In this document: positions 1 through 64,000 of the stretch, piece by piece | How positions within the stretch are numbered: the stretch's first letter is position 1 | Layout of the letters: the number at the start of each line of letters is the position of its first letter | Translations under genes and position numbers: made by a program | Assembly (NCBI GenBank): GCA_963718745.1 | Contig: OY970370.1 | Location: forward strand, 140,821 to 204,820 | Length of the DNA: 64,000 bases | Origin: Candidatus Fermentibacterota bacterium | GTDB taxonomy: Bacteria; Fermentibacterota; Fermentibacteria; Fermentibacterales; Fermentibacteraceae | Direction of reading: 5' to 3' | The notes under the pieces: generated by a model | Database searches by the model: none | Told to the model about the DNA's origin: nothing | Seen by the model: the letters and a program-made list of their open reading frames with translations, nothing else

Positions 1-756
1 GGCGGGAACATCGGCGGATTCGCGAGGAAGGCGCTCATCTTCTTCATGAGGCACTTCGCGGACGGGGTCATCGCAAACTCAGAATTCGTCAGGGAGACGG
101 TCGTCTCGCTGGAGCCCCGCCTGGCCGGAAGGACATTTGCGATCCACAACGGGATCGATCCCTCCGCAGCCCGTTTCAGTGATGGGGAGCGGGCACCGGG
201 AGCAATACGGCTGCTGAGCATGGGGAGGATGGACTGGAGGAAGGGTTTCCAGTGCGGTATAGAGGCCGTTGCGATTCTCAAGGACAGACACGGCATCGAT
301 GCCGAGTACACTGTCCTGGGAGTCGGGGCATGCCTGGAGGAGCTGTCTGCGCTGGCGCGCACCCTGGGCGTCGAGGACAGGGTGGTGTTCCCGGGATTCG
401 TCGACAGCGTCGCCGAGAGGATTGCGGCATCCGATATGGTCCTCGTCCCCTCCCTGTGGCAGGAGCCCTTCGGTCTCACGGTCATAGAGTCCATGGCCTG
501 CAGGAAACCCGTGATAGCGAGCAGGGTGGGAGGCATACCCGAGATAATCGAGGATGGAGTGAACGGTTTCCTCGTCTCGCCGGAGAGGGCTGCGGAGGAG
601 ATCGTGCAGAAGATACTGATGATGCTGCGGAACCCGGGACTTGCAGAGGACATGTCCGAGCGCGCCCGAGCGACCGTCCTGGAGAAGTTCACGATCGAGA
701 CTTCGGCGCTTCGCACCCGTCTCTTCTACGACCGGCTCCTGTCGGACAAAACCTGA
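1..756 (+). CDS. Glycosyltransferase family 4 (GT-B), 5' end outside window
   Basis: Frame open from base 1; motifs ANSEFV, IHNGID, GRMDWRKG, VPSLWQEPFGLTVIESMACRKPVIASRVGGIPEII are typical of the GT4 C-terminal domain. Confidence 0.9.
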   Translation, partial: GGNIGGFARKALIFFMRHFADGVIANSEFVRETVVSLEPRLAGRTFAIHNGIDPSAARFSDGERAPGAIRLLSMGRMDWRKGFQCGIEAVAILKDRHGIDAEYTVLGVGACLEELSALARTLGVEDRVVFPGFVDSVAERIAASDMVLVPSLWQEPFGLTVIESMACRKPVIASRVGGIPEIIEDGVNGFLVSPERAAEEIVQKILMMLRNPGLAEDMSERARATVLEKFTIETSALRTRLFYDRLLSDKT

Positions 757-823
757 TCAACAGTGACCGCAGGCGAAAGCGGGAACTCGTGAAACGACTG
801 CAGGGCGTGCGGTAACACGCACA

Positions 824-850
824 TTTCAAGGTTATTAAACCTGGAACTGA
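824..850 (+). repeat. Dispersed repeat, type L, copy 1 (TTTCAAGGTTATTAAACCTGGAACTGA)
   Basis: 23/27 identical to 8893-8919; close match to the reverse complement of 29450-29474. Confidence 0.75.
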
Positions 851-852
851 AC

Positions 853-880
853 TTGACGGGAGGGGAATGGTTCGTATGAT
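853..880 (+). promoter_or_regulatory. Sigma70-type promoter of the TetR-RND operon
   Basis: TTGACG (853-858), 16-nt spacer, TATGAT (875-880), 46 nt upstream of the tetR ATG. Confidence 0.6.
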
Positions 881-883
881 CGC

Positions 884-901
884 TGACTGAACGGTCAGTC
901 A
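884..901. promoter_or_regulatory. Palindromic TetR-family operator TGACTGA-N4-TCAGTCA
   Basis: Perfect 7-bp inverted repeat overlapping the predicted transcription start of a TetR gene. Confidence 0.75.
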
Positions 902-925
902 AGTGTCGAGGATGGATGGTGGCGC

Positions 926-1528
926 ATGAGCGGCAAGGACAGGATCCTGCAGGTGGCTGAGGATCTCTTCGTGGAGAAGGGCTTCACCGGCACCTCCATG
1001 AACGAGATCGCCGAGAAGGCCGGAGTCGCCAAGAGTCTCATCTATCATCACTACGCCTCCAAGAAGGCTCTCTGGCAGGCGATGATCCGGGAGTACCACG
1101 ACAGGTCCGGAGTGCTGGAGAAGTTCTACGATACTATCTCCTGCAACGACCCGGAAAAGCTTGTCGAGCTGGTCGTCGGCAGGAACGGTTTCTTCGATTT
1201 CCTGAGGAACAACCCGCGGATAGTCCGGCTCTTCTCCTGGCTGAATCTCGAAAAGGATTTCGAGCCGGAGTACCCGGAGGATGAGATCAGGACCCGGGTC
1301 ATCGAAAGGGTCCGGGAACTGCAGACGGAGGGCAGGATAAGATCCGACATCGAACCGGGACTCGTCCCGATAGTCTTCGTGTCGCTGATGATGAACTGGT
1401 TCGCGGCAAAATGGTCTCTCGTCCGATGGCTCGGCACCGGGATACCCGAAGAGGGTCTCGATGACGCGTTCATCGCTGGAGCGGTCGACATACTGCTGAA
1501 GGGAATCCTGCCCGATGCGAAGGCTTGA
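926..1528 (+). CDS. TetR/AcrR family transcriptional regulator
   Basis: N-terminal HTH ILQVAEDLFVEKGFTGTSMNEIAEKAGVAKSLIYHHYASK. Confidence 0.93.
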   Translation: MSGKDRILQVAEDLFVEKGFTGTSMNEIAEKAGVAKSLIYHHYASKKALWQAMIREYHDRSGVLEKFYDTISCNDPEKLVELVVGRNGFFDFLRNNPRIVRLFSWLNLEKDFEPEYPEDEIRTRVIERVRELQTEGRIRSDIEPGLVPIVFVSLMMNWFAAKWSLVRWLGTGIPEEGLDDAFIAGAVDILLKGILPDAKA

Positions 1529-2579
1529 GCTGCTGTCGCTTCTGTTCGCTGTCTGCTGCTCTGCGGGCTGCAGGGGAGATGGCGATGCACCGGAGCGCGA
1601 GACCGTGGTGCGGACGGTGGTCGTCGGGAGCAGCGTGATTTCCCGGACTGTCGTCGTCCCATGCAGGCTGGAAGGCGCGGATGAAGCGGTGATAAGCGTC
1701 TCCACCCCGGCCACGGTGACCGGCGTTTTCGTCGCGGAGGGCGATCACGTCGAGGATGGTGACCTGCTGGTCTCCCTGGAGACGGACGGGATGCACGCAG
1801 CGGAGATCGAGACGGCATCGGCGCGGCTCTCCGCAGCCCGTGCAGCCAGGGACTATGCGGCAGGCAACCTGGACCGGATGGAATCACTTTTCGAGTCCGG
1901 TGCGGTGACGGCAAGCCAGTACGAAAGCGCAGAAAGCGCGGCGATGTCCTCCGAGGCCGCCGCCGGGCTCGCCGAGACCGGCTACGGGAGCGCCCTGTCC
2001 GAGGCGTCAGTGGGACAGGTGAGGGCGCCGTTCACCGCTACTGTTTCGAGGGTGTGGGCCAGGCCGGGCAATCCCGCTGCCGGAAACATCGTAGCTCTGA
2101 CCGGGGGAGACGTGCTCGAGGCCTCCCTCCGGATTCCTCCCGCGAGGATGAGGGATCTCGAGGAGGGGCTTCCGGTCTTCCTGCAGACTACCCATTTCCC
2201 AGGGGAGATCTTCGAGGGAGTCCTTACAGCGGTTTCACCTTCAGTCGATCCCGTTTCCGGGCTGGTCTCGGCAACGGCGCAGTTCTCAGGACACGACGGC
2301 AGGCTCAGACCCGGGATGAGCGCCACCGCGACCGTCGCCCTGAAGACGGAGTCCGAAGCGATCGTCATCCCCCAGTCCGCCATGAGGCGGAACCCTGACG
2401 GGAGCTTCACGATAGTGGTCGTCGAGGACGGGGTAGCCAGGTTCCGGCCAATCGAGACAGGCATCCAGGAAGGGTTCAGGTGGCAGGTCCTCTCGGGACT
2501 CTCCGCCGGAGACAGCCTCGTGGTCATGGGAGTCAATACGGTCACCGAGGGCTGCAGGGTCAGGGAGGCCGGGATATGA
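1515..2579 (+). CDS. RND efflux periplasmic adaptor (MFP), lipoprotein
   Basis: Lipobox-like SAGC; lipoyl motifs VFVAEGDHVEDGDLLV and VRAPF; SPSVDPVSG, LRPGMSA, IPQSA, GLSAGDSLVVMG. Confidence 0.9.
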   Translation: MRRLELLSLLFAVCCSAGCRGDGDAPERETVVRTVVVGSSVISRTVVVPCRLEGADEAVISVSTPATVTGVFVAEGDHVEDGDLLVSLETDGMHAAEIETASARLSAARAARDYAAGNLDRMESLFESGAVTASQYESAESAAMSSEAAAGLAETGYGSALSEASVGQVRAPFTATVSRVWARPGNPAAGNIVALTGGDVLEASLRIPPARMRDLEEGLPVFLQTTHFPGEIFEGVLTAVSPSVDPVSGLVSATAQFSGHDGRLRPGMSATATVALKTESEAIVIPQSAMRRNPDGSFTIVVVEDGVARFRPIETGIQEGFRWQVLSGLSAGDSLVVMGVNTVTEGCRVREAGI

Positions 2580-5500
2580 GCCTTCCCGGGATGGCTGCCA
2601 GGCGACGGGTGACCTTCCTCATGGTCTTCCTGCTGATGGCGGGAGCAGGCGTCTTCGGGCTGACCCAGCTCGGCCTCGACTACTTCCCGAAGGTGGACCT
2701 GGGCGAGATCGTCATCGTGACGGTCCTTCCAGGTGCCGGTCCGGAGGATGTCGAGACGCTGGTTTCGGATGTCATCGAGGATGCTGTCTCCGGCGTGGAA
2801 AACGTGAACACCGTCGAATCGGAGAGCAGGGCCTCCCTGAGCACCGTTTCGGTGAATCTGAGCCTCGGTGCCGACATCGACACCGCCAAGGAGGACATAA
2901 AGGAGGCCGTCGACCAGGTGCAGTCGACGCTCCCCGGGAACTCGACCGATCCCATCATCTTCGCCCTCGAGAGCAGCATGAAGCCCCTGGTGATAGTGAG
3001 CTTCTCGAGCGAGGTGCTGAACAGCTCGGAGCTCCGGAGGCTCATCGAGGACGAGATCCAGCCCGTTCTCAGCAGGATCAGCGGTGTGGCGAGCGCAGAC
3101 GTCTCCGGCGGCGAGATCCGCCAGATAAACGTCGTCGTGGACCCGGTCCTGCTCTGGGAGCGGGATGTGTCCATGAGGCAGTTGTATGGCGCCCTTGCGG
3201 CCGTGGAGGCCGACCAGCCCGGAGGCGAGATAGACGACGACGGACTGGAGATCTCGATAAGCGTAAGAAGCGGATTCCACGATCTTCGGCAGATCCGGGA
3301 ACTCGTGGTCGGAGCGCACGGAGGGGTGCCGGTGAGGCTGGGGGACGTCGCGGTGGTCGAGGACGGCTTCAGGGAGCAGACCAGCATCACTACGCTCGAC
3401 GGATCCAACACGGTTCTCGTCGTTTTCAGGAAGAGCTCGGACGCGAACACGGTCAGCACATGCAGCAGGATAGTAAGCGAGGTCGAGAGCATCTCCGGGG
3501 CGTACGCCGGAAGCTTCACCACCGACATAGTCTACGATCAGGCGGATTTCGTCCGCTCTTCGATGAACTCGCTCCTCGCAACGGGAATCCAGGCGATCTT
3601 CCTGTCCGCCCTCGTGCTGCTCCTCTTCCTCGGATCCCCCGTGAACGCTGGCATAGTCAGCATCTCGATGCCGCTCTCCTTCATCACGACATTCGCCAGC
3701 ATGTACTTCTTCGGTGTGAACCTGAACATCATGTCCCTGGCCGGGCTGTCGATCGCGATCGGGATGATCGTGGACAATTCGGTCGTTGTGCTGGAGAACA
3801 TCCACAGGCTGAGGAAGGAGGGTTCGGGCGTCATCGAGGCGGCCGAAAGGGGTGCGAGCCAGGTCGGCATGGCCGTCACCGCCTCGACCCTGACAACCGT
3901 GGCTGTCTTCATCCCCATGCTGTTCGTGAAGGGGATGACGGGCCAGATCTTCAGGGACCTCTCCATAACGATCTGCAGCGCCCTCCTGATAAGCCTCTTC
4001 GTCAGCCTGACCCTGGTCCCGCTCCTCGCAGGGATGTCAGGGCACCTGGTCAAGTCGCACCGGAAGGGTTCGCCTCTTCAGAAGGTACAGGACCTCATAC
4101 AGAAGCTCGAGGAGGTGTACGCCTCGGGCGCGGCATGGTGCCTTTCCCACAGGAAGCTCACGCTCGGCCCGGTGATCGCCGTCTTCCTGGTCTCGGTCAT
4201 CCTCGCGAGGCAGATACCGACCGCGTTCATCCCGGACGTGAAGGAGGGGACGATGAGCATCGTCGCATCCGCGCCCCCCGGCACCGATCTGCATGTGACC
4301 GACAGCCTCGCGAACGCGCTCGTCGATTCGATCAGGACAGTGATCGAGCCGGGGGACCTGCTCCACACCAACATGACCGTCGGTCGCAGCAGCGGCATCG
4401 GAGCTGCGTTCGGATCCGACGCCCCCTGCCGCATAGACCTCGTGCTCTATTTCTCCGACGAATCCGAACTGAGCCGGCCCATAGACCAGTACCAGGATCC
4501 TGTCAGAGGCGTTCTCGATGCCGTTCCAGGCCTGGAATACACGATGACCACGGGCATGCCCGTAGGCAGCGAGTACCCGATCCAGGTAGCCGTCTACGGC
4601 ACAGACCTGGAGGATCTCCGTGCGAAGGGCGAACTGATCAGGAACGCTCTCCGGTCCATCCCCGGGACGATCGACCACACTTCGTCCCTCGACGAATGGG
4701 TCGACCTGATCGAGTTCGTTCCCGATCCCGCCGTCCTCTCGCAGCGCGGAGAGAGCCCGGCCGGGATATCCTCCGAGATCACACTCGGCGTGCTGGGACT
4801 GGATGCCTCGATCTACTACGAGGAGGGCGACGACATCGACGTCCACATCAGCTTCTCGGACCAGGCCGTGTCCACGAGGGAGCGGATCATGGGCCTGCCG
4901 GTGGCCGGGGCGCCTCTCGAGAGCTGGGGCGTATTCGAGTCCGAACTCGTGCCACAGATGGTCTGGCATCGGGACAGGAGCCGCAGCGTCCTTGTCTCCT
5001 GCAAGATCCAGGGCAGGGCGCTGGGTGACGTAGGCGCGGATGTCCAGGCGGTGCTCGATACTCTCGACCTCGGCGGCAGCAGGTGGGAGCTGCTCGGGGA
5101 CATCCCCGACCAGAAGGAGTCCTTCTCCAGCATGTTCCTTGCTATCATGGTCGCCATCGGCCTGGTCTACATGGTCATGGCGAGTCAGTTCGAGTCGCTG
5201 CTCGAGCCCTTCATGCTGATCTTCGAGATTCCCATGGCCTTCATCGGAGTCATACTCATACACCTCGCGACCGGGACCACTCTCGGGCTGACCTCTCTGG
5301 TCGGGATCCTGATGCTTGCCGGAATCGTGGTGAACAACGGGATAGTCCTGGTGGACTTCGCGAACCAGCTCAGGCGGGAGGAGGGTCTCTCCCCAGAGAA
5401 AGCGGTGCTGGCCGCCGGGAGGAAGAGGATGAGGCCGATCCTCATGACTGCGAGCACAACAGTGTTCGCGCTCGTACCGCTGGCCTTCATGTCCAGCGGC

Positions 5501-5650
5501 AGTTCGGCCCTCTGGACCCCGATGGCCCTGACTGTGATCGGCGGAATGGTCGTCGCCACCCCGCTCACGCTCCTGGTGCTGCCCGTGATGTACGTCGGCA
5601 TGGACGGCTGGCGCAGACACAGAAAGGCGGAAGTGGATGGGAAGGCGTAG
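2576..5650 (+). CDS. RND efflux permease (AcrB/AcrD/AcrF, SwrC-like)
   Basis: ATG at 2576 overlaps the upstream stop; about 1024 aa; PGAGPEDVE, GMIVDNSVVVLENI, GIVVNNGIVLVDF, RMRPILMT. Confidence 0.95.
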   Translation: MSLPGMAARRRVTFLMVFLLMAGAGVFGLTQLGLDYFPKVDLGEIVIVTVLPGAGPEDVETLVSDVIEDAVSGVENVNTVESESRASLSTVSVNLSLGADIDTAKEDIKEAVDQVQSTLPGNSTDPIIFALESSMKPLVIVSFSSEVLNSSELRRLIEDEIQPVLSRISGVASADVSGGEIRQINVVVDPVLLWERDVSMRQLYGALAAVEADQPGGEIDDDGLEISISVRSGFHDLRQIRELVVGAHGGVPVRLGDVAVVEDGFREQTSITTLDGSNTVLVVFRKSSDANTVSTCSRIVSEVESISGAYAGSFTTDIVYDQADFVRSSMNSLLATGIQAIFLSALVLLLFLGSPVNAGIVSISMPLSFITTFASMYFFGVNLNIMSLAGLSIAIGMIVDNSVVVLENIHRLRKEGSGVIEAAERGASQVGMAVTASTLTTVAVFIPMLFVKGMTGQIFRDLSITICSALLISLFVSLTLVPLLAGMSGHLVKSHRKGSPLQKVQDLIQKLEEVYASGAAWCLSHRKLTLGPVIAVFLVSVILARQIPTAFIPDVKEGTMSIVASAPPGTDLHVTDSLANALVDSIRTVIEPGDLLHTNMTVGRSSGIGAAFGSDAPCRIDLVLYFSDESELSRPIDQYQDPVRGVLDAVPGLEYTMTTGMPVGSEYPIQVAVYGTDLEDLRAKGELIRNALRSIPGTIDHTSSLDEWVDLIEFVPDPAVLSQRGESPAGISSEITLGVLGLDASIYYEEGDDIDVHISFSDQAVSTRERIMGLPVAGAPLESWGVFESELVPQMVWHRDRSRSVLVSCKIQGRALGDVGADVQAVLDTLDLGGSRWELLGDIPDQKESFSSMFLAIMVAIGLVYMVMASQFESLLEPFMLIFEIPMAFIGVILIHLATGTTLGLTSLVGILMLAGIVVNNGIVLVDFANQLRREEGLSPEKAVLAAGRKRMRPILMTASTTVFALVPLAFMSSGSSALWTPMALTVIGGMVVATPLTLLVLPVMYVGMDGWRRHRKAEVDGKA

Positions 5651-6479
5651 CCTCCTCGCCGCGGCACTCGCCCTCCTGTCGTGCGGAGGAGGGGATGCCG
5701 GGGCTCCTGCGGCGGAGCGCCAGGGATCCGCAGTTGTCGACTCCTCGAGAGGATCGGAAACTTTCGTCACCACGAGTGTGAGGATCGAGGCCGGCAGCGA
5801 GGCGCTTCTTTTCGGTTCCGGCAGGATCACCGGCGTGTTCGTCGAGGAGGGGGATCATGTATCACCCGGCCAGATACTGATAGGCCTGTCCGGCGACCTC
5901 CTGGTGGAGAATGCTGTAGCATCGGGCGCCGGGGAGCTGCAGGCAGCCGGGGCGGTTGCGCTCAACAGCGAGAGGACCTTCGAGCGCTGTTCCGAGCTGT
6001 TCGAGGTCGGAGCACTGAGCGCAATGGAGCTCGAGGGGGCGGAGACGGCCATGCTGGCTGCGCGGGCGTCGCTCCGTGAGGCGAGGGCAGGCTACGAGGG
6101 GGCGCTTTCCGGCAGGAGCGCGTCGACGGTTCAGGCTCCGTTCAGCGGATTCGTCGGAAGGGTCTGGGCCCAGGAGGGCAACCTCGCCGCAGGGGAGCCC
6201 CTCCTCATGATCACGGGCGGTGAAGGCTACATAGCTAGGGCTCTTCTGCCCGAGAGGGAATTCGGAAGGATCAGGGAAGGGAACGCTGCCGTATTCGAAT
6301 CGAGCACGCTGCCAGGCATCCGGTTCGAGGGCATCGTGACGGGCGTCTCCTCGACGATCGATCCGGTGAGCTGCCTGCTGCCAGTGACAGTCCGCATCTC
6401 GGACGCGGATTCACTCCTCGCCCCCGGCCTCTACGGAAGCTTAACCATACAGTCGATTCCTGGTTTCACTTCCTTCTGA
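5637..6479 (+). CDS. Second RND periplasmic adaptor, C-terminally shortened
   Basis: Lipobox LLSC; VFVEEGDHVSPGQIL, VQAPFSG, IDPVS, LAPGLYG; ends right after the beta-barrel without the membrane-proximal part present in MFP1. Confidence 0.8.
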   Translation: MGRRSLLAAALALLSCGGGDAGAPAAERQGSAVVDSSRGSETFVTTSVRIEAGSEALLFGSGRITGVFVEEGDHVSPGQILIGLSGDLLVENAVASGAGELQAAGAVALNSERTFERCSELFEVGALSAMELEGAETAMLAARASLREARAGYEGALSGRSASTVQAPFSGFVGRVWAQEGNLAAGEPLLMITGGEGYIARALLPEREFGRIREGNAAVFESSTLPGIRFEGIVTGVSSTIDPVSCLLPVTVRISDADSLLAPGLYGSLTIQSIPGFTSF

Positions 6480-6480
6480 T
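6456..6480 (-). repeat. Dispersed repeat, type R, copy 1 (minus strand ATCAGAAGGAAGTGAAACCAGGAAT)
   Basis: 20/25 identical to 8212-8236 in inverted orientation; contains the MFP2 stop codon. Confidence 0.6.
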
Positions 6481-6580
6481 AGGTCTCTAACCCGAATAGC
6501 TGCATGCAATAACTATCTATCTCAAAAAGCATGTACTTACCGGTTACAGTTGGTTCTATCCGAAACGCCATCCGCGATAT

Positions 6581-6610
6581 TTGACACGCCTCGACGGGCG
6601 CGGCTATCAT
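6581..6610 (+). promoter_or_regulatory. Sigma70-type promoter of the C10 peptidase gene
   Basis: TTGACA (6581-6586), 18-nt spacer, TATCAT (6605-6610). Confidence 0.6.
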
Positions 6611-6683
6611 CTTCCCGGTGGATACCGGCGATACTGAATGGGTCATCGTTCGTCTTTCAACACTCAAGAAGAGCAGGTCGAAG

Positions 6684-8147
6684 ATGCCGAAGTCATTTCT
6701 GCTTCTGTTTGCTGCATTCACAGCTTTCGGCGCGACGACGGACCAGAGCGCCGCTGAGAACGCAGCTGTCTACAGGCTGAATCGGGACGGGATCCTGGAT
6801 CCGTCATCCATCACAGGAATGACGGAGCTTCTTTCTTCCGATGGTGATATGCTGCTGGCTCGGGTCTTCGAGCTCAGCCCCGCAGGATATGTTGTAGTCT
6901 CAGCGGATGATGCCTTGCCTCCCGTGATCGCATACTCCTATTCGAGCGGATTCGGTTACGCCGAGGGACAGTGTTTCGGAATGGCGGAACTCGTCCGGTT
7001 GGATCTGGAGAACAGGATGAGGTATCTGGACTCCACTCCGGCAGGGATAACCGAGGCCAACAGGTCCATGTGGAGGATGATCGCCTCGTCCGAGATGGAC
7101 ATAGTCCCCTCGACCCTCCTCGAGCAGTGGCCCCCGGCCGGCTCCACGCCCACAGGCGGCTGGCTGATGGAGAACTGGACTCAGGGCGCCCCATACAACG
7201 CATACTGCCCGATGGATCTCTTAGCCGGATCGAGGAGCGTTGCCGGCTGTCCCGCCGTCGCGATGGGCATGATCCTGGACAATCTCGAGACGACCAATGA
7301 AACCCGCTTTACCGATTCTGACGACTATCACCACATCTATCAGGAAAACTACTGGATCGACGATGATCACGTCGCGCACGACTTCCCGTCCTGGCCCGTG
7401 CTCAACGGCATGCTCGACATCCTTGACACCCACTACGAACAGTCCACACCACTGACCAACTCCGACAAGGCCGCCCTCGTGTTCGCCTGCGGATCGGCCT
7501 GCACGCAGGTCTACTCCGCGTCGGGCTCGGGCACTTTCGGCGTGGGGCAGGCATATGACGCCTATCTTCGATTCGGAATCACCGACTGCGAGCTGCTCGA
7601 CGCCGAGTCGGACAGCCTGTACGAGAAGCTTTCGCAGAACATGATGGACACCCTCCCCGCCCACCTCGCGATAGTCGACGCTGCCTGGCAGTACGGCCAC
7701 AACATCGTGGTCGACGGCTACAACACCGATGACTACTACCACTTCAACTTCGGCTGGGGTGGCTCGACCAATGGGTGGTACCAGTTCCCCCTCAGCGGCA
7801 TGCCCTACAGCATGAACATCATAGAAGGCCTTATCCTGAACATCTCCATCCCACAGACATCGATAGAGGGGGACGACCCGCACCCGGATGCACAGTTGTC
7901 GCTATCGTGCCTCACCAATCCTTGTCCCTCGACCCCGTCACTCTCTCTGGAGCTAGCCGAAGCAGGACCGGTGGCAGTATCGGTGTTCTCGCTCGACGGC
8001 AGGCTTGCCGGAACGCTCCTCGACGGCTTCGTCGACGCTGGAACGCATCAGATCGCGTGGAACCTGGACACGCCCTCGGGAATCTATGTGATCCGTGCAG
8101 CCGGTCCTGTCGATGCTTCGGTGCTGAAGCTGGTCATCCTCGATTAA
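6684..8147 (+). CDS. Secreted C10 family (streptopain/SpeB-like) cysteine peptidase with prodomain and FlgD/T9SS-like C-terminal domain
   Basis: Signal peptide MPKSFLLL; prodomain GYVVVSADDALPPVIAYS; WTQGAPYNAYCP; catalytic AGCPAVAMG; GHNIVVDGY..YHFNFGWGG; C-terminal VSVFSLDGR..SGIYVIRA..KLVIL. Confidence 0.9.
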   Translation: MPKSFLLLFAAFTAFGATTDQSAAENAAVYRLNRDGILDPSSITGMTELLSSDGDMLLARVFELSPAGYVVVSADDALPPVIAYSYSSGFGYAEGQCFGMAELVRLDLENRMRYLDSTPAGITEANRSMWRMIASSEMDIVPSTLLEQWPPAGSTPTGGWLMENWTQGAPYNAYCPMDLLAGSRSVAGCPAVAMGMILDNLETTNETRFTDSDDYHHIYQENYWIDDDHVAHDFPSWPVLNGMLDILDTHYEQSTPLTNSDKAALVFACGSACTQVYSASGSGTFGVGQAYDAYLRFGITDCELLDAESDSLYEKLSQNMMDTLPAHLAIVDAAWQYGHNIVVDGYNTDDYYHFNFGWGGSTNGWYQFPLSGMPYSMNIIEGLILNISIPQTSIEGDDPHPDAQLSLSCLTNPCPSTPSLSLELAEAGPVAVSVFSLDGRLAGTLLDGFVDAGTHQIAWNLDTPSGIYVIRAAGPVDASVLKLVILD

Positions 8148-8186
8148 CGGTCGGAACCACAGAGAAACGGGATCTTCCATATCTAT

Positions 8187-8837
8187 ATGGGCAACATGGA
8201 TATCGGGGGCAATCTGAAGCATCTGAAACCAGGAACCGGCAGGTGTCCGTGGGTGGACGAGGGGAAGGAGGATTATGTCCTCTATCACGACCATGAATGG
8301 GGCGTGCCCGTCCACGACGATCGCCTCTGGTTCGAGTTCCTCGCACTGGAGAGCGCCCAGGCCGGCCTCAGCTGGTACACGGTCCTCCGGAAGCGGGAGA
8401 ACTACAGGCGCGCGATGGATGGCTTCGATCCTGTGCTCATCGCGGGTTACGGCGAGGCACGCATCTCCGAACTGCTGGAGGACGCCGGGCTCATAAGAAA
8501 CCGGGCCAAGATGAAGGCGATCGTGAACAATGCGCAGAGGTTCCTGTCGATCCAGCAGGAGTTCGGGAGCTTCGACAGGTATATCTGGCGCTTCGTCGAC
8601 GGCAGGCCTGTAGTGAACGAGATAAGAAGCATAAGCGACTACCGCGCCACCAGCCCCGAATCCGACGCGCTGAGCGCGGATCTGAGGGGCAGAGGCTTCA
8701 GCTTCGTCGGATCGACCATCTGTTATGCGCACATGCAGGCTACGGGAATGGTCAACGATCACTCGATCGACTGCTTCAGGCGCAGGGAGATAATCGACTC
8801 TCTGGAGCCACCCGGGACGAAGCAGCCAACGGAATAG
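8187..8837 (+). CDS. tag: DNA-3-methyladenine glycosylase I
   Basis: RCPW..YHDHEWGVP, LESAQAGLSW, IRNRAK, FVGSTICYAHMQATGMVNDH..C; exact start uncertain. Confidence 0.95.
   Translation: MGNMDIGGNLKHLKPGTGRCPWVDEGKEDYVLYHDHEWGVPVHDDRLWFEFLALESAQAGLSWYTVLRKRENYRRAMDGFDPVLIAGYGEARISELLEDAGLIRNRAKMKAIVNNAQRFLSIQQEFGSFDRYIWRFVDGRPVVNEIRSISDYRATSPESDALSADLRGRGFSFVGSTICYAHMQATGMVNDHSIDCFRRREIIDSLEPPGTKQPTE
8212..8235 (+). repeat. Dispersed repeat, type R, copy 2 (ATCTGAAGCATCTGAAACCAGGAA)
   Basis: 24/24 identical to 29586-29609. Confidence 0.8.
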
Positions 8838-8892
8838 GCACGGGTTCCTGCGCTGTCGCCATATCAATGGGCAGCATGATGTTCCGGCTCGC

Positions 8893-8919
8893 TTTCAAGC
8901 TATTTAGACCTGGAACTGA
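8893..8919 (+). repeat. Dispersed repeat, type L, copy 2 (TTTCAAGCTATTTAGACCTGGAACTGA)
   Basis: 23/27 identical to 824-850; abuts the hypA stop codon. Confidence 0.75.
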
Positions 8920-8921
8920 TG

Positions 8922-9257
8922 CTACAGGGTTTCGACGCTCTCGACCGAGCATTCCCGCCCGGTGAGGATGTGCTTCCCGGGGTGGCCGCAAATCTGGCAG
9001 GATGCGGCAAAATCCGTTGTCTGATACTCCTCCCCGCAGCCCGTGCACCTGACCAGGGCCTGAGTGTGCGTGATCAGGAGCCTCGGATATCCGAATCCCC
9101 TCTGCGAAGCCATCTCCGAGAAGCAGAACTCGAGCGAGCCGGCAGAGACCCCTGAGAGCGGACCCAGCACCAGACTGACGGACTCGAGCCGTTCGGGGCG
9201 TCCGAGCGAGCGCTCGATGAGATCGAGTATCTCAGACGCCACGGACATTTCGTGCAT
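8922..9257 (-). CDS. hypA: Hydrogenase nickel metallochaperone HypA
   Basis: MHEMSVA N-terminus; two CxxC (CTGC, CQIC); C-terminal ILTGRE. Confidence 0.95.
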   Translation of the reverse strand: MHEMSVASEILDLIERSLGRPERLESVSLVLGPLSGVSAGSLEFCFSEMASQRGFGYPRLLITHTQALVRCTGCGEEYQTTDFAASCQICGHPGKHILTGRECSVESVETL

Positions 9258-9478
9258 GCTGCCTCCCGACCTCCCGAGGAACCATCCCGGCTCGAACCCC
9301 GTTTATAACACCGGCGGAGAGCACCCTGGCAGCGCAGCCTCCAGGGAACGCGGTCCGATTTACCCTGGGCCGTATCGCTGCATATAGTCGAACGATGCTT
9401 CGGTTCCGGCGGTTCCGTGTTCGGCCGTGCCGCCTCATAACCCGGAGCAGGCATGCCAGACAAGACCGGAGGATGTAC

Positions 9479-9745
9479 ATGTGTCTCGGTGTCCCCGGTG
9501 AGATAATCTCGACGAGCAGCTGCGATGATCCGATTCTCCGGACGGCACGCGTGAGCTTCGACGGTGTCCTGCGGGAGGTGTCGCTCGCAGGCATACCCGA
9601 GGCTTCAGTCGGTGATTTCGTGATCGTGCACGCCGGATTCGCGCTAACTCTCCTGGACAGGGCTCAGGCCGAGGAAGTGATCGGCTACCTGAGGGAGATG
9701 GGCGCAGTGATGCCGGCCGGTGCCCCCCGGAGCGGCACTCCATGA
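9479..9745 (+). CDS. hypC: Hydrogenase maturation chaperone HypC
   Basis: MCLGVPG start (ATG 9479 after GGAGG); VGDFVIVHAGFAL. Confidence 0.95.
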   Translation: MCLGVPGEIISTSSCDDPILRTARVSFDGVLREVSLAGIPEASVGDFVIVHAGFALTLLDRAQAEEVIGYLREMGAVMPAGAPRSGTP

Positions 9746-10848
9746 GATACCTCGAAGAGTTCAGGAACCCGGAAGCGGCCCGCGCTCTGGTCCGTGAGAT
9801 CTCCGATACCGTCACCCGCCCTTGGAGCGTGATGGAGGTCTGCGGCGGGCAGACCCATTCGATACTCCGCAACGGAATCGACACTCTGATGCCCGGGTGC
9901 GTGCGGCTGATACACGGACCCGGCTGCCCCGTATGCGTGACACCGGCTGTGCTGATAGACAAGGCTGCAGCCGTGGCATCCATCGAAGGCGTTACGCTCT
10001 GCACCTTCGGGGACATGCTCAGGGTCCCGGGCGGCAGGACGGACCTCCAGACCGCGAGGGCGGCGGGAGCCGACGTCAGGATGGTCTACTCTCCGATAGA
10101 CGCAGTTCGCCTGGCTGCCGCGGAACCTTCCAGGGAAATCGTCTTCTTCGCAGTGGGCTTCGAAACCACCGTCCCGGTCACGGCGACCGCCATCCTGCAG
10201 GCCGCGAGACTCGGGCTCTGCAACTTCTCCATGATAAACGCCCATGTCCGCGTTCCTCCGGTCCTGCATGCAGTCCTCTCCCGCCCATCGTGCGGCGTGA
10301 ACGGGATACTGGCGGCCGGGCACGTCTGCGCCGTCACCGGATACGAGGAATACGAGCCGATCGCTTCAGCTTACTCGGTACCGATGGTCGTCACGGGATT
10401 CGAGCCGGTGGACATCCTCCAGGGCATACTGATGTGCCTTCGCCAGCTCGAGTCCGGTTCGTGCGAGGTCGAGAACCAGTATGCCAGAGCCGTGCGCAGG
10501 ACCGGGAACCTGCAGGCGCTGGAGCTGATCTCCACGGTCTTCGAGCCTGCCGACAGGGAGTGGAGGGGGCTCGGCCTCATCCCGGGCGGCGGGTACGCCT
10601 TCAGAGAAGAATTCGACGGATTCGATGTGGAAGGCCGCTTCGACACGGGGGATACGTGTACCGGGGAACAGGAACCCGGCGACTGCATGAGCGCGCGGGT
10701 CCTGACCGGGGAGATACTGCCCCCGGAGTGCCCGGGCTTCGGGACCGGATGCACCCCCGAGCACCCGCTCGGCGCCCCCATGGTCTCCTCCGAGGGGGCC
10801 TGCGCCGCCTACCTCAGGTACAGGGGGGCTCGTGAACCACGATCCTGA
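9742..10848 (+). CDS. hypD: Hydrogenase formation protein HypD
   Basis: MEVCGGQTH, GPGCPVC, GFETT, CTPEHPLGAPMVSSEGACAAY. Confidence 0.97.
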   Translation: MRYLEEFRNPEAARALVREISDTVTRPWSVMEVCGGQTHSILRNGIDTLMPGCVRLIHGPGCPVCVTPAVLIDKAAAVASIEGVTLCTFGDMLRVPGGRTDLQTARAAGADVRMVYSPIDAVRLAAAEPSREIVFFAVGFETTVPVTATAILQAARLGLCNFSMINAHVRVPPVLHAVLSRPSCGVNGILAAGHVCAVTGYEEYEPIASAYSVPMVVTGFEPVDILQGILMCLRQLESGSCEVENQYARAVRRTGNLQALELISTVFEPADREWRGLGLIPGGGYAFREEFDGFDVEGRFDTGDTCTGEQEPGDCMSARVLTGEILPPECPGFGTGCTPEHPLGAPMVSSEGACAAYLRYRGAREPRS

Positions 10849-11890
10849 GAACCCCGCAGCCCTGACCTGCCCGCTTCCGCTGGAGGACGGACCAGGCGTG
10901 CTGCTGGCGCACGGCGGAGGCGGCACTCTCATGAGAAAGCTGATCGAGGAGTTCCTGGATGCCTTCGGCGCGCCACCTGCGCGTGACAGGCACGATGGAG
11001 CGGTCCTCGATCCCCGGGGCGGGCGCATCGCCTTCACGACCGACTCATTCGTGGTCAGACCACTCTTCTTCCCCGGAGGGGACATCGGCTCGCTTTCCGT
11101 GTTCGGCACGGTGAACGATCTGGCCATGTGCGGAGCCCGGCCTCTGTGGCTGAGCGTCGGGATGATCCTGGAAGAGGGCTTTCCGCTCGCGAAGCTGAGG
11201 GAGGTGACCGGATCCATCGCCTCATCAGCGGCTGCAGCCGGTGCGAGAGTGGTCACCGGGGACACGAAGGTAGTCGAGAAGGGGAAGTGCGACGGGATCT
11301 ACATAAACACGGCCGGGATAGGAGTGGTACCGAACGGTGTGGATGTGCGCCCGTCGAGGATAAGGCCGGGGGATGCGATAGTGGTGAACGGAGATCTCGG
11401 AAGGCATGGGATCACAATCATGACCCTGCGGGAGGGGATCTCCATCGAGGCGGGGATCGAGAGCGATCTCGCACCCCTGTCAGGCACCGTGGAGCGGATC
11501 GTACACGCCGGAATAGACATAAGGTGCATGCGCGATCTGACGAGGGGCGGCCTCGCCGCTGCTCTCTACGAGATCTCCTCCGATTCCGGACTGGACATGG
11601 ATGTCGACGAACCGTCGATTCCCGTCGACTCGAGGGTCCGGGCAGCATGCGAACTGCTGGGCTTCGACCCGGTGCATGTGGCAAACGAAGGCCGGTTCGT
11701 TGCCTTCGTACCGCCCGGCCAGGCCCGGGCTCTGATGGATGCCATGGCTGAACCGGGATCCCCGTTCCGTCCCTCCCTCATCGGCACCGTCAAGGAGGGA
11801 TCGGGGAGGGGCGTGATGCTGAGAAGTGCAATGGGAACCATGAGACCACTTTCGGTGTTGAGTGGTGAGCAGCTTCCGAGGATATGCTGA
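10832..11890 (+). CDS. hypE: Hydrogenase expression/formation protein HypE
   Basis: LAHGGGG, TTDSFVV, GTVNDLAM, DLTRGG, C-terminal LPRIC. Confidence 0.97.
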   Translation: MNHDPENPAALTCPLPLEDGPGVLLAHGGGGTLMRKLIEEFLDAFGAPPARDRHDGAVLDPRGGRIAFTTDSFVVRPLFFPGGDIGSLSVFGTVNDLAMCGARPLWLSVGMILEEGFPLAKLREVTGSIASSAAAAGARVVTGDTKVVEKGKCDGIYINTAGIGVVPNGVDVRPSRIRPGDAIVVNGDLGRHGITIMTLREGISIEAGIESDLAPLSGTVERIVHAGIDIRCMRDLTRGGLAAALYEISSDSGLDMDVDEPSIPVDSRVRAACELLGFDPVHVANEGRFVAFVPPGQARALMDAMAEPGSPFRPSLIGTVKEGSGRGVMLRSAMGTMRPLSVLSGEQLPRIC

Positions 11891-12023
11891 AACACTAGCC
11901 GGGAGCGCATCCATGAGTGTTCCGTCCGAACCGGCTCCGAAAAATTTTGTTCGTACAGCATCGACTGTGCGCTATTGGGTCTTCCGTTCCGATCACTTAT
12001 CATTAAGATAGGTATGCGAGCCG

Positions 12024-12050
12024 CCTTCCCATTGTGTGGAAGGTCTTTTT
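12024..12050 (+). terminator. Terminator-like hairpin with U-tract just upstream of the Roadblock/MglA operon
   Basis: CCTTCC-CATTGTGT-GGAAGG followed by TCTTTTT. Confidence 0.4.
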
Positions 12051-12077
12051 GTCACCCGGTATCTGGAGGTTGCTGAA

Positions 12078-12434
12078 GTGAGCGACACATCTCGTATCCT
12101 CAAGGAACTCGTAGAGGTCCAGGGCATCGAAGTGGCAGTCTGCGTCGGGCGTGATGGTTTCGTTATCGATGCCGCCTCCACCGGCAACGCTGATGCTGAT
12201 GCGATCGGTGCGATGGTCTCGACAGGCATGGGTTCCGCGGAAAGCGTCGGTCGCGAGCTGGGCGTCGGCGAGATGGCACAGGCCATGATGGAGTACGAGA
12301 AGGGCATCGTGGTTCTTTCGGCTCTGGGCACCGATGCCCTGCTGGCAGTCGTCGCCTCGAAGGACGCCAACCTCGGCAACGTCCGCCTTCAGGTGAAGCG
12401 TCGCACCATCGACCTGGAGAAGAGCCTCCGCTAG
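12078..12434 (+). CDS. Roadblock/LC7 domain protein (MglB/MglC-like)
   Basis: GTG after GGAGGT; LKELVEVQGIEVAVCVGRDGFVI..ADAIGAM..QAMMEYEKG..LLAVVASKDANLGNVRL. Confidence 0.88.
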   Translation: MSDTSRILKELVEVQGIEVAVCVGRDGFVIDAASTGNADADAIGAMVSTGMGSAESVGRELGVGEMAQAMMEYEKGIVVLSALGTDALLAVVASKDANLGNVRLQVKRRTIDLEKSLR

Positions 12435-12508
12435 ACAGACAGGCTCTTCGATCCCCGGGATCGCCGGTCTAGAAGGCCCGGACGAATTCGAAGGGAGTTC
12501 CAGGTCCT

Positions 12509-13018
12509 ATGAGAAGCGATCAGTCGAACCACAACAGCGGTATCCATTCCGAACTCGAAGAACTGATCAGATCCACCGGAGCGCTCATCAGCCTGCTGAT
12601 ATCGAGGGAAGGCGTCTGCCTGAGCCAGGCAGGGTCCCTGACCTCTCTCAACACGACTGCACTGGCCGCTCTGGTTGCGGGGATGTTCGCCGCCACGAAG
12701 GAAGTCGCCACCATAGTCGGAGAGAACCAGTTCTCCATCCTGCTGCAGCAGGGCGACAAGCGGCACATACACATCTCCCTCGTGGGCAAGCGTTCGATGA
12801 TGGTCATCGTCTTCGAGGACTACACCAGGATCGGCAGAGTGCGGATCGAGGCCAAGAAGGCCGGCGAGTCCATAGCCAGACTGCTCGACGCGCCGGTCGA
12901 GCGCGCTCCCGATGAGGATGGGGAGATCTACCTCCCCAGATTCAAGGAGTACGCCCTGAATCTTGTCGACAGGATCTTCAGGGTAGACGAAGAGGAAGAT
13001 GGCGCACATCAGCTCTGA
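12509..13018 (+). CDS. mglB: MglB-like Roadblock protein (GAP/partner of MglA)
   Basis: LLISREGVCL, TALAALVAGMFAATKEVATIVGENQFSILLQQG..IHIS..IGRVR; overlaps mglA. Confidence 0.85.
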   Translation: MRSDQSNHNSGIHSELEELIRSTGALISLLISREGVCLSQAGSLTSLNTTALAALVAGMFAATKEVATIVGENQFSILLQQGDKRHIHISLVGKRSMMVIVFEDYTRIGRVRIEAKKAGESIARLLDAPVERAPDEDGEIYLPRFKEYALNLVDRIFRVDEEEDGAHQL

Positions 13019-13580
13019 GAACCAGCAGATCGTCTTCAAACTCGTCTATTTCGGACCCGGGATGAGCGGCAAGACTACGAATCTCCACTGGATCCACGCG
13101 CAGCTCGCCGAGAAGTACAGAGGGGAGCTCCTGGTGCTCGATACCGAGAGGGAGAGGACTCTCTTCTTCGACTTCTTCCCGGTATCCCTGGGCAAGGTCG
13201 AGAACTACGCGATCAAGTTCCACCTCTATACGATCCCGGGGCAGATACACTACGAAGCGAGCAGGCGCCTCATCCTCGAAGGGGCTGACGGCGTGGCTTT
13301 CGTCGCAGACTCCCGCACCGGCCATCTCGAGAAGAACCTGCAGAGCTACAGGATGATGATCGACAACATGAGGGATCTCAGGATTCCCGTGGAGAACTTC
13401 CCGATCGTCCTGCAGTACAACAAGCGGGACCTCGTGCCGGTGCTCGAGCTGGGCAGCATCGAGAGGGAACTCGAACTGAGCGGGATCCCCGTCGTGGAAG
13501 CCGTTGCTTCCGAGGGCAGGGGAGTCATGCAGACACTGCGGATGCTCAGCATGGAAGTCATAAGGAAGTTTCAGATGTAG
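12999..13580 (+). CDS. mglA: MglA-family small Ras-like GTPase
   Basis: KLVYFGPGMSGKTTNL (G1), ERTLFFDF (switch I with intrinsic Arg), YTIPGQ (G3), GADGVAFVADS, QYNKRD (G4). Confidence 0.93.
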   Translation: MAHISSENQQIVFKLVYFGPGMSGKTTNLHWIHAQLAEKYRGELLVLDTERERTLFFDFFPVSLGKVENYAIKFHLYTIPGQIHYEASRRLILEGADGVAFVADSRTGHLEKNLQSYRMMIDNMRDLRIPVENFPIVLQYNKRDLVPVLELGSIERELELSGIPVVEAVASEGRGVMQTLRMLSMEVIRKFQM

Positions 13581-13625
13581 CTCCCCAATCGGCGCCACGC
13601 GAAGGCGCCAGACGTTTGGATTGGA

Positions 13626-14327
13626 ATGGCTCTCAAAGGAACGTTGAGCGATCTCGGGCTGGTCACTCTCCTCCAGTTCCCGAACTCCAGCCGGAGATCC
13701 GGTCTACTCACGATAACCGTCGACAACAGGCAGGCCAGCCTGTACTACGTCGACGGGAACCTCGTCCACGCAACGCTGGACAATCTTTCCGGCCAGCAGG
13801 TCCTGGTCGAGATGGTCGACTGGAAGGACGGCACCTTCTCCTTCGAGACCGGGATCACCACGGACGAGGTGACGATCAAGAAGGATCTCCACAGGCTCAT
13901 CATGTGGGCACTCAAGGAGCGCGACGAGATCAAGAAGGCGCAGTCGGAGGCCCAGCAGAACGCCCTCCAGCACACCGACGGCCATATCTTCGAGCAGGTG
14001 CTGAGGGACTTCGTGGCATCCTCCCCGAGCCACCTCTGGGCAAGCGTCATAGACTCGTCGGGCGTGATCATCGCAAGATCGGACCTGCCCAGCGACCTGT
14101 CGGAGATCGCCCCCGTGATCGTCAAATGCGTGTCCGCCTTCGTGAACTCATACCCTGGCGGAGCCCCCGACAGAGTGATCATCGAAGACGGATCCAGGAC
14201 CCTGGGTCTGATGTCCATCGACAAGAAGCTCGTCCTCCTTACCGTGGTGAAGCCGGACACGAAGATCGGCCTCATGTGCATCGCCACGAGCAGGCTTCTG
14301 GAAAGTGTGCGCAAGAAGGAGCAGTGA
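13626..14327 (+). CDS. DUF4388 (PatA-N-like) domain fused to a Roadblock-like domain
   Basis: MALKGTLSDLGLVTLLQF..SGLLTI..LYYVDGNLVHA..WKDGTFSF is DUF4388-type; C-terminus WASVIDSSGVIIA..DRVIIED..LVLLTVVKPDTKIGLM resembles Roadblock. Confidence 0.8.
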   Translation: MALKGTLSDLGLVTLLQFPNSSRRSGLLTITVDNRQASLYYVDGNLVHATLDNLSGQQVLVEMVDWKDGTFSFETGITTDEVTIKKDLHRLIMWALKERDEIKKAQSEAQQNALQHTDGHIFEQVLRDFVASSPSHLWASVIDSSGVIIARSDLPSDLSEIAPVIVKCVSAFVNSYPGGAPDRVIIEDGSRTLGLMSIDKKLVLLTVVKPDTKIGLMCIATSRLLESVRKKEQ

Positions 14328-15766
14328 TGCCGGGAGAATCTGAAATGGCGCGGATCCCGTTCGAGGAGTTCCTCAGGATCTGTACCGATTCAGGGCTGAT
14401 TGCAGAGGATACGTCCAGGCTGATACACAACTTCGCAAGGGCGCTCGGTGGCGTCGGCAGCGTTCCGCGGGTCTCCGGAGACCAGGCCGAGAGGCTCCAG
14501 AGTTTCGAGACCATCCTCTCGTTCGATTATCCCGAGAATCTGACCTTCGACAATTATGTGACCACCGAGGAGAACTACTACACCTGCGAGATCCTCCGCA
14601 CGGTCGCCTTCATCCCCAGGATCTGGAAGGCCATAGCACCAGTCTTCATCCATGCCCCGACAGGCCAGGGCAAGACGCACCTCCTCGCGGCCACGAAGAA
14701 CGCTACTTCCCGCAAGGCGCTCCTGATAAACACCCTCGACCTCGAAACCGAGCACCAGCATGCGAGGAGCGCCGGCAGGGAGCGCGAGCTCAGGGACTGG
14801 ATGATCCAGCACGACCTCATCCTCATCGACGACATCCAGTTCGCCCGGGGCAACCACGGCTTCGAGAAGTTCATCATCTCCGTGATGAACAGGATGCCGC
14901 GCGAATCCCATGGCCTGGTGATCTCGTCGGACGTCGAGCCTTCCAAGCTCTCCGGGCTCGATGCGTCACTCCTCTCGCGCCTGATGTCGGGCATCACGAT
15001 AAAGCTCGAGATCGTGAACAAGAAGGGCCGGACGGAGATACTGGAGCAGTTCTTCAATTATACGGGCATGAATCTCAACGACGACGTCGTGGACTACCTC
15101 GCCGACACCTTCACCAGCAACGTCAGGCAGCTCAAGGCTGCTGCGCGCATGGTCCTCGCCAGAGTTCTCGGAACCGGCAACGCGATGACGGTTGAATCCA
15201 CGAGGACCCTTCTCGGCTTCATGACCGAGGGCATCAAGACCGAGTCCTTCACGGAGGAGGAACTGCTCTCGACCGACAGCGATCGGTCCGAATACATCGT
15301 GGTGGAGGTCGAGGAGGAACCGGACAAGAAGCGGCGGGGTTCCGGAAAGCAGCCGTTCGTCATCGAACCGGTCCGAACTGATGCAAGGCGTTCTATTCCT
15401 GACTCGCCTGCGCCGGTCGAAGAGGCTCAGGCCCCGCGGGCTGCAAGAGAGGGTGTTCCGCAGACCGCAGCCAGGAGGGTGCCGGCAGCGGCACCGGCTC
15501 CTGTGCGGGAACCCGAACCCGTCGAGCAGCTGCCTGTGGTCCCTCCGCGTTCGGGGCGCAAGTCCGCGAGCAAGTACAGGGAGATGCTCGCCTCGGCCGA
15601 TACGGTCGAGAAGCAGACAGAGGCTCTCCGCATGGCTGTGAGCGAGAGGATAAGGCAGCTGACCGAGTCCGGGGCTGACAACATCGAGATAGGGAGGCTC
15701 CAGGTGACGCTGAAGTTCCTCGAGAGAGGCGACCTGGAATCTGCCATGCTCTCTTTGAAGACGTGA
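14327..15766 (+). CDS. DnaA/Hda-like AAA+ ATPase lacking domain IV, with Pro/Ala-rich linker and helical tail
   Basis: ATG overlaps upstream TGA; TFDNYV, PVFIHAPTGQGKTHLL (Walker A), LILIDDIQF (Walker B), LVISSD, LLSRL (Arg finger), SNVRQL (sensor II). Confidence 0.85.
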   Translation: MPGESEMARIPFEEFLRICTDSGLIAEDTSRLIHNFARALGGVGSVPRVSGDQAERLQSFETILSFDYPENLTFDNYVTTEENYYTCEILRTVAFIPRIWKAIAPVFIHAPTGQGKTHLLAATKNATSRKALLINTLDLETEHQHARSAGRERELRDWMIQHDLILIDDIQFARGNHGFEKFIISVMNRMPRESHGLVISSDVEPSKLSGLDASLLSRLMSGITIKLEIVNKKGRTEILEQFFNYTGMNLNDDVVDYLADTFTSNVRQLKAAARMVLARVLGTGNAMTVESTRTLLGFMTEGIKTESFTEEELLSTDSDRSEYIVVEVEEEPDKKRRGSGKQPFVIEPVRTDARRSIPDSPAPVEEAQAPRAAREGVPQTAARRVPAAAPAPVREPEPVEQLPVVPPRSGRKSASKYREMLASADTVEKQTEALRMAVSERIRQLTESGADNIEIGRLQVTLKFLERGDLESAMLSLKT

Positions 15767-15796
15767 TTCGAGAAAAGGTCCAGGATCGAAGCGAGG

Positions 15797-16321
15797 ATGG
15801 AAGGAGATCGTATGCTCAAGGCAGCCGACGCAGATCTCTCCAGATTCCACGGTGTCGCCTACTTGCTGGGAGCATTGGCGCACGCATCGGAATTGAATCT
15901 GGGGAAGAGCGCTCTCTCGATCTGCATGCTCGCCGGCAAGAAGTTCGGCAGAGAGGCAGTCGAAGGGGCGAAACAGACGGATGACCTGACCGAGGCTGTC
16001 GGGTTGTTGAACGATGCCCTGGCAAAACGCGGGATCGTATGGCAGTTCGAGCCTTTCAAGGGCGAATCGGACAACCTGATCCAGGACCGCGACGGCAAGA
16101 AGGTCATGAGACTCTCCTTCGGGACCTGCATGGTCCGCAATGCTCTCTTCAGGTATGCGCACGAGCAGAAGCAGTCCCTCTGCTACATGGCGCACGGCGT
16201 CTTCGCGGGGGCTATGGAGACGATCATGCCCGGGAAGGTCGTACATCTGGAGATCCTGCACGCAGGCCCGAACGGCTGCCTCAAGGAAATGATCGTGGAG
16301 GAGGCCAGGAATGAAGGCTAG
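15797..16321 (+). CDS. V4R-like (4-vinyl reductase/hydrocarbon-binding fold) protein
   Basis: AGKKFGRE helix; CMVR..LCYMAHGVFAGAM..AGPNGC Cys pattern; start may be ATG 15812 after AAGGAG. Confidence 0.7.
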   Translation: MEGDRMLKAADADLSRFHGVAYLLGALAHASELNLGKSALSICMLAGKKFGREAVEGAKQTDDLTEAVGLLNDALAKRGIVWQFEPFKGESDNLIQDRDGKKVMRLSFGTCMVRNALFRYAHEQKQSLCYMAHGVFAGAMETIMPGKVVHLEILHAGPNGCLKEMIVEEARNEG

Positions 16322-17231
16322 GGTTTCCACGGAATGGCTCTCAGGATGCTCCGGATGCCATGTGGCGATCGTCGATCTCCACGAGAAGCTGCTCAACCTC
16401 GTTGATGACGTCGAATTCGTACGGGTTCCCGTGCTCATGGACGAGAAGGGCTATCCCAAGGCGGATGTCGGGATCGTCGAAGGCGCGGTGAGGAGCGAGC
16501 ACGACAGGCACGCCCTCCTGAAGATGCGGGAGAGCTGCAAGAAGCTCCTTGCCTTCGGGACCTGCGCCGTCTACGGAGGCCCGTCGGGGCTGGGATGGCT
16601 CCACGGGAGCGACTCGATCCTTGCCAAGACTTACGGGGGCAATGTTTCCGACGCGAAGGGCTCGGTGGCTCCGACTCTCGCTCCGAAGCTGGAGGAGAGC
16701 GTCACCCCGATCGACGAAGTGGTAGACATAGACATGTATCTCGCGGGATGCCCGCCGCATCCCTTCTACATCGCCAGCGCGCTCCGGGAGCTGCTCGGCT
16801 CCGAGAGCATCCCCCTCACATCCAAGACCGTCTGCTCGGAGTGCGGCCGCAGGATGAAGAAGGCGGAGGGAGTGAAGCTCCACATGGGCGAAGTGACCGC
16901 CTCTGACCAGGAGACATGCTTCCTGAGCCAGGGCGTCGTGTGCCTCGGGAGCGTCACGCTGAACAGATGCAAGTCCCAGTGCCCCAACAAGGGCGTAGCC
17001 TGCGCGGGATGCGCCGGCCCGTCCATGGACCTGATGATCGAGCCGCATCTGGACATCAGAGGCCTGGTGGCGAAGAGGATGAGCTTGCTGACCGGCATCC
17101 CGGAGAAGGAGATAAGCGACTACATACAGCGTGATGCCAAGACCTTCTACGCTTATGCGCTCTCCTCCCCGGTGATGTACGGGAAACCCACGGTCGAGCT
17201 GCGCGAGTGGGCGGCGGAGGTCGGAAAGTGA
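16311..17231 (+). CDS. mvhG: Group 3c-like [NiFe]-hydrogenase small subunit (MvhG-like)
   Basis: WLSGCSGC, VEGAV, FGTCAVYGG, GCPP; retains medial/distal cluster Cys (TVCSEC, CFLSQGVVCLG, CKSQC, CAGCAGP); 306 aa. Confidence 0.85.
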   Translation: MKARVSTEWLSGCSGCHVAIVDLHEKLLNLVDDVEFVRVPVLMDEKGYPKADVGIVEGAVRSEHDRHALLKMRESCKKLLAFGTCAVYGGPSGLGWLHGSDSILAKTYGGNVSDAKGSVAPTLAPKLEESVTPIDEVVDIDMYLAGCPPHPFYIASALRELLGSESIPLTSKTVCSECGRRMKKAEGVKLHMGEVTASDQETCFLSQGVVCLGSVTLNRCKSQCPNKGVACAGCAGPSMDLMIEPHLDIRGLVAKRMSLLTGIPEKEISDYIQRDAKTFYAYALSSPVMYGKPTVELREWAAEVGK

Positions 17232-17268
17232 AGCATTCCTGTCCGATTCACTACCCGGGAGAGGCAAA

Positions 17269-18669
17269 ATGAAGAAAGTAATAGTGGATCCGGTCACCCG
17301 GATAGAAGGTCATGCACGGATCGTGCTCGACATCGACGATGCAGGCAAAGTGGGCAAGGGACACCTCCAGGTCCTCGAGATAAGGGGTTTCGAGAAGCTC
17401 CTCGAGAACATGGAGCTGTTCAAGATGCCCCTCATCACCGGCAGGATCTGCGGTGTGTGCCCGGCGGCCCATCACGTGGCGTCCGTGGTCGCAATCGAGA
17501 CCGGACTGGGCGCGAAGATCCCGAAGGACGCAGCCCTGCTCCGCGAACTCATGTACATGGGCCACATCCTCCACTCCCATGCCCTGAGCACTTTCGTGCT
17601 GACCGGTCCGGACGTGTTCGGCGGGATAGGTGCGAAGCCGGTTGACAGGAACGTCTTCGCCCTTCTCAAGCTCGATCCGGAGACGATCAAGAAGGTGCTG
17701 CGGCTCCGAAGCATAGGCCAGAAGACGGTCGAGATAGTCGGCGGCAGGGGAGTGCATCCGATCACCTCCATCCCCGGCGGTCTGGCAAGCCGGCCCACGA
17801 AGGAGGAGATCGCCTCCATCGCACAGTGGGGCGACGAGGCTCTGGGCATTCTCGAGGCCATAGCGCCGGTCTTCGGGAAGAAGCTGGCCGAACTCGAAGA
17901 CCTGCGCGAGCCCGCCGTGCTCGATTTCATGCCGGCGGCCCTCAGCGACAAGGGTGCCGTCGCCTTCTGGAACGCACCCTGCGTGGTGAAGAACCGCGAT
18001 GGCAGCGAGGAGAGATCCTTCCCTGCCGAGAAGTACGCGGACAACTTCGTGGAGCACGTTGCGGACGACTCCTACATGAAGTCCGTCACCCTGAGCGGGA
18101 AGCCGGAAGGAAACTTCTTCGTCGGCCCTCTGGCCAGGTGCCTGGTCAACGACAGGTTCTCCTCGCCGAAGGCGACCGCCCTGCTCGGAGAGTTCCGCTC
18201 GAAGCCCAGGAACTCCGCGCTCGACAACATGGAGGCCAGGCTTGTGGAGGCCGTTCACTCGGCCGAGCGCCTCAGCATGATAGCCGGCTCGGAACTCGGT
18301 GACGGCCCGCTCCGGGTCGAACTCCACCCCAAGGCCGGCAGGTACATCGGAATGGTCGAGGCTCCTCGCGGGATACTGATCCATGACTTCACAGCGGACG
18401 ACGCGGGCCGGATCACCTCTGCCAACCTGATAGTGGCGACGCAGAACAACTACGATGCGATCGACAGGGCCATCACCGGCCTCGCAGGCTACCTGGCTCC
18501 CGGCGGAGACGACGAGAAGCTGATGAACGGCGTCGAGTTCGCCCTGAGGTGCTTCGATCCCTGCCTGGCATGCGCCACTCACGCAGCCGGGAGGATGCCC
18601 GTCGAGATAGAGATCAGGCGCGAAGGCACCACGGTGAGGACTCTGTCCAGGGGGGAGGTCCGGTCGTGA
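17269..18669 (+). CDS. mvhA: Group 3c-like [NiFe]-hydrogenase large subunit (MvhA-like)
   Basis: PVTRIEGH, RGFE, L1 RICGVC, HSHAL, GPD, VHP..PGG, EAPRG, L2 DPCLACATH followed by a cleavable C-terminal extension. Confidence 0.92.
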   Translation: MKKVIVDPVTRIEGHARIVLDIDDAGKVGKGHLQVLEIRGFEKLLENMELFKMPLITGRICGVCPAAHHVASVVAIETGLGAKIPKDAALLRELMYMGHILHSHALSTFVLTGPDVFGGIGAKPVDRNVFALLKLDPETIKKVLRLRSIGQKTVEIVGGRGVHPITSIPGGLASRPTKEEIASIAQWGDEALGILEAIAPVFGKKLAELEDLREPAVLDFMPAALSDKGAVAFWNAPCVVKNRDGSEERSFPAEKYADNFVEHVADDSYMKSVTLSGKPEGNFFVGPLARCLVNDRFSSPKATALLGEFRSKPRNSALDNMEARLVEAVHSAERLSMIAGSELGDGPLRVELHPKAGRYIGMVEAPRGILIHDFTADDAGRITSANLIVATQNNYDAIDRAITGLAGYLAPGGDDEKLMNGVEFALRCFDPCLACATHAAGRMPVEIEIRREGTTVRTLSRGEVRS

Positions 18670-19391
18670 TAGAGATCAGGGTCGATGAGGACGCCTGCGT
18701 CGGCTGCACCCTCTGCGTCGACATCTGTCCGACCAAGGTGTTCGAGTTCGACGAGAAGAAGGGCAAGCCTGTCGTGGCAAAGCCCAAGGAGTGCTTCGGC
18801 TGCCTGAGCTGCTCCGAGATCTGCCCCGCCACGGCGATCACCCACGAGGGCATCACCCACTCCGAGAACCACTACTACGATCCGGGATCGATCCGGATCT
18901 CGCAGAAGTCGACTGGCGTGTCTCCCGAGATCAACTTCCCGCAGGATCCGGGCTCCCGCAAGAGCGCGGTGGGCGACCTCGGGATCCGGCTCCTCTCGGT
19001 GGCCTCCGTCTTCAGGCAGACGCTCGGTGGAAGCCTTCCCGCGGTGGGAACCATGGCCGGCCGCACGCTCGCCACACAGCTCCCGCGGTACCACGTGCCG
19101 GCGGACTTCGCCGAAGCCCTCCGGATGGTCGTCGATCAGCTGGCCCCCACATGGGATCTGAAAGCCGAGTACGACGGGGCGGAGAGCCTCAAGATCAAGA
19201 CCGGGAGCTGCTTCATCCGCGACCTCTGCAAGAAGGAGGGCATCCCCCTGGGAGGCGACCTCTGCATACTGTTCTACAACTACCTCGCGGGTTACCTGGG
19301 CAAGCTCTCGGGAGTCAGGCTGAAGCTCGAGAACACTGCCCCCGGAGACACCTCCTGCACATACGACATCAAGGTGTTCAGGAAGGAGTGA
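18666..19391 (+). CDS. 2[4Fe-4S] ferredoxin fused to a V4R-like domain
   Basis: GTG overlaps the large-subunit stop; CVGCTLCVDICP and CFGCLSCSEICP; C-terminal CFIRDLC..LCILFYNYLAGYL..GDTSC. Confidence 0.85.
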   Translation: MIEIRVDEDACVGCTLCVDICPTKVFEFDEKKGKPVVAKPKECFGCLSCSEICPATAITHEGITHSENHYYDPGSIRISQKSTGVSPEINFPQDPGSRKSAVGDLGIRLLSVASVFRQTLGGSLPAVGTMAGRTLATQLPRYHVPADFAEALRMVVDQLAPTWDLKAEYDGAESLKIKTGSCFIRDLCKKEGIPLGGDLCILFYNYLAGYLGKLSGVRLKLENTAPGDTSCTYDIKVFRKE

Positions 19392-19861
19392 GCCCGGATC
19401 CGGTTGCCAGGCTCGCGGTCGTAGGCATAGGGAACACCCTGGCGGGAGACGACGGAGCCGGGATAAGGGCAGTTGAGATGCTGAGAGACAGGCTGGGGGA
19501 TGCCGCTGGTCATGGCATCCTCCTCCTGACTCTCGAGGGCGACCTGCTCTCGGTCGCCGACATGCTTGAAAGCGCAGACAGCTTCATCTTCCTCGACGCG
19601 GTAGCCGGCACCCCGCCCGGACGGATCGTGAGATCCAGCTCCGCCTGCAGGGCTTTCGCCCCCTCGTTCCACCAGACCGACATCGGCACGCTCATGGCGA
19701 GGCTCAGCACGCTGGGGCTGCGCGAGCCGTTCCCCACATGGGAGATACGGGGTGTGACTATCGATCCGCCCACCTTCCTGGGGGAGGGGCTCTCACCGGA
19801 GGTCGAGGAGGCGGTCGACAGGCTGGTGGAAGACCTCGCCGCGGAGATCCGGGGATCGTGA
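19388..19861 (+). CDS. Hydrogenase maturation endopeptidase (HyaD/HybD/HycI family)
   Basis: VVGIGNTLAGDDGAG, IFLDAV, SFH, GEGLSPEV. Confidence 0.92.
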   Translation: MSPDPVARLAVVGIGNTLAGDDGAGIRAVEMLRDRLGDAAGHGILLLTLEGDLLSVADMLESADSFIFLDAVAGTPPGRIVRSSSACRAFAPSFHQTDIGTLMARLSTLGLREPFPTWEIRGVTIDPPTFLGEGLSPEVEEAVDRLVEDLAAEIRGS

Positions 19862-22131
19862 CAGTCCGACCGCCGGAGACCGCCGGCGGGGCGGCCCGGG
19901 ATTCGACCCGCCGCGTGTCCCTGACGGTCAAGGGTATCGTCCAGGGCGTCGGCTTCAGGCCCTTCCTCTTCAGGCTCGCGAGCAGACTCTGCATCACAGG
20001 CTGGTGCGTGAACAGCGGAGGAGAGGTCCGTCTCGAGATCCAGTCCACGGCCGGGGCGATAGGCGCCTTCCTCGAGCTGCTCGTCTCGGAGCTTCCACCG
20101 GCGGCATCGATCGAGTCGGTGACCACCTCGGAGATACCGGCTGTCTCTTCCGAGCGAGCCTTCGTGATCCTGCCCAGCGAGGAGAGGGCGCTCGAGCCCG
20201 GTGGCCTCTCGCCGGATCTCGCCCCGTGTCCCGCATGCCTTGCCGAGATGCGGGATCCATCTTCCAGACGCAGGGGATACGCCCTGCTTTCCTGCTCGGA
20301 CTGCGGGCCACGCTATTCCGTCAGTACCGGGCTCCCGTACGACCGCGCACTTACGACCATGGCCCCATACCCGCTCTGCTCCGCATGCGAGAGGGAGTAC
20401 CTGGATCCTTCCGACAGGAGGTTCCATGCCGAACCCCTCGCCTGTCCCGTCTGCGGTCCCCCCCTGAGGCTGGTGACCGCGGGAGGGGGCTCACGTGAGG
20501 GTGACCCTGTTGCCGATGCTGCCGGCATCCTGCATCGCGGGGGAGTCGTAGCGGTGAAGGGGGCGGGAGGATACCTCCTGGCTGCAAACGCCTGTGACGA
20601 CGCAGTACTGGAGAGGGTCAGGAGATCCAAGAACCGCCCGTGGAAACCCCTGGCCGTGATGGTCGGAGACCTTGCCTCGGCAGCTGGCCTGGTCCTGCTG
20701 GACGGTGCGTCAGCCGAGGCACTCTGCTCTCCAGCCGCACCCATCGTCATAGCACGGGCCAGACCGGGCAGCCGCCTCTCCCGCCTGGTGGCTCCCGGCA
20801 TGTCGACGATCGGGGTGATGCTCCCCTCGACCCCGCTCCAGCAGATGCTGCTGGATGCCTTCGACGGTCCTCTTGTCATGACTTCCGGCAACGACGCGGA
20901 GGATCCCATCATCACCGAAGACTCGGACGCCCTGTCCTCCCTGGACGCGGATTCCTTCATCATGCACGACCGGAGGATAGAGGGGGCGCTGGATGACAGT
21001 GTCGTCATACCGCCGATAATCGTCAGGCGCTCGCGGGGTTTCGTCCCGAGGATCGTGAAGGCGGCGTTCAACACCCCGGTACCCATCGTGGCGGCTGGAG
21101 CGGATCAGAGCGCGACATTCGCGTTGATGCGGAACGACAGGCTCCTCCCGGGGAGGCCGATCGGCGATCTGGACGGCCCTGCAGCCGCCCGGACATGGCG
21201 GGTCGAGCTGGACAGGATGCTATCGCAGTACGGGGTCGACAGGGCGGTAGTAGCCGCCGACCTCCACCCGGGTTACCGTTCCAGGGCGCTTGCAGAGGAA
21301 CTGGCGGGCTCACGGGGATGGAAGGTCTTCGTGGTCCAGCACCATTTCGCGCACATGTGCTCCGTGATGCTGGAACACGGCCTCGACCCCTCCGCGAAAG
21401 CCGTCGGCCTGATACTGGACGGAACCGGCTACGGTCCCGACGGATCGATCTGGGGTTGCGAGATGCTCGAGGGCGGCCTCGAAGGCTACAGGAGAGCCGG
21501 CCATCTGAAGCAGGTGCCCATGCCAGGAGGAGAGGCGGCGGTGCGCGAACCCAGACGCATGGCGGCCTCGCACCTGAGGTCGGCAGGCCTGGTGCACGAC
21601 TGGCCGGCGCTCGACCAGGTCATGGACTCGCGGAGCCTCTCGCCGCTGACCTCGAGCGCGGGGCGGCTTTTCGATGCCGCCGCATATGTCCTGGGTATAT
21701 GCCCGCCGCGTGTCTCCTGCCAGGCGGAGGCGGCAATGCTGCTGGAGTCCGCCGCCGATCCGGAGGAGACCCTCTCCTTCGACATGGATGTGGACTCCTC
21801 GTTCGTGATCGATCCTTCGAGGGCTTTCGAGCGTCTTCTGGACGGGAGCATCCCTGTGCCGGCGAGGGCCGCCGGATTCCACAACGGTCTGGCCGGAGCC
21901 CTATGCAGGGCCGCGACCGGAATCCTGGATGGAAGGGATCTGCCCGTGGTGCTTGCAGGAGGCTGCTGGGCCAACACTCTCCTCCTGCGGGCGGTCCGTT
22001 CCGGCCTGGAGGGCGCGGGTCTGGATGTGATGTTCGGCAGGGAACTGCCGGTGGGCGACGGAGCGGTGGCCGCAGGCCAGGCGGCGGCGGTCGCTGCGAT
22101 GCTCCCCGTTGGACGGGAGCGGGCTGTCTGA
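19858..22131 (+). CDS. hypF: Carbamoyltransferase HypF
   Basis: GIVQGVGFRPF acylphosphatase domain, zinc fingers CPAC/CSDCGPR/CSAC/CPVCGP, KPLAVM, DLHPGY, QHHFAH, DGTGYG, TSSAGRLFD. Confidence 0.96.
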   Translation: MTVRPPETAGGAARDSTRRVSLTVKGIVQGVGFRPFLFRLASRLCITGWCVNSGGEVRLEIQSTAGAIGAFLELLVSELPPAASIESVTTSEIPAVSSERAFVILPSEERALEPGGLSPDLAPCPACLAEMRDPSSRRRGYALLSCSDCGPRYSVSTGLPYDRALTTMAPYPLCSACEREYLDPSDRRFHAEPLACPVCGPPLRLVTAGGGSREGDPVADAAGILHRGGVVAVKGAGGYLLAANACDDAVLERVRRSKNRPWKPLAVMVGDLASAAGLVLLDGASAEALCSPAAPIVIARARPGSRLSRLVAPGMSTIGVMLPSTPLQQMLLDAFDGPLVMTSGNDAEDPIITEDSDALSSLDADSFIMHDRRIEGALDDSVVIPPIIVRRSRGFVPRIVKAAFNTPVPIVAAGADQSATFALMRNDRLLPGRPIGDLDGPAAARTWRVELDRMLSQYGVDRAVVAADLHPGYRSRALAEELAGSRGWKVFVVQHHFAHMCSVMLEHGLDPSAKAVGLILDGTGYGPDGSIWGCEMLEGGLEGYRRAGHLKQVPMPGGEAAVREPRRMAASHLRSAGLVHDWPALDQVMDSRSLSPLTSSAGRLFDAAAYVLGICPPRVSCQAEAAMLLESAADPEETLSFDMDVDSSFVIDPSRAFERLLDGSIPVPARAAGFHNGLAGALCRAATGILDGRDLPVVLAGGCWANTLLLRAVRSGLEGAGLDVMFGRELPVGDGAVAAGQAAAVAAMLPVGRERAV

Positions 22132-22150
22132 TGAAGGGAAGGGTTTTCGC

Positions 22151-22813
22151 GTGATTCGAAGGATGAACACAGGCGTGATGAGGAGGAACGAGGAGGAGGC
22201 AGCCGGGAACAGGGCGCTGCTGGATGGTCTCGAGATCCTGGGGATCAACATCATGAGCTCGCCCGGCTCCGGGAAGACCACGCTCCTGGAGAGCCTGGGC
22301 CGTATCCTCGGATCGGAGATGGCCGTCATCGAGGGCGACGTGAAGACCAGGAGGGACGCGGAGAGGCTGGAGGAGATCGGGATCAAGGCCTGGCAGATCG
22401 AGACAGGCGGCGCCTGTCATCTGGACGCCCTTTCCGTAGGGAGCGCCATTTCGAGCCTGGGACTCAGGAAGGGCGTACAGAAGTTCCTCGTCATAGAGAA
22501 TGTCGGCAACCTGATCTGCCCCAGCTCCTATGATCTGGGCGAACGCCTCAGGATCGGCCTCCTGTCGCTTCCGGAGGGTGACGACAAGGTCCTCAAGTAC
22601 CCGTCGCTCTTCAGCCGGATCGACCTCCTGCTCCTGACGAAAACGGATCTTGCCCCATACCTCGATTTCGACCTGGGGAGGGCCGAGGCCGAGTGCAGAA
22701 GCATCAACCCGGGACTCGTGACGATCGCTGTCAGCTCTGCAACCGGCGCGGGTGTGGACGAGGTTGTCTCCCTGTTCAGGAAGCGCTACGGAGAGGTCTG
22801 GGGAGGCGCCTGA
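22151..22813 (+). CDS. hypB: Hydrogenase nickel incorporation GTPase HypB (no His-rich N-terminus)
   Basis: SSPGSGKTTLLE, IEGD, TGGACHLDA, IENVGNLICP, TKTDL; start GTG 22151 or ATG 22163. Confidence 0.95.
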   Translation: MIRRMNTGVMRRNEEEAAGNRALLDGLEILGINIMSSPGSGKTTLLESLGRILGSEMAVIEGDVKTRRDAERLEEIGIKAWQIETGGACHLDALSVGSAISSLGLRKGVQKFLVIENVGNLICPSSYDLGERLRIGLLSLPEGDDKVLKYPSLFSRIDLLLLTKTDLAPYLDFDLGRAEAECRSINPGLVTIAVSSATGAGVDEVVSLFRKRYGEVWGGA

Positions 22814-23532
22814 CCGTCCCTTCCCAGAGCGCGGAGAAGAGCCCGCATCTCTGCTGGGTCGAATGCGCGGAGGCCGTCTCCGCCTGTTCGTGAGAACGAG
22901 CCATGGATCCATCCGGAACCGGTTGCCATGACGAGTCCGGGGGCGTTGGACGCCCGGATTCCTCCGCCCGGGAGTATCTCGATGGTGTCTCCCGCGTGCT
23001 CGATCAGCCCGGCCAGGCATCGTGCACCCTCCGGGGCGGACGCGGCGCCACCGGATGTGAGAACGCGCACGACACCCAGATCGATGAGCGAATCCAGTGC
23101 GGACAGCTTGTCAGACACGAGGTCGAAGGCCCTGTGGAAAATGATAGGGATCCCGCCAGCCGCCTCCCGGACCCTCTCGATGAAGCCGGTGTCGATCCCG
23201 TGGTCGTGCGTCAGGGCGCCGGTTACAAATCCTCCCGTGCCGAGCGATGCGAAATCCCTGCAGGTCCTGATGGCCATCCCGGCCTCCGCATCGTCGAAGA
23301 CGAAGCCGCCCGGTCTCGGCCGGACCAGCACGACGACCGGAACGGAAAGGCATTCCAGAGCTGCGAGGATATCCGACCTCTCAGGTGAGACCCCGCCCGT
23401 TTCCAGCCTTCGGCAGAGCTCGATCCTGTCGGCCCCGCACGCGGCTGCGGAAGAGGCATCGGCCGGGGAGCCCGCCGCCACCTCCACAGACACGTCGGAA
23501 AGAAGGGGAGGCCGGACGGGATGCGCCCTCAT
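22786..23532 (-). CDS. cutC: Copper homeostasis protein CutC
   Basis: GADRIELC..GGVSP, VRPRPGGF, FHRAFD, RVLTSGG, ILPGGGI. Confidence 0.93.
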   Translation of the reverse strand: MRAHPVRPPLLSDVSVEVAAGSPADASSAAACGADRIELCRRLETGGVSPERSDILAALECLSVPVVVLVRPRPGGFVFDDAEAGMAIRTCRDFASLGTGGFVTGALTHDHGIDTGFIERVREAAGGIPIIFHRAFDLVSDKLSALDSLIDLGVVRVLTSGGAASAPEGARCLAGLIEHAGDTIEILPGGGIRASNAPGLVMATGSGWIHGSFSRTGGDGLRAFDPAEMRALLRALGRDGQAPPQTSP

Positions 23533-23568
23533 CCGGCCTCCTGCATGCCGGTCAGGTTCGTCCGGACC

Positions 23569-24486
23569 TCAGCGGTTCTGCGGCTGGTAGATCATCGGGA
23601 GACCGTTTCCGGTGTCGCCCACTATCACGAACGTCGTGTTCTCGGAGTGCGCGAGTTCACCCGTGACCTCTATCGCCTTCCAGGACAGCAGCTGCTCGGT
23701 GAGTCCGGTGGATACGATCCGCTGGTAGTCGGCAATGCCCTGGGCTTCTATCCTCATCCTCTCGGATTCCAGAACCTGTGCCTGGATCACGTATTCCATC
23801 CTGAGGGCCTCCTGCTCGGCCTCCTGCTTGGCTACTATCGCGTCGCGCAGGGTCTGGGGCAGATCGATGTTCTCGAGCGGGGCCTGCTCGATGATTATCC
23901 CCAGGGGAGCCAGCAGAGTGGTGAGGCTGTCCTCGATCTGGGTGTTCACTCCGGCTCTGCCGAGGGTGTAGAGAGCCTCGGGATCGTACATCACGAGGAT
24001 GTTCTTGGCAGTCCTGTTGATGAACGGAGCGATGAGGATCGAGTAGTACTCGGAACCGACGGTCTGGAAGACATTGGGGGCCATCGAAGGCTCGAGCCGG
24101 TAGACGAGGCTCATCTGAACGTCGACCGTGACGCCGGTCGAGGTGGAGGCGTTCATGGTCATCGTCTCGGTCTGCCTGCGGATGGACATCAGGTGCACGT
24201 CGGCCCAGGGGATCTTGGCGTGGAGACCCTCGGGGACAGGGGTCCGCTGGACCTGGCCCGCGATTGTGATGACGCCGACATGGCCCGACGGGATCATGAC
24301 CATGCAGGACAGAAGCATCAGGATGAAACCAGCGACGACAGCCAGACCGCCGAGCTTCCGGAGGGGCGATCTGTCGATGCCGTACGCCCGGATCACCTTG
24401 TCGTCGTTCGATCTCTTCTCGCGCCCGCCGGCGGCGAGGGCGAGACCCAATATCACCAGCAGCACTGAAATGACGAATAGAAACAT
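23569..24486 (-). CDS. SPFH/prohibitin family membrane protein
   Basis: Two N-terminal TM segments; IPSGHVGV, EGLHAKIPW, AIVAKQEAEQEA, RIEAQGIA; ATG after GGAGG. Confidence 0.9.
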   Translation of the reverse strand: MFLFVISVLLVILGLALAAGGREKRSNDDKVIRAYGIDRSPLRKLGGLAVVAGFILMLLSCMVMIPSGHVGVITIAGQVQRTPVPEGLHAKIPWADVHLMSIRRQTETMTMNASTSTGVTVDVQMSLVYRLEPSMAPNVFQTVGSEYYSILIAPFINRTAKNILVMYDPEALYTLGRAGVNTQIEDSLTTLLAPLGIIIEQAPLENIDLPQTLRDAIVAKQEAEQEALRMEYVIQAQVLESERMRIEAQGIADYQRIVSTGLTEQLLSWKAIEVTGELAHSENTTFVIVGDTGNGLPMIYQPQNR

Positions 24487-24618
24487 TATCCCTCCTTGCA
24501 TGTCGGCACACCCAACCGGTGTAATGTACGCCCGCGGCCTTCCCGGGGCCACTCCCGGCTATTCCTTTCCGGACGCGCTGGCATTAGATAAGCGGCTGAA
24601 ACATTGAAAGGAGAACAG

Positions 24619-25710
24619 ATGCCCTCCCTCCGTCAGATCTATGCTTCGATCCTCGTCTGCGCATTTCTCCTTGCCGTTCCCACAGAATCGGGAGCCTTCG
24701 GCTTCATCGACTCCTTCCGCGGGGGCACGGCGCTGGCAGGCGCCGGTGCCTATTCGGCCGCGCTCGGCGGATCGAGTTCGACCTATCTGCTGGACGCTTC
24801 CGCGATCTTCCTGAATCCGGCCGGGCTGTCGTCGCTCGAGGGACCCTCGGTCTCACTCGGTGGAAGCGCCCTCGGATGGAAGGAGATCCACAGATACGGC
24901 GTCGGCCGCGAGCTGCGAAGCGACCGGATCACGGGCATGCGCTCCGTGGCGGCTGCCATGCCGATAGGCGGGGGAATCGTAGTGGCCGCTGGGATGGCGG
25001 CTGTTGCGGATGCCGACTATGCCGGCGCCAGATACCTGCTCGACCCCATCAGCGGGGATGTGACCGGACAGGAGATCCTGTACGCCTCCGGCACGCAGTG
25101 GGATGCCGTGGGCGGCATCTCGTACGAGCCGCTGGAGGGCCTCTACGCCGGCCTCTCCGCGGGATTCAGGACAGGCTCGATAGAGCTGGACTACTTCCGA
25201 TACGACGACTGGCTCGGGATGATAGACTCCGTGATGACCGACACGCTCGAGGTGAGCGAGCCCGCGGTGCGCGCCGGACTGATGAAGGTGTCCGACCTCA
25301 CGACTCTCGGCGTGTGCTATTCGGCCGGCGGCGAGTGCCTCGCACCGGTTCTGTCCGGGGGTTTCAGCGTGGTGGCCCCCCACATCCAGAACGTCAGGGT
25401 CGGAATCGAAGGGGATCTTGTATCGCCCCTCGGCCGTAACGACTATGCCGGCAGGCTGCAGATCGAGTATCCCATCGCAGAAACCACGGAAATCCTGGCG
25501 GGCGTCTCCTTCTCCGAGCAGCCCTCCGAGACCGGTTCGGGAATGGGTTTCTCGCTCGGTGGATCGCAGACGGCAGGCATGTTCCGTTTCATCACGGCCA
25601 TGCACTGGCAGACAAAGAAGGTCTACGGCAGCTATGTCGAAGGCGAGGATGCTGACAGAGTGGATGACTCCACCACGGAGTTCATCATCGGAGTGTCGAT
25701 TCTCCCCTGA
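24619..25710 (+). CDS. Putative outer-membrane beta-barrel (FadL/PorV-like N-terminus)
   Basis: Signal peptide; GAYSAALGG..DASAIFLNPAGL plug motif; alternating beta-strands to the C-terminus. Confidence 0.6.
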   Translation: MPSLRQIYASILVCAFLLAVPTESGAFGFIDSFRGGTALAGAGAYSAALGGSSSTYLLDASAIFLNPAGLSSLEGPSVSLGGSALGWKEIHRYGVGRELRSDRITGMRSVAAAMPIGGGIVVAAGMAAVADADYAGARYLLDPISGDVTGQEILYASGTQWDAVGGISYEPLEGLYAGLSAGFRTGSIELDYFRYDDWLGMIDSVMTDTLEVSEPAVRAGLMKVSDLTTLGVCYSAGGECLAPVLSGGFSVVAPHIQNVRVGIEGDLVSPLGRNDYAGRLQIEYPIAETTEILAGVSFSEQPSETGSGMGFSLGGSQTAGMFRFITAMHWQTKKVYGSYVEGEDADRVDDSTTEFIIGVSILP

Positions 25711-26710
25711 AGATGCTGCCTGAATCGGAAGGGCGCGTTCCGCAAGCTCCTGATCCATAGGCCCTGCAGCCGCCCCTGCAGGACCGGAGACTTTCGCAGT
25801 CCTCGCATCCCTGACAGTAACAGCTCCTCCTGAAGCGCTCCGCTTCAACCGACACGGCGATCGATTCGAAGTCGCTGCTCAGGATGCTGCCGAGTCCGAC
25901 GCCCACCTGTTCGCAGGGCCTGACCTCCCCCCACGGATCGACTGCCCACTTGGGTCCGGCACCCAGGCAGCCGCCGTTCTCGATCGCATGAGGACCAAGA
26001 TCCGGCCACTCGCAAGGCGGGAGCACTATGCCCGTATAGATCCGGATCCCTGCGGTGGAGGCCGCCGAACCGGCCAGGTCCAGAGCCATCTTCAACTGAT
26101 CCCTGGATGGAGCGACATCCTCCCAGGACCGTGTCGCCCTGCCGCCGGGGGCAAGGGGGATCAGCTGGAAGGAGGATGCGCCTAGAGCGAAGGCCATCTG
26201 CAGGGCGTCACCCGCCTCGGCACTGTTGAGCGAGCAGACGGTGAATGCGGCTGAAACCGGAAGAGCGGTTGCCGAGGCCGCCGAGATGCCGTGCATCGCA
26301 TCCCGCAGGGCGTCGCGCCCGGAGATCGTTTCGAAGGTCGATCCGGACGCAGCGGGCAGGGATATCTGGAATCCGGTGAGACCCGCCTCGGCCAGGCCCC
26401 TCGCCATGCCTGCGTCGATCAGGGTGCCGTTTGTGGCGAGGAAGACCTCCGGGGCGATCCTCGCCGCCTTCCTCACTATCTCGCGGAGATCGGTGCGCAG
26501 GGCGGGTTCGCCTCCGGAGACGGTCACGCCCCGGAAGGACGCTCCCGGGCCGAGTCTCTCCAGTATTTCGAAGACGGTGCCTTCGGGTGGCGCGGGACGG
26601 GCTTCGCCCTCCGCCGTCCAGGGGTTGCAGCAGTAGATGCATCCGAGGTTGCAGCGGGGTGTGGCCTCCAGAACCAGCCAGCGCTCTCCGGGCTTGTCTT
26701 CAGCGGGCAA
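25685..26710 (-). CDS. Radical SAM protein with SPASM domain (PqqE/SkfB-like)
   Basis: CNLGCIYC, SGGEP, TNGTL; SPASM Cys GCLGAG..VDPWGEVRPC..CEDC..CRGGCRA. Confidence 0.88.
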   Translation of the reverse strand: MPAEDKPGERWLVLEATPRCNLGCIYCCNPWTAEGEARPAPPEGTVFEILERLGPGASFRGVTVSGGEPALRTDLREIVRKAARIAPEVFLATNGTLIDAGMARGLAEAGLTGFQISLPAASGSTFETISGRDALRDAMHGISAASATALPVSAAFTVCSLNSAEAGDALQMAFALGASSFQLIPLAPGGRATRSWEDVAPSRDQLKMALDLAGSAASTAGIRIYTGIVLPPCEWPDLGPHAIENGGCLGAGPKWAVDPWGEVRPCEQVGVGLGSILSSDFESIAVSVEAERFRRSCYCQGCEDCESLRSCRGGCRAYGSGACGTRPSDSGSIFRGESTLR

Positions 26711-27500
26711 GGACCAGATCGGTGAGCAGTGTTCCGAGACCGGGGAGGAGCGCTCTGATGCTGTCGGTTTCCGCTATCGCCCCGTCGATCGAGAGCCTCT
26801 GATCGCTGGAGATGGTCCCGGAGGTGTCGTAGAATGCCCTGAGCTCCTCGAGCCTGATCTGGACGAGGGCCCAGGAAGGTTCCGGCAGCGGGTCCTGCAG
26901 GGAATAGGTATAGATCCGCGGGGTCGCCAGCACATCCAGCAGCAGCGCGGCTGCAGCCGTATCGAATGCAGCCCTGACAGCCTCCGCGCTCTCGATGGAA
27001 CCCATGAGACCGCGGGAGCGGAGGTCCTCGATCGCGTCGAGGCGCCTCTCGAAGGACAGCAGGGACATCTCGGCGTCCTGCATGACCGCGGGCATTATCA
27101 TCCTGGTCATCATGCTCCTCGAGCCGAAGAGCATGCCCTGTATCCGGAGCATGCAGAGCCGTCCGAGGAGCGACAGTTCGGCGGAGGCGGGAGCGGTCGC
27201 GGCAAGGATCTCCAGGTCTCCGGTGATCCTCGTCCTCAGCGTTTCCGCCTTCTCGGCGTCGATCACGCCGGCATAGAAGTCACCGCTCCCGGGCTGGGCG
27301 ACGGCCGTCATCTGCGTCCAGGCCTCCCTCAGATCGGCCCAGGCCGGAGATCCCATTATCGTCGACAGCACGGAGTCACGTGCGGACGGGAGGGCAACAG
27401 TCTCCCCGGGGGAGCCTGCGGAAGGTGCGGCTGCCGCTGCCCGTCCTGCGACCAGGCCTGGCAGGAACAGAAGTCCGGTGGCGCGAAGCGATGCCTTCAT
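26700..27500 (-). CDS. Hypothetical exported helical protein overlapping the radical SAM start
   Basis: ATG 27500 after GGAGG; signal-like MKASLRATGLLFLPGLVAG; coding-like codon usage; no recognised motif. Confidence 0.6.
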   Translation of the reverse strand: MKASLRATGLLFLPGLVAGRAAAAAPSAGSPGETVALPSARDSVLSTIMGSPAWADLREAWTQMTAVAQPGSGDFYAGVIDAEKAETLRTRITGDLEILAATAPASAELSLLGRLCMLRIQGMLFGSRSMMTRMIMPAVMQDAEMSLLSFERRLDAIEDLRSRGLMGSIESAEAVRAAFDTAAAALLLDVLATPRIYTYSLQDPLPEPSWALVQIRLEELRAFYDTSGTISSDQRLSIDGAIAETDSIRALLPGLGTLLTDLVLAR

Positions 27501-27599
27501 GAACCGATTATTGCCTCCGGGGAGCCCGGGGTCACTCTCCCGGCGGGGTGGGCAGGGGCTATGTTCCTCCGGACCGGCAGCAACCCGGAGGTCCGTTTG

Positions 27600-28076
27600 G
27601 TGAAGGTCGGCACTCTCTGTTACATCAGGCGCGGCGGCAGGACGCTGATGATGCTCAGGACGAAGCTGCGGGGAGATCCGCACTGGGGCAGGTGGAACGG
27701 CCTCGGCGGGAAGATGGAGCCCGGGGAGACCCCGGAGGCCTGCGTGAAGCGCGAGGTACTGGAGGAATCGGGCCTTGTCCTGGAGGATCCCCGTCTCAGA
27801 GGCATCCTCACATTCCCGGCTTTCGAGGGTGATGACGCATGGTATGTCTTCCTCTTCGAGGCCTTCTCGTTCTCGGGCGAACTCCGTGAATGCAGGGAGG
27901 GGTACCTGGAGTGGGTGGACGACTCGGCGATCCCGACTCTGAACATGTGGGAGGGCGACCATCTCTTCCTCTCCTGGATGGCCGAGGGACGGTTCTTCTC
28001 GGGCAGGCTCGCCTATGGACCCGGCGGGCTCGTCGATCATGAAGTGGTCTTCTATTCTTCGGAGGCGGCCAGGTGA
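27600..28076 (+). CDS. 8-oxo-dGTP diphosphatase (MutT/MTH1-like Nudix)
   Basis: TLCYI, WNGLGGKMEPGETPEACVKREVLEESGL Nudix box, EGYLEW, MWEGD; GTG after GGAGG. Confidence 0.92.
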   Translation: MKVGTLCYIRRGGRTLMMLRTKLRGDPHWGRWNGLGGKMEPGETPEACVKREVLEESGLVLEDPRLRGILTFPAFEGDDAWYVFLFEAFSFSGELRECREGYLEWVDDSAIPTLNMWEGDHLFLSWMAEGRFFSGRLAYGPGGLVDHEVVFYSSEAAR

Positions 28077-29449
28077 AGACAGGATTATTCTTCTCGGTCA
28101 TGGCGGCGGCTCTCTCCTGCGGGGGTTCCAGACCCGTCGAACAGGATCCCTCGGGCCGCTGGAACGGCGTGATCTCCATCTCCGGACAGAACATCGACAT
28201 CGCGGTCGAGATTGCCGGCCCGGCCGACTCTCTCTCAGCCACCATCGACATCCCCGTCCAGGGAGCCTTCGACCTGGGGCTCGATCTGGTCTGGATGGAG
28301 GGCGACAGCATCGGTTTCTCACTCCCGTCCTTCCTCGGCACGGCAGGGTTCCGGGGCGTGATTGCGGGCGATGCGATCTCGGGCAGCTTCATCCAGGGCG
28401 GCCAGGAAGGCACATTCATGCTCAGGCGCGCCTTCGGAGGCGAAAGGCCCTACACCTCCCGGGAGGTGGAGTTCGAGTCGGAGGGCTGGACCTACTCCGG
28501 CACCATCACGATGCCCCCGGGCGAAGGTCCCTTCCCCGGCGTCGTGCTGATATCCGGCAGCGGGGTGCAGGGGAGGGATGAGTTCGTATCAGGATTCGGC
28601 GTGCTCGGTGCGATCGCGGACTCCCTCTCGTGCAGCGGAGTCGCGGTGCTGAGGTGCGACGACAGGGGCTACGGAGCGTCACCGGTCGCCGCCCTCTACA
28701 ACACCTACCGGATACTGGCCGCGGATGCCAGGGCGATGCTCAGAGTCCTGGAGGCGGAAGAAGGCGTGGACACCACCAGGACCGGCTTCATCGGACACAG
28801 CGAGGGGTCCACGGTTGCGCTGATCGCCGCCTACGACTCCACGTGCGGCGCCGACTTCGTGATCTGTCTCGCCGGCCCGGCGGTGCCGGGATACGACCTT
28901 CTGATCGAGCAGATCACGGACATCTCGAGACTCGCCGGGGAGGACGAGGAGCGCATCCAGGTGCTCGTCGAAGCCCAGAGGGCCGTGATGGATGCGGTAA
29001 TGGCGGGGGACAGCGGTGTCGCGGCGCTCGATTCCGTCCTCGAATCGCAGATCAGGATCCAGATCGAGTCGCTGTCCGGTGAGGAGCTCGCTGCCCTCGG
29101 CGACGTGGAGAGCTACGTCGCCGCGTCGCTCGTCCAGACAAGGACCATAGCCGGGAGCCCCTGGTTCAGCGAGTTCATAGCGACCGATCCCGCCGAATTT
29201 GCGAGGGCGTGCAGGTGCCCTGTGTCCGCAGTCTACGGCTCGCTCGACGTGCAGGTCGACGCGGATCAGAACGCCCCGGTGATGGCGGAGGCGCTGGCCG
29301 GCAAGGAGGGATCGGCGGTCGAGGTCCTGGAAGGCGCGAACCACCTCTTCCAGACGGCCGTGACCGGGGGGATCGAGGAATACGGTGCACTGGAGCAGGC
29401 ATTCGATCCCGCGCTCCTTCCGCTGCTCCACAGCTGGCTCCGTATCTGA
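28073..29449 (+). CDS. Alpha/beta hydrolase lipoprotein
   Basis: Lipobox ALSC; PGVVLISGSG, LRCDDRG, nucleophile GHSEG, GSLDVQV, ANHLFQ. Confidence 0.9.
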   Translation: MKTGLFFSVMAAALSCGGSRPVEQDPSGRWNGVISISGQNIDIAVEIAGPADSLSATIDIPVQGAFDLGLDLVWMEGDSIGFSLPSFLGTAGFRGVIAGDAISGSFIQGGQEGTFMLRRAFGGERPYTSREVEFESEGWTYSGTITMPPGEGPFPGVVLISGSGVQGRDEFVSGFGVLGAIADSLSCSGVAVLRCDDRGYGASPVAALYNTYRILAADARAMLRVLEAEEGVDTTRTGFIGHSEGSTVALIAAYDSTCGADFVICLAGPAVPGYDLLIEQITDISRLAGEDEERIQVLVEAQRAVMDAVMAGDSGVAALDSVLESQIRIQIESLSGEELAALGDVESYVAASLVQTRTIAGSPWFSEFIATDPAEFARACRCPVSAVYGSLDVQVDADQNAPVMAEALAGKEGSAVEVLEGANHLFQTAVTGGIEEYGALEQAFDPALLPLLHSWLRI

Positions 29450-29610
29450 CAGTTCCAGGTTTAAAAGCTTGAAATGCAGTTGCATCACGTAGTGTAGCAT
29501 GCATATGAATACTGAACTGTCCTGCTGCCTGCGGCATAAACCGTGAAACAGGATATGATGATGCCCGGCATCATGTTGCATGCGCATCTGAAGCATCTGA
29601 AACCAGGAAT
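29450..29610. mobile_element. Putative MITE-like element (~160 bp) with imperfect terminal inverted repeats
   Basis: AT-richer island between convergent genes; left end CAGTTCCAGGTTTAAAAGCTTGAAATGC versus reverse-complemented right end ATTCCTGGTTTCAGATGCTTCAGATGC; each end recurs elsewhere in the window. Confidence 0.5.
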
Positions 29611-29628
29611 GGACCTACCGGTCGCCGA

Positions 29629-30450
29629 TCAGTAGGTGACGGCGAAGAGGAAGGGCCAGTGCTTGCCGGTGAGGATCATGCGGCCTTCCGGGTCGAATGC
29701 TATCCCGTTGAGGACTTCTGCCGACGGCCAGGCATTCCGGTCCAGCAGGCCGGATGCGTCGATTACCGTGAGAACTCTTCCTGTTGCGGCATCGATGGCA
29801 AGCACCGTCTCAAGACCCCACTGGTTCGCGTAGATGATCCCGTCCCTGAACTCCAACTCATTGAGAAGCGAGGCGGCCGATCCACCCACGGTCACCTGCA
29901 TCCTTCGAAGCGGAGCGAAGGTGGCCGGGTCGCGCACCGTGATCACGCCGCTCCCGTCGCTCATGAAGAGTACGCTGTCGGATGCTGTCAGACCCCATCC
30001 CTCTCCAGCGTACTCGAAGGCGCCGCACTCCTCGAGCCCGGGCAGGGAGAACTTCAGTGCAACACCCTCCCGCCAGGTCAGCAGGAACAGGGTATCGTCC
30101 AGGATCGCCACCCCCTCTGCGAACAGCTCTTGCGGCAGGGTCACCTCGTCGAGCACGGCCATCGAGGGATAGTCGATCCTCCGCAGCAGAGAGGAAGCGT
30201 ACCCGCCTGACGATTCGTACAAGTCCCCGTCGTAGAAGCACAGTCCCTGCGTGTACATCGCGGCATCGTGTCCGATGGTGTCTGTAGCGGAGGCATCCGC
30301 GATCCCGTAGGATCGTGTCCGGGGTTCCGCCGTGGTTCCAGCCGGATCGGATGCAGGATGAGAATCCCTGGAACAGGCAGAACCGGCGGCGACCAGCAGG
30401 ACTGAAAGGAGGAGCGACCGGCGGAGATGGCGGGAGATCGGACCGCGCAT
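29629..30450 (-). CDS. Glutaminyl-peptide cyclotransferase (bacterial/plant-type QC), lipoprotein
   Basis: HD..YTQGL, LYESSG, FAEGV, LTWREG, GEGWGL, MSDGS, LNELE, ANQW, VLNGIA, TGKHWP. Confidence 0.93.
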   Translation of the reverse strand: MRGPISRHLRRSLLLSVLLVAAGSACSRDSHPASDPAGTTAEPRTRSYGIADASATDTIGHDAAMYTQGLCFYDGDLYESSGGYASSLLRRIDYPSMAVLDEVTLPQELFAEGVAILDDTLFLLTWREGVALKFSLPGLEECGAFEYAGEGWGLTASDSVLFMSDGSGVITVRDPATFAPLRRMQVTVGGSAASLLNELEFRDGIIYANQWGLETVLAIDAATGRVLTVIDASGLLDRNAWPSAEVLNGIAFDPEGRMILTGKHWPFLFAVTY

Positions 30451-30648
30451 GGAGACTCTCCGAAGGAACAGGAACTGAATCGTTTCGTTACGGACAGGCT
30501 TTCTTCGCTCGCAGATCCGCCCGGGGCCGTCGGCCGATCCGAAAGCCGTCGCGGCCTTCCTTCGTGAAAACCGCGACGGGCTGTCCGGACCGGGCTCGGG
30601 GGAGGGATCGAAGGCGCTGGCAGAAAGTGGCATCGATCCCATCCGCGA

Positions 30649-31611
30649 CTACCTTGTGCCGCCTCCGGAGGAACCGCCCCCGGACGAGCCTCCCCTCGAG
30701 CCGCTTCCCGTCGATGGTGAGACCGGCGCAGCAGAGGAAGAGGAGTAGGCGGCGGGGGAGGAGGCCGTCAGCAGAGCTTCCTGGAAGCGTGCGAGCCTGG
30801 CCTCGTAACCTGCGGTGCGGCCCGAAGCCGTACCGCCGATGTCCTCCATGCGGTCCTCGGGTGACGGATGGGTCTGCCAGAATCCGGGGCCGCTCCTCTG
30901 GGTCACCGAGGCCATGCGCGACAGGACCCGGGAGAGAGCGCCGGGATCGTATCCGGCCGATGCCGCGATTATAACGGCGAGGCTGTCGGCGGAAGTCTCC
31001 GCCTCACGGGAGTAACCCTTGGTGACGAGTGCCTCCGTGATGTCGGAGGCGACATCTCCGTAGCTCTCCGCAGCCTCCTGGAGCTCGCCGGAACCGAAGC
31101 GTTCCGCACCGGCCATGCCTGCTACCGAGAAGGCCTCGATCCAGCGGGACTGCTGCACCGTTCCGACACCGTGGTTCAGGCACACGTGAGCTATCTCGTG
31201 AGCCAGGACGCAGGCCAGCTCGTCCTCGTCCCGGATCTGGTCCAGGAGTCCCCGGGTGATGAAGATGGTGCCCCCCGGGCATGCCATGGCGTTGATCTGG
31301 TTCGAGTCCAGGAGCTGGAAATGCCATCCCCCGTACGTGCAGGGTTTCGGGGAGTTCATGGCCGCCCAGCTCCCCACCGAGTTGAGGTAGGAGTGGAACG
31401 CGAAGCCCCCGGAGGGGGTGAAGTCCGCGAGGATGTTGGCGGCCACCGCACGGCCGATGTAGTACTCTTCGCTGTCCGATATCCCGCGTGAGGCCTGGGC
31501 GAATGCGTCCACCACACCCAGTGCGGTCTGGGCGTCTTCGCTCTCGACTATGTCTGTGATGTCGTCCAGTCCCCATGCGATGAGACTCAGTGCAAGCAGG
31601 AGCCCTGTCAT
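30649..31611 (-). CDS. M48 family zinc metalloprotease with Ser/Gly-rich tail
   Basis: INAMACPGG, DELACVLAHEIAH, GYSREAE, THPSPEDR. Confidence 0.9.
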   Translation of the reverse strand: MTGLLLALSLIAWGLDDITDIVESEDAQTALGVVDAFAQASRGISDSEEYYIGRAVAANILADFTPSGGFAFHSYLNSVGSWAAMNSPKPCTYGGWHFQLLDSNQINAMACPGGTIFITRGLLDQIRDEDELACVLAHEIAHVCLNHGVGTVQQSRWIEAFSVAGMAGAERFGSGELQEAAESYGDVASDITEALVTKGYSREAETSADSLAVIIAASAGYDPGALSRVLSRMASVTQRSGPGFWQTHPSPEDRMEDIGGTASGRTAGYEARLARFQEALLTASSPAAYSSSSAAPVSPSTGSGSRGGSSGGGSSGGGTR

Positions 31612-32141
31612 CGGGAGCCCCCCCTTCCGGACCCGCCGGCGGCAGGTGCGGCCGGCTCGGAGGAGACCTCGGGAAGGAGCGCTGGATCAACCAGGCCGCC
31701 CTGGGCGAGGAAGCTGTTCATGAACGCCTCGCTTATTTCGAAGTCCTCGATCCTGTCGACTGCATCGAAGTCCAGGGCAGGATTGTCACCTGCGTACTCG
31801 GCTTCCACGTCTGAGTTGAAGCCTCTTCCCGCGAGCGTGACCTCGTCCTGGGTGACGGATCCCGATCCGGACGACACCGAGCCGGAACCGGCAGAAGCGG
31901 CCGTCAGGGCGGTAGCGTGGACCCAGCCGCTGAGCGTGGAGGAAGCTGAAACCCTGAACCACTGGTTCCCGACCTCGAGGATCGTGAGGACCTGTCCCAG
32001 CTCCAGTTCGGCCACAGGCTGGGCATAGAACGCGGGTGACGGGAAGATGTACTGTCTCATCACCTTCACGGTCGCCTCGTCACCGGTCGAGAGGACCGGG
32101 TCCGAAGCGAGAAGCGACATCAGCAGCACCAGCAATGTCAT
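31608..32141 (-). CDS. Exported bacterial SH3-like domain protein
   Basis: Signal peptide; VAELELGQVLTILE..WFRV..GWVHATAL; DEVTLAGRGFN..VEAEY. Confidence 0.75.
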   Translation of the reverse strand: MTLLVLLMSLLASDPVLSTGDEATVKVMRQYIFPSPAFYAQPVAELELGQVLTILEVGNQWFRVSASSTLSGWVHATALTAASAGSGSVSSGSGSVTQDEVTLAGRGFNSDVEAEYAGDNPALDFDAVDRIEDFEISEAFMNSFLAQGGLVDPALLPEVSSEPAAPAAGGSGRGGSR

Positions 32142-32151
32142 TCTCCACCCC

Positions 32152-34263
32152 TCACTTGGAAGTCATGTCGAACACGCCGTCCCAGTTCTCGACGGGAGCC
32201 CCGGACAGGAAAACGCGGCACCTGCCCGCCATCACGGCGGAAGGAGCGTCGCCCCCTGACGCGAGGACCTCGAAGAGAGCCGAGGCCCGTGTAAAATCCG
32301 CCCTCCTGTAGGAGGAGAGCGCTTCCGCATATCTGGCCATGCGGCCGGTATCCTCTTCCGAAACCTCTTCACGATAGCCAAGCAGTTCGAATATGTCCAC
32401 CGGGACCTTCTGGCCCACGACCCTTATCGAGTCGAGTTCCCGGAAGGCGAAGGAGTCCCCGGCCTCCTCCACGGTCGCCCGGGAGGCCATTATGAGCGTG
32501 TTGTAGGCCTTGTTGACCCCCTCGAGCCGGGAGGCCAGGTTCACCGAGCTCCCCATGACGGTGTAGTCGAACCGTCTCGAGGACCCCATGTTGCCGACCG
32601 TCATCTGCCCGGTGTTGAGCCCGGTCCTGGGCTTGAGGAGGGGGAGTCCTTCGGACTTCAGGACACGGTTGAGGTCACCGAGCGACTTCCTCATCGAGAG
32701 GACCGCCCTGCAGGCCGCCGCCGCGTGATCCGCACACGGCAGGGGCGCATTCCAGAAGGCGACGATCGCATCACCGATATACTTGTCCAGGGTGCCGTCG
32801 TGCTCCAGCACGGTATCCGTCATAAGGCTCAGATAGCGGTTGAGGAGGCGGACCAGATCGGCCGGAGACAGCTTTTCTGAGAAGGATGTGAATCCGGCCA
32901 GATCGGAGAAGTACACCGTCATGACCTTCTGCTCGCCGCCGAGCACCAGCTGCTCGGGGTGGCGGGAGAGCTGTTCGACAACCGCAGGGGACAGGTACTG
33001 GGAGAACGCCGCACGGATCTCGCGGCGCTGCCTGTTGGCGTTCCCGTAGGACAGGATGCTGCCGGCGAGCAGGGAGGCCAGGCCGGCTGAAAGCGGATAT
33101 GCAGCCTCGATCCAGATGTTCGACCGGAATGCGAGGAATGTGGCGCCGGCATAGGCCGCAAGCACCGCCACTCCCGCAATCCCCTGGACGAACACGGATT
33201 TCCCCGCGAGGAACGCCGCAGCGCAGAGGAGCGAAACGATGAGGGCGCAGGCGAATGCGGACAGCGTGCCCAGGCGCCTGATCGCCACCCCGGAGAGGAG
33301 GTTGTCGGCCGTGGTGGCGTGGACCTCGACGCCAGGACAGACAGCCGAATAGGGGGTCGGCTTGAGGTCGTACAGGCCCGGTGCCGTGTATCCCACGAAA
33401 ACGAGCGCATCCCTGAAGATGGCCGGATCGACGGGGGACGGCTGTCCGGTCGCCTCCGCCTCGATCGCCTGCAGGAGGTCCGCGATCGGCACGTACCTGA
33501 ATGTGGAGGTCGGTCCCCTGAACCTGAGGATCATCCCGTAGTCGTCATCCAGCGGGAAGGAGGCGCTTCCGAAGGAGAGAGCGCCGGGTTCCAGCGAGAT
33601 GGCGGGTCTGCCCGCATGGAGCCATGCCGCGGCGAGGGCGAGCGACGGGACGGGTCCGTCCGGGGTGTCCGTCAGCAGGTCGACGCGCCTGTAGACTCCG
33701 TCAGGGTCGGGAATGGCCGACACGTTTCCGAGTGCCGCAGCTCCGGCGAGTATGGGATCGAATGGAGGCGTGCTGGTCCAGGCTGAGTCGAGACCAGGGA
33801 AACTGCCCGAGACCGGGACGACCGCCTGCGGTGGGATCGGCCTGCCGTCGCGCTTCTGCAGGGCTACAGCGAAGACGGCGTTCCCGAATGCGGCCGCGCT
33901 GTCACCCAGTGCCTGGTCGTCGGATGCGCCGTACAGGGACGGGAGGTCGTAGAGGACATCGAACGCAACGACGCTGGCGCCCCATCTCCGCAGCAGGCCC
34001 AGGCAGTCGCCGTAGAGCTGGCGCGGCCAGGGCCAGCCCAGCCAGGGCAGCCGCTCCAGAGAGCCGCCGTCAACGGTGACAATGACTATGGATGGGTCGG
34101 GCGGAGTCGGTTGCGCCTTGAACCGGAGGTCGAGCGTCCTGTTCTCCAGTGACTGGACGAAGCCGAGACGCGTTACCGGAAGCAGGACGACCGCGCACGC
34201 CAGGGCCAGGGCGAGCAGCCTGAAGTGCAGCGGGATCCTCGAAAGACCTGCTGGAAAGCCCAT
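32152..34263 (-). CDS. CHASE2-domain class III adenylate cyclase
   Basis: WPWPR, AFDVLY, DPDGVYRR, PGVEVHA (CHASE2); three TM; FSDLAGFT, DKYIGDA, GNMGS..FDYTVMG..VNLASRLE. Confidence 0.95.
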   Translation of the reverse strand: MGFPAGLSRIPLHFRLLALALACAVVLLPVTRLGFVQSLENRTLDLRFKAQPTPPDPSIVIVTVDGGSLERLPWLGWPWPRQLYGDCLGLLRRWGASVVAFDVLYDLPSLYGASDDQALGDSAAAFGNAVFAVALQKRDGRPIPPQAVVPVSGSFPGLDSAWTSTPPFDPILAGAAALGNVSAIPDPDGVYRRVDLLTDTPDGPVPSLALAAAWLHAGRPAISLEPGALSFGSASFPLDDDYGMILRFRGPTSTFRYVPIADLLQAIEAEATGQPSPVDPAIFRDALVFVGYTAPGLYDLKPTPYSAVCPGVEVHATTADNLLSGVAIRRLGTLSAFACALIVSLLCAAAFLAGKSVFVQGIAGVAVLAAYAGATFLAFRSNIWIEAAYPLSAGLASLLAGSILSYGNANRQRREIRAAFSQYLSPAVVEQLSRHPEQLVLGGEQKVMTVYFSDLAGFTSFSEKLSPADLVRLLNRYLSLMTDTVLEHDGTLDKYIGDAIVAFWNAPLPCADHAAAACRAVLSMRKSLGDLNRVLKSEGLPLLKPRTGLNTGQMTVGNMGSSRRFDYTVMGSSVNLASRLEGVNKAYNTLIMASRATVEEAGDSFAFRELDSIRVVGQKVPVDIFELLGYREEVSEEDTGRMARYAEALSSYRRADFTRASALFEVLASGGDAPSAVMAGRCRVFLSGAPVENWDGVFDMTSK

Positions 34264-34417
34264 CTGTCCTCCCGTTCCAGGTTGTCGATCCGAAGCATTA
34301 TTGCCATGGAACACTCCAAGTCAACAGCCGGGCTTCCTGCAGCCGGGCTTCCGGACTAGAATCGTGACTGCGCGTCGCAACAAGCGGAATCAGGCTATCA
34401 CGGAAGGATCCGGAGGA

Positions 34418-35503
34418 GTGGACAACGGTGCTCTGAGACTCGGCTCGGTTCTCAGGATCCTCAAGGCCATCAACAGGGTCCGCGACCTCGACACGCTCCT
34501 CGCCCTGCTGGCGAAGGAGGCCTCGGCTTCCCTCGGAGCGGAGCGTTCCACCGTGTTCATCCATGACAGGAAGCGCAACTCCCTCTGGTCGGTCGTCGCC
34601 GAGGGGCTGGACAGGCAGATCTGGATCGATTCCTCGAGGGGTCTGGCGGGACACGTACTCCACTCGGGACATACTCTGATCACGAACGACGCCTCGAAGG
34701 ACGGCAGGTTCAACCCGTCGGTCGACAGGTCAACCGGGTTCACGACGAGGAGCGCCCTCACGGTTCCCATAAGGGACACCAGGGGAGAGGTGACGGGTGT
34801 CTTCCAGGCCGTGAACAAGCTGGACGGCGCGTTCACCCCCGAGGATGCCGACTTCCTGGAGGCGGTGGCGGCCGAGGCCGGCGTCACGATAGAGAACGTG
34901 TCCCTATACGAGCACAGGCGCAGGATGCTCGAGTCACTCATCCGAGCCCTGGCGGACTCCATCGAGGCCCGGGATCCCATGACCGCGGGGCACAGTGAGA
35001 ACGTGATGAGACATGCCGGCGGGATCTCGAGGGCCATGGGGCTTCCTCCGGCGACCGTGAGGGAGATCGAGTACGCCGCGCTGCTGCACGATTACGGGAA
35101 GATCGGAGTGCCGGACGCCGTCCTGCGGAAGCCCGACCCCCTCGACGAGGTGGAGACGGGCGTCATGCGAAGCCATGTGGAGCACACCGGGAGGATCCTC
35201 AGCGCCATCGACTTCGAGGAGGACCTGGAGGATGTCGCGAGGTTCGCCATCGAACACCACGAGAGGATAGACGGATCCGGCTATCCCGCCGGTATCTCCG
35301 GGGACGCCATCTCGCTGGGCGGCCGGATCATCGCGGTCGCCGACGTTTTCGAGGCCCTCACGGCCAGGCGCCACTACCGCGAGCCCATGGAGGTCGGGGC
35401 TGCGCTCGAACTCATTTCCCAGGGAGCCGGATCAGCATTCGACCCCGTCGTCGTGGCGGCTCTCCAGTCATATCTCGGAGGAAGACAGGTTCAGCAGGGA
35501 TGA
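34418..35503 (+). CDS. GAF-domain HD-GYP phosphodiesterase
   Basis: GAF (GLAGHV, RFNPSVDRSTGFTTRS, NKLDG); EARD..TAGHS, HDYGKIG, HHERIDGSGYP. Confidence 0.93.
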   Translation: MDNGALRLGSVLRILKAINRVRDLDTLLALLAKEASASLGAERSTVFIHDRKRNSLWSVVAEGLDRQIWIDSSRGLAGHVLHSGHTLITNDASKDGRFNPSVDRSTGFTTRSALTVPIRDTRGEVTGVFQAVNKLDGAFTPEDADFLEAVAAEAGVTIENVSLYEHRRRMLESLIRALADSIEARDPMTAGHSENVMRHAGGISRAMGLPPATVREIEYAALLHDYGKIGVPDAVLRKPDPLDEVETGVMRSHVEHTGRILSAIDFEEDLEDVARFAIEHHERIDGSGYPAGISGDAISLGGRIIAVADVFEALTARRHYREPMEVGAALELISQGAGSAFDPVVVAALQSYLGGRQVQQG

Positions 35504-35527
35504 CATGGCGGGGTCGGAGCCAGGGCT

Positions 35528-36763
35528 CTATCCCGTGGTCGCCCGGGCCTTCCACTTCCCCAGGAGCGCGTAGTAGGAGAGCGCCGACAGAAGATAGAAC
35601 CCGATGGTCAGGTAGAACGAGAAGGCGAAGGAGAACTCCTCGAGTATCGCCCCTCCGACCACGGCGCTGACGGACCAGGCGCCGTTCCAGGAAATTGCGG
35701 AAACAGCGTTCGTGAACGGCCTGTCCTCGGGCTTCAGCAGCTCCATCTCGAAATTGGCGGCGATGGGCAGGTTCATGTTCATCAGAGCGCCTCTCATCAC
35801 GAAGGCCGCGACGGCGAGAGGCAGATTCCTGGTCAGCGCCAGCACGAGCATGAACGGAACCGAGAGCAGCTCCGTGACCACGATGCTCCCGACCATCCCG
35901 AACTTCCTGGCGAGCAGGGGGGCGGAGAGCATCCCCAGGAACAGCCCCACCTGCATGATGGAGAAGTAGAAGCCTATCCTGGTGGAATCCAGGCCGAACT
36001 CGTTCCTGAAGTAGAGATTCATGAAGGGGATGACCAGACCGGCTCCGAGTCCGACCAGGATCTTGGGGATCATGAGCCGCCAGATGACAGGCCAGTCGTA
36101 GGACTTCAGCTTGTGCAGGAATCCCAGGCCATGCAGGCGTGCGGCTGGCGGCGAGTCATCCATCCGTGCGAATGGCACTATCGCAAGCATGCCGGCCGCT
36201 ATCGCGAAATAGAGGGCGATCTCCTGGGCGCCGGCAGTATCCGCGGCGATGCCGCTCCATCTGACCAGCTCCGGGAGGAACCCGCCGAAGAGGAAGCCCA
36301 TCAGGCTCGACAGCATCCCTACGGCGGAGTTGACGCTGAAGACGTAGATCCGCTCGCCCTCGCCGCTGCCGGACATCAGGAACGGCGAGGCGGATATCCT
36401 GTAGAAGGTGACGAACATGGTGGCGGAGAAGCTCATGAGCCTGAGCAGCGGGACCTCGCGGGCCATTATCATCAGGGCGTAGCAGGCCGAAGACAGGACG
36501 GTCGACCAGACCAGCACCTTCTTTATTGAGACCCTCTCGAGGACGAGAGCGGCAGGCACGGCTGCCACGGCCGCTCCCAGCGACCCGGCCGCCAGGATCT
36601 GACCTATCGAGGTCTCCGTGAAGGCGTTTTCCTTGAGGTAGAGATTGAAGAGCAGGCTGAAGACGGACATTCCCAGCCCGTTGAAGAGTCCGCCCCAGAT
36701 GAAGAGGCGCACGTTGCCCGAGAAGGCCCTCACTCCCTCACGGTAGCGCCGGGCCTGGTTCAT
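35528..36763 (-). CDS. MFS transporter
   Basis: About 12 hydrophobic segments; LFNLYL, GLGAGLVIPFMNLYF, RGALMNM. Confidence 0.88.
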   Translation of the reverse strand: MNQARRYREGVRAFSGNVRLFIWGGLFNGLGMSVFSLLFNLYLKENAFTETSIGQILAAGSLGAAVAAVPAALVLERVSIKKVLVWSTVLSSACYALMIMAREVPLLRLMSFSATMFVTFYRISASPFLMSGSGEGERIYVFSVNSAVGMLSSLMGFLFGGFLPELVRWSGIAADTAGAQEIALYFAIAAGMLAIVPFARMDDSPPAARLHGLGFLHKLKSYDWPVIWRLMIPKILVGLGAGLVIPFMNLYFRNEFGLDSTRIGFYFSIMQVGLFLGMLSAPLLARKFGMVGSIVVTELLSVPFMLVLALTRNLPLAVAAFVMRGALMNMNLPIAANFEMELLKPEDRPFTNAVSAISWNGAWSVSAVVGGAILEEFSFAFSFYLTIGFYLLSALSYYALLGKWKARATTG

Positions 36764-37644
36764 CTGCGCCCGCCCCCGGACAGCTCCCGGCCGAAGGCCA
36801 CCAGTATCGATGCGACGACGAGCGCGCAGCCGATCCAGCCCGCAAGCGTGAGCCTCTCGCCGAAGAAGACCGCTCCGCCTGCGGCGGCTATCACGGCCTC
36901 GCCTATGTAGATGAGCGAGGAGGGTCCGCCTCCCAGGCTCGGCTGCCACCTGATCTGCCAGTACATCAGCATGCTGGTCGCGAGAACGGCCAGGTAGACG
37001 AGCGCTAGCACCGCGACGAGATCGAGCCTGAGGTCGAAGCCTCCCAGAACGGGGATCAGGGCGAAGGATCCGAGGGCCACCACGGCGAGCATCATCACCG
37101 TGATCTCGAGTGCACGCCCCTGCACCCAGAGCCTGTCTATCAGGGCGATCTCTAGCGCCCAGCAGACTGCGCTCGCAGCTGTGAGCACGTCCCCGCGGTT
37201 CATGCGTCCGGAGGGGTCGGCAAGCAGATAGACTCCTGTGAGGGCTATGCCGACGGAGATGAAGTGCAGCAGCCGGGGCCGTTTCCGGCTGATCGGCCAG
37301 GCGAAGAAGGGGGCGATGGCCACATACAGGGATGTGATGAAGGCCGACTTGCCGGGACCCGTGTACTGGAGGCCCGCTGTCTGGAAGGCATATCCTCCGA
37401 GCAGCGACAGACCCAGCAGGATGGACGGGAGGACGGTCTTCGACAGGGCGGGACGATCAGGCGCCGGCCTGCGGGAGGAGGCGACCGCGAAGGGCAGCAG
37501 GACGGCCGATGCCACCGTGAAGCGGAAACACAGGAGCATCGCAGGCGACATCGCCGCGAAGAGGGTCTTCACCACCAGGAAGGTGGAGCCCCACATCACG
37601 GTACCCAGCGACAGGTACACCGCGGCCTTGCGTTTCTCGTCCAT
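36760..37644 (-). CDS. DMT/EamA family transporter
   Basis: WGSTF, FRFTVA, FQTAGLQYT..KSAFITSLYV, GDVLT. Confidence 0.9.
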   Translation of the reverse strand: MDEKRKAAVYLSLGTVMWGSTFLVVKTLFAAMSPAMLLCFRFTVASAVLLPFAVASSRRPAPDRPALSKTVLPSILLGLSLLGGYAFQTAGLQYTGPGKSAFITSLYVAIAPFFAWPISRKRPRLLHFISVGIALTGVYLLADPSGRMNRGDVLTAASAVCWALEIALIDRLWVQGRALEITVMMLAVVALGSFALIPVLGGFDLRLDLVAVLALVYLAVLATSMLMYWQIRWQPSLGGGPSSLIYIGEAVIAAAGGAVFFGERLTLAGWIGCALVVASILVAFGRELSGGGRR

Positions 37645-37985
37645 CCGCTTCCTTGAGGAGAGGGTGCCGGTCGCCGGAAGATAACGCATCCGGCATCTCC
37701 CCGGCGCGCCGGACAGCCCGCTCATACGTTGCGAGCAGTCAGCAGCGAGCGGCGAGCAGTGATCAGACAACTCCTGATCGATTCCAGCTACTTCCTGCAG
37801 AGATCGTGCGCTCTCCATCCTGTCCATCGATGTTTCTCCCTGCTGCCGCCGCTTCTCTTTCCTCCTCACCCCTCCCTGCTCACCACTACCTACCCGCCCC
37901 TCGCCGTCCTCTCCTCCCTCCCCGCACTGCTCGACCGGGTCTGCAGACGCCATATTGATCAGACATACTCTGCAGAGGAGGGGAC

Positions 37986-39311
37986 ATGCGGAGCAGTGGG
38001 GGATTCACTCCGGGCAGGTACCTTGCGATCGCTCTTTCGCTGGGACTCGTTGCTCTCGCTGTATTCACCGACGACGTCGGCCTCGGACCCGGTCCGGGCA
38101 CGGGCCGTTTCAGGGTGATCGCCGCAACCGTGGCGACCGTCCTTCTCACATACGGGATCCTCGGGAGGAGTTTCCACGCACTCTTCCGCGGGCTCGGACT
38201 GATCCTGGCCTGGCTGGCGATTGCAGTCCTCTCCCTGGAGATCGTCTCGTTCGCCGCGCTCGAGCTCGCGCTTTCCCCCGGTTCCGCCGAAGCCCCCGGC
38301 GGGCAGGCGGAGGCCCCTTGGTTCACGATCCCGCAGGGTGTCGCATACGAACCCTTCGTCACATGGCTGCCCTCACCCGGCGGCGCCTGGGGGGCGGCCT
38401 CCACGGATGGTCGCGCCTGCAGGGCGGTGCCCGGAGCCTCGACTGATCCTGAAGCCTTCACGGTTTTCGTCTACGGTTCGGAGACCGTGTTCGGCAGCTC
38501 CTCGATGGCGGACTCCGCAAGCATGCCCTGCTTCCTCCAGGAGGCACTGGACACCCTCTGCACCGGCCCCGTCAGGGTCGAGAACAGGGCAGTGCCGGGC
38601 TGGACCTCGGACCAGGCGATGATAGACCTCTGCATCCAGCTGCGGGACGGGCGCACCCCCGACCTGGTCCTCTTCGTCGGAGGCTTCCACGACGCCGCCT
38701 CAGCCTGGCGCTCCGGCCGTTCCGGAGGCCACCCGGGCCTGGAAGTGATGAGACGGAGCATCGAGACAGGGGAGCAGGCAGGCGGGGAGTCCGGGGCCTG
38801 GATGTCCGTGCTGGAGACTACCTCCACCTGGAGGCTGATCAGGCACTTCATTGCGGGCGGAGATGAACCCGCTGACGCGACTCAGGAAGAGGCGCCCGAC
38901 CTGGCGGACGAGGTGGCCGGCGCGTTCGAAGCTAATGCCGGGTTCGCCGGCAGGCTGGGTGCGGAGTACGGTTTCGATTCGAGGTTCTTCTGGCTGCCCG
39001 GCATCTGGGATGGCTCGAGGGATCTCACACCCCTGGAGCAGGAGACGGTCGACCTCGCCTTCACGGAGTACGGGGAGATGGAGGAGTTCGGCGACCTGCT
39101 CGAAGCAGTCTCTGCATCGGTATCCGAACGCGCCGCAGGGAATGCGCGGATCGCCAGCCTGTCATCCTGCCTCGATCAGGTGCAGGGGCAGGCGTACATC
39201 GGGAGGACAGGCCTGGAGTTGAACGCCGACGGCAACCAGGCCGTCGCGCGTGCGGTCCTGTCGGACCTGGGATACGGGATCCAGGGCAACTCCGGAACAG
39301 ACACCCCGTAA
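37986..39311 (+). CDS. Membrane-anchored SGNH/GDSL-like protein, catalytic residues apparently lost
   Basis: Colinear with 44075-45430 (PDLVLFVGGFHD, FFWLP, LNADGN) but YGSETV and GLELN at the Ser and His positions. Confidence 0.6.
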   Translation: MRSSGGFTPGRYLAIALSLGLVALAVFTDDVGLGPGPGTGRFRVIAATVATVLLTYGILGRSFHALFRGLGLILAWLAIAVLSLEIVSFAALELALSPGSAEAPGGQAEAPWFTIPQGVAYEPFVTWLPSPGGAWGAASTDGRACRAVPGASTDPEAFTVFVYGSETVFGSSSMADSASMPCFLQEALDTLCTGPVRVENRAVPGWTSDQAMIDLCIQLRDGRTPDLVLFVGGFHDAASAWRSGRSGGHPGLEVMRRSIETGEQAGGESGAWMSVLETTSTWRLIRHFIAGGDEPADATQEEAPDLADEVAGAFEANAGFAGRLGAEYGFDSRFFWLPGIWDGSRDLTPLEQETVDLAFTEYGEMEEFGDLLEAVSASVSERAAGNARIASLSSCLDQVQGQAYIGRTGLELNADGNQAVARAVLSDLGYGIQGNSGTDTP

Positions 39312-39367
39312 CCCTGGGACCGGACATCCTTCAGGGCACAGTCCCTGATGCCGGGAAAGGTCCGGTA

Positions 39368-41077
39368 CTACTGCAGATTCGATTCCTTGACCGCGAGTCG
39401 CTCCCGCAGCGGTTCCAGCCAGAGTCGCTCGCCCGAGAAGACCACTCCGCTCCTGCCGCCCTGTACCAGCAGGCCACAGCCGTCAGGGTCAGCCAGGAGC
39501 CATCCGGGTGTGTTCTCCAGGTCGAAAACGGCGGATTCATCTGTCACGGCGAAGGGTTCGATCTCGATCCACGTCTGCTGCTCGAAGGGGTCGGGCAGAT
39601 AGAGCCGCGTGTCTGCGGATGAACTGCAGGAGTTCATCCTCAGGAGACCGGGAGTCAGCCTGATGCGCCCCCGGTACGGGAGAACAGCCGAGTCGGGTGC
39701 GGCTGGAGATTCGAACCTCGCTGCAGGATCGAACACGAGTGTCTCGTACCCTGCGCCCGACAGGCGGGCGAATACCGTAGCAGGCTCTTCTCCCGCATCG
39801 ACCAACGGCCAGCATTCCTCCCAGAAGGACTCCTGCTCGAACATGCGGGACCCGTCCCCGCCTATCGTCGACAGGGCCTCACCATAGGCTCCGGACCAGA
39901 TCGTGCCATACCCGGCGACCTGCTCTTCGATCCCGCCTGGAAAGATAAGTGAGCCTTCCGGAGAGGAAGCTTCTAGGGAGTCGAGGACACGAATCGTCCG
40001 TTGAGTGTATGCGTCTGCGAGCCTGAATCTCGAAAGCTCATCCCGCGCCGAGAGAAAGCAGCCAAGAAGAGCCAGGCTGATCAGCAGCCCCCCGATTCTT
40101 CCACGCACCGAGCCTGCTGCGGAGCCGAAGATCAAGGCGGCGCCGGGAAGGCAGGCGTAGGCGTAGTAGCTCCTCGGGGGCAGGTTGGCGACCGTGGCGA
40201 TCGGGAGCAGGAGCAGTGACAGCATCATGAGTCTGGTTCGCCAGGGGCACCTCACGAAGAAGAGCATCGAAAATGCCAGGAGAGCGAGCATCCTGAGCGG
40301 GATGCCGTCAAGCCAGGGAGAGAATGGCATCCTGAGCAGCGTCAGCAGATTGGTTACCATGAAGAATCCGAGTCTTTCGGATTCGGAGTATCCAAGCTCG
40401 AATCCAAGCCAGTAGAGCCGCCACGCGATATAGATGGCGGCCGGGATCAGGTAGAGTGCGGTGATCGAGGCAACAGTCCTCAACCCTCGCCTGTCGCTGG
40501 CCCCGAGATGGATGGAGACCAGTCCGAACACGGGGACGCACAACAGAGCTGTCTCCTTGGTGAAGAGGGAGACCAGGAACAGCACCAGACCGGCTATAAG
40601 ATCCGCAGGGTTCCTGCCGGAGGCATACCTCGAATGGAAGAGGATCGCCGCGATGAATGGTGCCATGGATGCCGGCGCCGTTCGGCCGGAAACTCGCGCG
40701 AAGGATGGGACCGCTGCAAAGGAGACGAGGAAGAAAGCAGCAGCGATTGCTGCTCTTCTGCTGTCACCGGAGAGCCGGAGAGCGACTCTCCAGAACAGGA
40801 ATGCGCATAGGAAATGCAGTACGAGGTTCGTAAGATGCCAGCCCCATGGGTGTCGTGCACCCCATAGCCCCGCATCCATCGCGAAGATGGCTTCGGTCAG
40901 CGGCCTGAATCCGGTGAACTCGAATCTCGTGAAGCTGGCTGCCGAGAAGTCATGGTGGAGATCGAGGAAGTCATCCGACAGGAATCCGGTTCCGAGCGTA
41001 GGCAGCATCAGCGCCAGAGCTGCGATGGCTGCGGTTGCCAGGATTACTGCGTCCAGTGATTTCTGTCCCAGGATCAT
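39368..41077 (-). CDS. Polytopic GT-C-like (PMT/TMTC-like) membrane protein
   Basis: GFLSDDF, FRPL, WHLTNLVLH, SLFTKETA, RSYYAY; about 11 TM plus periplasmic tail. Confidence 0.65.
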   Translation of the reverse strand: MILGQKSLDAVILATAAIAALALMLPTLGTGFLSDDFLDLHHDFSAASFTRFEFTGFRPLTEAIFAMDAGLWGARHPWGWHLTNLVLHFLCAFLFWRVALRLSGDSRRAAIAAAFFLVSFAAVPSFARVSGRTAPASMAPFIAAILFHSRYASGRNPADLIAGLVLFLVSLFTKETALLCVPVFGLVSIHLGASDRRGLRTVASITALYLIPAAIYIAWRLYWLGFELGYSESERLGFFMVTNLLTLLRMPFSPWLDGIPLRMLALLAFSMLFFVRCPWRTRLMMLSLLLLPIATVANLPPRSYYAYACLPGAALIFGSAAGSVRGRIGGLLISLALLGCFLSARDELSRFRLADAYTQRTIRVLDSLEASSPEGSLIFPGGIEEQVAGYGTIWSGAYGEALSTIGGDGSRMFEQESFWEECWPLVDAGEEPATVFARLSGAGYETLVFDPAARFESPAAPDSAVLPYRGRIRLTPGLLRMNSCSSSADTRLYLPDPFEQQTWIEIEPFAVTDESAVFDLENTPGWLLADPDGCGLLVQGGRSGVVFSGERLWLEPLRERLAVKESNLQ

Positions 41078-41343
41078 CGTCCTCCCAATCGTCCCCGAGT
41101 CGAACTGATCTCGAAAGGCTGCCAGGAGTCCTGTCGCCTGTCATTCCTTCGCAATCAAATCTCGAGACATACTTCGGACAGATCATACGGTTCGGCGATT
41201 CCGATCGAAAGGCCGCAGACATCCGGCCGAGTCTGCAGCCGGGGTTAACAGACCGGACGGAGCATCCACATATTGCCCCGGAACGGATCCTGACACACCG
41301 CATCACCGATAGAAGGAACTGCCAGGGAGAGAGGGCGACAAGA

Positions 41344-42888
41344 ATGATTCCGATGAAGCGCATCTGCGGCACCTGCTGGATCGGAACGGCCGCTTCGATC
41401 GTCTTCCTCTCCGGCTATCTGTCTATATGGCTCCTTCTCGCCGGCTCCAGGAGCACCGATCCCGCGGTGCTCGGAAGGTACTCGCCCGGGCTGGCTGCAT
41501 TTCTTGCGATCTCCGCACTGCCTCTTGCGGCCCTTGCTGCGGGTCTGCTCCTGGCACGGAGCAGAACGGCCGGAAGGATGCATGGAGCGCTGGAAACGCT
41601 TGGAAAGAGCATCCTGCCGGAGATCCTGCTCTTTGCGGGACTGCCCCTGCTCCAGATCTTCCGATGGCTCGGCCCGCAATACACACCGCTGGCTCAGGAA
41701 GGACAGATCATCCTCGGGGCGGCGGCCATGCTCGCAGGAGGAGCCGCTGCAATGCTTGCGGCCGGGTCGTCCGGAAGAATGATGCTGTTCCTGAAGCGCT
41801 CCTTCCTTGCTGCTTTCACGGTGATCCTGCTGGCTGTCGCGCTCGAGGCAGGCTTGCGCATCGTCTCCCCGGGAAGCGTGTTTCATGCTTCCCTCGACAT
41901 GAGACCGAATGTAAGGGTCCGCCTCGAGTCGGATCTGCCGGGAGTCCAGTCGGGAGGTACGTACTCGACGAACAGCTGGGGGATGAGGGGGGAGGAGCCT
42001 CCGGACGACTGGGACGCATGGACTACCATAGTGTGCGTAGGTGGCAGCACCACCCAGTGTTTCGAACTGGACGACACACGCACCTGGCCGTGGCTCCTGC
42101 AGCAGCACCTCCGGTCGATCCGGCCGGAGACATGGGTGGGCAACGGTGGTCTGGCTGGCCACGGGACCAGGATGCACATCCTGTTCGTGCGCGAGGTGGT
42201 AGATGAAGTCCGTCCGGACGTCGCGCTTTTCCTCGTCGGAGTCAACGACATGGTCAACTACCTTGGGATGGAGCCCGGCCGCCAGGCCGCACTCGTTTCA
42301 TCCGAGCCGGACTTCGAGTGGTGGCTCTTCTGCAACAGCCGCCTGGCGCAGGTCGCATACTTCCTGAAGAAGGCCTGGATAGACGAAGTCCCCGTCCAGG
42401 GGACCCCGTGGGCCCGGGCATACGAACCGGAGCCTCTGCCCGGGCTGGAGATGGATCTGCCCGATGACCTGCACGATCTGATGCACGACAGGGATTTCAC
42501 CCTGGACAAAGTCCGGACCCTCATCCGGATGTCGCGGGAAATCGGGGTCGAGCCTGTCTTCCTGACGCATCCGCTGCTCTTCGATGACACGGATTACTGG
42601 AGAGGGATATTCGGCACCTACTGCTGGAAGACGGAATCCCCGGACAGCATCCTTTCGGCGGCCACCTACTGGAGGATGCTGGATACGATAAATGATGACG
42701 TAATCAGGGCATGCCGCGAAGAAGGAGCGTCGTGCTACGATCTGGCTTCCGCGGTACCGCATTCGCCTGAGTATTTCTACGACGGGGTACACTTCAGCGA
42801 GGCGGGCGCCTCCCTGGTCGCTGACAGCGTTGCCGCCTTCATGGTGAGGGAAGGCATCCTCGACCGGCTGCCGGGTAACGACCCATGA
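41344..42888 (+). CDS. Membrane-anchored SGNH/GDSL hydrolase/acyltransferase
   Basis: TNSWGMRG, VCVGGSTT, NGGLAG, LVGVND, YDGVHFSEAG (intact S-G-N-H). Confidence 0.85.
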   Translation: MIPMKRICGTCWIGTAASIVFLSGYLSIWLLLAGSRSTDPAVLGRYSPGLAAFLAISALPLAALAAGLLLARSRTAGRMHGALETLGKSILPEILLFAGLPLLQIFRWLGPQYTPLAQEGQIILGAAAMLAGGAAAMLAAGSSGRMMLFLKRSFLAAFTVILLAVALEAGLRIVSPGSVFHASLDMRPNVRVRLESDLPGVQSGGTYSTNSWGMRGEEPPDDWDAWTTIVCVGGSTTQCFELDDTRTWPWLLQQHLRSIRPETWVGNGGLAGHGTRMHILFVREVVDEVRPDVALFLVGVNDMVNYLGMEPGRQAALVSSEPDFEWWLFCNSRLAQVAYFLKKAWIDEVPVQGTPWARAYEPEPLPGLEMDLPDDLHDLMHDRDFTLDKVRTLIRMSREIGVEPVFLTHPLLFDDTDYWRGIFGTYCWKTESPDSILSAATYWRMLDTINDDVIRACREEGASCYDLASAVPHSPEYFYDGVHFSEAGASLVADSVAAFMVREGILDRLPGNDP

Positions 42889-43940
42889 TGCCTTTCTCCG
42901 ATGGCCTCGAGCGTTCCTGGAACACCCCGGCAGGCCTGTTCCAGTCCTTCCCGGGGAGGGTGCAGGCTGGAAGGACGCTCTCGCTTGTCACAGCCGCATC
43001 GGCTCTCATGCTGTGCTCCTGCGGAGAGGATCCGGGCGGGCCTTCGGACGGAGTGGACGCTCCTCAGGAGATGCGGGACTTCGTCGTGGAACTGGCCTGG
43101 TACGCCAGGCAGACCGATCCGGGGTTCATCGTGATTCCGCAGAACGGCCAGGAGCTTGTCACGGAGAACCTCGAGCCGGACGGGAGCCTGGTCCCGGAGT
43201 ACCTGGGAGCCATAGACGGGCAGGGCAGGGAGGACCTCTACTTCGGCTACGACGGAGACGACCTGGAGACGCCCGGGGCGGAGACAGGCTGGATGCTGCA
43301 GTTCCTTCTCCTCGAGGAGCAGAGCGGGGTCGAGGTCATGGTGACCGACTACTGCTGGACGACATGGAAGGTCGACAGCTCGTACGCCCGGAACGAGAGC
43401 CGCGGGTTCGTGTCTTTCGCCGCGGATCACAGGGATCTGGACGACATACCGTCATATCCGGCCGAACCGTGGGGACTGAACGGCGACCCTGTCGAGAAGC
43501 TCTCCGACGCACACAACTTCCTGTACCTGATCAACGATCAGGCCTATCCATCCATCGGATGGCTTGTTGCCGACCTGGACTCGACCGGGTACGACATGCT
43601 GGTCATGGACCTTTTCTGCGCGGGCGGCATGCTCGGACCGGGGGAGGTCGCGGAGCTCCAGTCGAAGCCCGGCGGAGGCAGGAGACTCGTTCTGTGCTAC
43701 ATGAGCATCGGGGAGGCGGAGGACTACAGGTGGTACTGGCAGCCGGGATGGACCACGGATCCACCCTCCTGGCTGGGTTCAGAAAATCCGTCCTGGCCCG
43801 GCAACTACAGCGTCGAGTACTGGGATCCCGTATGGCAGGCGATCATCTTCGGCAGTCCGGACTCCTACCTCGACAGGATCCTGGCGGCAGGCTTCGACGG
43901 CGTCTACCTCGATAAGGTGGATGCGTTCGAAGCATTCTGA
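42885..43940 (+). CDS. Endo-alpha-1,4-polygalactosaminidase-like lipoprotein (GH114/TM1410-type)
   Basis: Lipobox LCSC; IPQNG, EDLYFG, VTDYC, CYMSIGEAEDYRWYW, WPGNY..W, GFDGVYLD; true start may be downstream. Confidence 0.85.
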   Translation: MMPFSDGLERSWNTPAGLFQSFPGRVQAGRTLSLVTAASALMLCSCGEDPGGPSDGVDAPQEMRDFVVELAWYARQTDPGFIVIPQNGQELVTENLEPDGSLVPEYLGAIDGQGREDLYFGYDGDDLETPGAETGWMLQFLLLEEQSGVEVMVTDYCWTTWKVDSSYARNESRGFVSFAADHRDLDDIPSYPAEPWGLNGDPVEKLSDAHNFLYLINDQAYPSIGWLVADLDSTGYDMLVMDLFCAGGMLGPGEVAELQSKPGGGRRLVLCYMSIGEAEDYRWYWQPGWTTDPPSWLGSENPSWPGNYSVEYWDPVWQAIIFGSPDSYLDRILAAGFDGVYLDKVDAFEAF

Positions 43941-44074
43941 TCCGGCGTCCGGAACCGACAGCGATCCGCGACCAGTCATATGGAGAAAGGTCAGCTGCTG
44001 AACGTCGAAGGATTCCAGGAAGAGGCCATGAACGGTTTTCCTCCGGCTGGCAGACGAGCAGGTGGGGGGTACCA

Positions 44075-45430
44075 GTGAACGAGAGAACCGAAAAATTGCT
44101 TCGCACCGGTCTGGTTGCAGCTGGGGCCGTCCTGATCGCACTGGCACTCGTTTCTGACATCATCGGGCTCAGTGCGGGAGATGGCTTCAGCCGGAACCAA
44201 TGCATCATCACAGCCCTGGGAGTTGTCTCGATCGTGGCTGGATTGCTTGGCCGCAGGCTCCCCGGCGTCTATCGGGGTGCGGGACTGATACTGCTCAATT
44301 CCATCCTGGTTTTCCTGGTCTTCGAGCTCCTCTCTCTGGTAGCGATCAAGATCTGGAATCCATACAGCATTTCCATCAGGCGCCTCAAGGAAGAGGTTGC
44401 CGGTGATCTGACGGCCAGAGAAGTCACCATTGTCTCCGGTCATTACGTCTCCTATCTGGTTTGGTGTGCCGATTCTCTCATGCAGGGGGTTCAATCGACG
44501 GACGAGAGAGGCTTCAGGATAACTCCCGGGGCAGTCGACGGAGCGGATTCATACGACATCTACATGTTCGGGGGGTCCGCGATGTGGGGAGAGCGCGTGC
44601 CTGACTCATGCACGATTGCATGCTACCTGCAGACCTGTCTCCAGGAATCGATGAACTGCCCGGTATGCGTGCACAACTATGGGCAGGAATCCTGGGTGTC
44701 CAGCCAGGAATTGCTTTGTCTCTTCATGGAGCTGAGGGAGGGTAGGTCCCCTGATCTCGTAGTTTTTTTCGACGGATTCAACGATGTGTGGAGTTCCTTC
44801 CAGATCGGGCGGGCGGGTGAACACCAGAATTTCCCTCAGATAAGAGACAGAGTCGAAGGTCGCGATATCCGGAGAGTCCAGGAGAGCCTCCTGCCCCAGC
44901 TCCTGAGTCGGACCAACATCGCGCAGCTGCTGCAGCTTGTCAGGACGGGGGGGACTCTGCGTCCCGAGCCGGAAGAACTCGTCACCTACAATACAATGGG
45001 TGTCGATGCACAAATCCTTGCCGAAAGCACTTTTGCCGTGTACCGGCGAAACATGCGCATGGCCTCGTCCCTGGGAGACGAATTCGGCTTCGACTGCCTG
45101 TTTTTCTGGCAACCCTGCATCTGGTGCGGGAACAAGCCCAGGTCATCATACGAAGATCTCGTCTGGCAGAGTGGAACAGAAGCTTTTGTCGCAGGCGGCG
45201 ACCCCGCATGGAAGGATCTCATCCGCAGGACGCAGAACACTGCTTCGCTCTACTCGAGCAGCCTGGAACACTTCGTAGACCTGTCGACAGCTTTCGATTC
45301 CTCGACTGCCGAGTATTACAGCGACTACTCAGGCTGCCATCTGAACCCGGACGGCAATGCCTTCATCGCTTCACGGATCGCTGATGTGATAGTTGATACC
45401 ATTGATCCCGCGCTGTTGAACTCGAGATAG
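44075..45430 (+). CDS. Membrane-anchored SGNH/GDSL hydrolase/acyltransferase
   Basis: YMFGGSAMWG, NYGQ, PDLVVFFDGFND, FFWQP, DYSGCHLNPDGN. Confidence 0.85.
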   Translation: MNERTEKLLRTGLVAAGAVLIALALVSDIIGLSAGDGFSRNQCIITALGVVSIVAGLLGRRLPGVYRGAGLILLNSILVFLVFELLSLVAIKIWNPYSISIRRLKEEVAGDLTAREVTIVSGHYVSYLVWCADSLMQGVQSTDERGFRITPGAVDGADSYDIYMFGGSAMWGERVPDSCTIACYLQTCLQESMNCPVCVHNYGQESWVSSQELLCLFMELREGRSPDLVVFFDGFNDVWSSFQIGRAGEHQNFPQIRDRVEGRDIRRVQESLLPQLLSRTNIAQLLQLVRTGGTLRPEPEELVTYNTMGVDAQILAESTFAVYRRNMRMASSLGDEFGFDCLFFWQPCIWCGNKPRSSYEDLVWQSGTEAFVAGGDPAWKDLIRRTQNTASLYSSSLEHFVDLSTAFDSSTAEYYSDYSGCHLNPDGNAFIASRIADVIVDTIDPALLNSR

Positions 45431-45475
45431 GCCACATGGACGAGGGGCGATGTCCCATCCCGGCCCGCGACTGGT

Positions 45476-46777
45476 CTACCGGGGGCCGGGTTCCGGCTCC
45501 AGCGCCCTTTTACTGGTTTTGACGGCGCAGAGCCTCCCGCACATGGAGCAGACGTCCGTGTCCGAGGGCATTGCCTTCCTCCGCTCCGCGCACGCCTTCT
45601 CCGGATCGAGGGCCAGGGCGAACTGGGCATCCCAGTCGAAGTTGGAGCGCGCCTCCGCCATTGCGTCGTCCCTGTCCCTGGCGCCGGGCAGGCCTCTCGC
45701 CACGTCGGCAGCGTGCGCGGCTATCCGGGCCGTGACGGTTCCGACCCTTACGTCCTCCACGTCCGGCAGCCTGAGGTGTTCGGCAGGCGTCACGTAGCAG
45801 AGGAAGTCCGCGCCGAACCACGCCGCCATGGCCCCGCCGATGGCCGAGGTTATGTGGTCGTAGCCGGGAGCGAGGTCGGTGACTATCGGCCCGAGGACAT
45901 AGAAGGGAGCTCCATTGCAGAGGGTTTTCTGAAGGCGGATGTTGTGCTCGATCTGATCCATGGGGACGTGCCCCGGACCTTCGACCATGACCTGGACGCC
46001 CGCAGAAAAGGCTCTCTTCTGGAGTTCGCCGAGAGTTATCAGCTCCTCGATCTGGGCACGGTCGGACGCGTCGGCCAGGCATCCCGGCCGGAGGCCGTCG
46101 CCAAGGGAGAAGGTCGCGTCGTATCTCCCCAGTATGTCGATCAGGTCGTCGAAACGCGCATAGAAGGGATTCTCCGCCCTGCGGACGGACATCCACTCCG
46201 CCATCAGCGCCCCCCCGCGGGAGACTATCCCGAGCTTCCTGCCCTGCTGGCGCAGCAGCTCCACCGCCCGCCGGGTGACTCCGCAGTGGAGGGTCAGGAA
46301 GTCGACTCCAAGCCTGCAGTGGTCCTCCACGGCCGAGAGCATGGCCTCCGGATCGACATCCCCGACTGAGCCACCGCCCTCGAGGACCTCCCCGAACACC
46401 TGGTACAGCGGGACCGTCCCCAGCGGCACGGGACTGGCCCCCGAGATGCCCTCGAGGATCTCCCTCCAGAGGGGGCCGGTCGAGAGGTCCATGACCGTGT
46501 CGGCTCCGTGGTGGACTGCCGTATGGAGCTTCTCCATCTCGACTTCGATCGATTCGAGGTCGGCCGAGCTGCCTATGTTGGCGTTGACCTTCACGGTGAG
46601 CCCCCTGCCGACTCCGCAGGGCTTCGGGCGGGCTACGGTGTTCGAACAGGGGATCACTACGGTTCCATCGCAAATCCCGCGCAGGAGGCGGGAGGTCTCG
46701 ACACCCTCGATCCGGGCCACGGCAGCCGCGGTCGGATGGACCTCGCCCCTGCGGGCGGCCTCGATGATTCTCTCCAT
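45476..46777 (-). CDS. thiC: Phosphomethylpyrimidine synthase ThiC (short anaerobe-type)
   Basis: KVNANIG, GADTVMDLS, GTVPLYQ, GIVSRGG, SLGDGLRPG, EGPGHVP, APGYDHI, CYVTPAEHL, CSMCGRLC; TPP riboswitch upstream. Confidence 0.96.
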   Translation of the reverse strand: MERIIEAARRGEVHPTAAAVARIEGVETSRLLRGICDGTVVIPCSNTVARPKPCGVGRGLTVKVNANIGSSADLESIEVEMEKLHTAVHHGADTVMDLSTGPLWREILEGISGASPVPLGTVPLYQVFGEVLEGGGSVGDVDPEAMLSAVEDHCRLGVDFLTLHCGVTRRAVELLRQQGRKLGIVSRGGALMAEWMSVRRAENPFYARFDDLIDILGRYDATFSLGDGLRPGCLADASDRAQIEELITLGELQKRAFSAGVQVMVEGPGHVPMDQIEHNIRLQKTLCNGAPFYVLGPIVTDLAPGYDHITSAIGGAMAAWFGADFLCYVTPAEHLRLPDVEDVRVGTVTARIAAHAADVARGLPGARDRDDAMAEARSNFDWDAQFALALDPEKACAERRKAMPSDTDVCSMCGRLCAVKTSKRALEPEPGPR

Positions 46778-46825
46778 TGCGACTTCCCTTCTCCGGGAGG
46801 GACGGAACGAGGCTCCCGGAGTCCA

Positions 46826-46903
46826 GCACTTCCCTTCGCCGGCATTACCCGGATCAGGTTCCTCGGGGTATGATCTCAGCCCGACGGGCACCCCCTTCTG
46901 TGC
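46826..46903 (-). ncRNA. TPP riboswitch (THI element)
   Basis: Minus strand GGGGTGCCC-GTC-GGGCTGAGAT..ATACCC..AACCTGATCCGGGTAATGCCGGCGAAGGGAA, 49 nt upstream of thiC. Confidence 0.95.
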
Positions 46904-46966
46904 TATGATACAACCTTCCAAGTCCATTTGACACCGGAGAACCGGAAAAGCAGCGGAGGTCGGCAG

Positions 46967-47260
46967 ATGAGCCAGGAAGACGGGCGCGACCTTTCCGAGG
47001 AGAACCTGGTCAGGGTGCATACCGCCTCCTGCGAGATCGAGGCGCTCTCGATCGTGGCGATGCTCGAGGCGGAGGGTGTGGACTGCGCCTCCCAGAGCAG
47101 GCAGATGCCCATGTACGACGGGATCGCGCAGGTCTTCAACCCGGACTGGGGATACATCCTGGTCAGGGAGGGTGATCTGGAACGGGCCAGGTTGCTCATC
47201 GAGGAGTTCCTGACGGATCCTGGCGCAGCAGACGAGGACGGAGCGGAGGACGAGCAGTGA
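46967..47260 (+). CDS. DUF2007 (putative signal-transducing, PII-like fold) protein
   Basis: LVRVHTA..EALSIVAMLEAEGVDC..ILVREGDLERARLLI. Confidence 0.75.
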   Translation: MSQEDGRDLSEENLVRVHTASCEIEALSIVAMLEAEGVDCASQSRQMPMYDGIAQVFNPDWGYILVREGDLERARLLIEEFLTDPGAADEDGAEDEQ

Positions 47261-48861
47261 TCCATTCTCTCGCACTGGCGGTGATCATGACTGCATTCGA
47301 GCCATCGACGGATGCCGCAGCCGGCCTTTCCGAACTCACTGATTACGCTCGTACGGGCTCGTTCTCCGGCGACCCTGGACAGCTGGTCCAGACGATGATG
47401 TCCCTGGGCGGCGGATATGCGAGGATGGCCGCCTGGGCTTCGTGGTCCGCAGGAGAACCTTTGTCCGTGGGTCCGGAACCATGCCTCCTCGAGTTCGGAT
47501 CGGGGGAGCCGACGCGGGAGATGCTTGCAGGGATCGACCCGTTCTCCGCGGTCGAATCCCTCATGCTCGGAGTGCTGCACGAGTTCGCAAGGGGCGAACA
47601 GCCAGCGCTCCCGGTCCTTGTCGACAGCCTGGTATCGTCGAACATGGAGAGGCTCCCCGAGTCGACGATCCGCCTCGTGCTGCAGGTTTATGGAAGACTC
47701 GGGAGGGGCGGGCTCGAGCAGCGGATCGATCAGGCGGCGGACGGGGCCATCAGGACTGCTGTCCTGCGCTATCTCGCGGAGACCGGTGGCGCTGCCGGCA
47801 TCGATGACATGTCGTCCCCCGTGCCCCTCCAGAGGATCTATGCAGCCCGGTCGCTGCCCGTGGGAGAACTCGGGCAGCTCCTGTCCGATCCTCTGTGGGC
47901 GGTGCGGTACGAGGCTGCCGGGCGCGTCGATGTCTCCCTGCTGCCTGCCCTTCTCGCCGATCCCGACCCCTATGTCGGGCTGAGGGCGGCATCCAGGATG
48001 AAACAGGAGGGGATCGAGGGTTTCCATGACAGGGCCGGGGAACTGGCTCTCCTTCCGGGACCCGTGGGCAACCAGGCGGTTTCGCTCCTGGGTGCGGAGG
48101 ACGAAGACCTCATCGCCCTCCTGATGCGGAGCGGGGAACCGGGCCGCAGGCTCGCGGCTGTCGAAGCCTGGCTCGGCGCCGGGCTTTCGTTCAACCCTGA
48201 GATGGAGGAGGATCTGCTGAGGGATCCCTACTGGATAATTCCGGCCGTTTTGATAGAGAACATGGCGGCATCGGGAGACACGATCCGGGCCGGGGAGACC
48301 GCCAGGCGGCTGCTCGCCACGAGCGACGACAGGGATCTCAGACAGGCCCTGGCCGGGTTCCTGGAGACCGGACTCCCCGAGGGGGAGAGCCGCGGCGACC
48401 TCCCCGAAGGCCTTTCCGGATTCAGGACGGTGCAGCACGCGACGATCCACACCGATCAGGGAGACATAGAGCTTCAGTTGATGTCCGATTTCGCGCCGGT
48501 CACGTGCAGCGCCTTCTGCTGGCTTGCCTGGAACGGATTCTATGACGGCCTGTACTTCCACCGGGTGATACCGGGGTTCGTAGCCCAGGCGGGCTGCCCG
48601 CAGGGCAACGGTCTGGGAGGTCCCGGGTTCTCGCTGCCCAACGAGCGGAGCCTCATGCGCTTCCGGCGCGGGGTCGTCGGGATGGCGGATTCCGGACTGG
48701 ACACCGGAGGCAGCCAGTTCTTCATAATGCTGGACGACCACGACAGGCTCGACTGCCGGTACACGGCCTTCGCCGCCGTCGCGGGGAGCGATTCCATACT
48801 TGACAGGATCACGGTGGGTACGAGAATAGAGTCCGTCTCTCTGGAAGGCCCCGGCGACTGA
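47257..48861 (+). CDS. HEAT-repeat protein fused to cyclophilin-type peptidyl-prolyl isomerase
   Basis: DPLWAVRYEAA / DPDPYVGLRAA repeats; GFYDGLYFHRVIPGFVAQAG, VGMADSGLDTGGSQFFI. Confidence 0.88.
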   Translation: MIHSLALAVIMTAFEPSTDAAAGLSELTDYARTGSFSGDPGQLVQTMMSLGGGYARMAAWASWSAGEPLSVGPEPCLLEFGSGEPTREMLAGIDPFSAVESLMLGVLHEFARGEQPALPVLVDSLVSSNMERLPESTIRLVLQVYGRLGRGGLEQRIDQAADGAIRTAVLRYLAETGGAAGIDDMSSPVPLQRIYAARSLPVGELGQLLSDPLWAVRYEAAGRVDVSLLPALLADPDPYVGLRAASRMKQEGIEGFHDRAGELALLPGPVGNQAVSLLGAEDEDLIALLMRSGEPGRRLAAVEAWLGAGLSFNPEMEEDLLRDPYWIIPAVLIENMAASGDTIRAGETARRLLATSDDRDLRQALAGFLETGLPEGESRGDLPEGLSGFRTVQHATIHTDQGDIELQLMSDFAPVTCSAFCWLAWNGFYDGLYFHRVIPGFVAQAGCPQGNGLGGPGFSLPNERSLMRFRRGVVGMADSGLDTGGSQFFIMLDDHDRLDCRYTAFAAVAGSDSILDRITVGTRIESVSLEGPGD

Positions 48862-48895
48862 CCGCGCGGGGTGCAACAGGCCTGAAAGGGTGAGT

Positions 48896-49891
48896 ATGGC
48901 GAAGACTATCAAGAATATCCTGGTTACAGGAGCGGTGGGTCAGATCGGCAGCGAACTGACTCTCGCCCTGCGCGAGAGGTACGGAGCCGAGAACGTGGTT
49001 GCGACCGGCAGGAAGACAGCCCCGGCAAGGGAACTCGTGGAGTCCGGACCCTTCTACTTCATAGACGTGACGAAGCGGGCCAGCCTCGATGTGGTCATCC
49101 GCAAGCACCAGATCGACACGGTCTTCCACATGGCCGCCATCCTCTCGGCCGTGGGCGAGAAGAACCCGCAGATGTGCTGGGATGTCAACATGAACGGCAC
49201 GATCAACGTCCTCGAGGCAGCACGGGACTACGAGATGACAAGGGTGATAATACCCAGTTCGATAGCCGCATTCGGCCCGGAGACCCCCAGGCACGGGACG
49301 CCGCAGGAGACGATACTGAAGCCCAGGACCATGTACGGCGTTACCAAGGTTGCCGGCGAGCTGCTCGCCGACTACTATGTCCGCAGGTTCGGCGTCGACG
49401 CGCGCGGCCTGCGCTACCCCGGCATCATCTCGGCCGAGACCCTCCCGGGCGGCGGGACCACCGACTATGCGGTCGAGATCTACTACAAGGCCGTCGAGCA
49501 GGGGAGCTACAAGTGCTTCGTGCGCGAGGACACTGCGCTGCCCATGATGTACATGCCCGACTGCATAAAGGCGACGATGGACCTGGCTGAGGCGGACTTC
49601 TCGAAACTGAAGCATTACAATGACTTCAACCTGGGTGCCATGTCCTTCACCGCGGGCGAGCTTGCCGCCAACATCGCGAAGCACGTCCCGGGCTTCACCT
49701 GCACCTACGAGCCCGACTTCAGGCAGAAGATCGCGGACTCCTGGCCAACGAGCATCGACGATTCCGCGGCAAGGCAGGAATGGGGCTGGGCGCCCGCATG
49801 GGACCTGGACGCGATGAGCGCGGACATGCTTTCGAAGCTCCGTGCACGCCACGAGAAGGGCGAGCTCTACAAGGGCGCAGCCGCGGAGTAG
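48896..49891 (+). CDS. L-threonine 3-dehydrogenase (SDR/epimerase-type)
   Basis: TGAVGQIGSEL, HMAAILSAVGE, PSSIAAFG, MYGVTK, GGGTTDYA, MMYMPD, RQKIADSWP. Confidence 0.92.
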   Translation: MAKTIKNILVTGAVGQIGSELTLALRERYGAENVVATGRKTAPARELVESGPFYFIDVTKRASLDVVIRKHQIDTVFHMAAILSAVGEKNPQMCWDVNMNGTINVLEAARDYEMTRVIIPSSIAAFGPETPRHGTPQETILKPRTMYGVTKVAGELLADYYVRRFGVDARGLRYPGIISAETLPGGGTTDYAVEIYYKAVEQGSYKCFVREDTALPMMYMPDCIKATMDLAEADFSKLKHYNDFNLGAMSFTAGELAANIAKHVPGFTCTYEPDFRQKIADSWPTSIDDSAARQEWGWAPAWDLDAMSADMLSKLRARHEKGELYKGAAAE

Positions 49892-49911
49892 CCAGATCAG
49901 AGCCCTGACGG

Positions 49912-49940
49912 GGGCCGCCTTCGGGCGGCCCTCTTCGTTT
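49912..49940 (+). terminator. Intrinsic terminator after the threonine dehydrogenase gene
   Basis: GGGCCGCC-TTCG-GGCGGCCC stem with C(UUCG)G loop followed by TCTTCGTTT. Confidence 0.75.
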
Positions 49941-50007
49941 CGGTGTCCGGTTTCCGGTATCCGGCTGGCGAATACCGGGAGCGGGGACCGCCATGCTGTT
50001 GCTGTGA

Positions 50008-53000
50008 CTAGAGATGCCGGGCCAGGACGACTACGGCTGCCTTGTCACGGACTTCGCCGCCGTCACCCTCGAGCCTGGCATGGATGATGTAGCGCCCGAC
50101 CGGGAGGCTCCGGCCGTCGTCATCCAGGCCGTCCCAGGAAGTCAGATGGGTCCCTCCCGAAGGGGAGTCGTCCGAAAGCCTCCTGAGCAGGCGGCCCTGC
50201 ACGTTGAAGATGTCCAGCGTCACCAGGCCTTCGCCCTCGACCCGGATCGTCAGGACGTCATCGACTCCGTCTCCGTCGGGAGAGAACGGATCGGGCCACC
50301 AGTCGAGGAATCCCTGGAACTCCGGACCCGGGTTGTAGACCGAGTTCACTTCTCCCGGGGTTCCTCCGCAGGAGCAGGAGCTCCAGGATGCCGCGCGCCA
50401 GCCTCCTGCAGCAGGGTCGGTCTTCTCCAGGCTGACGCCTGCAGCACCACCCCAGGAAACGTCGTACGGGACCATGTCCAGCACCTGGCCGCCGGGCAGG
50501 GTAAGCCGGACGTCGTCGGCGTAGTCCTCTCCGGGCTGCGTCTGGTCGTTGAGTGCGGGCCAGGACGGAGGTTCGAGAAGCGCACAGGGGTTCTCCGGCC
50601 AGGCGTCACGGAAGCCGGCCGAATCGGACGTGATCACTATGTAGCCGGCGGGGGGGAGGACGATCGAATCGACGGTGACCACCACCTCCTCGTGCGAATC
50701 CGACAGGATCATGCCGGCGAGGGGGCGCGGCGACTCCGACAGGTTGAATAGCTCCAGCCATTCGGGCTCGCCCGGGTCCGGGTGGTACATGATCTCGTTG
50801 ATCACGATGTCGCTGTTCATGTTCCATGCCACGTCCAGGGTGTCGTTCCAGGTCGCGCTGTCCGCTCCGCACGCCGTGAAGACGACGAGCGGAGTCTGCC
50901 CGGAAGGAGCGGCCCACACGGCCTCGAGCAGGAGTGTGTCGCCGGGTGAGGGTGGTTCGGGCTGGGCTGCCTGTATGATCTCGGAAGGGGAGGGTGTGCC
51001 CGAGTAGTCCAGATCGCCGTAGATCCACACCGAGAGCGCTCCCTCGGGGGCGGACTCCGTCCCGAGGTTCGTCACGAGTGCTGATATCCCGACTATCTGA
51101 CCCTCCTCGCCGAAGGGAGGCTCCATGAGGATGGAGACGGGAGAGAAGTCCACACCCGTCTGTATCGATGGAGGACCCGCGCCGGGCGTGGGATCGGCCG
51201 CCGCCCAGTTTCCCTCCGCGTCCGGGCCGGAGGGTGTTATCCTGTGGAGCGAGAGCCCCTCGCCGGGGTCGAACGGGATGGAGTCGAGGCCGTCGTCGTC
51301 GCAGAACAGCGGATCGTCCCCGATGAGGGGGGTCCCGAAGGTGCTCGCAATGTCTGCGGCCGAGGTCCCGGAGGCTTCGTAGAGGATCAGCGGGTCGGTC
51401 CCCGAGAGACCGTCTCCAATCGTCGTGTTGGACACGGTGACGGCCCTCGTACCGGGTGCGAAGTCCCATGGCTGCGAGCCCAGGGCGTATTCGGGGTCGA
51501 GGAGGACGGCATAGGCCCCGGCCGGGATGAACCTGCCGGGGGTGATGTCCGGGTCCGTGAGCTGCCCCGGGGTGCCGCTCCACTCCGTTATCACATCCAG
51601 CCCGTCTCCGTCGCAGATCCCGCACCCTTCGAGATCGAAGACCCCCGGCCCGGGGAACCAGATCTCCACGAACTCGTCCCTGTCCTCGTCCTCCGGGTTG
51701 CAGAGCACCTCCGAGATCACCGGCGGTGTCCATTCGCCGCAGGAGAAGCCTTCCAGAGCGGTGTCGTTCGACGGGTCGGAATCGTCCGGATCGCTGACGG
51801 TCGCTCCCAGGAGCCAGCAGCCGTCTTCGAGGTCCAGGATGGATACGAGCGTGTCGATCTGGCCCGGGATGCTGTACGGGACCGCCATCACGGCGGTGAC
51901 CTCCGCAGGCGAGGCTGTCGAATCCGCGTCGAGGTCGAGGAAGAAGGAGACCGAAGCCGAAGAGGCGGGGAGCCCTCCGCAGTTCCAGACCGAGGCCAGC
52001 AGCGTGACCGCCTGCCGGGTCGAGCCCGAAGGTGCCGCAACGATCCGGAGATCGACGAGACAGAGATCGAGAGAATCCTGCCCCGGGGGGACCGATCCCG
52101 GTGATCCTCCTTCGGCGGATGCCTGCCAGTTGAACTCTGCATCCGGTCCGGACAGGTGGATCCTTTCCACCGAGAAGCCGTTGCCGGGGTCGAACGGTAT
52201 GCCGTCCAGACCGTCGTCGTCACGCATGAGGGGATCCTCGGAATCGACGGGGGTGCCATAGGTCGAAAGTACGTCCTGGATTCCCGTCCCCCAGGGACCG
52301 TACAGGGTGACCGGATCATCCGCAGTCAGGCCGTTCCCGATCGTAGTGTTCGCGACGGTGACGACAACTGTCGAATCGGGGAATGGGTAGGGGCTCGAAC
52401 CGGAAGGGTACTCCGGATCGAGTACGAGAGCCGTCCTGCCCGAGCAGAGCCACCCGGACGCCACGGCCCCCGGCCCTGGAGGCGGGCCGGTCCATGGGAC
52501 GATCGTGTCGACCGCGTCCCCGTCAGTCAGAGAAGACCCGCACAGGGGAAAGGTCCCCGGGCCCGCGTAGTGTATCTCGACGTATTCGTCGCAGTCCTCG
52601 TCCAGCGGGTTGGCCATGGCTTCGGAGACTACGGGCGGGACCCCTCCTCCCGGCGCCACGCAGGCCGAAGCCGCATCGTTGGCCGATGTTGTGTCCTCGC
52701 TGCAAAGGGCTCTGCCGGTCAGGCAGTACCAGCCGGTTTCCAGGGAGACCGATGCGGTGAGCGTGTCCCTGGCACCGGGGAGCATCCCGGCGGTCGATCC
52801 GGAGGCGAGGATCTGGTCGCCCGGTCCAGGGATCGAGTCGGCATCGAGGTCGAGGAACAGCGATATGGTTCCGGGAGGGCATGGCTGCGATCCCGAATAG
52901 AGGAAGAATGCGGAGACACCGAAAGGGGAGCCCGGCTGTGGCTGGGTTTCAGACGTGACGACACCGGTGCAGGAGAGATCGACCCCCTGCGTGGAGCCCC

Positions 53001-53604
53001 AACCGGTTCCGGGAGAGCCGCCCGGCGGACCCGCAGCCCAGCTCCCGTCCTGGTCCGGCATCGAGGGCAGCATTCGTTCGACGCTCGATCCGTCGCCGGG
53101 ATCGAACGGGATGCCGTCGAGCCCGTCATCGTCGCGCTCCGACCAGACATCGGACGGGATGGGTGTGCCGTACGTCGATACTGCGCAACTGTCTGCGGTG
53201 CCTGTTGCGTCGAACAGGGTGAGGGGATCGGTCGAGGCGGCCAGCCCGTTGCAGAGCGAAGCATCGCCTGTCGTAATGATTATTGTGCCAGCAGGGAAAT
53301 CGTAGGCTGGCGCGGATGCGTAGTCTGTCTCCAGGATGACTGCATAAGCGCCGGCCGGTATCGAGGTTGTTCCAGTGACCGCGTCCGAGTCGGGGAAAGG
53401 ACCGTAGATCCCCTCGTCCCACGGCAGGATCTCGTCGAGTGCATCTCCGTCGGTGATGAGGAATCCGGCCAGGTCGGAGGGGGACACGGAAGGGTTGAAG
53501 ACCTCCACGAACTCCGTCGCGTCCTCGTTCAGAGGGTTGGCCATGACCTCGGTGATCACCGGGGTCTGCCCCGACAGGATGACAACGGCCATCTGGATAA
53601 ACAT
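50008..53604 (-). CDS. Large secreted protein: repeated lamin-tail (LTD) and CARDB-like modules with FlgD-Ig-like C-terminus
   Basis: Repeats VITEVMANP / VVSEAMANP / VISEVLCNP / VINEIMYHP; DDDGLD(G/S)IPFDPG x3; C-terminal PFSPDGDG..IFNVQGR..WDG..LPVGRYI. Confidence 0.8.
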   Translation of the reverse strand: MFIQMAVVILSGQTPVITEVMANPLNEDATEFVEVFNPSVSPSDLAGFLITDGDALDEILPWDEGIYGPFPDSDAVTGTTSIPAGAYAVILETDYASAPAYDFPAGTIIITTGDASLCNGLAASTDPLTLFDATGTADSCAVSTYGTPIPSDVWSERDDDGLDGIPFDPGDGSSVERMLPSMPDQDGSWAAGPPGGSPGTGWGSTQGVDLSCTGVVTSETQPQPGSPFGVSAFFLYSGSQPCPPGTISLFLDLDADSIPGPGDQILASGSTAGMLPGARDTLTASVSLETGWYCLTGRALCSEDTTSANDAASACVAPGGGVPPVVSEAMANPLDEDCDEYVEIHYAGPGTFPLCGSSLTDGDAVDTIVPWTGPPPGPGAVASGWLCSGRTALVLDPEYPSGSSPYPFPDSTVVVTVANTTIGNGLTADDPVTLYGPWGTGIQDVLSTYGTPVDSEDPLMRDDDGLDGIPFDPGNGFSVERIHLSGPDAEFNWQASAEGGSPGSVPPGQDSLDLCLVDLRIVAAPSGSTRQAVTLLASVWNCGGLPASSASVSFFLDLDADSTASPAEVTAVMAVPYSIPGQIDTLVSILDLEDGCWLLGATVSDPDDSDPSNDTALEGFSCGEWTPPVISEVLCNPEDEDRDEFVEIWFPGPGVFDLEGCGICDGDGLDVITEWSGTPGQLTDPDITPGRFIPAGAYAVLLDPEYALGSQPWDFAPGTRAVTVSNTTIGDGLSGTDPLILYEASGTSAADIASTFGTPLIGDDPLFCDDDGLDSIPFDPGEGLSLHRITPSGPDAEGNWAAADPTPGAGPPSIQTGVDFSPVSILMEPPFGEEGQIVGISALVTNLGTESAPEGALSVWIYGDLDYSGTPSPSEIIQAAQPEPPSPGDTLLLEAVWAAPSGQTPLVVFTACGADSATWNDTLDVAWNMNSDIVINEIMYHPDPGEPEWLELFNLSESPRPLAGMILSDSHEEVVVTVDSIVLPPAGYIVITSDSAGFRDAWPENPCALLEPPSWPALNDQTQPGEDYADDVRLTLPGGQVLDMVPYDVSWGGAAGVSLEKTDPAAGGWRAASWSSCSCGGTPGEVNSVYNPGPEFQGFLDWWPDPFSPDGDGVDDVLTIRVEGEGLVTLDIFNVQGRLLRRLSDDSPSGGTHLTSWDGLDDDGRSLPVGRYIIHARLEGDGGEVRDKAAVVVLARHL

Positions 53605-53707
53605 GCAGGAAGCGTATTCCGGCGGCGGCCCTGCGTCAAGAGGCCGTGTCCCGGGCGATCCGGTGCCTTATGTTCGGGGCTGCCGAAGCCCTCGAGGAAG
53701 GACTGAC

Positions 53708-55618
53708 TTGGACAGAGGCCCTGAGAAAAAGCCCGCTGGGCGACTGATCCGCTTCGTACGGCCGTACTCCGGTACCGTGGCCGTTGCGATGATTTGTGCC
53801 GTGGTGTACGCCCTCTCGAGCGGAGCATCGATCGGCATGATACTGCCCGTTTTCGACGATGTCCTGGGCAACAGCGAAGGCGGCGCATCCGGCAGGTCCC
53901 TCCCTGAAATACTCGAGAGCGACGTCCTCCCCGTTCTGGGAGAGGCGTTCACGAGGCTGGCCGCGTTCGAACTGAGAGAGTCCGCAGCCGGATTCACCGA
54001 TGCGGGCGAAGCGGCCCGGGCCGCCCTGAGGGAGGCACCCCCGCTCGAATCCCTCGCTCTCGTGATCTCGTTCATAGTGATCCTCATCGTCCTCAAGAAC
54101 ACGTCGGCCGTCCTCCAGACCTTCTTCCTGGCCAGGGTCGAGCAGGGAGTCCTGCTGGACCTCCGGAGGACGCTCTTCCGCCACATCCTCGGCCTGGATC
54201 TGGATTACTTCGCGAGGAGCAGGAGCGGCGAGCTCCTCAGCAGGATGACGGCGGATGTCGACAGGCTGAAGGGTGCGATCTCCGAGGCCCTGGTCAACGT
54301 CGCGAAGCAGGTGGTCCTGCTGGCCGTGTTCCTCTCGATAGCACTCATGGCATCGTGGAAGCTGACGCTCGTGACCATAGCCGTGATGCCTCCGAGCGCC
54401 ATCGCGATAACGGCTCTCGGCAGGAGGCTCAGGAGAAAGAGCCACAAGGCGCAGGAGAAGATGGCCGATTTCGCCTCGGTGCTTCAGGAGTCCGCCCTGG
54501 GCATCAGGGTCGTGAAGGCTTTCTCCATGGAGGAGTTCGAGCAGGCCAAGTTCGACAGGATCCTGCGCTCCCATGCACGCTTCGAGACCTCCCTGCAGAG
54601 GCTCAAGGCCCTTGCAGGCCCCCTGACCGAGATAATAGGCGCAGCTGCCAGCGCGCTCATCTTCTGGTACGGCGGGAACGCGGTCCTGGGAGGATCGGGG
54701 ATGACCCAGGGCCAGTTCTTCGTGTTCCTGGGCGCGGCGCTGTCGATGATGGACCCCGTGAAGGACCTCAGCAAGTCCATAACCAGGATACAGGCCGGAA
54801 TGGCTTCGGGAGACCGGGTGTTCACGATCCTCGACGAGCAGCCTTCCGTGGTCGAGGCGCCGCACCCGGTGGAGGCGGACGGCCTCAGGGAATCGGTCGT
54901 GTTCGAAGATGTCTCGTTCTCGTACGACCGTGAACAGGTGCTCCATGACATCGACCTCACCCTGCATGCGGGCGAGGCGGTGGCTCTCGTCGGACCAAGC
55001 GGGGCGGGGAAGAGCACTCTCGCCGACCTCCTGCCCAGGTTCATCGACCCTTCCGCCGGGAGGATACTGCTCGACGGAACGGACATAAGGGACCTGAGCC
55101 TGAAGTCCCTCAGGGCGCTGGTCGGCGTGGTGACGCAGGAGACAGTCCTGTTCAACGACACCGTCAGGAACAACATCGCCTACGGGATGAGCGCCATCCC
55201 GCTCGAGAAGGTGCGGGAGGCGGCATCGGCCGCCAACATCCTGGATTTCGTGGATGACATGCCCGAAGGCTTCGACACCGTCATCGGAGAACGCGGCGTG
55301 ACCCTGTCCGGAGGCCAGAGGCAGAGGCTTGCGATAGCGAGGGCCATCCTGAAGGACCCTGCGATCCTCGTCCTCGACGAGGCGACCTCCTCGCTCGACA
55401 CCGAATCGGAGCGCCTCGTACAGAGGGCTATAGAAAGGCTCATCAAGGACCGGACGGCCCTGATAATCGCCCACAGACTCAGCACGATACGCCATGCCGA
55501 CAGGATCCTCTTCCTCGAGGCCGGGCGGATAGTCGAGAGCGGCACACATGACGAGCTCATCGCCAGGGACGGCCGTTACAGGAGGCTCTATGACCTCCAG
55601 TTCTCCGACATCGCCTAG
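53708..55618 (+). CDS. MsbA-like ABC exporter (TMD plus NBD)
   Basis: TTG after GGAAGG; GELLSRMTAD, GPSGAGKST, LSGGQRQR, ILVLDEATS; adjacent to GT9. Confidence 0.92.
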   Translation: MDRGPEKKPAGRLIRFVRPYSGTVAVAMICAVVYALSSGASIGMILPVFDDVLGNSEGGASGRSLPEILESDVLPVLGEAFTRLAAFELRESAAGFTDAGEAARAALREAPPLESLALVISFIVILIVLKNTSAVLQTFFLARVEQGVLLDLRRTLFRHILGLDLDYFARSRSGELLSRMTADVDRLKGAISEALVNVAKQVVLLAVFLSIALMASWKLTLVTIAVMPPSAIAITALGRRLRRKSHKAQEKMADFASVLQESALGIRVVKAFSMEEFEQAKFDRILRSHARFETSLQRLKALAGPLTEIIGAAASALIFWYGGNAVLGGSGMTQGQFFVFLGAALSMMDPVKDLSKSITRIQAGMASGDRVFTILDEQPSVVEAPHPVEADGLRESVVFEDVSFSYDREQVLHDIDLTLHAGEAVALVGPSGAGKSTLADLLPRFIDPSAGRILLDGTDIRDLSLKSLRALVGVVTQETVLFNDTVRNNIAYGMSAIPLEKVREAASAANILDFVDDMPEGFDTVIGERGVTLSGGQRQRLAIARAILKDPAILVLDEATSSLDTESERLVQRAIERLIKDRTALIIAHRLSTIRHADRILFLEAGRIVESGTHDELIARDGRYRRLYDLQFSDIA

Positions 55619-56537
55619 AACTGCAGTCCTGAGGCTGCATTCCCTGGGGGACGTGATCCTCTGCCAGCCGGCAGCGTCCCTGCTGGCCGGCGAGGGTCCT
55701 GTCGTGTTCCTGACCAGGAGCGGGTACATGCCCGCCGTCGAGAGGTTCGGATCGGGGATCACCCCCGCATGCGTCCCGGAGCGTACCGCACACACCGCCA
55801 TCAGGAGGATCGTCTCGGAATTCCGCCCCGACAGGATAGTCGATCTGCAGGGCAGCCTCACCACGCTTCTCGGGACCTGGCCTGCGCGGACTTCGCGGTT
55901 CTCGACGGACAGGGCTCTGCGCAGGCTCGCACTCCGCGGGAGAGCGCGGATGCCGCTGCGATACCTGGAGTTCGCAAGGACCGCCGGCTTCCCGGGATCG
56001 GATCCACCGATGCTCCAGAGGAGAACCGCACCGGCGGGCGATCCATCCGTAGGGCTCGTATGCGGTGGGCGATGGAGGCTCAAGAGCATTCCTGAAGGTG
56101 TGCTCGCGGAGCTCGCGCGGCTGTTCACGGACCTGGACGGCGCAAGGGTGACGCTGATAGGGGGTCCGGAAGACAGGGAGTCGATTGCCAGGGTAGCCGC
56201 CGGGACAGGCAGGAAGGGCATCCATACCTATTGCGGCAGCGGCGGGGTAGGCGGTCTGCTCGACACTCTCGAGAAACAGAGCATCGTGATCTCGCCCGAC
56301 TCCGGACCGGCCCACGCCGCCCGGGCCCTCGGCGTGAAGACACTGGTGGTGTTCACCTCGACCTCTCCCGCTCTCGGGTTCTGGCAGGCGGAGGGATCCT
56401 ACGGACCTTCGGCCCCGTGCAGCCCATGCCACAGGCACGGGGGCGCCGGATGCAGGCTCGGGCATGAGGACTGCAGGGATTCCCTGCTTCCCCTGGACAT
56501 CCGCAGGGCCGCCCTCTCGGAGGCGTCCGGAGGATGA
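55590..56537 (+). CDS. Glycosyltransferase family 9 (heptosyltransferase-like)
   Basis: RLHSLGDVIL, IVDLQG, ISPDSGPAHAARALG, CSPC..C. Confidence 0.88.
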   Translation: MTSSSPTSPRTAVLRLHSLGDVILCQPAASLLAGEGPVVFLTRSGYMPAVERFGSGITPACVPERTAHTAIRRIVSEFRPDRIVDLQGSLTTLLGTWPARTSRFSTDRALRRLALRGRARMPLRYLEFARTAGFPGSDPPMLQRRTAPAGDPSVGLVCGGRWRLKSIPEGVLAELARLFTDLDGARVTLIGGPEDRESIARVAAGTGRKGIHTYCGSGGVGGLLDTLEKQSIVISPDSGPAHAARALGVKTLVVFTSTSPALGFWQAEGSYGPSAPCSPCHRHGGAGCRLGHEDCRDSLLPLDIRRAALSEASGG

Positions 56538-59074
56538 AGACCCCCCTCATGGAGCAGTATCTGAAGGAGCGGAACCGCAATCCCGACAAGCTCCTGCTGT
56601 TCCAGATGGGCGATTTCTACGAGACGTTCTTCGAAGACGCCGGGACCCTCTCCCGGGTGCTCGGGATAACTCTCACATCCAGGGACATGGACAGGGAGAC
56701 GGGCGGGAGGGTTCCTCTGGCCGGATTCCCGGTCCACGCCCTGGACAACTACCTGCCCAGGCTGATAAGGGCGGGGCTGAAGGTAGCGATCTGCGAGCAG
56801 ACCGAGGATCCTGCCGGAGCAGGGAAGCTCGTCCGCCGGGAGGTCACGGAGATCGTTACTCCAGGCACTCTCGTTTCCGGTCAGGCCCTCGGCGAGAGGG
56901 AGACCGCCCTTCTCGCCTCCGTGCACTCCGAAGGCGGGGAATGGGCTGCCGCATTCTGCGACCTCTCCTCAGGCTCGGTGGAGGTTTTCCTGGGTGGTGC
57001 CGAAGCCGTTCAGGAGGAGCTGAAACGCCGTTCTCCCCGGGAGCTGCTCCTGTCGGACGACTCCACGCTCGATCCCGGCATGGAGTCGGCTACGACAAGG
57101 CTCGAGGCCTGGCGTTTCCAGACGGGGGCGGCGGAGGACTGCGTGAAGAGGAGGCTGGGGGTCTCCACCCTCGGCGGGTTCGGACTCGAGGATGCTCCCG
57201 TGCCCCTCGGGGCCGTCGGCGCCCTCCTCTCGTATGTCGAGGACGTGAAGCGCAACCTGTCCGCTTCGCTCGTCTTCACGAGCCTCTACAGGGCAGAGGA
57301 TATCATGGTCATAGACAGGAAGAGCGCCCTCGCGCTGGACCTCGTGGACACCGCCGGTCCCGACAGGCAGGTGGTGCTCGCTGACGCGACCGACCGGACC
57401 TCCACCCCGGGAGGCGGGAGGATCTACAGGGCATGGCTCATGTCGCCCCCGAGGGATCCACGGGAGACCACGGCGCGGCACGATGCGGTCGGAGAGCTCC
57501 TCCTGACCGGCATCTGGAGGCAGACCGCCGCGAGGCTCTCTGAATGCTGCGACCTCGAACGGCAGGCCGGGCGGCTCCTGACGACGAAGAGCAACCCGCG
57601 GGACATCCACGCGATCGGAAGGACCGCGATGCTGCTGCCCGGGATCGCAGGGGAGACAGCCTCCTGCGGATCGAAGCTTCTCGCCGAATCCTCTTCGATG
57701 GATCTGCTGGCCGATCTGGGCGGGATGATACTGGCCACGCTGGCGCCCGATCCTCCGGCAAGGCAGGGAGACGGGGACATCATCGCGAAGGGGGTGTCGT
57801 CCGAGCTGGACGAGCTCCGCGATGCACTGCACGGGGGCAGGAGCTGGATGGCGTCCATGGAGGAGCGGGAGCGCAGGGAGACGGGCATCGCAAGGCTCTC
57901 GATCGGATACAACAGGGTCTTCGGGTATTACATCGACATCCCGAGGAACATGACGGACGGAGTCCCGGAGAAGTACGTCAGGAGGCAGACTCTTGCCGGG
58001 AGCGAGAGATACTCCACGCCCGAACTGCGTGAGATGGAAGCAAGGATCCTGCGCGCCGAGGACGGGATAGCAGCAATAGAGAAGGCCATATTCGAGGATC
58101 TCAGATCGAAGGTCGCATCGTCCGCTGCGCGGATAAGGCAGACAGGCGCCTCCCTCTCCAGGCTGGATGCTCTCTGCGGAATGGCCTGCCTGGCCTCGGA
58201 GAGGTCATACACGCGGCCTCTCCTCGCAGAAGCCCCCTGCTTCCGCCTCGAGGACGGCCGCCATCCCGTTCTCGACCTGATCCTTCCGGCGGGCGAGTGC
58301 GTGCCGAATTCCCTCAGGATGGACTCCGACCGACGGATCCTCATCGTAACGGGTCCCAACATGGCCGGGAAGTCGACGCTGCTCCGCCAGGCAGCCCAGA
58401 TACTCGTCATGGCTCAGGCCGGGTGTTTCGTCCCCGCAGCCTCCCTCACCTTCTCCCCGGTCGACAGGATATTCACGAGGATCGGATCCGCCGACCGGAT
58501 TGCCAGGGGACAGTCGACGTTCCTCCTCGAGATGGCGGACGCCGCGGCAGTCCTGAACCAGTCCACGAGTTCGAGTTTCGCAGTGATCGACGAGATCGGG
58601 AGGGGTACGAGCACGTACGACGGGCTGGCGCTCGCGTGGGCGATAGTCGAGTACCTGCACGACAATCCCGTCCACAGGCCCCTCGTCCTCTTCGCAACCC
58701 ACTATCACGAGCTCACCCGCCTGCCCTCGGAGCTTTCGTCCGCTGCAAACATAAACGTCCCGGTGAGGGAGACGCGCGCCGGGATAGTCTTCCTGTACAG
58801 GGCGGCCGAGGGTCCGGCTGACAGGTCCTACGGCATCCATGTCGCCTCGATGGCGGGGGTCCCGGCGGGAGTGACTGCAAAGGCGGCCAGGATACTGGCC
58901 AGGCTCGAGCGGGACGGCGGGGCGAAGCATCAGCCGGACGAGGGGCAGATGACGCTGGGCTTCGATTCGGCGCCGGACGGTCTCCTCGAGCTCATACGCA
59001 GCATAGCTCCGGACGCCCTTTCACCCAGGGATGCCCAGCGAATACTCTACGAGATACGGGACATGGTCGACTGA
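56534..59074 (+). CDS. mutS: DNA mismatch repair protein MutS
   Basis: TPLMEQY, GDFYE, TGPNMAGKST, GQSTF, DEIGRGTST, ATHYHEL, SYGIHVA; clamp-binding-like QMTLGF. Confidence 0.97.
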   Translation: MKTPLMEQYLKERNRNPDKLLLFQMGDFYETFFEDAGTLSRVLGITLTSRDMDRETGGRVPLAGFPVHALDNYLPRLIRAGLKVAICEQTEDPAGAGKLVRREVTEIVTPGTLVSGQALGERETALLASVHSEGGEWAAAFCDLSSGSVEVFLGGAEAVQEELKRRSPRELLLSDDSTLDPGMESATTRLEAWRFQTGAAEDCVKRRLGVSTLGGFGLEDAPVPLGAVGALLSYVEDVKRNLSASLVFTSLYRAEDIMVIDRKSALALDLVDTAGPDRQVVLADATDRTSTPGGGRIYRAWLMSPPRDPRETTARHDAVGELLLTGIWRQTAARLSECCDLERQAGRLLTTKSNPRDIHAIGRTAMLLPGIAGETASCGSKLLAESSSMDLLADLGGMILATLAPDPPARQGDGDIIAKGVSSELDELRDALHGGRSWMASMEERERRETGIARLSIGYNRVFGYYIDIPRNMTDGVPEKYVRRQTLAGSERYSTPELREMEARILRAEDGIAAIEKAIFEDLRSKVASSAARIRQTGASLSRLDALCGMACLASERSYTRPLLAEAPCFRLEDGRHPVLDLILPAGECVPNSLRMDSDRRILIVTGPNMAGKSTLLRQAAQILVMAQAGCFVPAASLTFSPVDRIFTRIGSADRIARGQSTFLLEMADAAAVLNQSTSSSFAVIDEIGRGTSTYDGLALAWAIVEYLHDNPVHRPLVLFATHYHELTRLPSELSSAANINVPVRETRAGIVFLYRAAEGPADRSYGIHVASMAGVPAGVTAKAARILARLERDGGAKHQPDEGQMTLGFDSAPDGLLELIRSIAPDALSPRDAQRILYEIRDMVD

Positions 59075-59141
59075 TACAAACGGGTGTTTACATCTGCGGG
59101 AGATCGAGCCATATTGCCTCCGAAAGGAACGGTGGCAGCAT

Positions 59142-59402
59142 ATGGACTCGAAACCCCAGCCCTGGTCCGCACGGCTCGCGGGAGCCCCGGCCATAATCGC
59201 CCGCCCCGGGCGGGTGAAGCTCGACAGGAGGAACCGCCTGGCGGCCGCAGTGTTCGACCCCGGCACCGAGAGCCTCCTGCCGGTCCCGGGATCCACATGG
59301 ATCCTCGAGAACGGCGTCGTTTCCATCACCCTGAAGACTGTCTCGATCAGGAAGGGCGCCTCAGGCGGGATACTGGTCCTGGCCGAGAGCAGGACCGGCT
59401 GA
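59142..59402 (+). CDS. Small hypothetical protein (86 aa)
   Basis: ATG preceded by AAAGGA; GC3-rich codons; fills the gap after mutS; no motif. Confidence 0.45.
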   Translation: MDSKPQPWSARLAGAPAIIARPGRVKLDRRNRLAAAVFDPGTESLLPVPGSTWILENGVVSITLKTVSIRKGASGGILVLAESRTG

Positions 59403-59492
59403 CGAGGGGTGACAGGAAAGGCGATTATCTACATGTAATCCTCGTGTGTTCCTCCGTGATCAACTGAGCCACATCAGAAAGGGGATGCACCC

Positions 59493-62400
59493 CTGAGCGC
59501 CGGCGGAGAGGGCAGCATCGTAACTGACGACGGTTCCGGGAACCTCGAGAGCCTGATCGAAGGACTCAGCTGCGCCGTCCGGATCAGGCGTGCTGGGGAG
59601 GAGCCCGTAGAGAACGGGAGCTTCCGCAGACTCGTCCCCGAGAACCTCGTTGATACGCGGGCAAGGCTCTCCGCGCTGGAGGATTCGGTCATCTCCGGTT
59701 CGAAGGCCTCGGTTTCCGACTCCATAATCGAAAACGGCTCGAGCAGGTTCTTCCATATCCATGCGCTCGAATCCCCCGGGGACGGCGCGGCGGGAACGGT
59801 ATCGACCGCATATTTCAGCGCTCCCGAGGACAGCGGCCAGATAATCCAGCTGCTCCATAGAACCCTTCACGACATCACCACCGCTTCTCCCGTCTCCCGG
59901 GGAGACCTCGGGAGCGCTCTGCCCTTCATCGCGCGAACGGCCATCGAAACGGCCGGCGTCGACAGGGTGAGCATCTGGCTGATCTCCGACGGACCCGTGG
60001 ATGCCGGACAGTCGCTCGAGTGCATAGCCCTCGTGGATGCCGCAGGGGAGCTCACCGCACAGGACATGCCCCGGATCTCGGCCCCTGCCTATATGAATCT
60101 GCTCGCGCGAGAACGCGTGATCGAATCGCCCGACGTGTCGACCGACGAGAGGTTCGCGGAGTTCATCCCCGGTTACTTCGGACCTTTCCACATCACATCC
60201 ACCCTGGATGCGCCGATACACGCCGGAGGCAGGGTCGCCGGGGTCATCTGCGTCGAGCGGACGACGAGCGGCCCGAGGCCGTGGACCCTCCAGGACCAGG
60301 TCCTGGCCGCATCCCTCGCAGAGATAACAAGCCTCACGATGGAGACCGCCAGGCAGAGGGACATGAGCACAGCCATAGACATGCTCGAGAAGGAGAAGGC
60401 GCTCATCCTCGAAGGCGTGGAGGACGTCGTCGTCCATCTCTCGCCCGACCTCCGGATCATCTGGGGCAACAGGGCGGCCGCCGAGGCCCTGAAACCCGGC
60501 AGGAGCGCAGGTACGGCCGCGGGTTCGGACGGAATGGCGGGCTCGGTCCTCCCGGACGAGATCAACAGCCTCATCGAGGGAAGCCCGCCCAAGAACTTCT
60601 CGAGCGCTGAACTGGCCTATCCGGACGAGAGATTCCGCTACACCACGATCTCGAATCTCCCCGGAAAGGATGGCGCGGCAGGTGGATACGTGCTGTTCGC
60701 GCACGACACAACCGAGAGGCGCTACTCGGCCAGGCTGCAGGAAGCGACCAGGAGGATAATAGAGAGCGGTCTGACCATCATGGACACCTCCGCCCTCTAC
60801 AGGGAGATACACGGGATCATCTCCGAGATCGTGATGGCGGACAATTTCTACATCGCCCTCTACGATCCCGTGAACGACATCCTCTCATTCCCCTACTACG
60901 TCGACAGGTACACCTCGCCCCCGGAGCCGCGCAAGCCCGGCCGGGGCTTCACCGAGATGGTGCTGCGCGGAGGGAAGCCCCTCTTCCTCTCGGAGTCGGA
61001 CATCGCCCGCTACATCGGCGAGGGGCAGACCGAGCTCATCGGTGTGCTGTCACACTGGTGGGTGGGCGTTCCGCTGACCGTCGAGGACAGAGTCTTCGGA
61101 GTCATGACCGTTCAGAGCTATTCCGGCGGCGCCATCGACCAGAGGATGAAGGATGCCCTGCTGACGCTCTCCGGCGCGGCCGCCCTCGTGATCGAGAAGC
61201 GCAGGACCGAAGACTCCCTGCGGAACAGCGAGTCGCGATACCGGGCCCTGGCGGAGAACGCCAAGGACGGGATAGTCCTCATCTCGGACGGCAAGCTGGT
61301 CTATACGAACGGCACCATCTCCAACATGCTGGGGTACGTTCCCGGCGCGATGCAGAACCGCGAATTCTCCGACTTCATCGTCGAATCCGACAAAGCCTCG
61401 ATAGTCGCAAGGCACGTCGCCCGCCTGAGGGGGCAGAAGGTCCCCGGCATCTACGAGACTGCTCTGAAGAAGCCCGACGGTACGTCACTGCCCGTAGAGC
61501 TGAACGTCTCCATCATCAACGAGAAGGGGAGGACCGAAGTCCTGGCCATCGTGCGGGACATCTCCGACCGCCGCAAGATCGAGGACGAGCGCCGCATGAT
61601 GGACAGGCAGATCCAGCATTCCCAGAAGCTGGAGAGCCTGGGCATCCTGGCCGGAGGCATAGCACACGACTTCAACAACCTCCTGATGGGTATCCTGGGG
61701 AACGCCGGGCTCGCCCTGATGGAGCTCCCCTCCGAGTCTCCCGTCCGGAGGACCATCGAGAGGCTCGAAACAGCAGCCCTGAGGGCCGCGGAACTCACGA
61801 ACCAGCTCCTGGCATACTCCGGCAGGGGAAAGTTCATTGTCGAGCCCATCAGCATGAACAGCCTGATAGAGGAGATGGTGAACCTCCTGCAGGCGGCGAT
61901 ACCGAAGAACGTCGTCCTGAGGCTCGACCTCGCCCGCGAACTCCCCCTGATCGAGGGCGATGCCACGCAGCTCCGGCAGATACTGATGAACCTGCTCATG
62001 AACGCTTCGGAAGCCATCGGGGATCGCAGCGGGATAATCACCCTGGCCACGGGCATGACTTTCGTCGACAGATCCTACCTCAGCGGGACCTACATAGATG
62101 AGGACCTCCCCGAAGCCCTCTATTCGTTCCTGGAGGTTTCGGACACGGGCTGCGGGATGGACGACAAGACCAGGGCGAAGATCTTCGACCCCTTCTTCAC
62201 GACGAAGTTCACGGGAAGGGGGCTCGGACTCGCCGCGGTGCTCGGGATAGTCCGGGGGCACAAGGGAACGCTGAAGGTCTATTCGGAACCCGGCCGCGGA
62301 AGCAGCTTCAAGATCCTCCTGCCGTCCCTCGGCGACAAGGTCCGGGATCAGGCCTCAGGAAACGAGAACGAATCCATAGGGAGGGGTGCCACCGTACTTG

Positions 62401-62792
62401 TCGTGGACGACGAGGAGACCGTCAGGACCGTTGCCAGGCTCTCCCTCGAGAAGTGCGGATTCCGAGTGGTTTCCGCGGAGGACGGCCGGAAGGCGGTTGC
62501 CGTCTTCAAGGAGCAGTCGGCCTCGATCGACCTCGTCCTCCTGGACATGACCATGCCGCATATGAACGGCGAGGAGGCATACCGCGAGATGAGGAGGGTC
62601 AGGCCCGATATCAAGGTCATCCTCTCGAGCGGATACAACGAGATGGACGCAGCCGGGAGGTTTGCCGGAAAGGGTCTCGCCGGTTTCATCCAGAAGCCCT
62701 ATCGTCCCGTCGACCTTATCGCGCGCGTCCGGACCGCGATCAACCCGGGTCAGCAGCCGGACGGCGATCAGTCATCGAAAGAGAGTGTCTAA
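59493..62792 (+). CDS. Hybrid sensor histidine kinase (GAF-PAS-GAF-PAS-HisKA-HATPase-REC), probable CTG start
   Basis: Frame open from 59460; [61 protein letters not shown]. Confidence 0.9.
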
Positions 62793-62802
62793 GGAGGCTC
62801 CG

Positions 62803-63450
62803 ATGCTTCTCCTGGGCGAGAGGTTTCCCGAACTCAAGGTCAGGACCACCCATGGTCCCATGACCCTGCCCAACGACCTGGCGGGGAAGTGGTTCATCCT
62901 CTTCAGCCATCCGGCCGATTTCACACCGGTGTGCACCACCGAGTTCGTCGCCTTCCAGAAGCGCTGGGGCGAGTTCAGGTCCCTCAATTGCGACCTCGTC
63001 GGCCTCAGCATCGACCAGGTCTACTCGCATCTGAAATGGCTCGAGTGGATAAGGGAGAAGCTGTCGGTCGACATCCGCTTCCCAGTGATAGCCGACGACA
63101 TGGGAGAGGTGTCTGAGGCTCTCGGGCTGGTTCATCGCGGGAAGGACACCAACACGGTCAGGGGAGTGTTCGTCGTCGACCCGAAGGGCTTCCTCCGCGC
63201 CATGCTCTTCTATCCCCAGGAACTCGGGCGCAACATGGACGAGATCCTCAGGATGATCCAGGGTCTTCAGCTGTCGGACAAGTACAATGTGGCCATCCCC
63301 GCCAACTGGCCCAGGAACGAGCTGATCGGCGGCAACCTCATCGTCCCTCCCCCGACGGACGAGGCTGGTGCGAGGGACAGGCCCCGCCAGTACGAATGCT
63401 TCGACTGGTGGTTCTGCCATCGCAAGATGGGCGAGCAGGGCGGGAGGTGA
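62803..63450 (+). CDS. Peroxiredoxin (Prx6/archaeal-type)
   Basis: [28 protein letters not shown]-terminal CFDWWFC; ATG after AAGGAGG. Confidence 0.95.
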
Positions 63451-63452
63451 GC

Positions 63453-63959
63453 ATGGACAGGGCTGCTTTCCACAGCATCAGCTACGGAGTCTATGTCGTA
63501 TGCGCCGGCAGCGCCGGGACGAGGAACGGGCAGATCTGCAACACGGTCTTCCAGGTGACCTCCGAGCCGGCGACCGTTGCGATAAGCATCAACAAGTTGA
63601 ACTACACCTACGAGTGCCTTGAGCATTCCGCCGGTTTCAGCGTATCCGTGCTCGAGGAGGATACGCCCATGACCTTCATAGGCAGGTTCGGCTTCAGATG
63701 CGGCAGGGATTTCGACAAACTCGAGAACCTGAGCGTCAGGGTGGGGACGACGGGATGCCCGATAGTCCTCGACCATGCCGTGGCCTTCGTCGAATGCCGG
63801 ATCCGGTCGAGGTTCGACTGCGGATCCCACATGCTCTTCCTCGGCGAGGCGGAGGACGCGGGCATCCTCTCGGGAGCCCCGCCCATGACCTATGCCTACT
63901 ACCATACGGTGAAGAAGGGGAAGTCCCCCGACCGCGCCCCGACCTTCATCGGGAAGTAA
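63453..63959 (+). CDS. Flavin reductase-like protein (high-molecular-weight rubredoxin N-terminal type, no rubredoxin domain)
   Basis: ISYGVYVV, NGQICNTVFQVTSEP, FGFRCGRDFDK, GSHMLFLG, MTYAYYHTVKKG..APTF. Confidence 0.88.
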   Translation: MDRAAFHSISYGVYVVCAGSAGTRNGQICNTVFQVTSEPATVAISINKLNYTYECLEHSAGFSVSVLEEDTPMTFIGRFGFRCGRDFDKLENLSVRVGTTGCPIVLDHAVAFVECRIRSRFDCGSHMLFLGEAEDAGILSGAPPMTYAYYHTVKKGKSPDRAPTFIGK

Positions 63960-64000
63960 CCGGCGGAGCCCAGGATGATCACATCCCCGGACACCCCCCG

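What the first reader, a model, noticed from the sequence alone, without database searches (positions are those of the whole stretch)
12078..19861. Candidate H2/redox-sensing signalling system: NiFe hydrogenase in one operon with V4R domains, a Roadblock/MglA GTPase module and a DnaA-like ATPase
Seen: ten co-directional genes with overlapping or short junctions (mglB/mglA, DUF4388/ATPase TGATG, V4R/small subunit, large subunit/Fd-V4R GTGA, Fd-V4R/protease GTGA), in the order Roadblock, MglB, MglA, DUF4388-Roadblock, DnaA-like, V4R, MvhG-like, MvhA-like, ferredoxin-V4R, protease, all nested between hypCDE and hypF-hypB. Known: group 3c hydrogenases normally pair with MvhD and HdrABC, and the recognised sensory NiFe hydrogenases (group 2b/2c) pair with kinases or cyclic-di-GMP enzymes; MglA/MglB is characterised for polarity and motility. 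Inference: here a group 3 enzyme lacks a metabolic electron acceptor in its locus and is instead surrounded by ligand-binding and switch proteins. H2 oxidation could reduce the ferredoxin-V4R, which would regulate the Roadblock/MglA switch and the AAA+ output. I know of no described system of this composition.
Basis: partly seen in the sequence, partly recalled or inferred. Interest (0 to 1): 0.92.

Follow-up and report, generated by a model that had tools for sequence, protein, structure and literature searches.

The report
Hydrogenase wired to Roadblock/GTPase switch proteins
A nickel-iron hydrogenase that always travels with two ligand-sensor-like (V4R/Bet3-fold) proteins and a Roadblock protein, and here also with a Ras-like GTPase switch and a DnaA-like ATPase, is most likely a previously undescribed hydrogen or redox sensing device, not an energy enzyme.

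Summary
Ten co-directional, tightly packed genes lie at window 12078-19861, between hypCDE and hypF-hypB. In order they are Roadblock, MglB-like, MglA, PATAN/DUF4388, a DnaA-like AAA+ lacking the DNA-binding domain, a V4R-like protein, the [NiFe] small and large subunits, a ferredoxin fused to a V4R-like domain, and the maturation protease.

The organism belongs to Candidatus Fermentibacteria. The arrangement is conserved. The cassette V4R-HydS-HydL-FdV4R-protease was found in all 66 loci fetched from at least six phyla. A Roadblock gene lies within 4.5 kb in 33 of 33 loci outside Fermentibacteria. The neighbours vary but are signalling or positioning proteins: MglA/MglB, PATAN, a REC-PATAN-Roadblock fusion with a histidine kinase, a Ser/Thr kinase, a ParA/MinD-like ATPase, and MotAB. 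No MvhD, Hdr or NuoF gene lies in any locus.

The large subunit forms its own clade, apart from Hdr-linked and NuoF-linked group 3 paralogs of the same genomes. The active-site and FeS ligands are intact. MglA and the DnaA-like gene are lineage-specific additions.

My best reading, at about 50%, is a sensory hydrogenase that couples H2/redox state through V4R and Roadblock proteins to NTPase switches. The mechanism is inferred and untested. My literature searches found no description of such a system.

The parts
9470..11890 (+). hypC (about 9470-9745), hypD (9742-10848) and hypE (10832-11890) maturation genes
   Evidence: TIGR00074 63.8 bits (cut-off 48), TIGR00075 460 bits, TIGR02124 402 bits. 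A promoter-like site lies at 9359-9388, but site counts there are not above chance.
12023..12054 (+). Hairpin plus T-run in the 187-bp hypE-Roadblock spacer. It may be a terminator or the boundary of the ten-gene unit.
   Evidence: terminator-like; the count in the region is not above the shuffles. Sequence read.
12078..12434 (+). Roadblock/LC7 protein (118 aa from the GTG at 12078). Ortholog of the Roadblock gene found next to the cassette in every phylum sampled.
   Evidence: PF03259 E 1e-16. 50-60% identical to the Acidobacteriota and Geobacter copies. GGAGG lies 8 nt upstream of 12078.
12509..13018 (+). MglB-like Roadblock protein (169 aa)
   Evidence: PF03259 5.5e-11. NF052242 MglB 5.2e-22, 78.6 bits, below its cut-off of 200.
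12999..13580 (+). MglA-family Ras-like GTPase (193 aa). It is the third MglA paralog of this genome.
   Evidence: PDB 3t12 T. thermophilus MglA 6.1e-57 and M. xanthus MglA 3e-50. Two other paralogs lie at C1:228524 and C1:236675.
13626..14327 (+). PATAN/DUF4388 protein (233 aa). The C-terminal half is unassigned.
   Evidence: PF14332 2.5e-18 on residues 4-102. C-terminal half against Roadblock: hhalign E 0.029, inconclusive.
14327..15766 (+). DnaA/Hda-like AAA+ ATPase without DNA-binding domain IV. It has its own N-terminal domain, an acidic linker and a conserved C-terminal helical domain.
   Evidence: PF00308 5.3e-23. TIGR00362 147 bits (cut-off 343.9), covering model positions 105-339 of 437. 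The Walker A, Walker B, SRL Arg and NVRQLKAA motifs are invariant in 14 orthologs.
15797..16321 (+). V4R/Bet3-fold protein (174 aa), translationally coupled to the small subunit
   Evidence: Model pLDDT 76. Foldseek hits Bet3/TRAPPC3 and MopR/PoxR, E 7e-5 to 1e-3, TM 0.5-0.59. C111, C129, C161, H122, H133 and E141 are invariant in 26 sequences from several phyla.
16311..17231 (+). [NiFe] hydrogenase small subunit (306 aa) with 12 conserved Cys, consistent with three FeS clusters
   Evidence: PF01058 2.5e-26. VhuG 208.7 bits, below its cut-off of 450. 12 Cys columns are conserved in at least 95% of 65 sequences.
17269..18669 (+). [NiFe] hydrogenase large subunit (466 aa), group 3, own clade
   Evidence: PF00374. 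PDB 7t2r_D 5e-83, MvhA 5odc_F 1.2e-82, 5xf9_D 8e-70. RxCGxC in 52 of 53 and DPCxxCxxH in 53 of 53 family members. Tree.
18666..19391 (+). 2x[4Fe-4S] ferredoxin fused to a V4R-like domain (241 aa)
   Evidence: Fer4 families. The 8 ferredoxin Cys plus C182, C200 and C231 are invariant in 24 sequences. hhalign to the V4R-like protein gives E 4.5e-4 with the three Cys aligned. ATC_hydrolase 1.4e-4, below its cut-off. A low-confidence model hits H-NOX, MopR and Bet3 folds.
19388..19861 (+). Hydrogenase maturation endopeptidase (157 aa)
   Evidence: TIGR00072 5.1e-20, 71.9 bits over its cut-off of 47.45.
19738..22813 (+). hypF (ORF from 19738, domain from about 19900, to 22131) and hypB (22109-22813)
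   Evidence: TIGR00143 617.5 bits; TIGR00073 223.4 bits.

Best explanation
The locus encodes a sensory (regulatory) [NiFe] hydrogenase of a distinct group 3 lineage.

Proposed mechanism:
- A catalytically competent HydS/HydL dimer oxidises or equilibrates with H2.
- It passes electrons through three FeS clusters in HydS to the two [4Fe-4S] clusters of the ferredoxin-V4R subunit.
- The redox state is read by the two V4R/Bet3-fold domains: the stand-alone V4R protein, made together with HydS, and the C-terminal domain of Fd-V4R.
- These domains contact the dedicated Roadblock protein. Roadblock is the usual partner platform of small NTPase switches.
- In Fermentibacteria the switch is a dedicated MglA paralog with its MglB, a PATAN protein and a DnaA/Hda-like AAA+ ATPase as the likely effector.
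- In other phyla the same core is plugged into other modules: a REC-PATAN-Roadblock fusion with a histidine kinase, a ParA/MinD-like ATPase, a Ser/Thr kinase, or MotAB.

Shown: gene content, order, conservation, intact catalytic and cluster ligands, the V4R/Bet3 fold, a separate clade, and the absence of metabolic partners in the loci.

Inferred: electron flow into Fd-V4R, V4R-Roadblock contact, direction of signalling, and the output.
For: 1. The core is conserved. V4R, HydS, HydL, FdV4R and protease are colinear in every one of 66 loci fetched with the V4R profile, wherever the flank suffices: HydS 66/66, HydL 59/59, FdX 58/58, protease 55/56. The phyla, by record titles, are Fermentibacterota, Acidobacteriota, Thermodesulfobacteriota (Geobacter, Pelobacter, Desulfuromonadales), Fibrobacterota, Eisenbacteria and Methylomirabilota.

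2. Roadblock lies within 4.5 kb upstream in 33 of 33 loci outside Fermentibacteria. It is 50-60% identical across phyla.

3. The neighbours are signalling proteins:
- L097: HisKA/HATPase kinase, then a single 381-aa REC-DUF4388-Roadblock protein, directly before V4R.
- L095: a dCache-PAS-GAF hybrid kinase.
- L101: a Ser/Thr kinase and two Roadblock genes.
- L080: a ParA/MinD-like ATPase and two DUF4388 genes.
- L100: MotA-MotB.

4. No MvhD, HdrA flavin part, HdrB or NuoF is in any of the 16 + 66 loci. The only hits are short ferredoxin-domain matches to the Fd-V4R gene itself. All-against-all clustering of their ORFs found no further universally shared family.

5. Phyletic pattern in 41 Fermentibacteria genomes:
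- The DnaA-like gene and the third MglA paralog occur in exactly the same 23 genomes.
- The V4R gene occurs in 19 of those 23 and in 0 of the other 18.

6. MvhD does not track the hydrogenase. It is found in 16 of 19 V4R-positive genomes and 17 of 22 V4R-negative genomes. Three V4R-positive genomes (92-93% complete) have no MvhD hit.

7. The enzyme looks functional. RxCGxC is present in 52/53 and DPCxxCxxH in 53/53, with a 23-32 aa C-terminal extension. HydS has 12 conserved Cys.

8. The large subunits form a clade (SH-aLRT 96, stem 1.26). It stands apart from the HdrA-linked and NuoF-linked paralogs of the same genomes.

9. The genome has other means of H2 metabolism: three [FeFe] hydrogenase genes and one Complex1_49kDa locus.

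10. The V4R-like protein has the fold of the MopR/PoxR ligand sensors and of Bet3, a subunit of the TRAPP GTPase exchange factor.
Against: - There is no experimental or structural evidence for any contact. The single complex prediction (V4R + Fd-V4R C-domain against Roadblock) gave no verdict and cannot count either way.
- The known sensory [NiFe] hydrogenases, as I recall them, lack the C-terminal extension and a dedicated protease. This enzyme has both.
- The hyp maturation genes flank it in one family, as they would for an abundant metabolic enzyme.
- A full five-cluster electron path ending in a surface ferredoxin domain is equally what a metabolic enzyme donating to a soluble carrier would have.
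- MglA/MglB are missing from most loci outside Fermentibacteria (MglA present in 2 of 26). The GTPase link is therefore not universal.
- In four Sabulitectum-type loci (L070-L073) the cassette has neither Roadblock nor switch genes nearby.
- In three loci of three genomes (L038-L040) the switch module stands without the hydrogenase. In two of those genomes (G028, G036), and also in G003 and G040, no V4R gene was found at all.
- The loci were collected through the V4R gene. 'The hydrogenase clade always has V4R' was therefore not tested from the hydrogenase side.
- Kin genomes are not independent.
Confidence: 0.5

Rival explanations
1. This is a metabolic cytoplasmic hydrogenase with novel subunits. 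Fd-V4R is its electron output, and the V4R domains bind a hydrophobic small-molecule acceptor or anchor the enzyme. The Roadblock/PATAN/MglA (or ParA-like, REC) proteins then act on the hydrogenase, controlling its activity, assembly or polar/membrane position. In this reading the hydrogenase is the target of the switch and not its sensor.
For: - The catalytic site is complete, there are three FeS clusters in HydS and two in Fd-V4R, and there is a dedicated protease.
- hyp genes flank the cluster in family f1 and in L032/L047.
- V4R-type domains bind hydrophobic ligands in MopR/PoxR, and Bet3 carries palmitate in the top-hit entry 6aq3 (titles).
- MglA/MglB and ParA/MinD-type proteins are positioning systems (passages; passages).
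- It is the only PF00374 hydrogenase in the genome.
Against: - No acceptor-side oxidoreductase is conserved in any locus.
- The partners vary between phyla in the way that input and output modules of signalling systems do.
- The cassette is dispensable. It is in 19 of 41 related genomes, which all keep other hydrogenase types at least in the own genome.
- The V4R protein (79% mean column identity within the order) is more conserved than the large subunit (about 60-65% identity to the same loci). That fits a specific protein-protein interface.
Confidence: 0.3
2. This is an ordinary group 3c Mvh-type hydrogenase. It works with the MvhD/HdrA-like complex encoded 2.1 Mb away, as flavin-based electron bifurcation or its reverse. 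The neighbouring switch genes are unrelated.
For: - The best curated models are VhuA and VhuG.
- MvhA (5odc_F) is among the two best PDB matches.
- The genome has one MvhD, inside a cluster of HdrA-like (1010 aa), MvhD, FeS proteins, an NAD_binding_1 protein, an HdrC-like protein and HdrB (CCG).
Against: - Scores are far below the curated cut-offs: 273.6 against 800 and 208.7 against 450.
- No MvhD or Hdr is in any of 82 loci.
- MvhD is found in 17 of 22 relatives that lack the hydrogenase. It is not found in 3 of 19 that have it.
- The large subunit is outside the clade that holds the one HdrA-linked paralog sampled (one 3c reference only).
- The MvhD cluster carries its own NAD-binding module and looks self-sufficient, of the Flx-Hdr type. 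That name is recalled.
Confidence: 0.07
3. The adjacency has no functional meaning. The hydrogenase cassette and the switch genes are merely neighbours carried together by horizontal transfer.
For: - The modules can be separated (L038-L040, L070-L073, G032).
- The large-subunit tree does not follow phyla neatly. Geobacter rows fall in two places, and L091 groups with Eisenbacteria. That suggests transfer.
Against: - Roadblock is present in 33 of 33 non-Fermentibacteria loci despite different surrounding genes.
- There is a REC-PATAN-Roadblock fusion immediately upstream of V4R.
- There is an exact phyletic match of the MglA paralog and the DnaA-like gene, and the V4R gene was never found without them in 41 genomes.
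- Start and stop codons overlap within the cluster.
Confidence: 0.08

Closest known systems
Regulatory [NiFe] hydrogenase HoxBC/HupUV with kinase HoxJ/HupT (group 2b). From my own knowledge; not retrieved here.
   Same: A complete [NiFe] dimer is used as an H2 sensor and is bound to a signalling protein. In two loci here (L097, L095) a histidine kinase sits next to the cassette.
   Different: - The large subunit here is group 3 by all sequence matches.
- It keeps a C-terminal extension and a protease.
- It carries V4R-fold and ferredoxin subunits.
- Its constant partner is a Roadblock protein and not a kinase.
Mvh/Vhu F420-non-reducing hydrogenase, group 3c (MvhAGD-HdrABC; PDB 5odc)
   Same: It is among the closest solved relatives of the large subunit (1.2e-82) and is the best curated model for both subunits. 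The small subunit is of the three-cluster type.
   Different: - There is no MvhD or Hdr in the locus or in any related locus.
- Scores are far below the curated cut-offs.
- It falls in a separate clade.
- Fd-V4R and V4R take the place of MvhD.
NiFe-HydABCSL of Acetomicrobium mobile (PDB 7t2r) and NAD-reducing Hox (5xf9), the NuoF-linked group 3 enzymes
   Same: 7t2r_D is the top PDB match (5e-83).
   Different: No NuoE/NuoF/HoxU-type genes are in the loci. The NuoF-linked paralogs of the same genomes are only 33-36% identical and fall in another clade.
MglA/MglB polarity switch with PATAN-domain neighbours (Wuichet and Sogaard-Andersen 2014, PMC4316618, passages read; Makarova 2006 cited there)
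   Same: A true MglA (6e-57 to Thermus MglA) overlaps an MglB-like gene and is followed by a PATAN protein. The MglA/MglB-PATAN neighbourhood is in print.
   Different: It is a third, dedicated paralog. It is present only where the DnaA-like gene is, and it is tied to a hydrogenase. The words 'hydrogen' and 'DnaA' do not occur in that paper's main text.
Actinobacterial conservon CvnA-D: histidine kinase, Roadblock, unknown protein, MglA-like GTPase (described in PMC4316618, passage read)
   Same: The logic is the same: a sensor protein coupled to a Roadblock protein and an MglA-family GTPase in one operon.
   Different: The sensor here would be a hydrogenase with V4R subunits and not a membrane kinase. 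The gene families and taxa differ.
TRAPP complex (Bet3-family plus longin/sedlin subunits; exchange factor for Rab1/Ypt1). V4R as ancestor of Bet3: Podar 2008, PMC2253512.
   Same: The V4R-like protein's best structural matches are Bet3/TRAPPC3 chains. The locus combines two V4R/Bet3-fold domains, Roadblock proteins and a Ras-like GTPase.
   Different: - There is no sequence membership. PF04051 is not hit and identity is 12-16%.
- No contact has been shown.
- TRAPP has no redox enzyme.
- The terms hydrogenase, Roadblock and GTPase do not occur in Podar 2008.
MopR/PoxR/DmpR phenol-sensing domains (V4R type; PDB 5kbe, 5fru, 6iy8)
   Same: Same fold (E 2e-4, TM 0.5-0.55). The conserved Cys/His/Glu set is reminiscent of their zinc site, which I recall and did not test.
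   Different: The proteins here are stand-alone or fused to ferredoxin. They are not fused to a sigma-54 activator, and no ligand is known.

Membership tests
[NiFe] hydrogenase, group 3 (cytosolic) | Large subunit with N-terminal RxCGxC and C-terminal DPCxxCxxH nickel-iron ligand motifs (motif wording recalled) | tested here: met
   Both motifs are in the window protein. They are in 52/53 and 53/53 family ORFs respectively. PF00374 93.3 bits against a cut-off of 25.8.
[NiFe] hydrogenase, group 3 (cytosolic) | Closest relatives are group 3 enzymes, not groups 1, 2 or 4 | tested here: met
   The top five PDB matches are 7t2r, 5odc, 9sfi, 9sw2 and 5xf9, at 5e-83 to 8e-70. Periplasmic group 1 enzymes score 1e-32 or worse.
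Group 3c Mvh/Vhu hydrogenase | MvhD subunit and HdrABC partner encoded with, or tracking, the hydrogenase | tested here: not met
   No MvhD, HdrA or HdrB in 82 loci. The own MvhD is 2.1 Mb away. MvhD is present in 17 of 22 relatives without the cassette and not found in 3 of 19 with it.
Group 3c Mvh/Vhu hydrogenase | Passes the curated VhuA/VhuG models; groups with Hdr-linked enzymes in a tree | tested here: not met
   273.6 bits against 800 and 208.7 against 450. It is outside the clade holding the one HdrA-linked paralog (quick tree, one 3c reference, so this is weak).
Sensory [NiFe] hydrogenase group 2b/2c | Group 2 large subunit; no C-terminal extension or protease; kinase or cyclic-di-GMP partner (recalled) | tested here: not met
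   It has group 3 affinities, a 23-32 aa extension and a protease. Kinases adjoin only some loci.
MglA family GTPase | Full-length similarity to characterised MglA, including the P-loop and the TxPGQ switch II region (motif names recalled) | tested here: met
   6.1e-57 over residues 2-188 to T. thermophilus MglA. The alignment shows GPGMSGKTT and YTIPGQ matched. The Pfam Arf/Ras models are below their cut-offs.
Roadblock/LC7 (MglB-type) | PF03259 domain above the gathering score | tested here: met
   60.9 and 42.5 bits against a cut-off of 23 for the two genes. The C-terminal half of the DUF4388 protein is inconclusive.
V4R domain (PF02830) | Pfam model above the gathering score | tested here: not met
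   14 bits, E 0.055, against a cut-off of 31 for the stand-alone protein. There is no PF02830 hit for Fd-V4R, only ATC_hydrolase at 23.2 bits against 28.1.
V4R / Bet3 / H-NOX-like fold | Structural match to solved V4R-type sensor domains and Bet3 | tested here: met
   Foldseek E 7e-5 to 1e-3, TM 0.5-0.59 for the V4R-like model with pLDDT 76. The match is weaker for Fd-V4R, whose model has pLDDT 58. The Atlas leads agree.
DnaA replication initiator | AAA+ domain III plus DNA-binding domain IV; passes the equivalog model | tested here: not met
   Domain III is present (PF00308 82.4 bits). There is no domain IV hit. TIGR00362 scores 147 bits against 343.9 and covers only model positions 105-339 of 437. 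A second DnaA-family gene is found in all 41 genomes.
PATAN/DUF4388 | PF14332 above the gathering score | tested here: met
   66.7 bits against 25. The family occurs only once in the genome.

The most novel reading that the evidence does not exclude
The hydrogenase is the redox-sensing head of a prokaryotic TRAPP-like machine. Two V4R/Bet3-fold domains and a Roadblock (longin-like) protein would form, on the hydrogenase, an H2-gated exchange factor or GAP platform for a Ras-like GTPase. In other phyla the target would be a ParA-like ATPase or a REC-PATAN protein.

In Fermentibacteria the output, through the DnaA/Hda-like AAA+ protein, would tie replication or the cell cycle to ambient H2. Ambient H2 is the thermodynamic brake on fermentation.

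This would be the first hydrogenase coupled to a small GTPase. It would also be a bacterial precedent for the Bet3 + longin + GTPase logic of eukaryotic trafficking.
Probability: 0.12. Interest if true: 0.95.

Novelty: new variant of a known kind. Interest (0 to 1): 0.8.

Why it matters
Only two kinds of H2-sensing hydrogenase are recognised: [NiFe] group 2b/2c and [FeFe] group C. Both signal through kinases, phosphatases or cyclic-di-GMP enzymes.

A group 3 enzyme with V4R-fold subunits and a dedicated Roadblock partner would be a third, mechanistically different solution. It would be the first link between H2 or redox state and Ras-like or ParA-like NTPase switches.

It is widespread in uncultured anaerobes of digesters, sediments and soils: 528 protein clusters of the V4R subunit, none carrying a functional name other than 'hypothetical' or 'predicted hydrocarbon binding protein'. 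It could therefore explain how fermenters and metal reducers tune their behaviour to H2.

It also gives a testable function to three poorly understood domains at once (bacterial V4R, PATAN, stand-alone Roadblock). And it places Bet3-like, Roadblock and small-GTPase components together in bacteria.

Practically, metagenome surveys that label these genes 'group 3c' or 'NAD-coupled' hydrogenases may be mis-assigning H2 fluxes.

Tried and rejected
- Complex prediction of V4R + Fd-V4R C-domain against Roadblock. The result was 'no answer' (score 0.22, mark 0.32, controls not run). It is no evidence either way.
- PDB sequence-profile search with the V4R alignment: nothing meaningful.
- Search for longer, fused forms of the V4R protein: none at E 1e-5. 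The tool calls this weak evidence.
- Search with the N-terminal 75 residues of the DnaA-like protein: only 4 close relatives. This is limited by word sharing.
- hhalign of the DUF4388 protein's C-terminal half against Roadblock: E 0.029, probability 1.7%. Not accepted.
- Promoter and terminator scan: site counts are not above the shuffles. I only note the hairpin before the Roadblock gene.
- RNA runs. Only Logan contigs were available, at small word shares.
  - In one metatranscriptome, a relative about 92% identical gives a 2504-nt contig covering window 15152-17654. That spans the end of the DnaA-like gene, V4R, HydS and the start of HydL.
  - Another run holds short 98-99% identical contigs on six of the ten genes.
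  - Contigs cannot show a single transcript, and DNA carry-over is not excluded. I count this as a weak hint of expression only. Parts without cover mean nothing.
- First tree. One reference row (L129) was cut one base out of frame by my own error, giving a branch of length 10. It was rebuilt correctly. Only the quick tree finished.
- ORF clustering is single-linkage and polluted by antisense ORFs of high-GC DNA. I use it only for the statement that no further universal family appeared.
- I considered and dropped the idea that the DnaA-like protein lacks its arginine finger. The SRL arginine is invariant.
- Supplementary files of the papers were not consulted. Supplementary table S2 of PMC4316618 (MglA neighbourhoods) and the hydrogenase tables of the Hyd24-12 paper (PMC5030696) could bear on prior mention of this locus.

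Full report
WHAT IS THERE

The window is high-GC DNA (about 0.60-0.66) from a 2.52-Mb single-contig genome. Between 12078 and 19861 lie ten + strand genes, with overlaps or spacers of at most 74 bp.

Profile searches name eight of them directly:
- A Roadblock/LC7 protein.
- A second, MglB-like Roadblock protein.
- A small GTPase.
- A DUF4388/PATAN protein.
- A DnaA-type AAA+ protein.
- A [NiFe] hydrogenase small subunit.
- A [NiFe] hydrogenase large subunit.
- A hydrogenase maturation protease.

The ninth gene has an N-terminal 2x[4Fe-4S] ferredoxin domain. The sixth has no family hit at the default threshold.

The GTPase is a true MglA. It scores 6e-57 against Thermus thermophilus MglA over its whole length.

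The DnaA-like protein keeps Walker A, Walker B, the SRL arginine and the sensor II motif in all 14 orthologs aligned. It has no domain IV. Instead it carries a private N-terminal domain, an acidic linker and a conserved C-terminal helical domain.

hypC, D and E lie upstream, and hypF and B downstream. All pass their curated cut-offs.

A GGAGG lies 8 nt before it, and the longer ORF starts inside a hairpin with a T-run at 12023-12054.

THE TWO 'V4R' PROTEINS

Pfam does not confirm them. PF02830 gives E 0.055, and the Fd-fusion's C-domain hits only ATC_hydrolase below its cut-off. Other evidence does support the assignment:
- An AlphaFold model of the stand-alone protein (pLDDT 76) matches Bet3/TRAPPC3 chains and the phenol-sensing domains of MopR, PoxR and DmpR. 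E is 7e-5 to 1e-3 and TM is 0.5-0.59.
- A profile-profile comparison aligns the C-terminal 127 residues of the ferredoxin fusion to this protein. E is 4.5e-4 and probability 33%, with few sequences. Its three invariant cysteines fall on the three invariant cysteines of the other protein.
- The fusion's own model is poor (pLDDT 58). Its matches (H-NOX, YslB, BcsD, MopR, Bet3) are only consistent with the same superfold.

I therefore accept 'V4R/Bet3-fold' for both. I do not accept membership of the Pfam family. The claimed Roadblock half of the DUF4388 protein could not be confirmed.

WHO CARRIES IT

Record titles of related contigs place the genome in Candidatus Fermentibacteria, also called Hyd24-12.

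I fetched 16 loci from relatives through the DnaA-like gene:
- 8 have the identical ten-gene order.
- 2 have the Roadblock gene moved next to V4R.
- 2 have a 4-kb insertion with a duplicated Roadblock/MglB set.
- 3 have the switch module alone within the fetched 14-20 kb.
- 1 is a short contig.

Across 41 genomes of the order:
- The DnaA-like gene and a third MglA paralog occur in exactly the same 23 genomes.
- The V4R gene occurs in 19 of these 23 and in none of the other 18.
- Two further MglA paralogs are present in all 41.

So this is a dedicated, dispensable module.

BEYOND THE PHYLUM

A scan of one genome per species with the V4R profile returned 66 loci. By their titles, half are from Acidobacteriota (Thermoanaerobaculia, Holophaga, Bryobacterales, Solibacteraceae), Geobacter/Pelobacter/Desulfuromonadales, Chitinispirillaceae/Fibrobacteraceae, Eisenbacteria and Methylomirabilota.

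Wherever the contig is long enough, V4R is followed by:
- HydS, in 66/66.
- HydL, in 59/59.
- Fd-V4R, in 58/58.
- The protease, in 55/56.

Outside Fermentibacteria:
- A Roadblock gene lies within 4.5 kb upstream in 33 of 33 loci. It is on the opposite strand in L086, L102, L105 and L106.
- DUF4388 is present in 20 of 29.
- MglA is present in 2 of 26.
- The DnaA-like gene is present in 0 of 30.

In four Sabulitectum-type loci (L070-L073) neither Roadblock nor switch genes are nearby.

The Roadblock protein is 50-60% identical between phyla. The V4R protein is 55-70% identical.

The V4R family has 528 clusters in the large protein collection. The listed ones are named only 'hypothetical protein' or 'predicted hydrocarbon binding protein'.

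WHAT SURROUNDS THE CORE ELSEWHERE

- Desulfuromonadales MAG (L097): a histidine kinase, followed by one 381-aa protein made of a receiver domain, DUF4388 and Roadblock. This sits immediately before V4R.
- Geobacter MAG (L095): a dCache-PAS-GAF hybrid kinase.
- Chitinispirillaceae MAG (L101): a Ser/Thr kinase, two unknown proteins and two Roadblock genes.
- Thermoanaerobaculia-type locus (L080): a ParA/MinD-like ATPase and two DUF4388 genes. A family of that size recurs in 13 loci in the clustering.
- Holophaga MAG (L100): MotA-MotB.

I searched with MvhD, the HdrA-like protein and HdrB of the own genome, an HdrA, and a NuoF. None found a partner gene in any of the 82 loci. The only hits were short ferredoxin-domain matches to the Fd-V4R gene itself.

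THE ENZYME

- The nickel-iron ligand motifs are present in 52/53 and 53/53 full-length large subunits. A 23-32 residue C-terminal extension follows.
- Twelve cysteine columns are conserved in at least 95% of 65 small subunits. The enzyme should be active and should carry three clusters.
- Its best solved relatives are the NiFe-HydABCSL large subunit (5e-83), MvhA (1.2e-82) and an NAD-reducing enzyme (8e-70).
- The curated VhuA/VhuG models are missed by a wide margin.
- Five genomes that carry the cassette also carry paralogs 33-36% identical. By their neighbours these are NuoF-linked in four cases and HdrA-linked in one. A further paralog, 32% identical, sits next to a Fer4_22 protein, as I recall for sulfhydrogenase-type (3b) enzymes.
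- In a quick maximum-likelihood tree the 16 V4R-linked sequences form one clade (SH-aLRT 96, stem 1.26) outside those paralogs.
- With one Hdr-linked reference and no bootstrap, this shows separation from those paralogs. It does not establish a new formal subgroup.

THE HDR QUESTION

The genome has one MvhD. It sits in an HdrA-like/MvhD/FeS/NAD-binding/HdrC-like/HdrB cluster 2.1 Mb away.

Among the 41 genomes:
- MvhD is found in 16 of 19 with the cassette.
- It is found in 17 of 22 without it.
- Three genomes (92-93% complete) have the cassette and no MvhD hit.

That pattern argues against an obligate Mvh-Hdr partnership.

The genome also holds three [FeFe] hydrogenase genes and one Complex1_49kDa locus. 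H2 metabolism therefore does not depend on this enzyme.

READING

The constant part is a competent hydrogenase, a ferredoxin wire ending in a V4R domain, a second V4R protein made with the small subunit, and a Roadblock protein. The variable part is a set of interchangeable signalling or positioning modules.

This is the anatomy of a sensor with swappable outputs. I put about 50% on a sensory hydrogenase that reports H2/redox state through V4R-Roadblock contacts. The recipient would be MglA here, and REC-PATAN, ParA-like or kinase modules elsewhere.

The main rival (30%) inverts the arrow: a metabolic enzyme with new subunits whose activity or position is controlled by these switches. Points in favour of the rival:
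- It has a protease and a C-terminal extension.
- hyp genes flank it.
- The full electron path would equally suit a metabolic enzyme.

Ordinary Mvh-Hdr coupling (7%) and meaningless adjacency (8%) are unlikely.

No contact, electron transfer or output has been shown. The only complex prediction I ran returned no verdict.

PRIOR KNOWLEDGE

These full-text searches found no paper that links a hydrogenase with these proteins:
- V4R + hydrogenase.
- MglA + hydrogenase + Roadblock.
- Roadblock + NiFe.
- MglA + NiFe.
- DUF4388 + hydrogenase.
- 'sensory hydrogenase' + NiFe + 'group 3'.

I read listings for all of these, and passages of the following papers:
- PMC4316618 describes MglA/MglB-PATAN neighbourhoods and the conservon, and does not contain the word 'hydrogen'.
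- PMC2253512 derives Bet3 from V4R, and does not mention hydrogenase, Roadblock or GTPase.
- PMC5030696, the Hyd24-12 genome paper, speaks only of an NAD-coupled cytosolic hydrogenase or a sulfhydrogenase.
- bioRxiv 10.1101/2021.08.23.457424 proposes a Chloroflexi 'group 3E' without accessory genes. I did not test whether that is the same clade.
- A 2026 preprint notes ParA domains displacing MglA in MglB-centred systems, without hydrogenases.
- I also read passages of PMC2614490, PMC11291895 and PMC9599518, which added nothing on this point.

I could not see supplements.

VERDICT

Novelty: a new variant of a known kind, namely a sensory hydrogenase with an unprecedented partner set. Interest is high, because it is widespread, unnamed and directly testable.

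Noticed in passing
window 46814-46908 (-): TPP riboswitch, 57.6 bits against a gathering score of 54.3. It is the only Rfam match in the window.
   Followed up: no
own genome C1:228524-229084 and C1:236675-237226 (about 24 and 32 kb past the window's end): Two further MglA paralogs, 46% and 41% identical to the one in the locus. They lie about 8-10 kb apart and are present in all 41 Fermentibacteria genomes searched. The Pfam Roadblock model nevertheless finds only the two Roadblock genes of the hydrogenase locus in this genome. Their MglB partners, if any, must be divergent.
   Followed up: partly
L002 (own genome C1:2260000-2279999), about 7608-15300: A cluster of HdrA-like (1010 aa), MvhD, two FeS proteins, an NAD_binding_1/DHODB-FeS protein, an HdrC-like protein and HdrB (CCG). 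It is preceded by two large FG-GAP repeat proteins. It looks like a self-contained NAD-linked Hdr system.
   Followed up: partly
own genome C1:120823-122806 (about 18-20 kb before the window) and C1:2344222: Three [FeFe] hydrogenase catalytic-domain genes, two of them adjacent. One Complex1_49kDa locus lies at C1:1583526-1584236.
   Followed up: no
L035 and L036 (relatives, genus g9), about 11000-15000: A 4-kb insertion splits the cluster, and the Roadblock gene is duplicated. L035 also has a second MglB copy; in L036 no second MglB hit passed my filters. The order is Robl-MglB-DUF4388-DnaA-like, then the insertion, then a second Robl (with MglB in L035), then MglA-V4R-Hyd. The inserted genes were not examined.
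   Followed up: no
L101 6245-8753 and L103 7640-8743 (Fibrobacterota loci): Two conserved proteins without any Pfam hit (469 and 361 aa). They lie between a Ser/Thr kinase and the Roadblock genes, upstream of the cassette.
   Followed up: no
L068, L108, L109 and L072 (related loci): The hydrogenase genes give several split tblastn pieces in these loci. They may be frameshifted or decaying copies, or there may be assembly errors.
   Followed up: no
window 22786-23532 (-): A CutC-like copper homeostasis gene lies convergent with hypB. It scores 131 bits, below the equivalog cut-off of 311.
   Followed up: no

Follow-up and report, generated by a model that had tools for sequence, protein, structure and literature searches.

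A family of DnaA-like AAA+ ATPases encoded beside MglA-type GTPase and Roadblock genes in Fermentibacterota and Desulfomonilaceae

To our knowledge, DnaA-type AAA+ modules occur almost only in proteins of DNA replication (DnaA and Hda) and of helicase loading. Hda consists of the AAA+ module alone, with a length of about 230-250 aa, and binds the beta clamp through an N-terminal QL[SP]L motif. In Myxococcus xanthus and Thermus thermophilus, the MglA/MglB polarity switch works with the partners RomR, RomX, RomY and MglC; RomR combines a Pro-rich disordered linker with a conserved C-terminal part. We know of no AAA+ ATPase in the MglA systems described from Myxococcus or Thermus.

We identified a gene for a DnaA-like protein next to such a switch in a window of 64,000 nucleotides, the whole stretch of Fermentibacterota DNA that was analysed. 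Its neighbours are those listed in a first-pass annotation made from the sequence: two Roadblock proteins, an MglA and a DUF4388 protein, and then [NiFe] hydrogenase subunits and hyp genes (Table 1). The window shares a clear MglA (6e-57) and MglB (1e-19) with the Myxococcus and Thermus switch, and its extra Roadblock proteins are reminiscent of MglC. The DnaA-like ATPase resembles RomR in combining a disordered, Pro-rich linker with a C-terminal part that is conserved. Given its position beside the genes for MglA, MglB and their adaptors, the protein probably works in a signalling switch and not in DNA replication. The literature searched contained no description of such a DnaA-like/MglA-Roadblock pairing. 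Neither MglA nor DnaA is mentioned in the paper on Hyd24-12 genomes (PMC5030696), which does mention pili and hydrogenases. The word 'DnaA' is absent from the main text of PMC4316618; its Supplementary Table S2, on gene neighbourhoods, might include genes of this kind.

Table 1. Coordinates of the DnaA-like gene, its parts and its neighbours in the window
Feature	Position	Strand	Size, evidence or remark
Roadblock/LC7 protein 'Robl1'	12036..12434	+	132 aa; Pfam Robl_LC7 1e-16; GTG start uncertain
MglB-type Roadblock protein	12509..13018	+	169 aa; Pfam Robl_LC7 5.5e-11
MglA-type small GTPase	12999..13580	+	193 aa; T. thermophilus MglA 3t12_A 6.1e-57, residues 2-188 (PDB)
PATAN (DUF4388) + Roadblock-like protein	13626..14327	+	233 aa; Pfam DUF4388 2.5e-18, residues 4-102
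DnaA-like AAA+ ATPase gene	14327..15766	+	479 aa; ORF, Pfam, NCBIfam, AF2, Foldseek
N-terminal helical hairpin, residues 12-39	14360..14443	+	AF2; no known family
DnaA-type AAA+ module with lid, residues 66-300	14522..15226	+	Foldseek, alignment
Walker A K116/T117	14672-14677	+	DnaA-like AAA+ module
Walker B D168/D169	14828-14833	+	DnaA-like AAA+ module
Arginine finger R218 (box VII)	14978-14980	+	DnaA-like AAA+ module
Sensor II R267	15125-15127	+	DnaA-like AAA+ module
Disordered linker, acidic then Pro/Ala-rich, residues 305-408	15239..15550	+	AF2 pLDDT <50
C-terminal four-helix domain, residues 409-478	15551..15760	+	AF2; family signature
orf174	15797..16321	+	weak V4R similarity, Pfam E 0.055
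[NiFe] hydrogenase small subunit (hydS)	16311-17231	+	Pfam Oxidored_q6
[NiFe] hydrogenase large subunit	17269-18669	+	Pfam NiFeSe_Hases

Architecture of the DnaA-like protein

The ATG of the DnaA-like gene (14327-14329) shares one base with the TGA of the gene upstream (14325-14327), and an AAGGAG lies 6-11 nt 5' of it. The translation contains all six DnaA AAA+ motifs from which the protein had been recognised, namely TFDNYV (residues 73-78), HAPTGQGKTHLL (109-120), LILIDDIQF (164-172), ISSD (200-203), LLSRL (215-219) and SNVRQL (264-269). Pfam analysis revealed a Bac_DnaA match (PF00308; 5.3e-23) at residues 71-225, together with the absence of Bac_DnaA_C (domain IV, PF08299; the last 79 aa were scanned to E 10) and of any match to domain I (PF11638), so that a domain III ATPase lacking domain IV is indeed encoded. 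Scores fell below the NCBIfam cut-offs both for DnaA (TIGR00362; 147.1 bits, 7.7e-43, against a cut-off of 343.9) and for Hda (TIGR03420; 92.7 bits against 194.8). The QL[SP]L string does not occur anywhere in the translation, as had been noticed at first reading. The AF2 model agrees with the new N-terminus, the acidic and then Pro/Ala-rich linker and the helical C-terminal domain that had been described: helices at residues 12-39 precede the AAA+ module (70-300), which was modelled at a pLDDT of around 90; residues 305-408 are disordered, and residues 409-478 form four helices. The protein differs from DnaA in lacking domains I, II and IV and in having new terminal domains. Like Hda and HdaA it is one of the DnaA-type AAA+ proteins that have no domain IV but retain the arginine finger. 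Its length is double theirs, both of its termini carry additional domains, and it lacks the clamp-binding motif.

Structural comparison with Foldseek placed the AAA+ module closest to DnaA domain III (8bv3_A; TMt 0.90, rmsd 1.9 A), the folds being the same and both having a helical insertion that separates strands 2 and 3; Hda structures fitted worse (TMt 0.69-0.74, rmsd 4.4-4.9). Walker A and B, the trans arginine finger and sensor II are invariant among 25 aligned paralogs (25/25), and the sensor I Asp is present in 18/25. According to PMC9198467, V211 and R245 of DnaA belong to the H/B motifs that bind single-stranded DNA. The position of E. coli V211 is polar or charged in 25/25 paralogs, that of K243 is D/N/E in 20/25, that of R245 is basic in a single one (1/25), and the Thr-equivalent position is F/L/V in 25/25. 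Judged from this alignment, the positions with which DnaA grips single-stranded DNA are replaced in the family, which has probably lost DNA binding of this kind. Among 18 aligned representatives of the wider family, inspection by eye showed the arginine finger to be missing in four (P0170, P0177, P0211 and P0216), suggesting that trans-activated hydrolysis may not be essential.

The two helices of the N-terminal hairpin (residues 12-21 and 27-39, pLDDT 85-90) carry a motif, L..FL..C...G.I....A, that is kept across the family alignments. Comparison of the N-terminal profile with DnaA gave an hhalign probability of 0.2%, and the N-termini of 7/7 family members had no Pfam match to E 10, save two chance-level matches in one of them. 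By eye, its L..FL..x.G.I motif looks similar to the N-terminal 40 residues of PilB-like ATPases encoded in the genome. Identification of the hairpin as a unit of the 'alpha-clip' or PilB N-terminus type was unsupported, the hhalign probability being 4.1% over 13 columns. The linker contains a short hydrophobic-acidic motif (SEYIVVEVEEE in this protein) that is conserved in the Fermentibacterota members and absent from the alignment of the wider family.

Modelled alone, the C-terminal domain again folded into four helices (pLDDT 88). Its profile did not resemble full-length DnaAs (hhalign 0.5%), and the isolated domain matched only generic four-helix bundles in the PDB (cytochrome b562/BRIL, E 0.4 or worse), so that, with the Pfam result, it is not a domain IV. 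ESM Atlas look-alikes of residues 405-479 and 1-68 yielded no usable match. The C-terminal profile search matched 115 representative proteins, of which 62 were scanned with Pfam; this count leaves aside 53 shorter matches (probably gene fragments) and the long top matches P0003, P0024, P0067, P0129, P0132 and P0140 and the repeat-like P0231. Bac_DnaA was present in 54/62 of the scanned proteins and Bac_DnaA_C in 0/62, and in 5/62, from other organisms, the domain is fused to PATAN(-Roadblock).

The ligand of the C-terminal domain could be DNA or a quite different partner. Nucleic-acid binding is known from small helical bundles, and the ancestor of the protein bound DNA; it is conceivable that the C-terminal domain contacts DNA or RNA and that the protein serves transcription or the nucleoid as an ATP-dependent factor. 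We consider this very unlikely, as no helix-turn-helix or other nucleic-acid-binding family was detected in the domain by Pfam to E 10, no fold match was specific, the domain is rich in acidic residues, and it also occurs on the PATAN-Roadblock proteins.

Phylogeny, distribution and gene order of the family

The phylogenetic comparison proposed in the first-pass annotation, with DnaA, Hda and IstB, was carried out for DnaA and E. coli Hda, and the family proved separate from both. In a quick, unrooted LG+G4 tree with long branches, 25 paralogs from two phyla cluster together (SH-aLRT 95) outside 43 bona fide DnaAs, which include the own DnaA of both hosts, and they do not group with E. coli Hda. 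The tree omits every second true-DnaA locus among L059-L132, as well as L138-L141, L143 and L147, which were presumed to duplicate L053-L058; L138 is a separate second copy in G072, and L142 is the same gene as L057. On the evidence of alignment and tree, the DnaA-like proteins form a distinct family that appears to derive from the DnaA AAA+ module. Members of the family were detected in 41/70 genomes of Fermentibacterota, among the Desulfomonilaceae and on metagenome contigs; an ordinary DnaA-like match is present in 70/70 of the Fermentibacterota genomes.

These results bear on the suggestion that the protein co-oligomerises with DnaA or inactivates it, linking replication to H2. As an Hda-like regulator it would insert its arginine finger into DnaA-ATP, or enter a co-oligomer, and so make initiation depend on the GTPase switch or on H2/energy status. 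Its fold and TIGR00362 match, which are nearest to DnaA domain III, and the arginine finger and sensor II kept in every paralog make a hetero-oligomer with DnaA sterically conceivable. However, the clamp-binding motif is lacking, E. coli Hda is not its sister and Hda structures match it less well, and the residue at E. coli R281, kept in 40/41 DnaAs, is found in only 8/25 paralogs. The gene also lies 1.3 Mb from that of the separate full-length DnaA of the host genome, which has domain IV, and it is accessory, its presence following an MglA paralog and not anything related to replication. With a separate clade, lost H/B-motif residues and a hydrogenase linkage restricted to Fermentibacterota, the suggestion found no specific support, and we regard it as quite unlikely.

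The MglA of the window is a third, accessory paralog; the two others in the genome share 46% and 41% identity with it. The DnaA-like gene and this third MglA occur together in 40 of the 70 Fermentibacterota genomes, one of them occurs alone in 2 and neither in 28, counts that overstate the support because related genomes are not independent. Both single-gene genomes are incomplete assemblies in which the gene present lies at a contig edge. The MglB-type protein, presumed to be the GAP of MglA, matches M. xanthus MglB (6izw_B, 9.8e-20) in the PDB and scores below the cut-off of the NCBIfam MglB model (5.2e-22); the 3' end of its gene overlaps the start of mglA. In related loci a Robl1 orthologue belongs to the module too, placed ahead of MglB in some and behind the DnaA-like gene in others.

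We compared 34 loci (Fermentibacterota 20, Desulfomonilaceae 8 and metagenome 6), each with an upstream flank of 1.5 kb or more. In 34/34 of them the PATAN-Roadblock gene immediately precedes the DnaA-like gene, with the start/stop overlap seen in the window recurring in many orthologues, and it is itself preceded by MglA in 31/34, the loci in which MglA is not adjacent being L041, L042 and L144. The C-terminal half of the window PATAN protein is called Roadblock-like by its position and by the Robl_LC7 match of a related fusion, P0205. PATAN proteins are given as known neighbours of MglA/MglB in PMC4316618, and in Synechocystis their binding partner is the pilus motor PilB1/PilC (bioRxiv 10.1101/2021.06.11.447907). 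The window protein shares the PATAN domain of the regulators PatA and PixE, and is the invariable upstream partner of the DnaA-like gene; it differs from them in being fused to a Roadblock-like half instead of a receiver domain and in its pairing with a DnaA-like ATPase. The module itself contains no pilus gene, and no direct link to pili emerged. In the Desulfomonilaceae loci, genes for a response regulator-PATAN protein, two-component proteins and a sigma-54 activator lie upstream.

Linkage of the homologues to the GTPase operon extends over two phyla and to metagenome contigs. This stable gene order, with no transposase nearby, also bears on a role as a mobile-element helper ATPase of the IstB/DnaC type or as part of a defence system. 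DnaC and IstB belong to the same initiator clade of AAA+ proteins, the distribution of the family is patchy, and there are weak Pfam and NCBIfam matches that fall short of the cut-offs, including one to IstB_IS21 (PF01695; E 3.8e-4). That match reaches 20.5 bits against a gathering score of 24.1, the genes show no helicase or transposase context, and PADLOC models gave nothing below E 0.001, which makes such a role extremely improbable.

Linkage to the [NiFe] hydrogenase genes

In the window, hypCDE flank the module on one side and the genes of the hydrogenase, hypF and hypB on the other, all on one strand with small gaps. The nearest solved chains of the hydrogenase subunits are 7t2r_D (5e-83) and MvhA 5odc_F (1.2e-82); the enzyme is cytosolic and group-3-like, and it is a lineage-specific neighbour of the module. 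Between the two, orf174 is conserved and adjoins hydS in Fermentibacterota loci.

This arrangement could mean that the MglA/Roadblock/AAA+ set is a hydrogenase accessory, serving the assembly, localisation or H2-dependent regulation of the group-3 [NiFe] hydrogenase. The hydrogenase is adjacent in 15/20 Fermentibacterota loci, an orthologous large subunit is present in 33/41 genomes with the DnaA-like gene against 4/29 without it, and in L041 and L042 the Robl1-MglB-MglA set stands directly before the hydrogenase. One RNA-library contig from a relative, 2.5 kb long, joins the DnaA-like gene (its 3' part) to orf174 and hydS; this is weak evidence, because a contig is not a transcript and DNA carry-over is possible. 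However, the two are not adjacent in 5/20 loci (in two of these five cases the hydrogenase sits elsewhere in the genome), and 8/41 module-bearing Fermentibacterota genomes have no orthologue when searched with the window hydrogenase. No hydrogenase was found in the fetched flanks of 6/6 Desulfomonilaceae loci or of the metagenome loci, and Desulfomonilaceae genomes lack a close orthologue of the window enzyme, the best match having 38% identity. The linkage is real but confined to Fermentibacterota, and we consider a hydrogenase-specific function unlikely.

Other RNA-library contigs of relatives (Logan), 90-99% alike, cover parts of the stretch, again with possible DNA carry-over. A promoter and terminator scan of 8800-23200 was uninformative, with counts of 3 and 4 compared with 2.3 and 6.2 in shuffled sequences; from 12045 to 23200 the + strand had no site resembling a terminator.

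Proposed role of the family

Given the conserved gene order and the presence pattern that tracks the third MglA, we favour, by somewhat more than an even chance, the other suggestion of the first-pass annotation, a repurposed signalling ATPase and MglA effector. The DnaA-like protein would then be a component of an accessory MglB-MglA-PATAN/Roadblock-(Roadblock) module, acting as an ATP-dependent, self-assembling scaffold or effector and not as a replication initiator. Its association with MglA, MglB and Roadblock proteins is suggested by genomic neighbourhood and domain fusion.

We infer that the protein binds ATP as DnaA does and that its subunits may assemble head-to-tail, through the trans arginine finger, into an open oligomer that would no longer grip single-stranded DNA. 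Its terminal domains might dock the Roadblock/PATAN adaptors and, through them, MglA. ATP-driven assembly could then scaffold the GTPase switch, act as its effector or time it; the outputs of the switch may include polarity, control of type IV pili or another response to MglA. In Fermentibacterota, the module appears to have been inserted into a hyp/[NiFe]-hydrogenase cluster, with which it is probably co-expressed.

The retention of the ATP switch and the trans arginine finger, the loss of DNA-binding elements and the fixed place in an MglA operon suggest that the assembly switch of an initiator has been reused for signalling or polarity. The family is also a candidate for a missing component of the MglA systems of bacteria other than Myxococcus, for which few partners are known.

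We speculate further, and hold it to be a rather doubtful extension, that the DnaA-derived AAA+ module forms filaments or spirals, an ATP-powered platform that holds several Roadblock-type adaptors and a Ras-like GTPase and that in Fermentibacterota is wired to hydrogenase expression, coupling H2 status with polarity or surface behaviour. The proposed ATPase-Roadblock-GTPase platform would be architecturally reminiscent of the eukaryotic Ragulator/Rag platforms. If true, a DnaA module would here have its first task away from DNA, and MglA a regulator of a new class. The C-terminal signature is clear and one host lineage, Desulfomonilaceae, includes the cultured genus Desulfomonile, which opens the proposed reuse of the initiator switch to ordinary biochemistry.

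Domain architecture of the DnaA-like protein

The DnaA-like gene comprises 479 codons, with AAGGAG just 5' of an ATG that shares one base with the TGA of the upstream gene (TGATG). Its translation contains all of the DnaA AAA+ motifs quoted in the first-pass annotation. Pfam recognized the ATPase domain of DnaA at residues 71-225 (PF00308, 5.3e-23); the only other Pfam match, to IstB, was sub-threshold. Over residues 69-300, the NCBIfam models for the DnaA equivalog and for Hda gave 147 bits (cut-off 343.9) and 92.7 bits (cut-off 194.8), respectively, and none of the Pfam or NCBIfam domain IV models matched the protein. The host, a Fermentibacterota bacterium judging from the names of homologues, has its genome in a single 2.52-Mb contig, which elsewhere encodes an ordinary DnaA of 454 aa with domain IV.

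Coordinates of the DnaA-like gene and neighbouring genes in the window
Feature	Position	Strand	Remark
Roadblock	12036-12434	+	
MglB	12509-13018	+	1e-19 to M. xanthus MglB
MglA	12999-13580	+	6e-57 to T. thermophilus MglA
PATAN-Roadblock	13626-14327	+	
DnaA-like	14327-15766	+	
orf174	15797-16321		weak V4R match, E 0.055
Ferredoxin-like protein	18675-19391		C-terminal half weakly ATC_hydrolase-like

An AlphaFold2 model built with 49 family sequences as input (mean pLDDT 75) comprises a confident two-helix hairpin (residues 12-39), an AAA+ base and lid (residues 70-300, pLDDT about 90), a disordered 100-residue stretch (residues 305-408) and a confident helical C-terminal domain (residues 409-478), which when modelled by itself forms a four-helix bundle (pLDDT 88). 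Foldseek placed the AAA+ part nearest to DnaA domain III, with B. subtilis (8bv3_A, TMt 0.90, rmsd 1.9 A), T. maritima and A. aeolicus structures among the closest matches, whereas Hda structures matched more poorly (TMt 0.69-0.74, rmsd 4.4-4.9). The protein carries two new terminal domains. The hairpin shows no resemblance to DnaA domain I (hhalign 0.2%). For the C-terminal domain, Pfam gave no match with E values allowed up to 10, hhalign no similarity to any part of DnaA (0.5%) and fold comparison only generic helical bundles. The C-terminal region is therefore not a canonical domain IV, an outcome that the first-pass annotation had named as one that would refute its reading.

Within the linker (15239-15550), a short motif, Ser-Pro/Glu-Tyr-Ile-Val-Val-Asp/Glu-Ile/Val, is followed by acidic residues. 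It is kept among Fermentibacterota members, not across the wider family, and may be a short linear motif that mediates binding.

ATPase residues, DNA contacts and phylogeny

E. coli DnaA from the K-12 record served as the reference for an alignment of 25 family members with 41 true DnaAs. The Walker A Lys/Thr, the Walker B Asp pair, the box VII arginine finger (R285) and the sensor II arginine (R334) are present in all 25 paralogs. In a wider alignment, read by eye, all 18 more distant members have the Walker A Lys, Walker B and sensor II, but four lack the arginine finger. This residue pattern marks the protein as a DnaA-type ATP switch with an arginine finger predicted to act in trans. The positions with which DnaA contacts single-stranded DNA have changed, among them V211 and R245, the H/B motifs described as required to bind the unwound origin strand (PMC9198467). 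V211 is V, I or M in 37/41 DnaAs versus Q/R/K/E/D in 25/25 paralogs, and R245 is R or K in 31/41 versus basic in only 1/25. Likewise, K243 is Lys in 34/41 DnaAs versus D/N/E in 20/25 paralogs, and the residue after R245 is Thr in 34/41 versus F/L/V in 25/25. Separately, R281 of E. coli DnaA is kept in 8/25 paralogs. All DNA-binding elements of DnaA are lost, and DNA binding itself was probably lost with them. It had been proposed that the protein might inactivate DnaA and so link replication initiation to H2 status. The intact arginine finger would permit such an Hda-like action, but nothing specific favours it and we found no specific support for replication control via DnaA; we consider this quite unlikely.

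A word-indexed search recovered full-length relatives in Fermentibacterota (35-93% identity, none with domain IV) and a second group, ~385 aa long, whose members share the N-terminal motif and the C-terminal domain. A scan of species-representative genomes assigned this second group to Desulfomonilaceae (6 loci; the other 74 loci were ordinary DnaAs). The family is patchy, occurring in 41/70 Fermentibacterota genomes, and the C-terminal profile was positive in 4/301 sampled genomes of the Desulfomonilaceae phylum, centre genome included. Against 1.84 billion representatives, this profile retrieved 115 proteins with E values no higher than 0.001, 76 of them at <=1e-10. A Pfam scan of 62 long proteins (61 hits and the window protein) detected Bac_DnaA in 54, Bac_DnaA_C in none, and DUF4388 in five, one of which also has Robl_LC7; the C-terminal domain therefore occurs also on PATAN-Roadblock proteins, and the two protein types share it. 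Fusions of ~350-375 aa (P0205, P0207, P0223, P0228 and P0232; P0196 and P0219 by eye) combine a PATAN domain with a helical insertion, a Roadblock-like middle and the C-terminal four-helix domain.

A quick maximum likelihood tree (AAA+ region, 83 rows, LG+G4) unites the 25 paralogs from both phyla in one group (SH-aLRT 95). This group lies outside that of the 43 true DnaAs, which includes both hosts' own DnaA, and does not join E. coli Hda. Because it is unrooted and has long branches, the tree indicates the separateness of the paralogs and not the order of events. A separate family of ~650 aa proteins (P0072-P0093, P0113, P0116; Gemmatimonadales named by one source) has two tandem DnaA-type AAA+ modules, placed separately in the tree, a conserved middle region and a C-terminal W-D-W-P motif, and lacks domain IV; its members match the window protein more closely in score (E as low as about 5e-34) than true DnaAs do. 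The Desulfomonilaceae genomes G072 and G073 also contain four short frames (L145, L148, L150 and L152; 250-290 aa) of the DnaA-type AAA+ kind. In the tree, two of them join E. coli Hda, and the other two sit on long branches close to the paralog clade.

The MglA module and the adjoining hydrogenase

The window genes lie on one strand, in the order hypC, hypD, hypE, Roadblock, MglB, MglA, PATAN-Roadblock, DnaA-like, orf174, hydrogenase small and large subunits, ferredoxin-like protein, maturation protease, hypF and hypB. Gene order was surveyed by tBLASTn with the window proteins at loci that have >=1.5 kb of sequence before the DnaA-like gene: 20 from Fermentibacterota, 8 from Desulfomonilaceae (the 6 loci and two further copies) and 6 metagenome contigs. 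In 34/34 loci the DnaA-like gene comes immediately after the PATAN-Roadblock gene, and in 31/34 the latter is preceded by MglA; the exceptions (L041, L042, L144) retain MglB-PATAN/Roadblock-DnaA-like order. Genomic pairing with the PATAN-Roadblock protein is obligate, and with MglA and MglB nearly always found. Metagenome contigs beginning at the DnaA-like gene (L158, L162, L163, L164) have a Roadblock gene downstream. In 6/6 Desulfomonilaceae loci, MglB follows a response regulator-PATAN gene, and the upstream region of one of them (L058) holds PAS histidine kinase, receiver and sigma-54 activator genes. Desulfomonilaceae genomes G070-G073 (L053-L058, L138, L142, L144) carry the whole module in one to three copies, with three in one metagenome-assembled genome (L054-L056); copy L144 is without MglA.

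MglA paralogs at ~40-48% identity to the window MglA were detected in 69/69 Fermentibacterota genomes with a match, usually two per genome. In the host, two such paralogs (46% and 41% identity; 228524-229084 and 236675-237226 of its contig) lie ~8 kb apart, about 24-32 kb past the window end. This pair is common to most sampled genomes; the window MglA is a third, accessory copy, found at 56-91% identity in 41 genomes. Of 70 Fermentibacterota genomes, which as relatives are not independent, 40 have both the DnaA-like gene and the third MglA, 28 have neither and 2 are discordant (G032 and G059; 84% and 77% complete), where the gene present sits at a contig edge. Presence within genera is scattered (16/26, 14/19, 4/8, 1/2), suggesting repeated gain or loss as a unit. 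A mobile-element or defence role is highly improbable, as the sub-threshold IstB match and PADLOC models gave it no support. One genome (G062:C25:14582-14938) holds a DnaA-like remnant of 120 residues with an in-frame TGA.

The hydrogenase large subunit is nearest to cytosolic group-3 enzymes (7t2r_D, 5e-83; MvhA 5odc_F, 1.2e-82). The coupling to a hydrogenase operon noted in the first-pass annotation holds within Fermentibacterota, where the hydrogenase adjoins the module in 15/20 loci and a large-subunit orthologue (at least 53% identity) occurs in 33/41 genomes with the DnaA-like gene versus 4/29 without, two of these four holding module fragments. It does not extend further: no hydrogenase was found in the fetched flanks of Desulfomonilaceae and metagenome loci, nor a close orthologue in those genomes outside Fermentibacterota (best match 38% identity). 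The linkage is therefore real but lineage-specific, and the conserved core is the GTPase module. A hydrogenase-specific role, although it fits Fermentibacterota, does not suit the other lineages and is unlikely. An RNA-library contig of a relative spans the 3' part of the DnaA-like gene, orf174 and the small-subunit gene, a weak hint of co-expression.

In G042 (L050, G042:C2; 71% complete, 6% contamination), the DnaA-like and hydrogenase matches are broken up, via frameshifts or poor assembly. V4R-type domains recur around the module and hydrogenase; at L041:10742-14679 (G068), three XylR_N/V4R proteins and a class-V aminotransferase are encoded between the DnaA-like gene and a second Roadblock-MglB-MglA set.

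A proposed role in the MglA cycle

We rate these proteins as a DnaA-clade AAA+ family with new domains in a non-replicative context. In the main texts of the literature searched, we found no account of a DnaA-like ATPase belonging to an MglA, Roadblock or PATAN module. The AAA+ module keeps the initiator-type helical insertion, which in DnaA favours open spirals, and the protein may assemble head-to-tail in an ATP-dependent manner, as DnaA does. Its terminal domains and linker would recruit Roadblock-type adaptors, and the ATPase would thereby act in the MglA cycle as a scaffold, effector or timer. The family's role in MglA modules is directly testable.

The module itself contains no pilus gene. 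Pilus or polarity control is nevertheless a reasonable guess for its output, because in Synechocystis PATAN domains are described as binding the pilus motor (bioRxiv 10.1101/2021.06.11.447907), earlier work has noted MglA/MglB-PATAN neighbourhoods (PMC4316618), and PilB/GspE-type ATPases are encoded in 26/26 sampled Fermentibacterota genomes.
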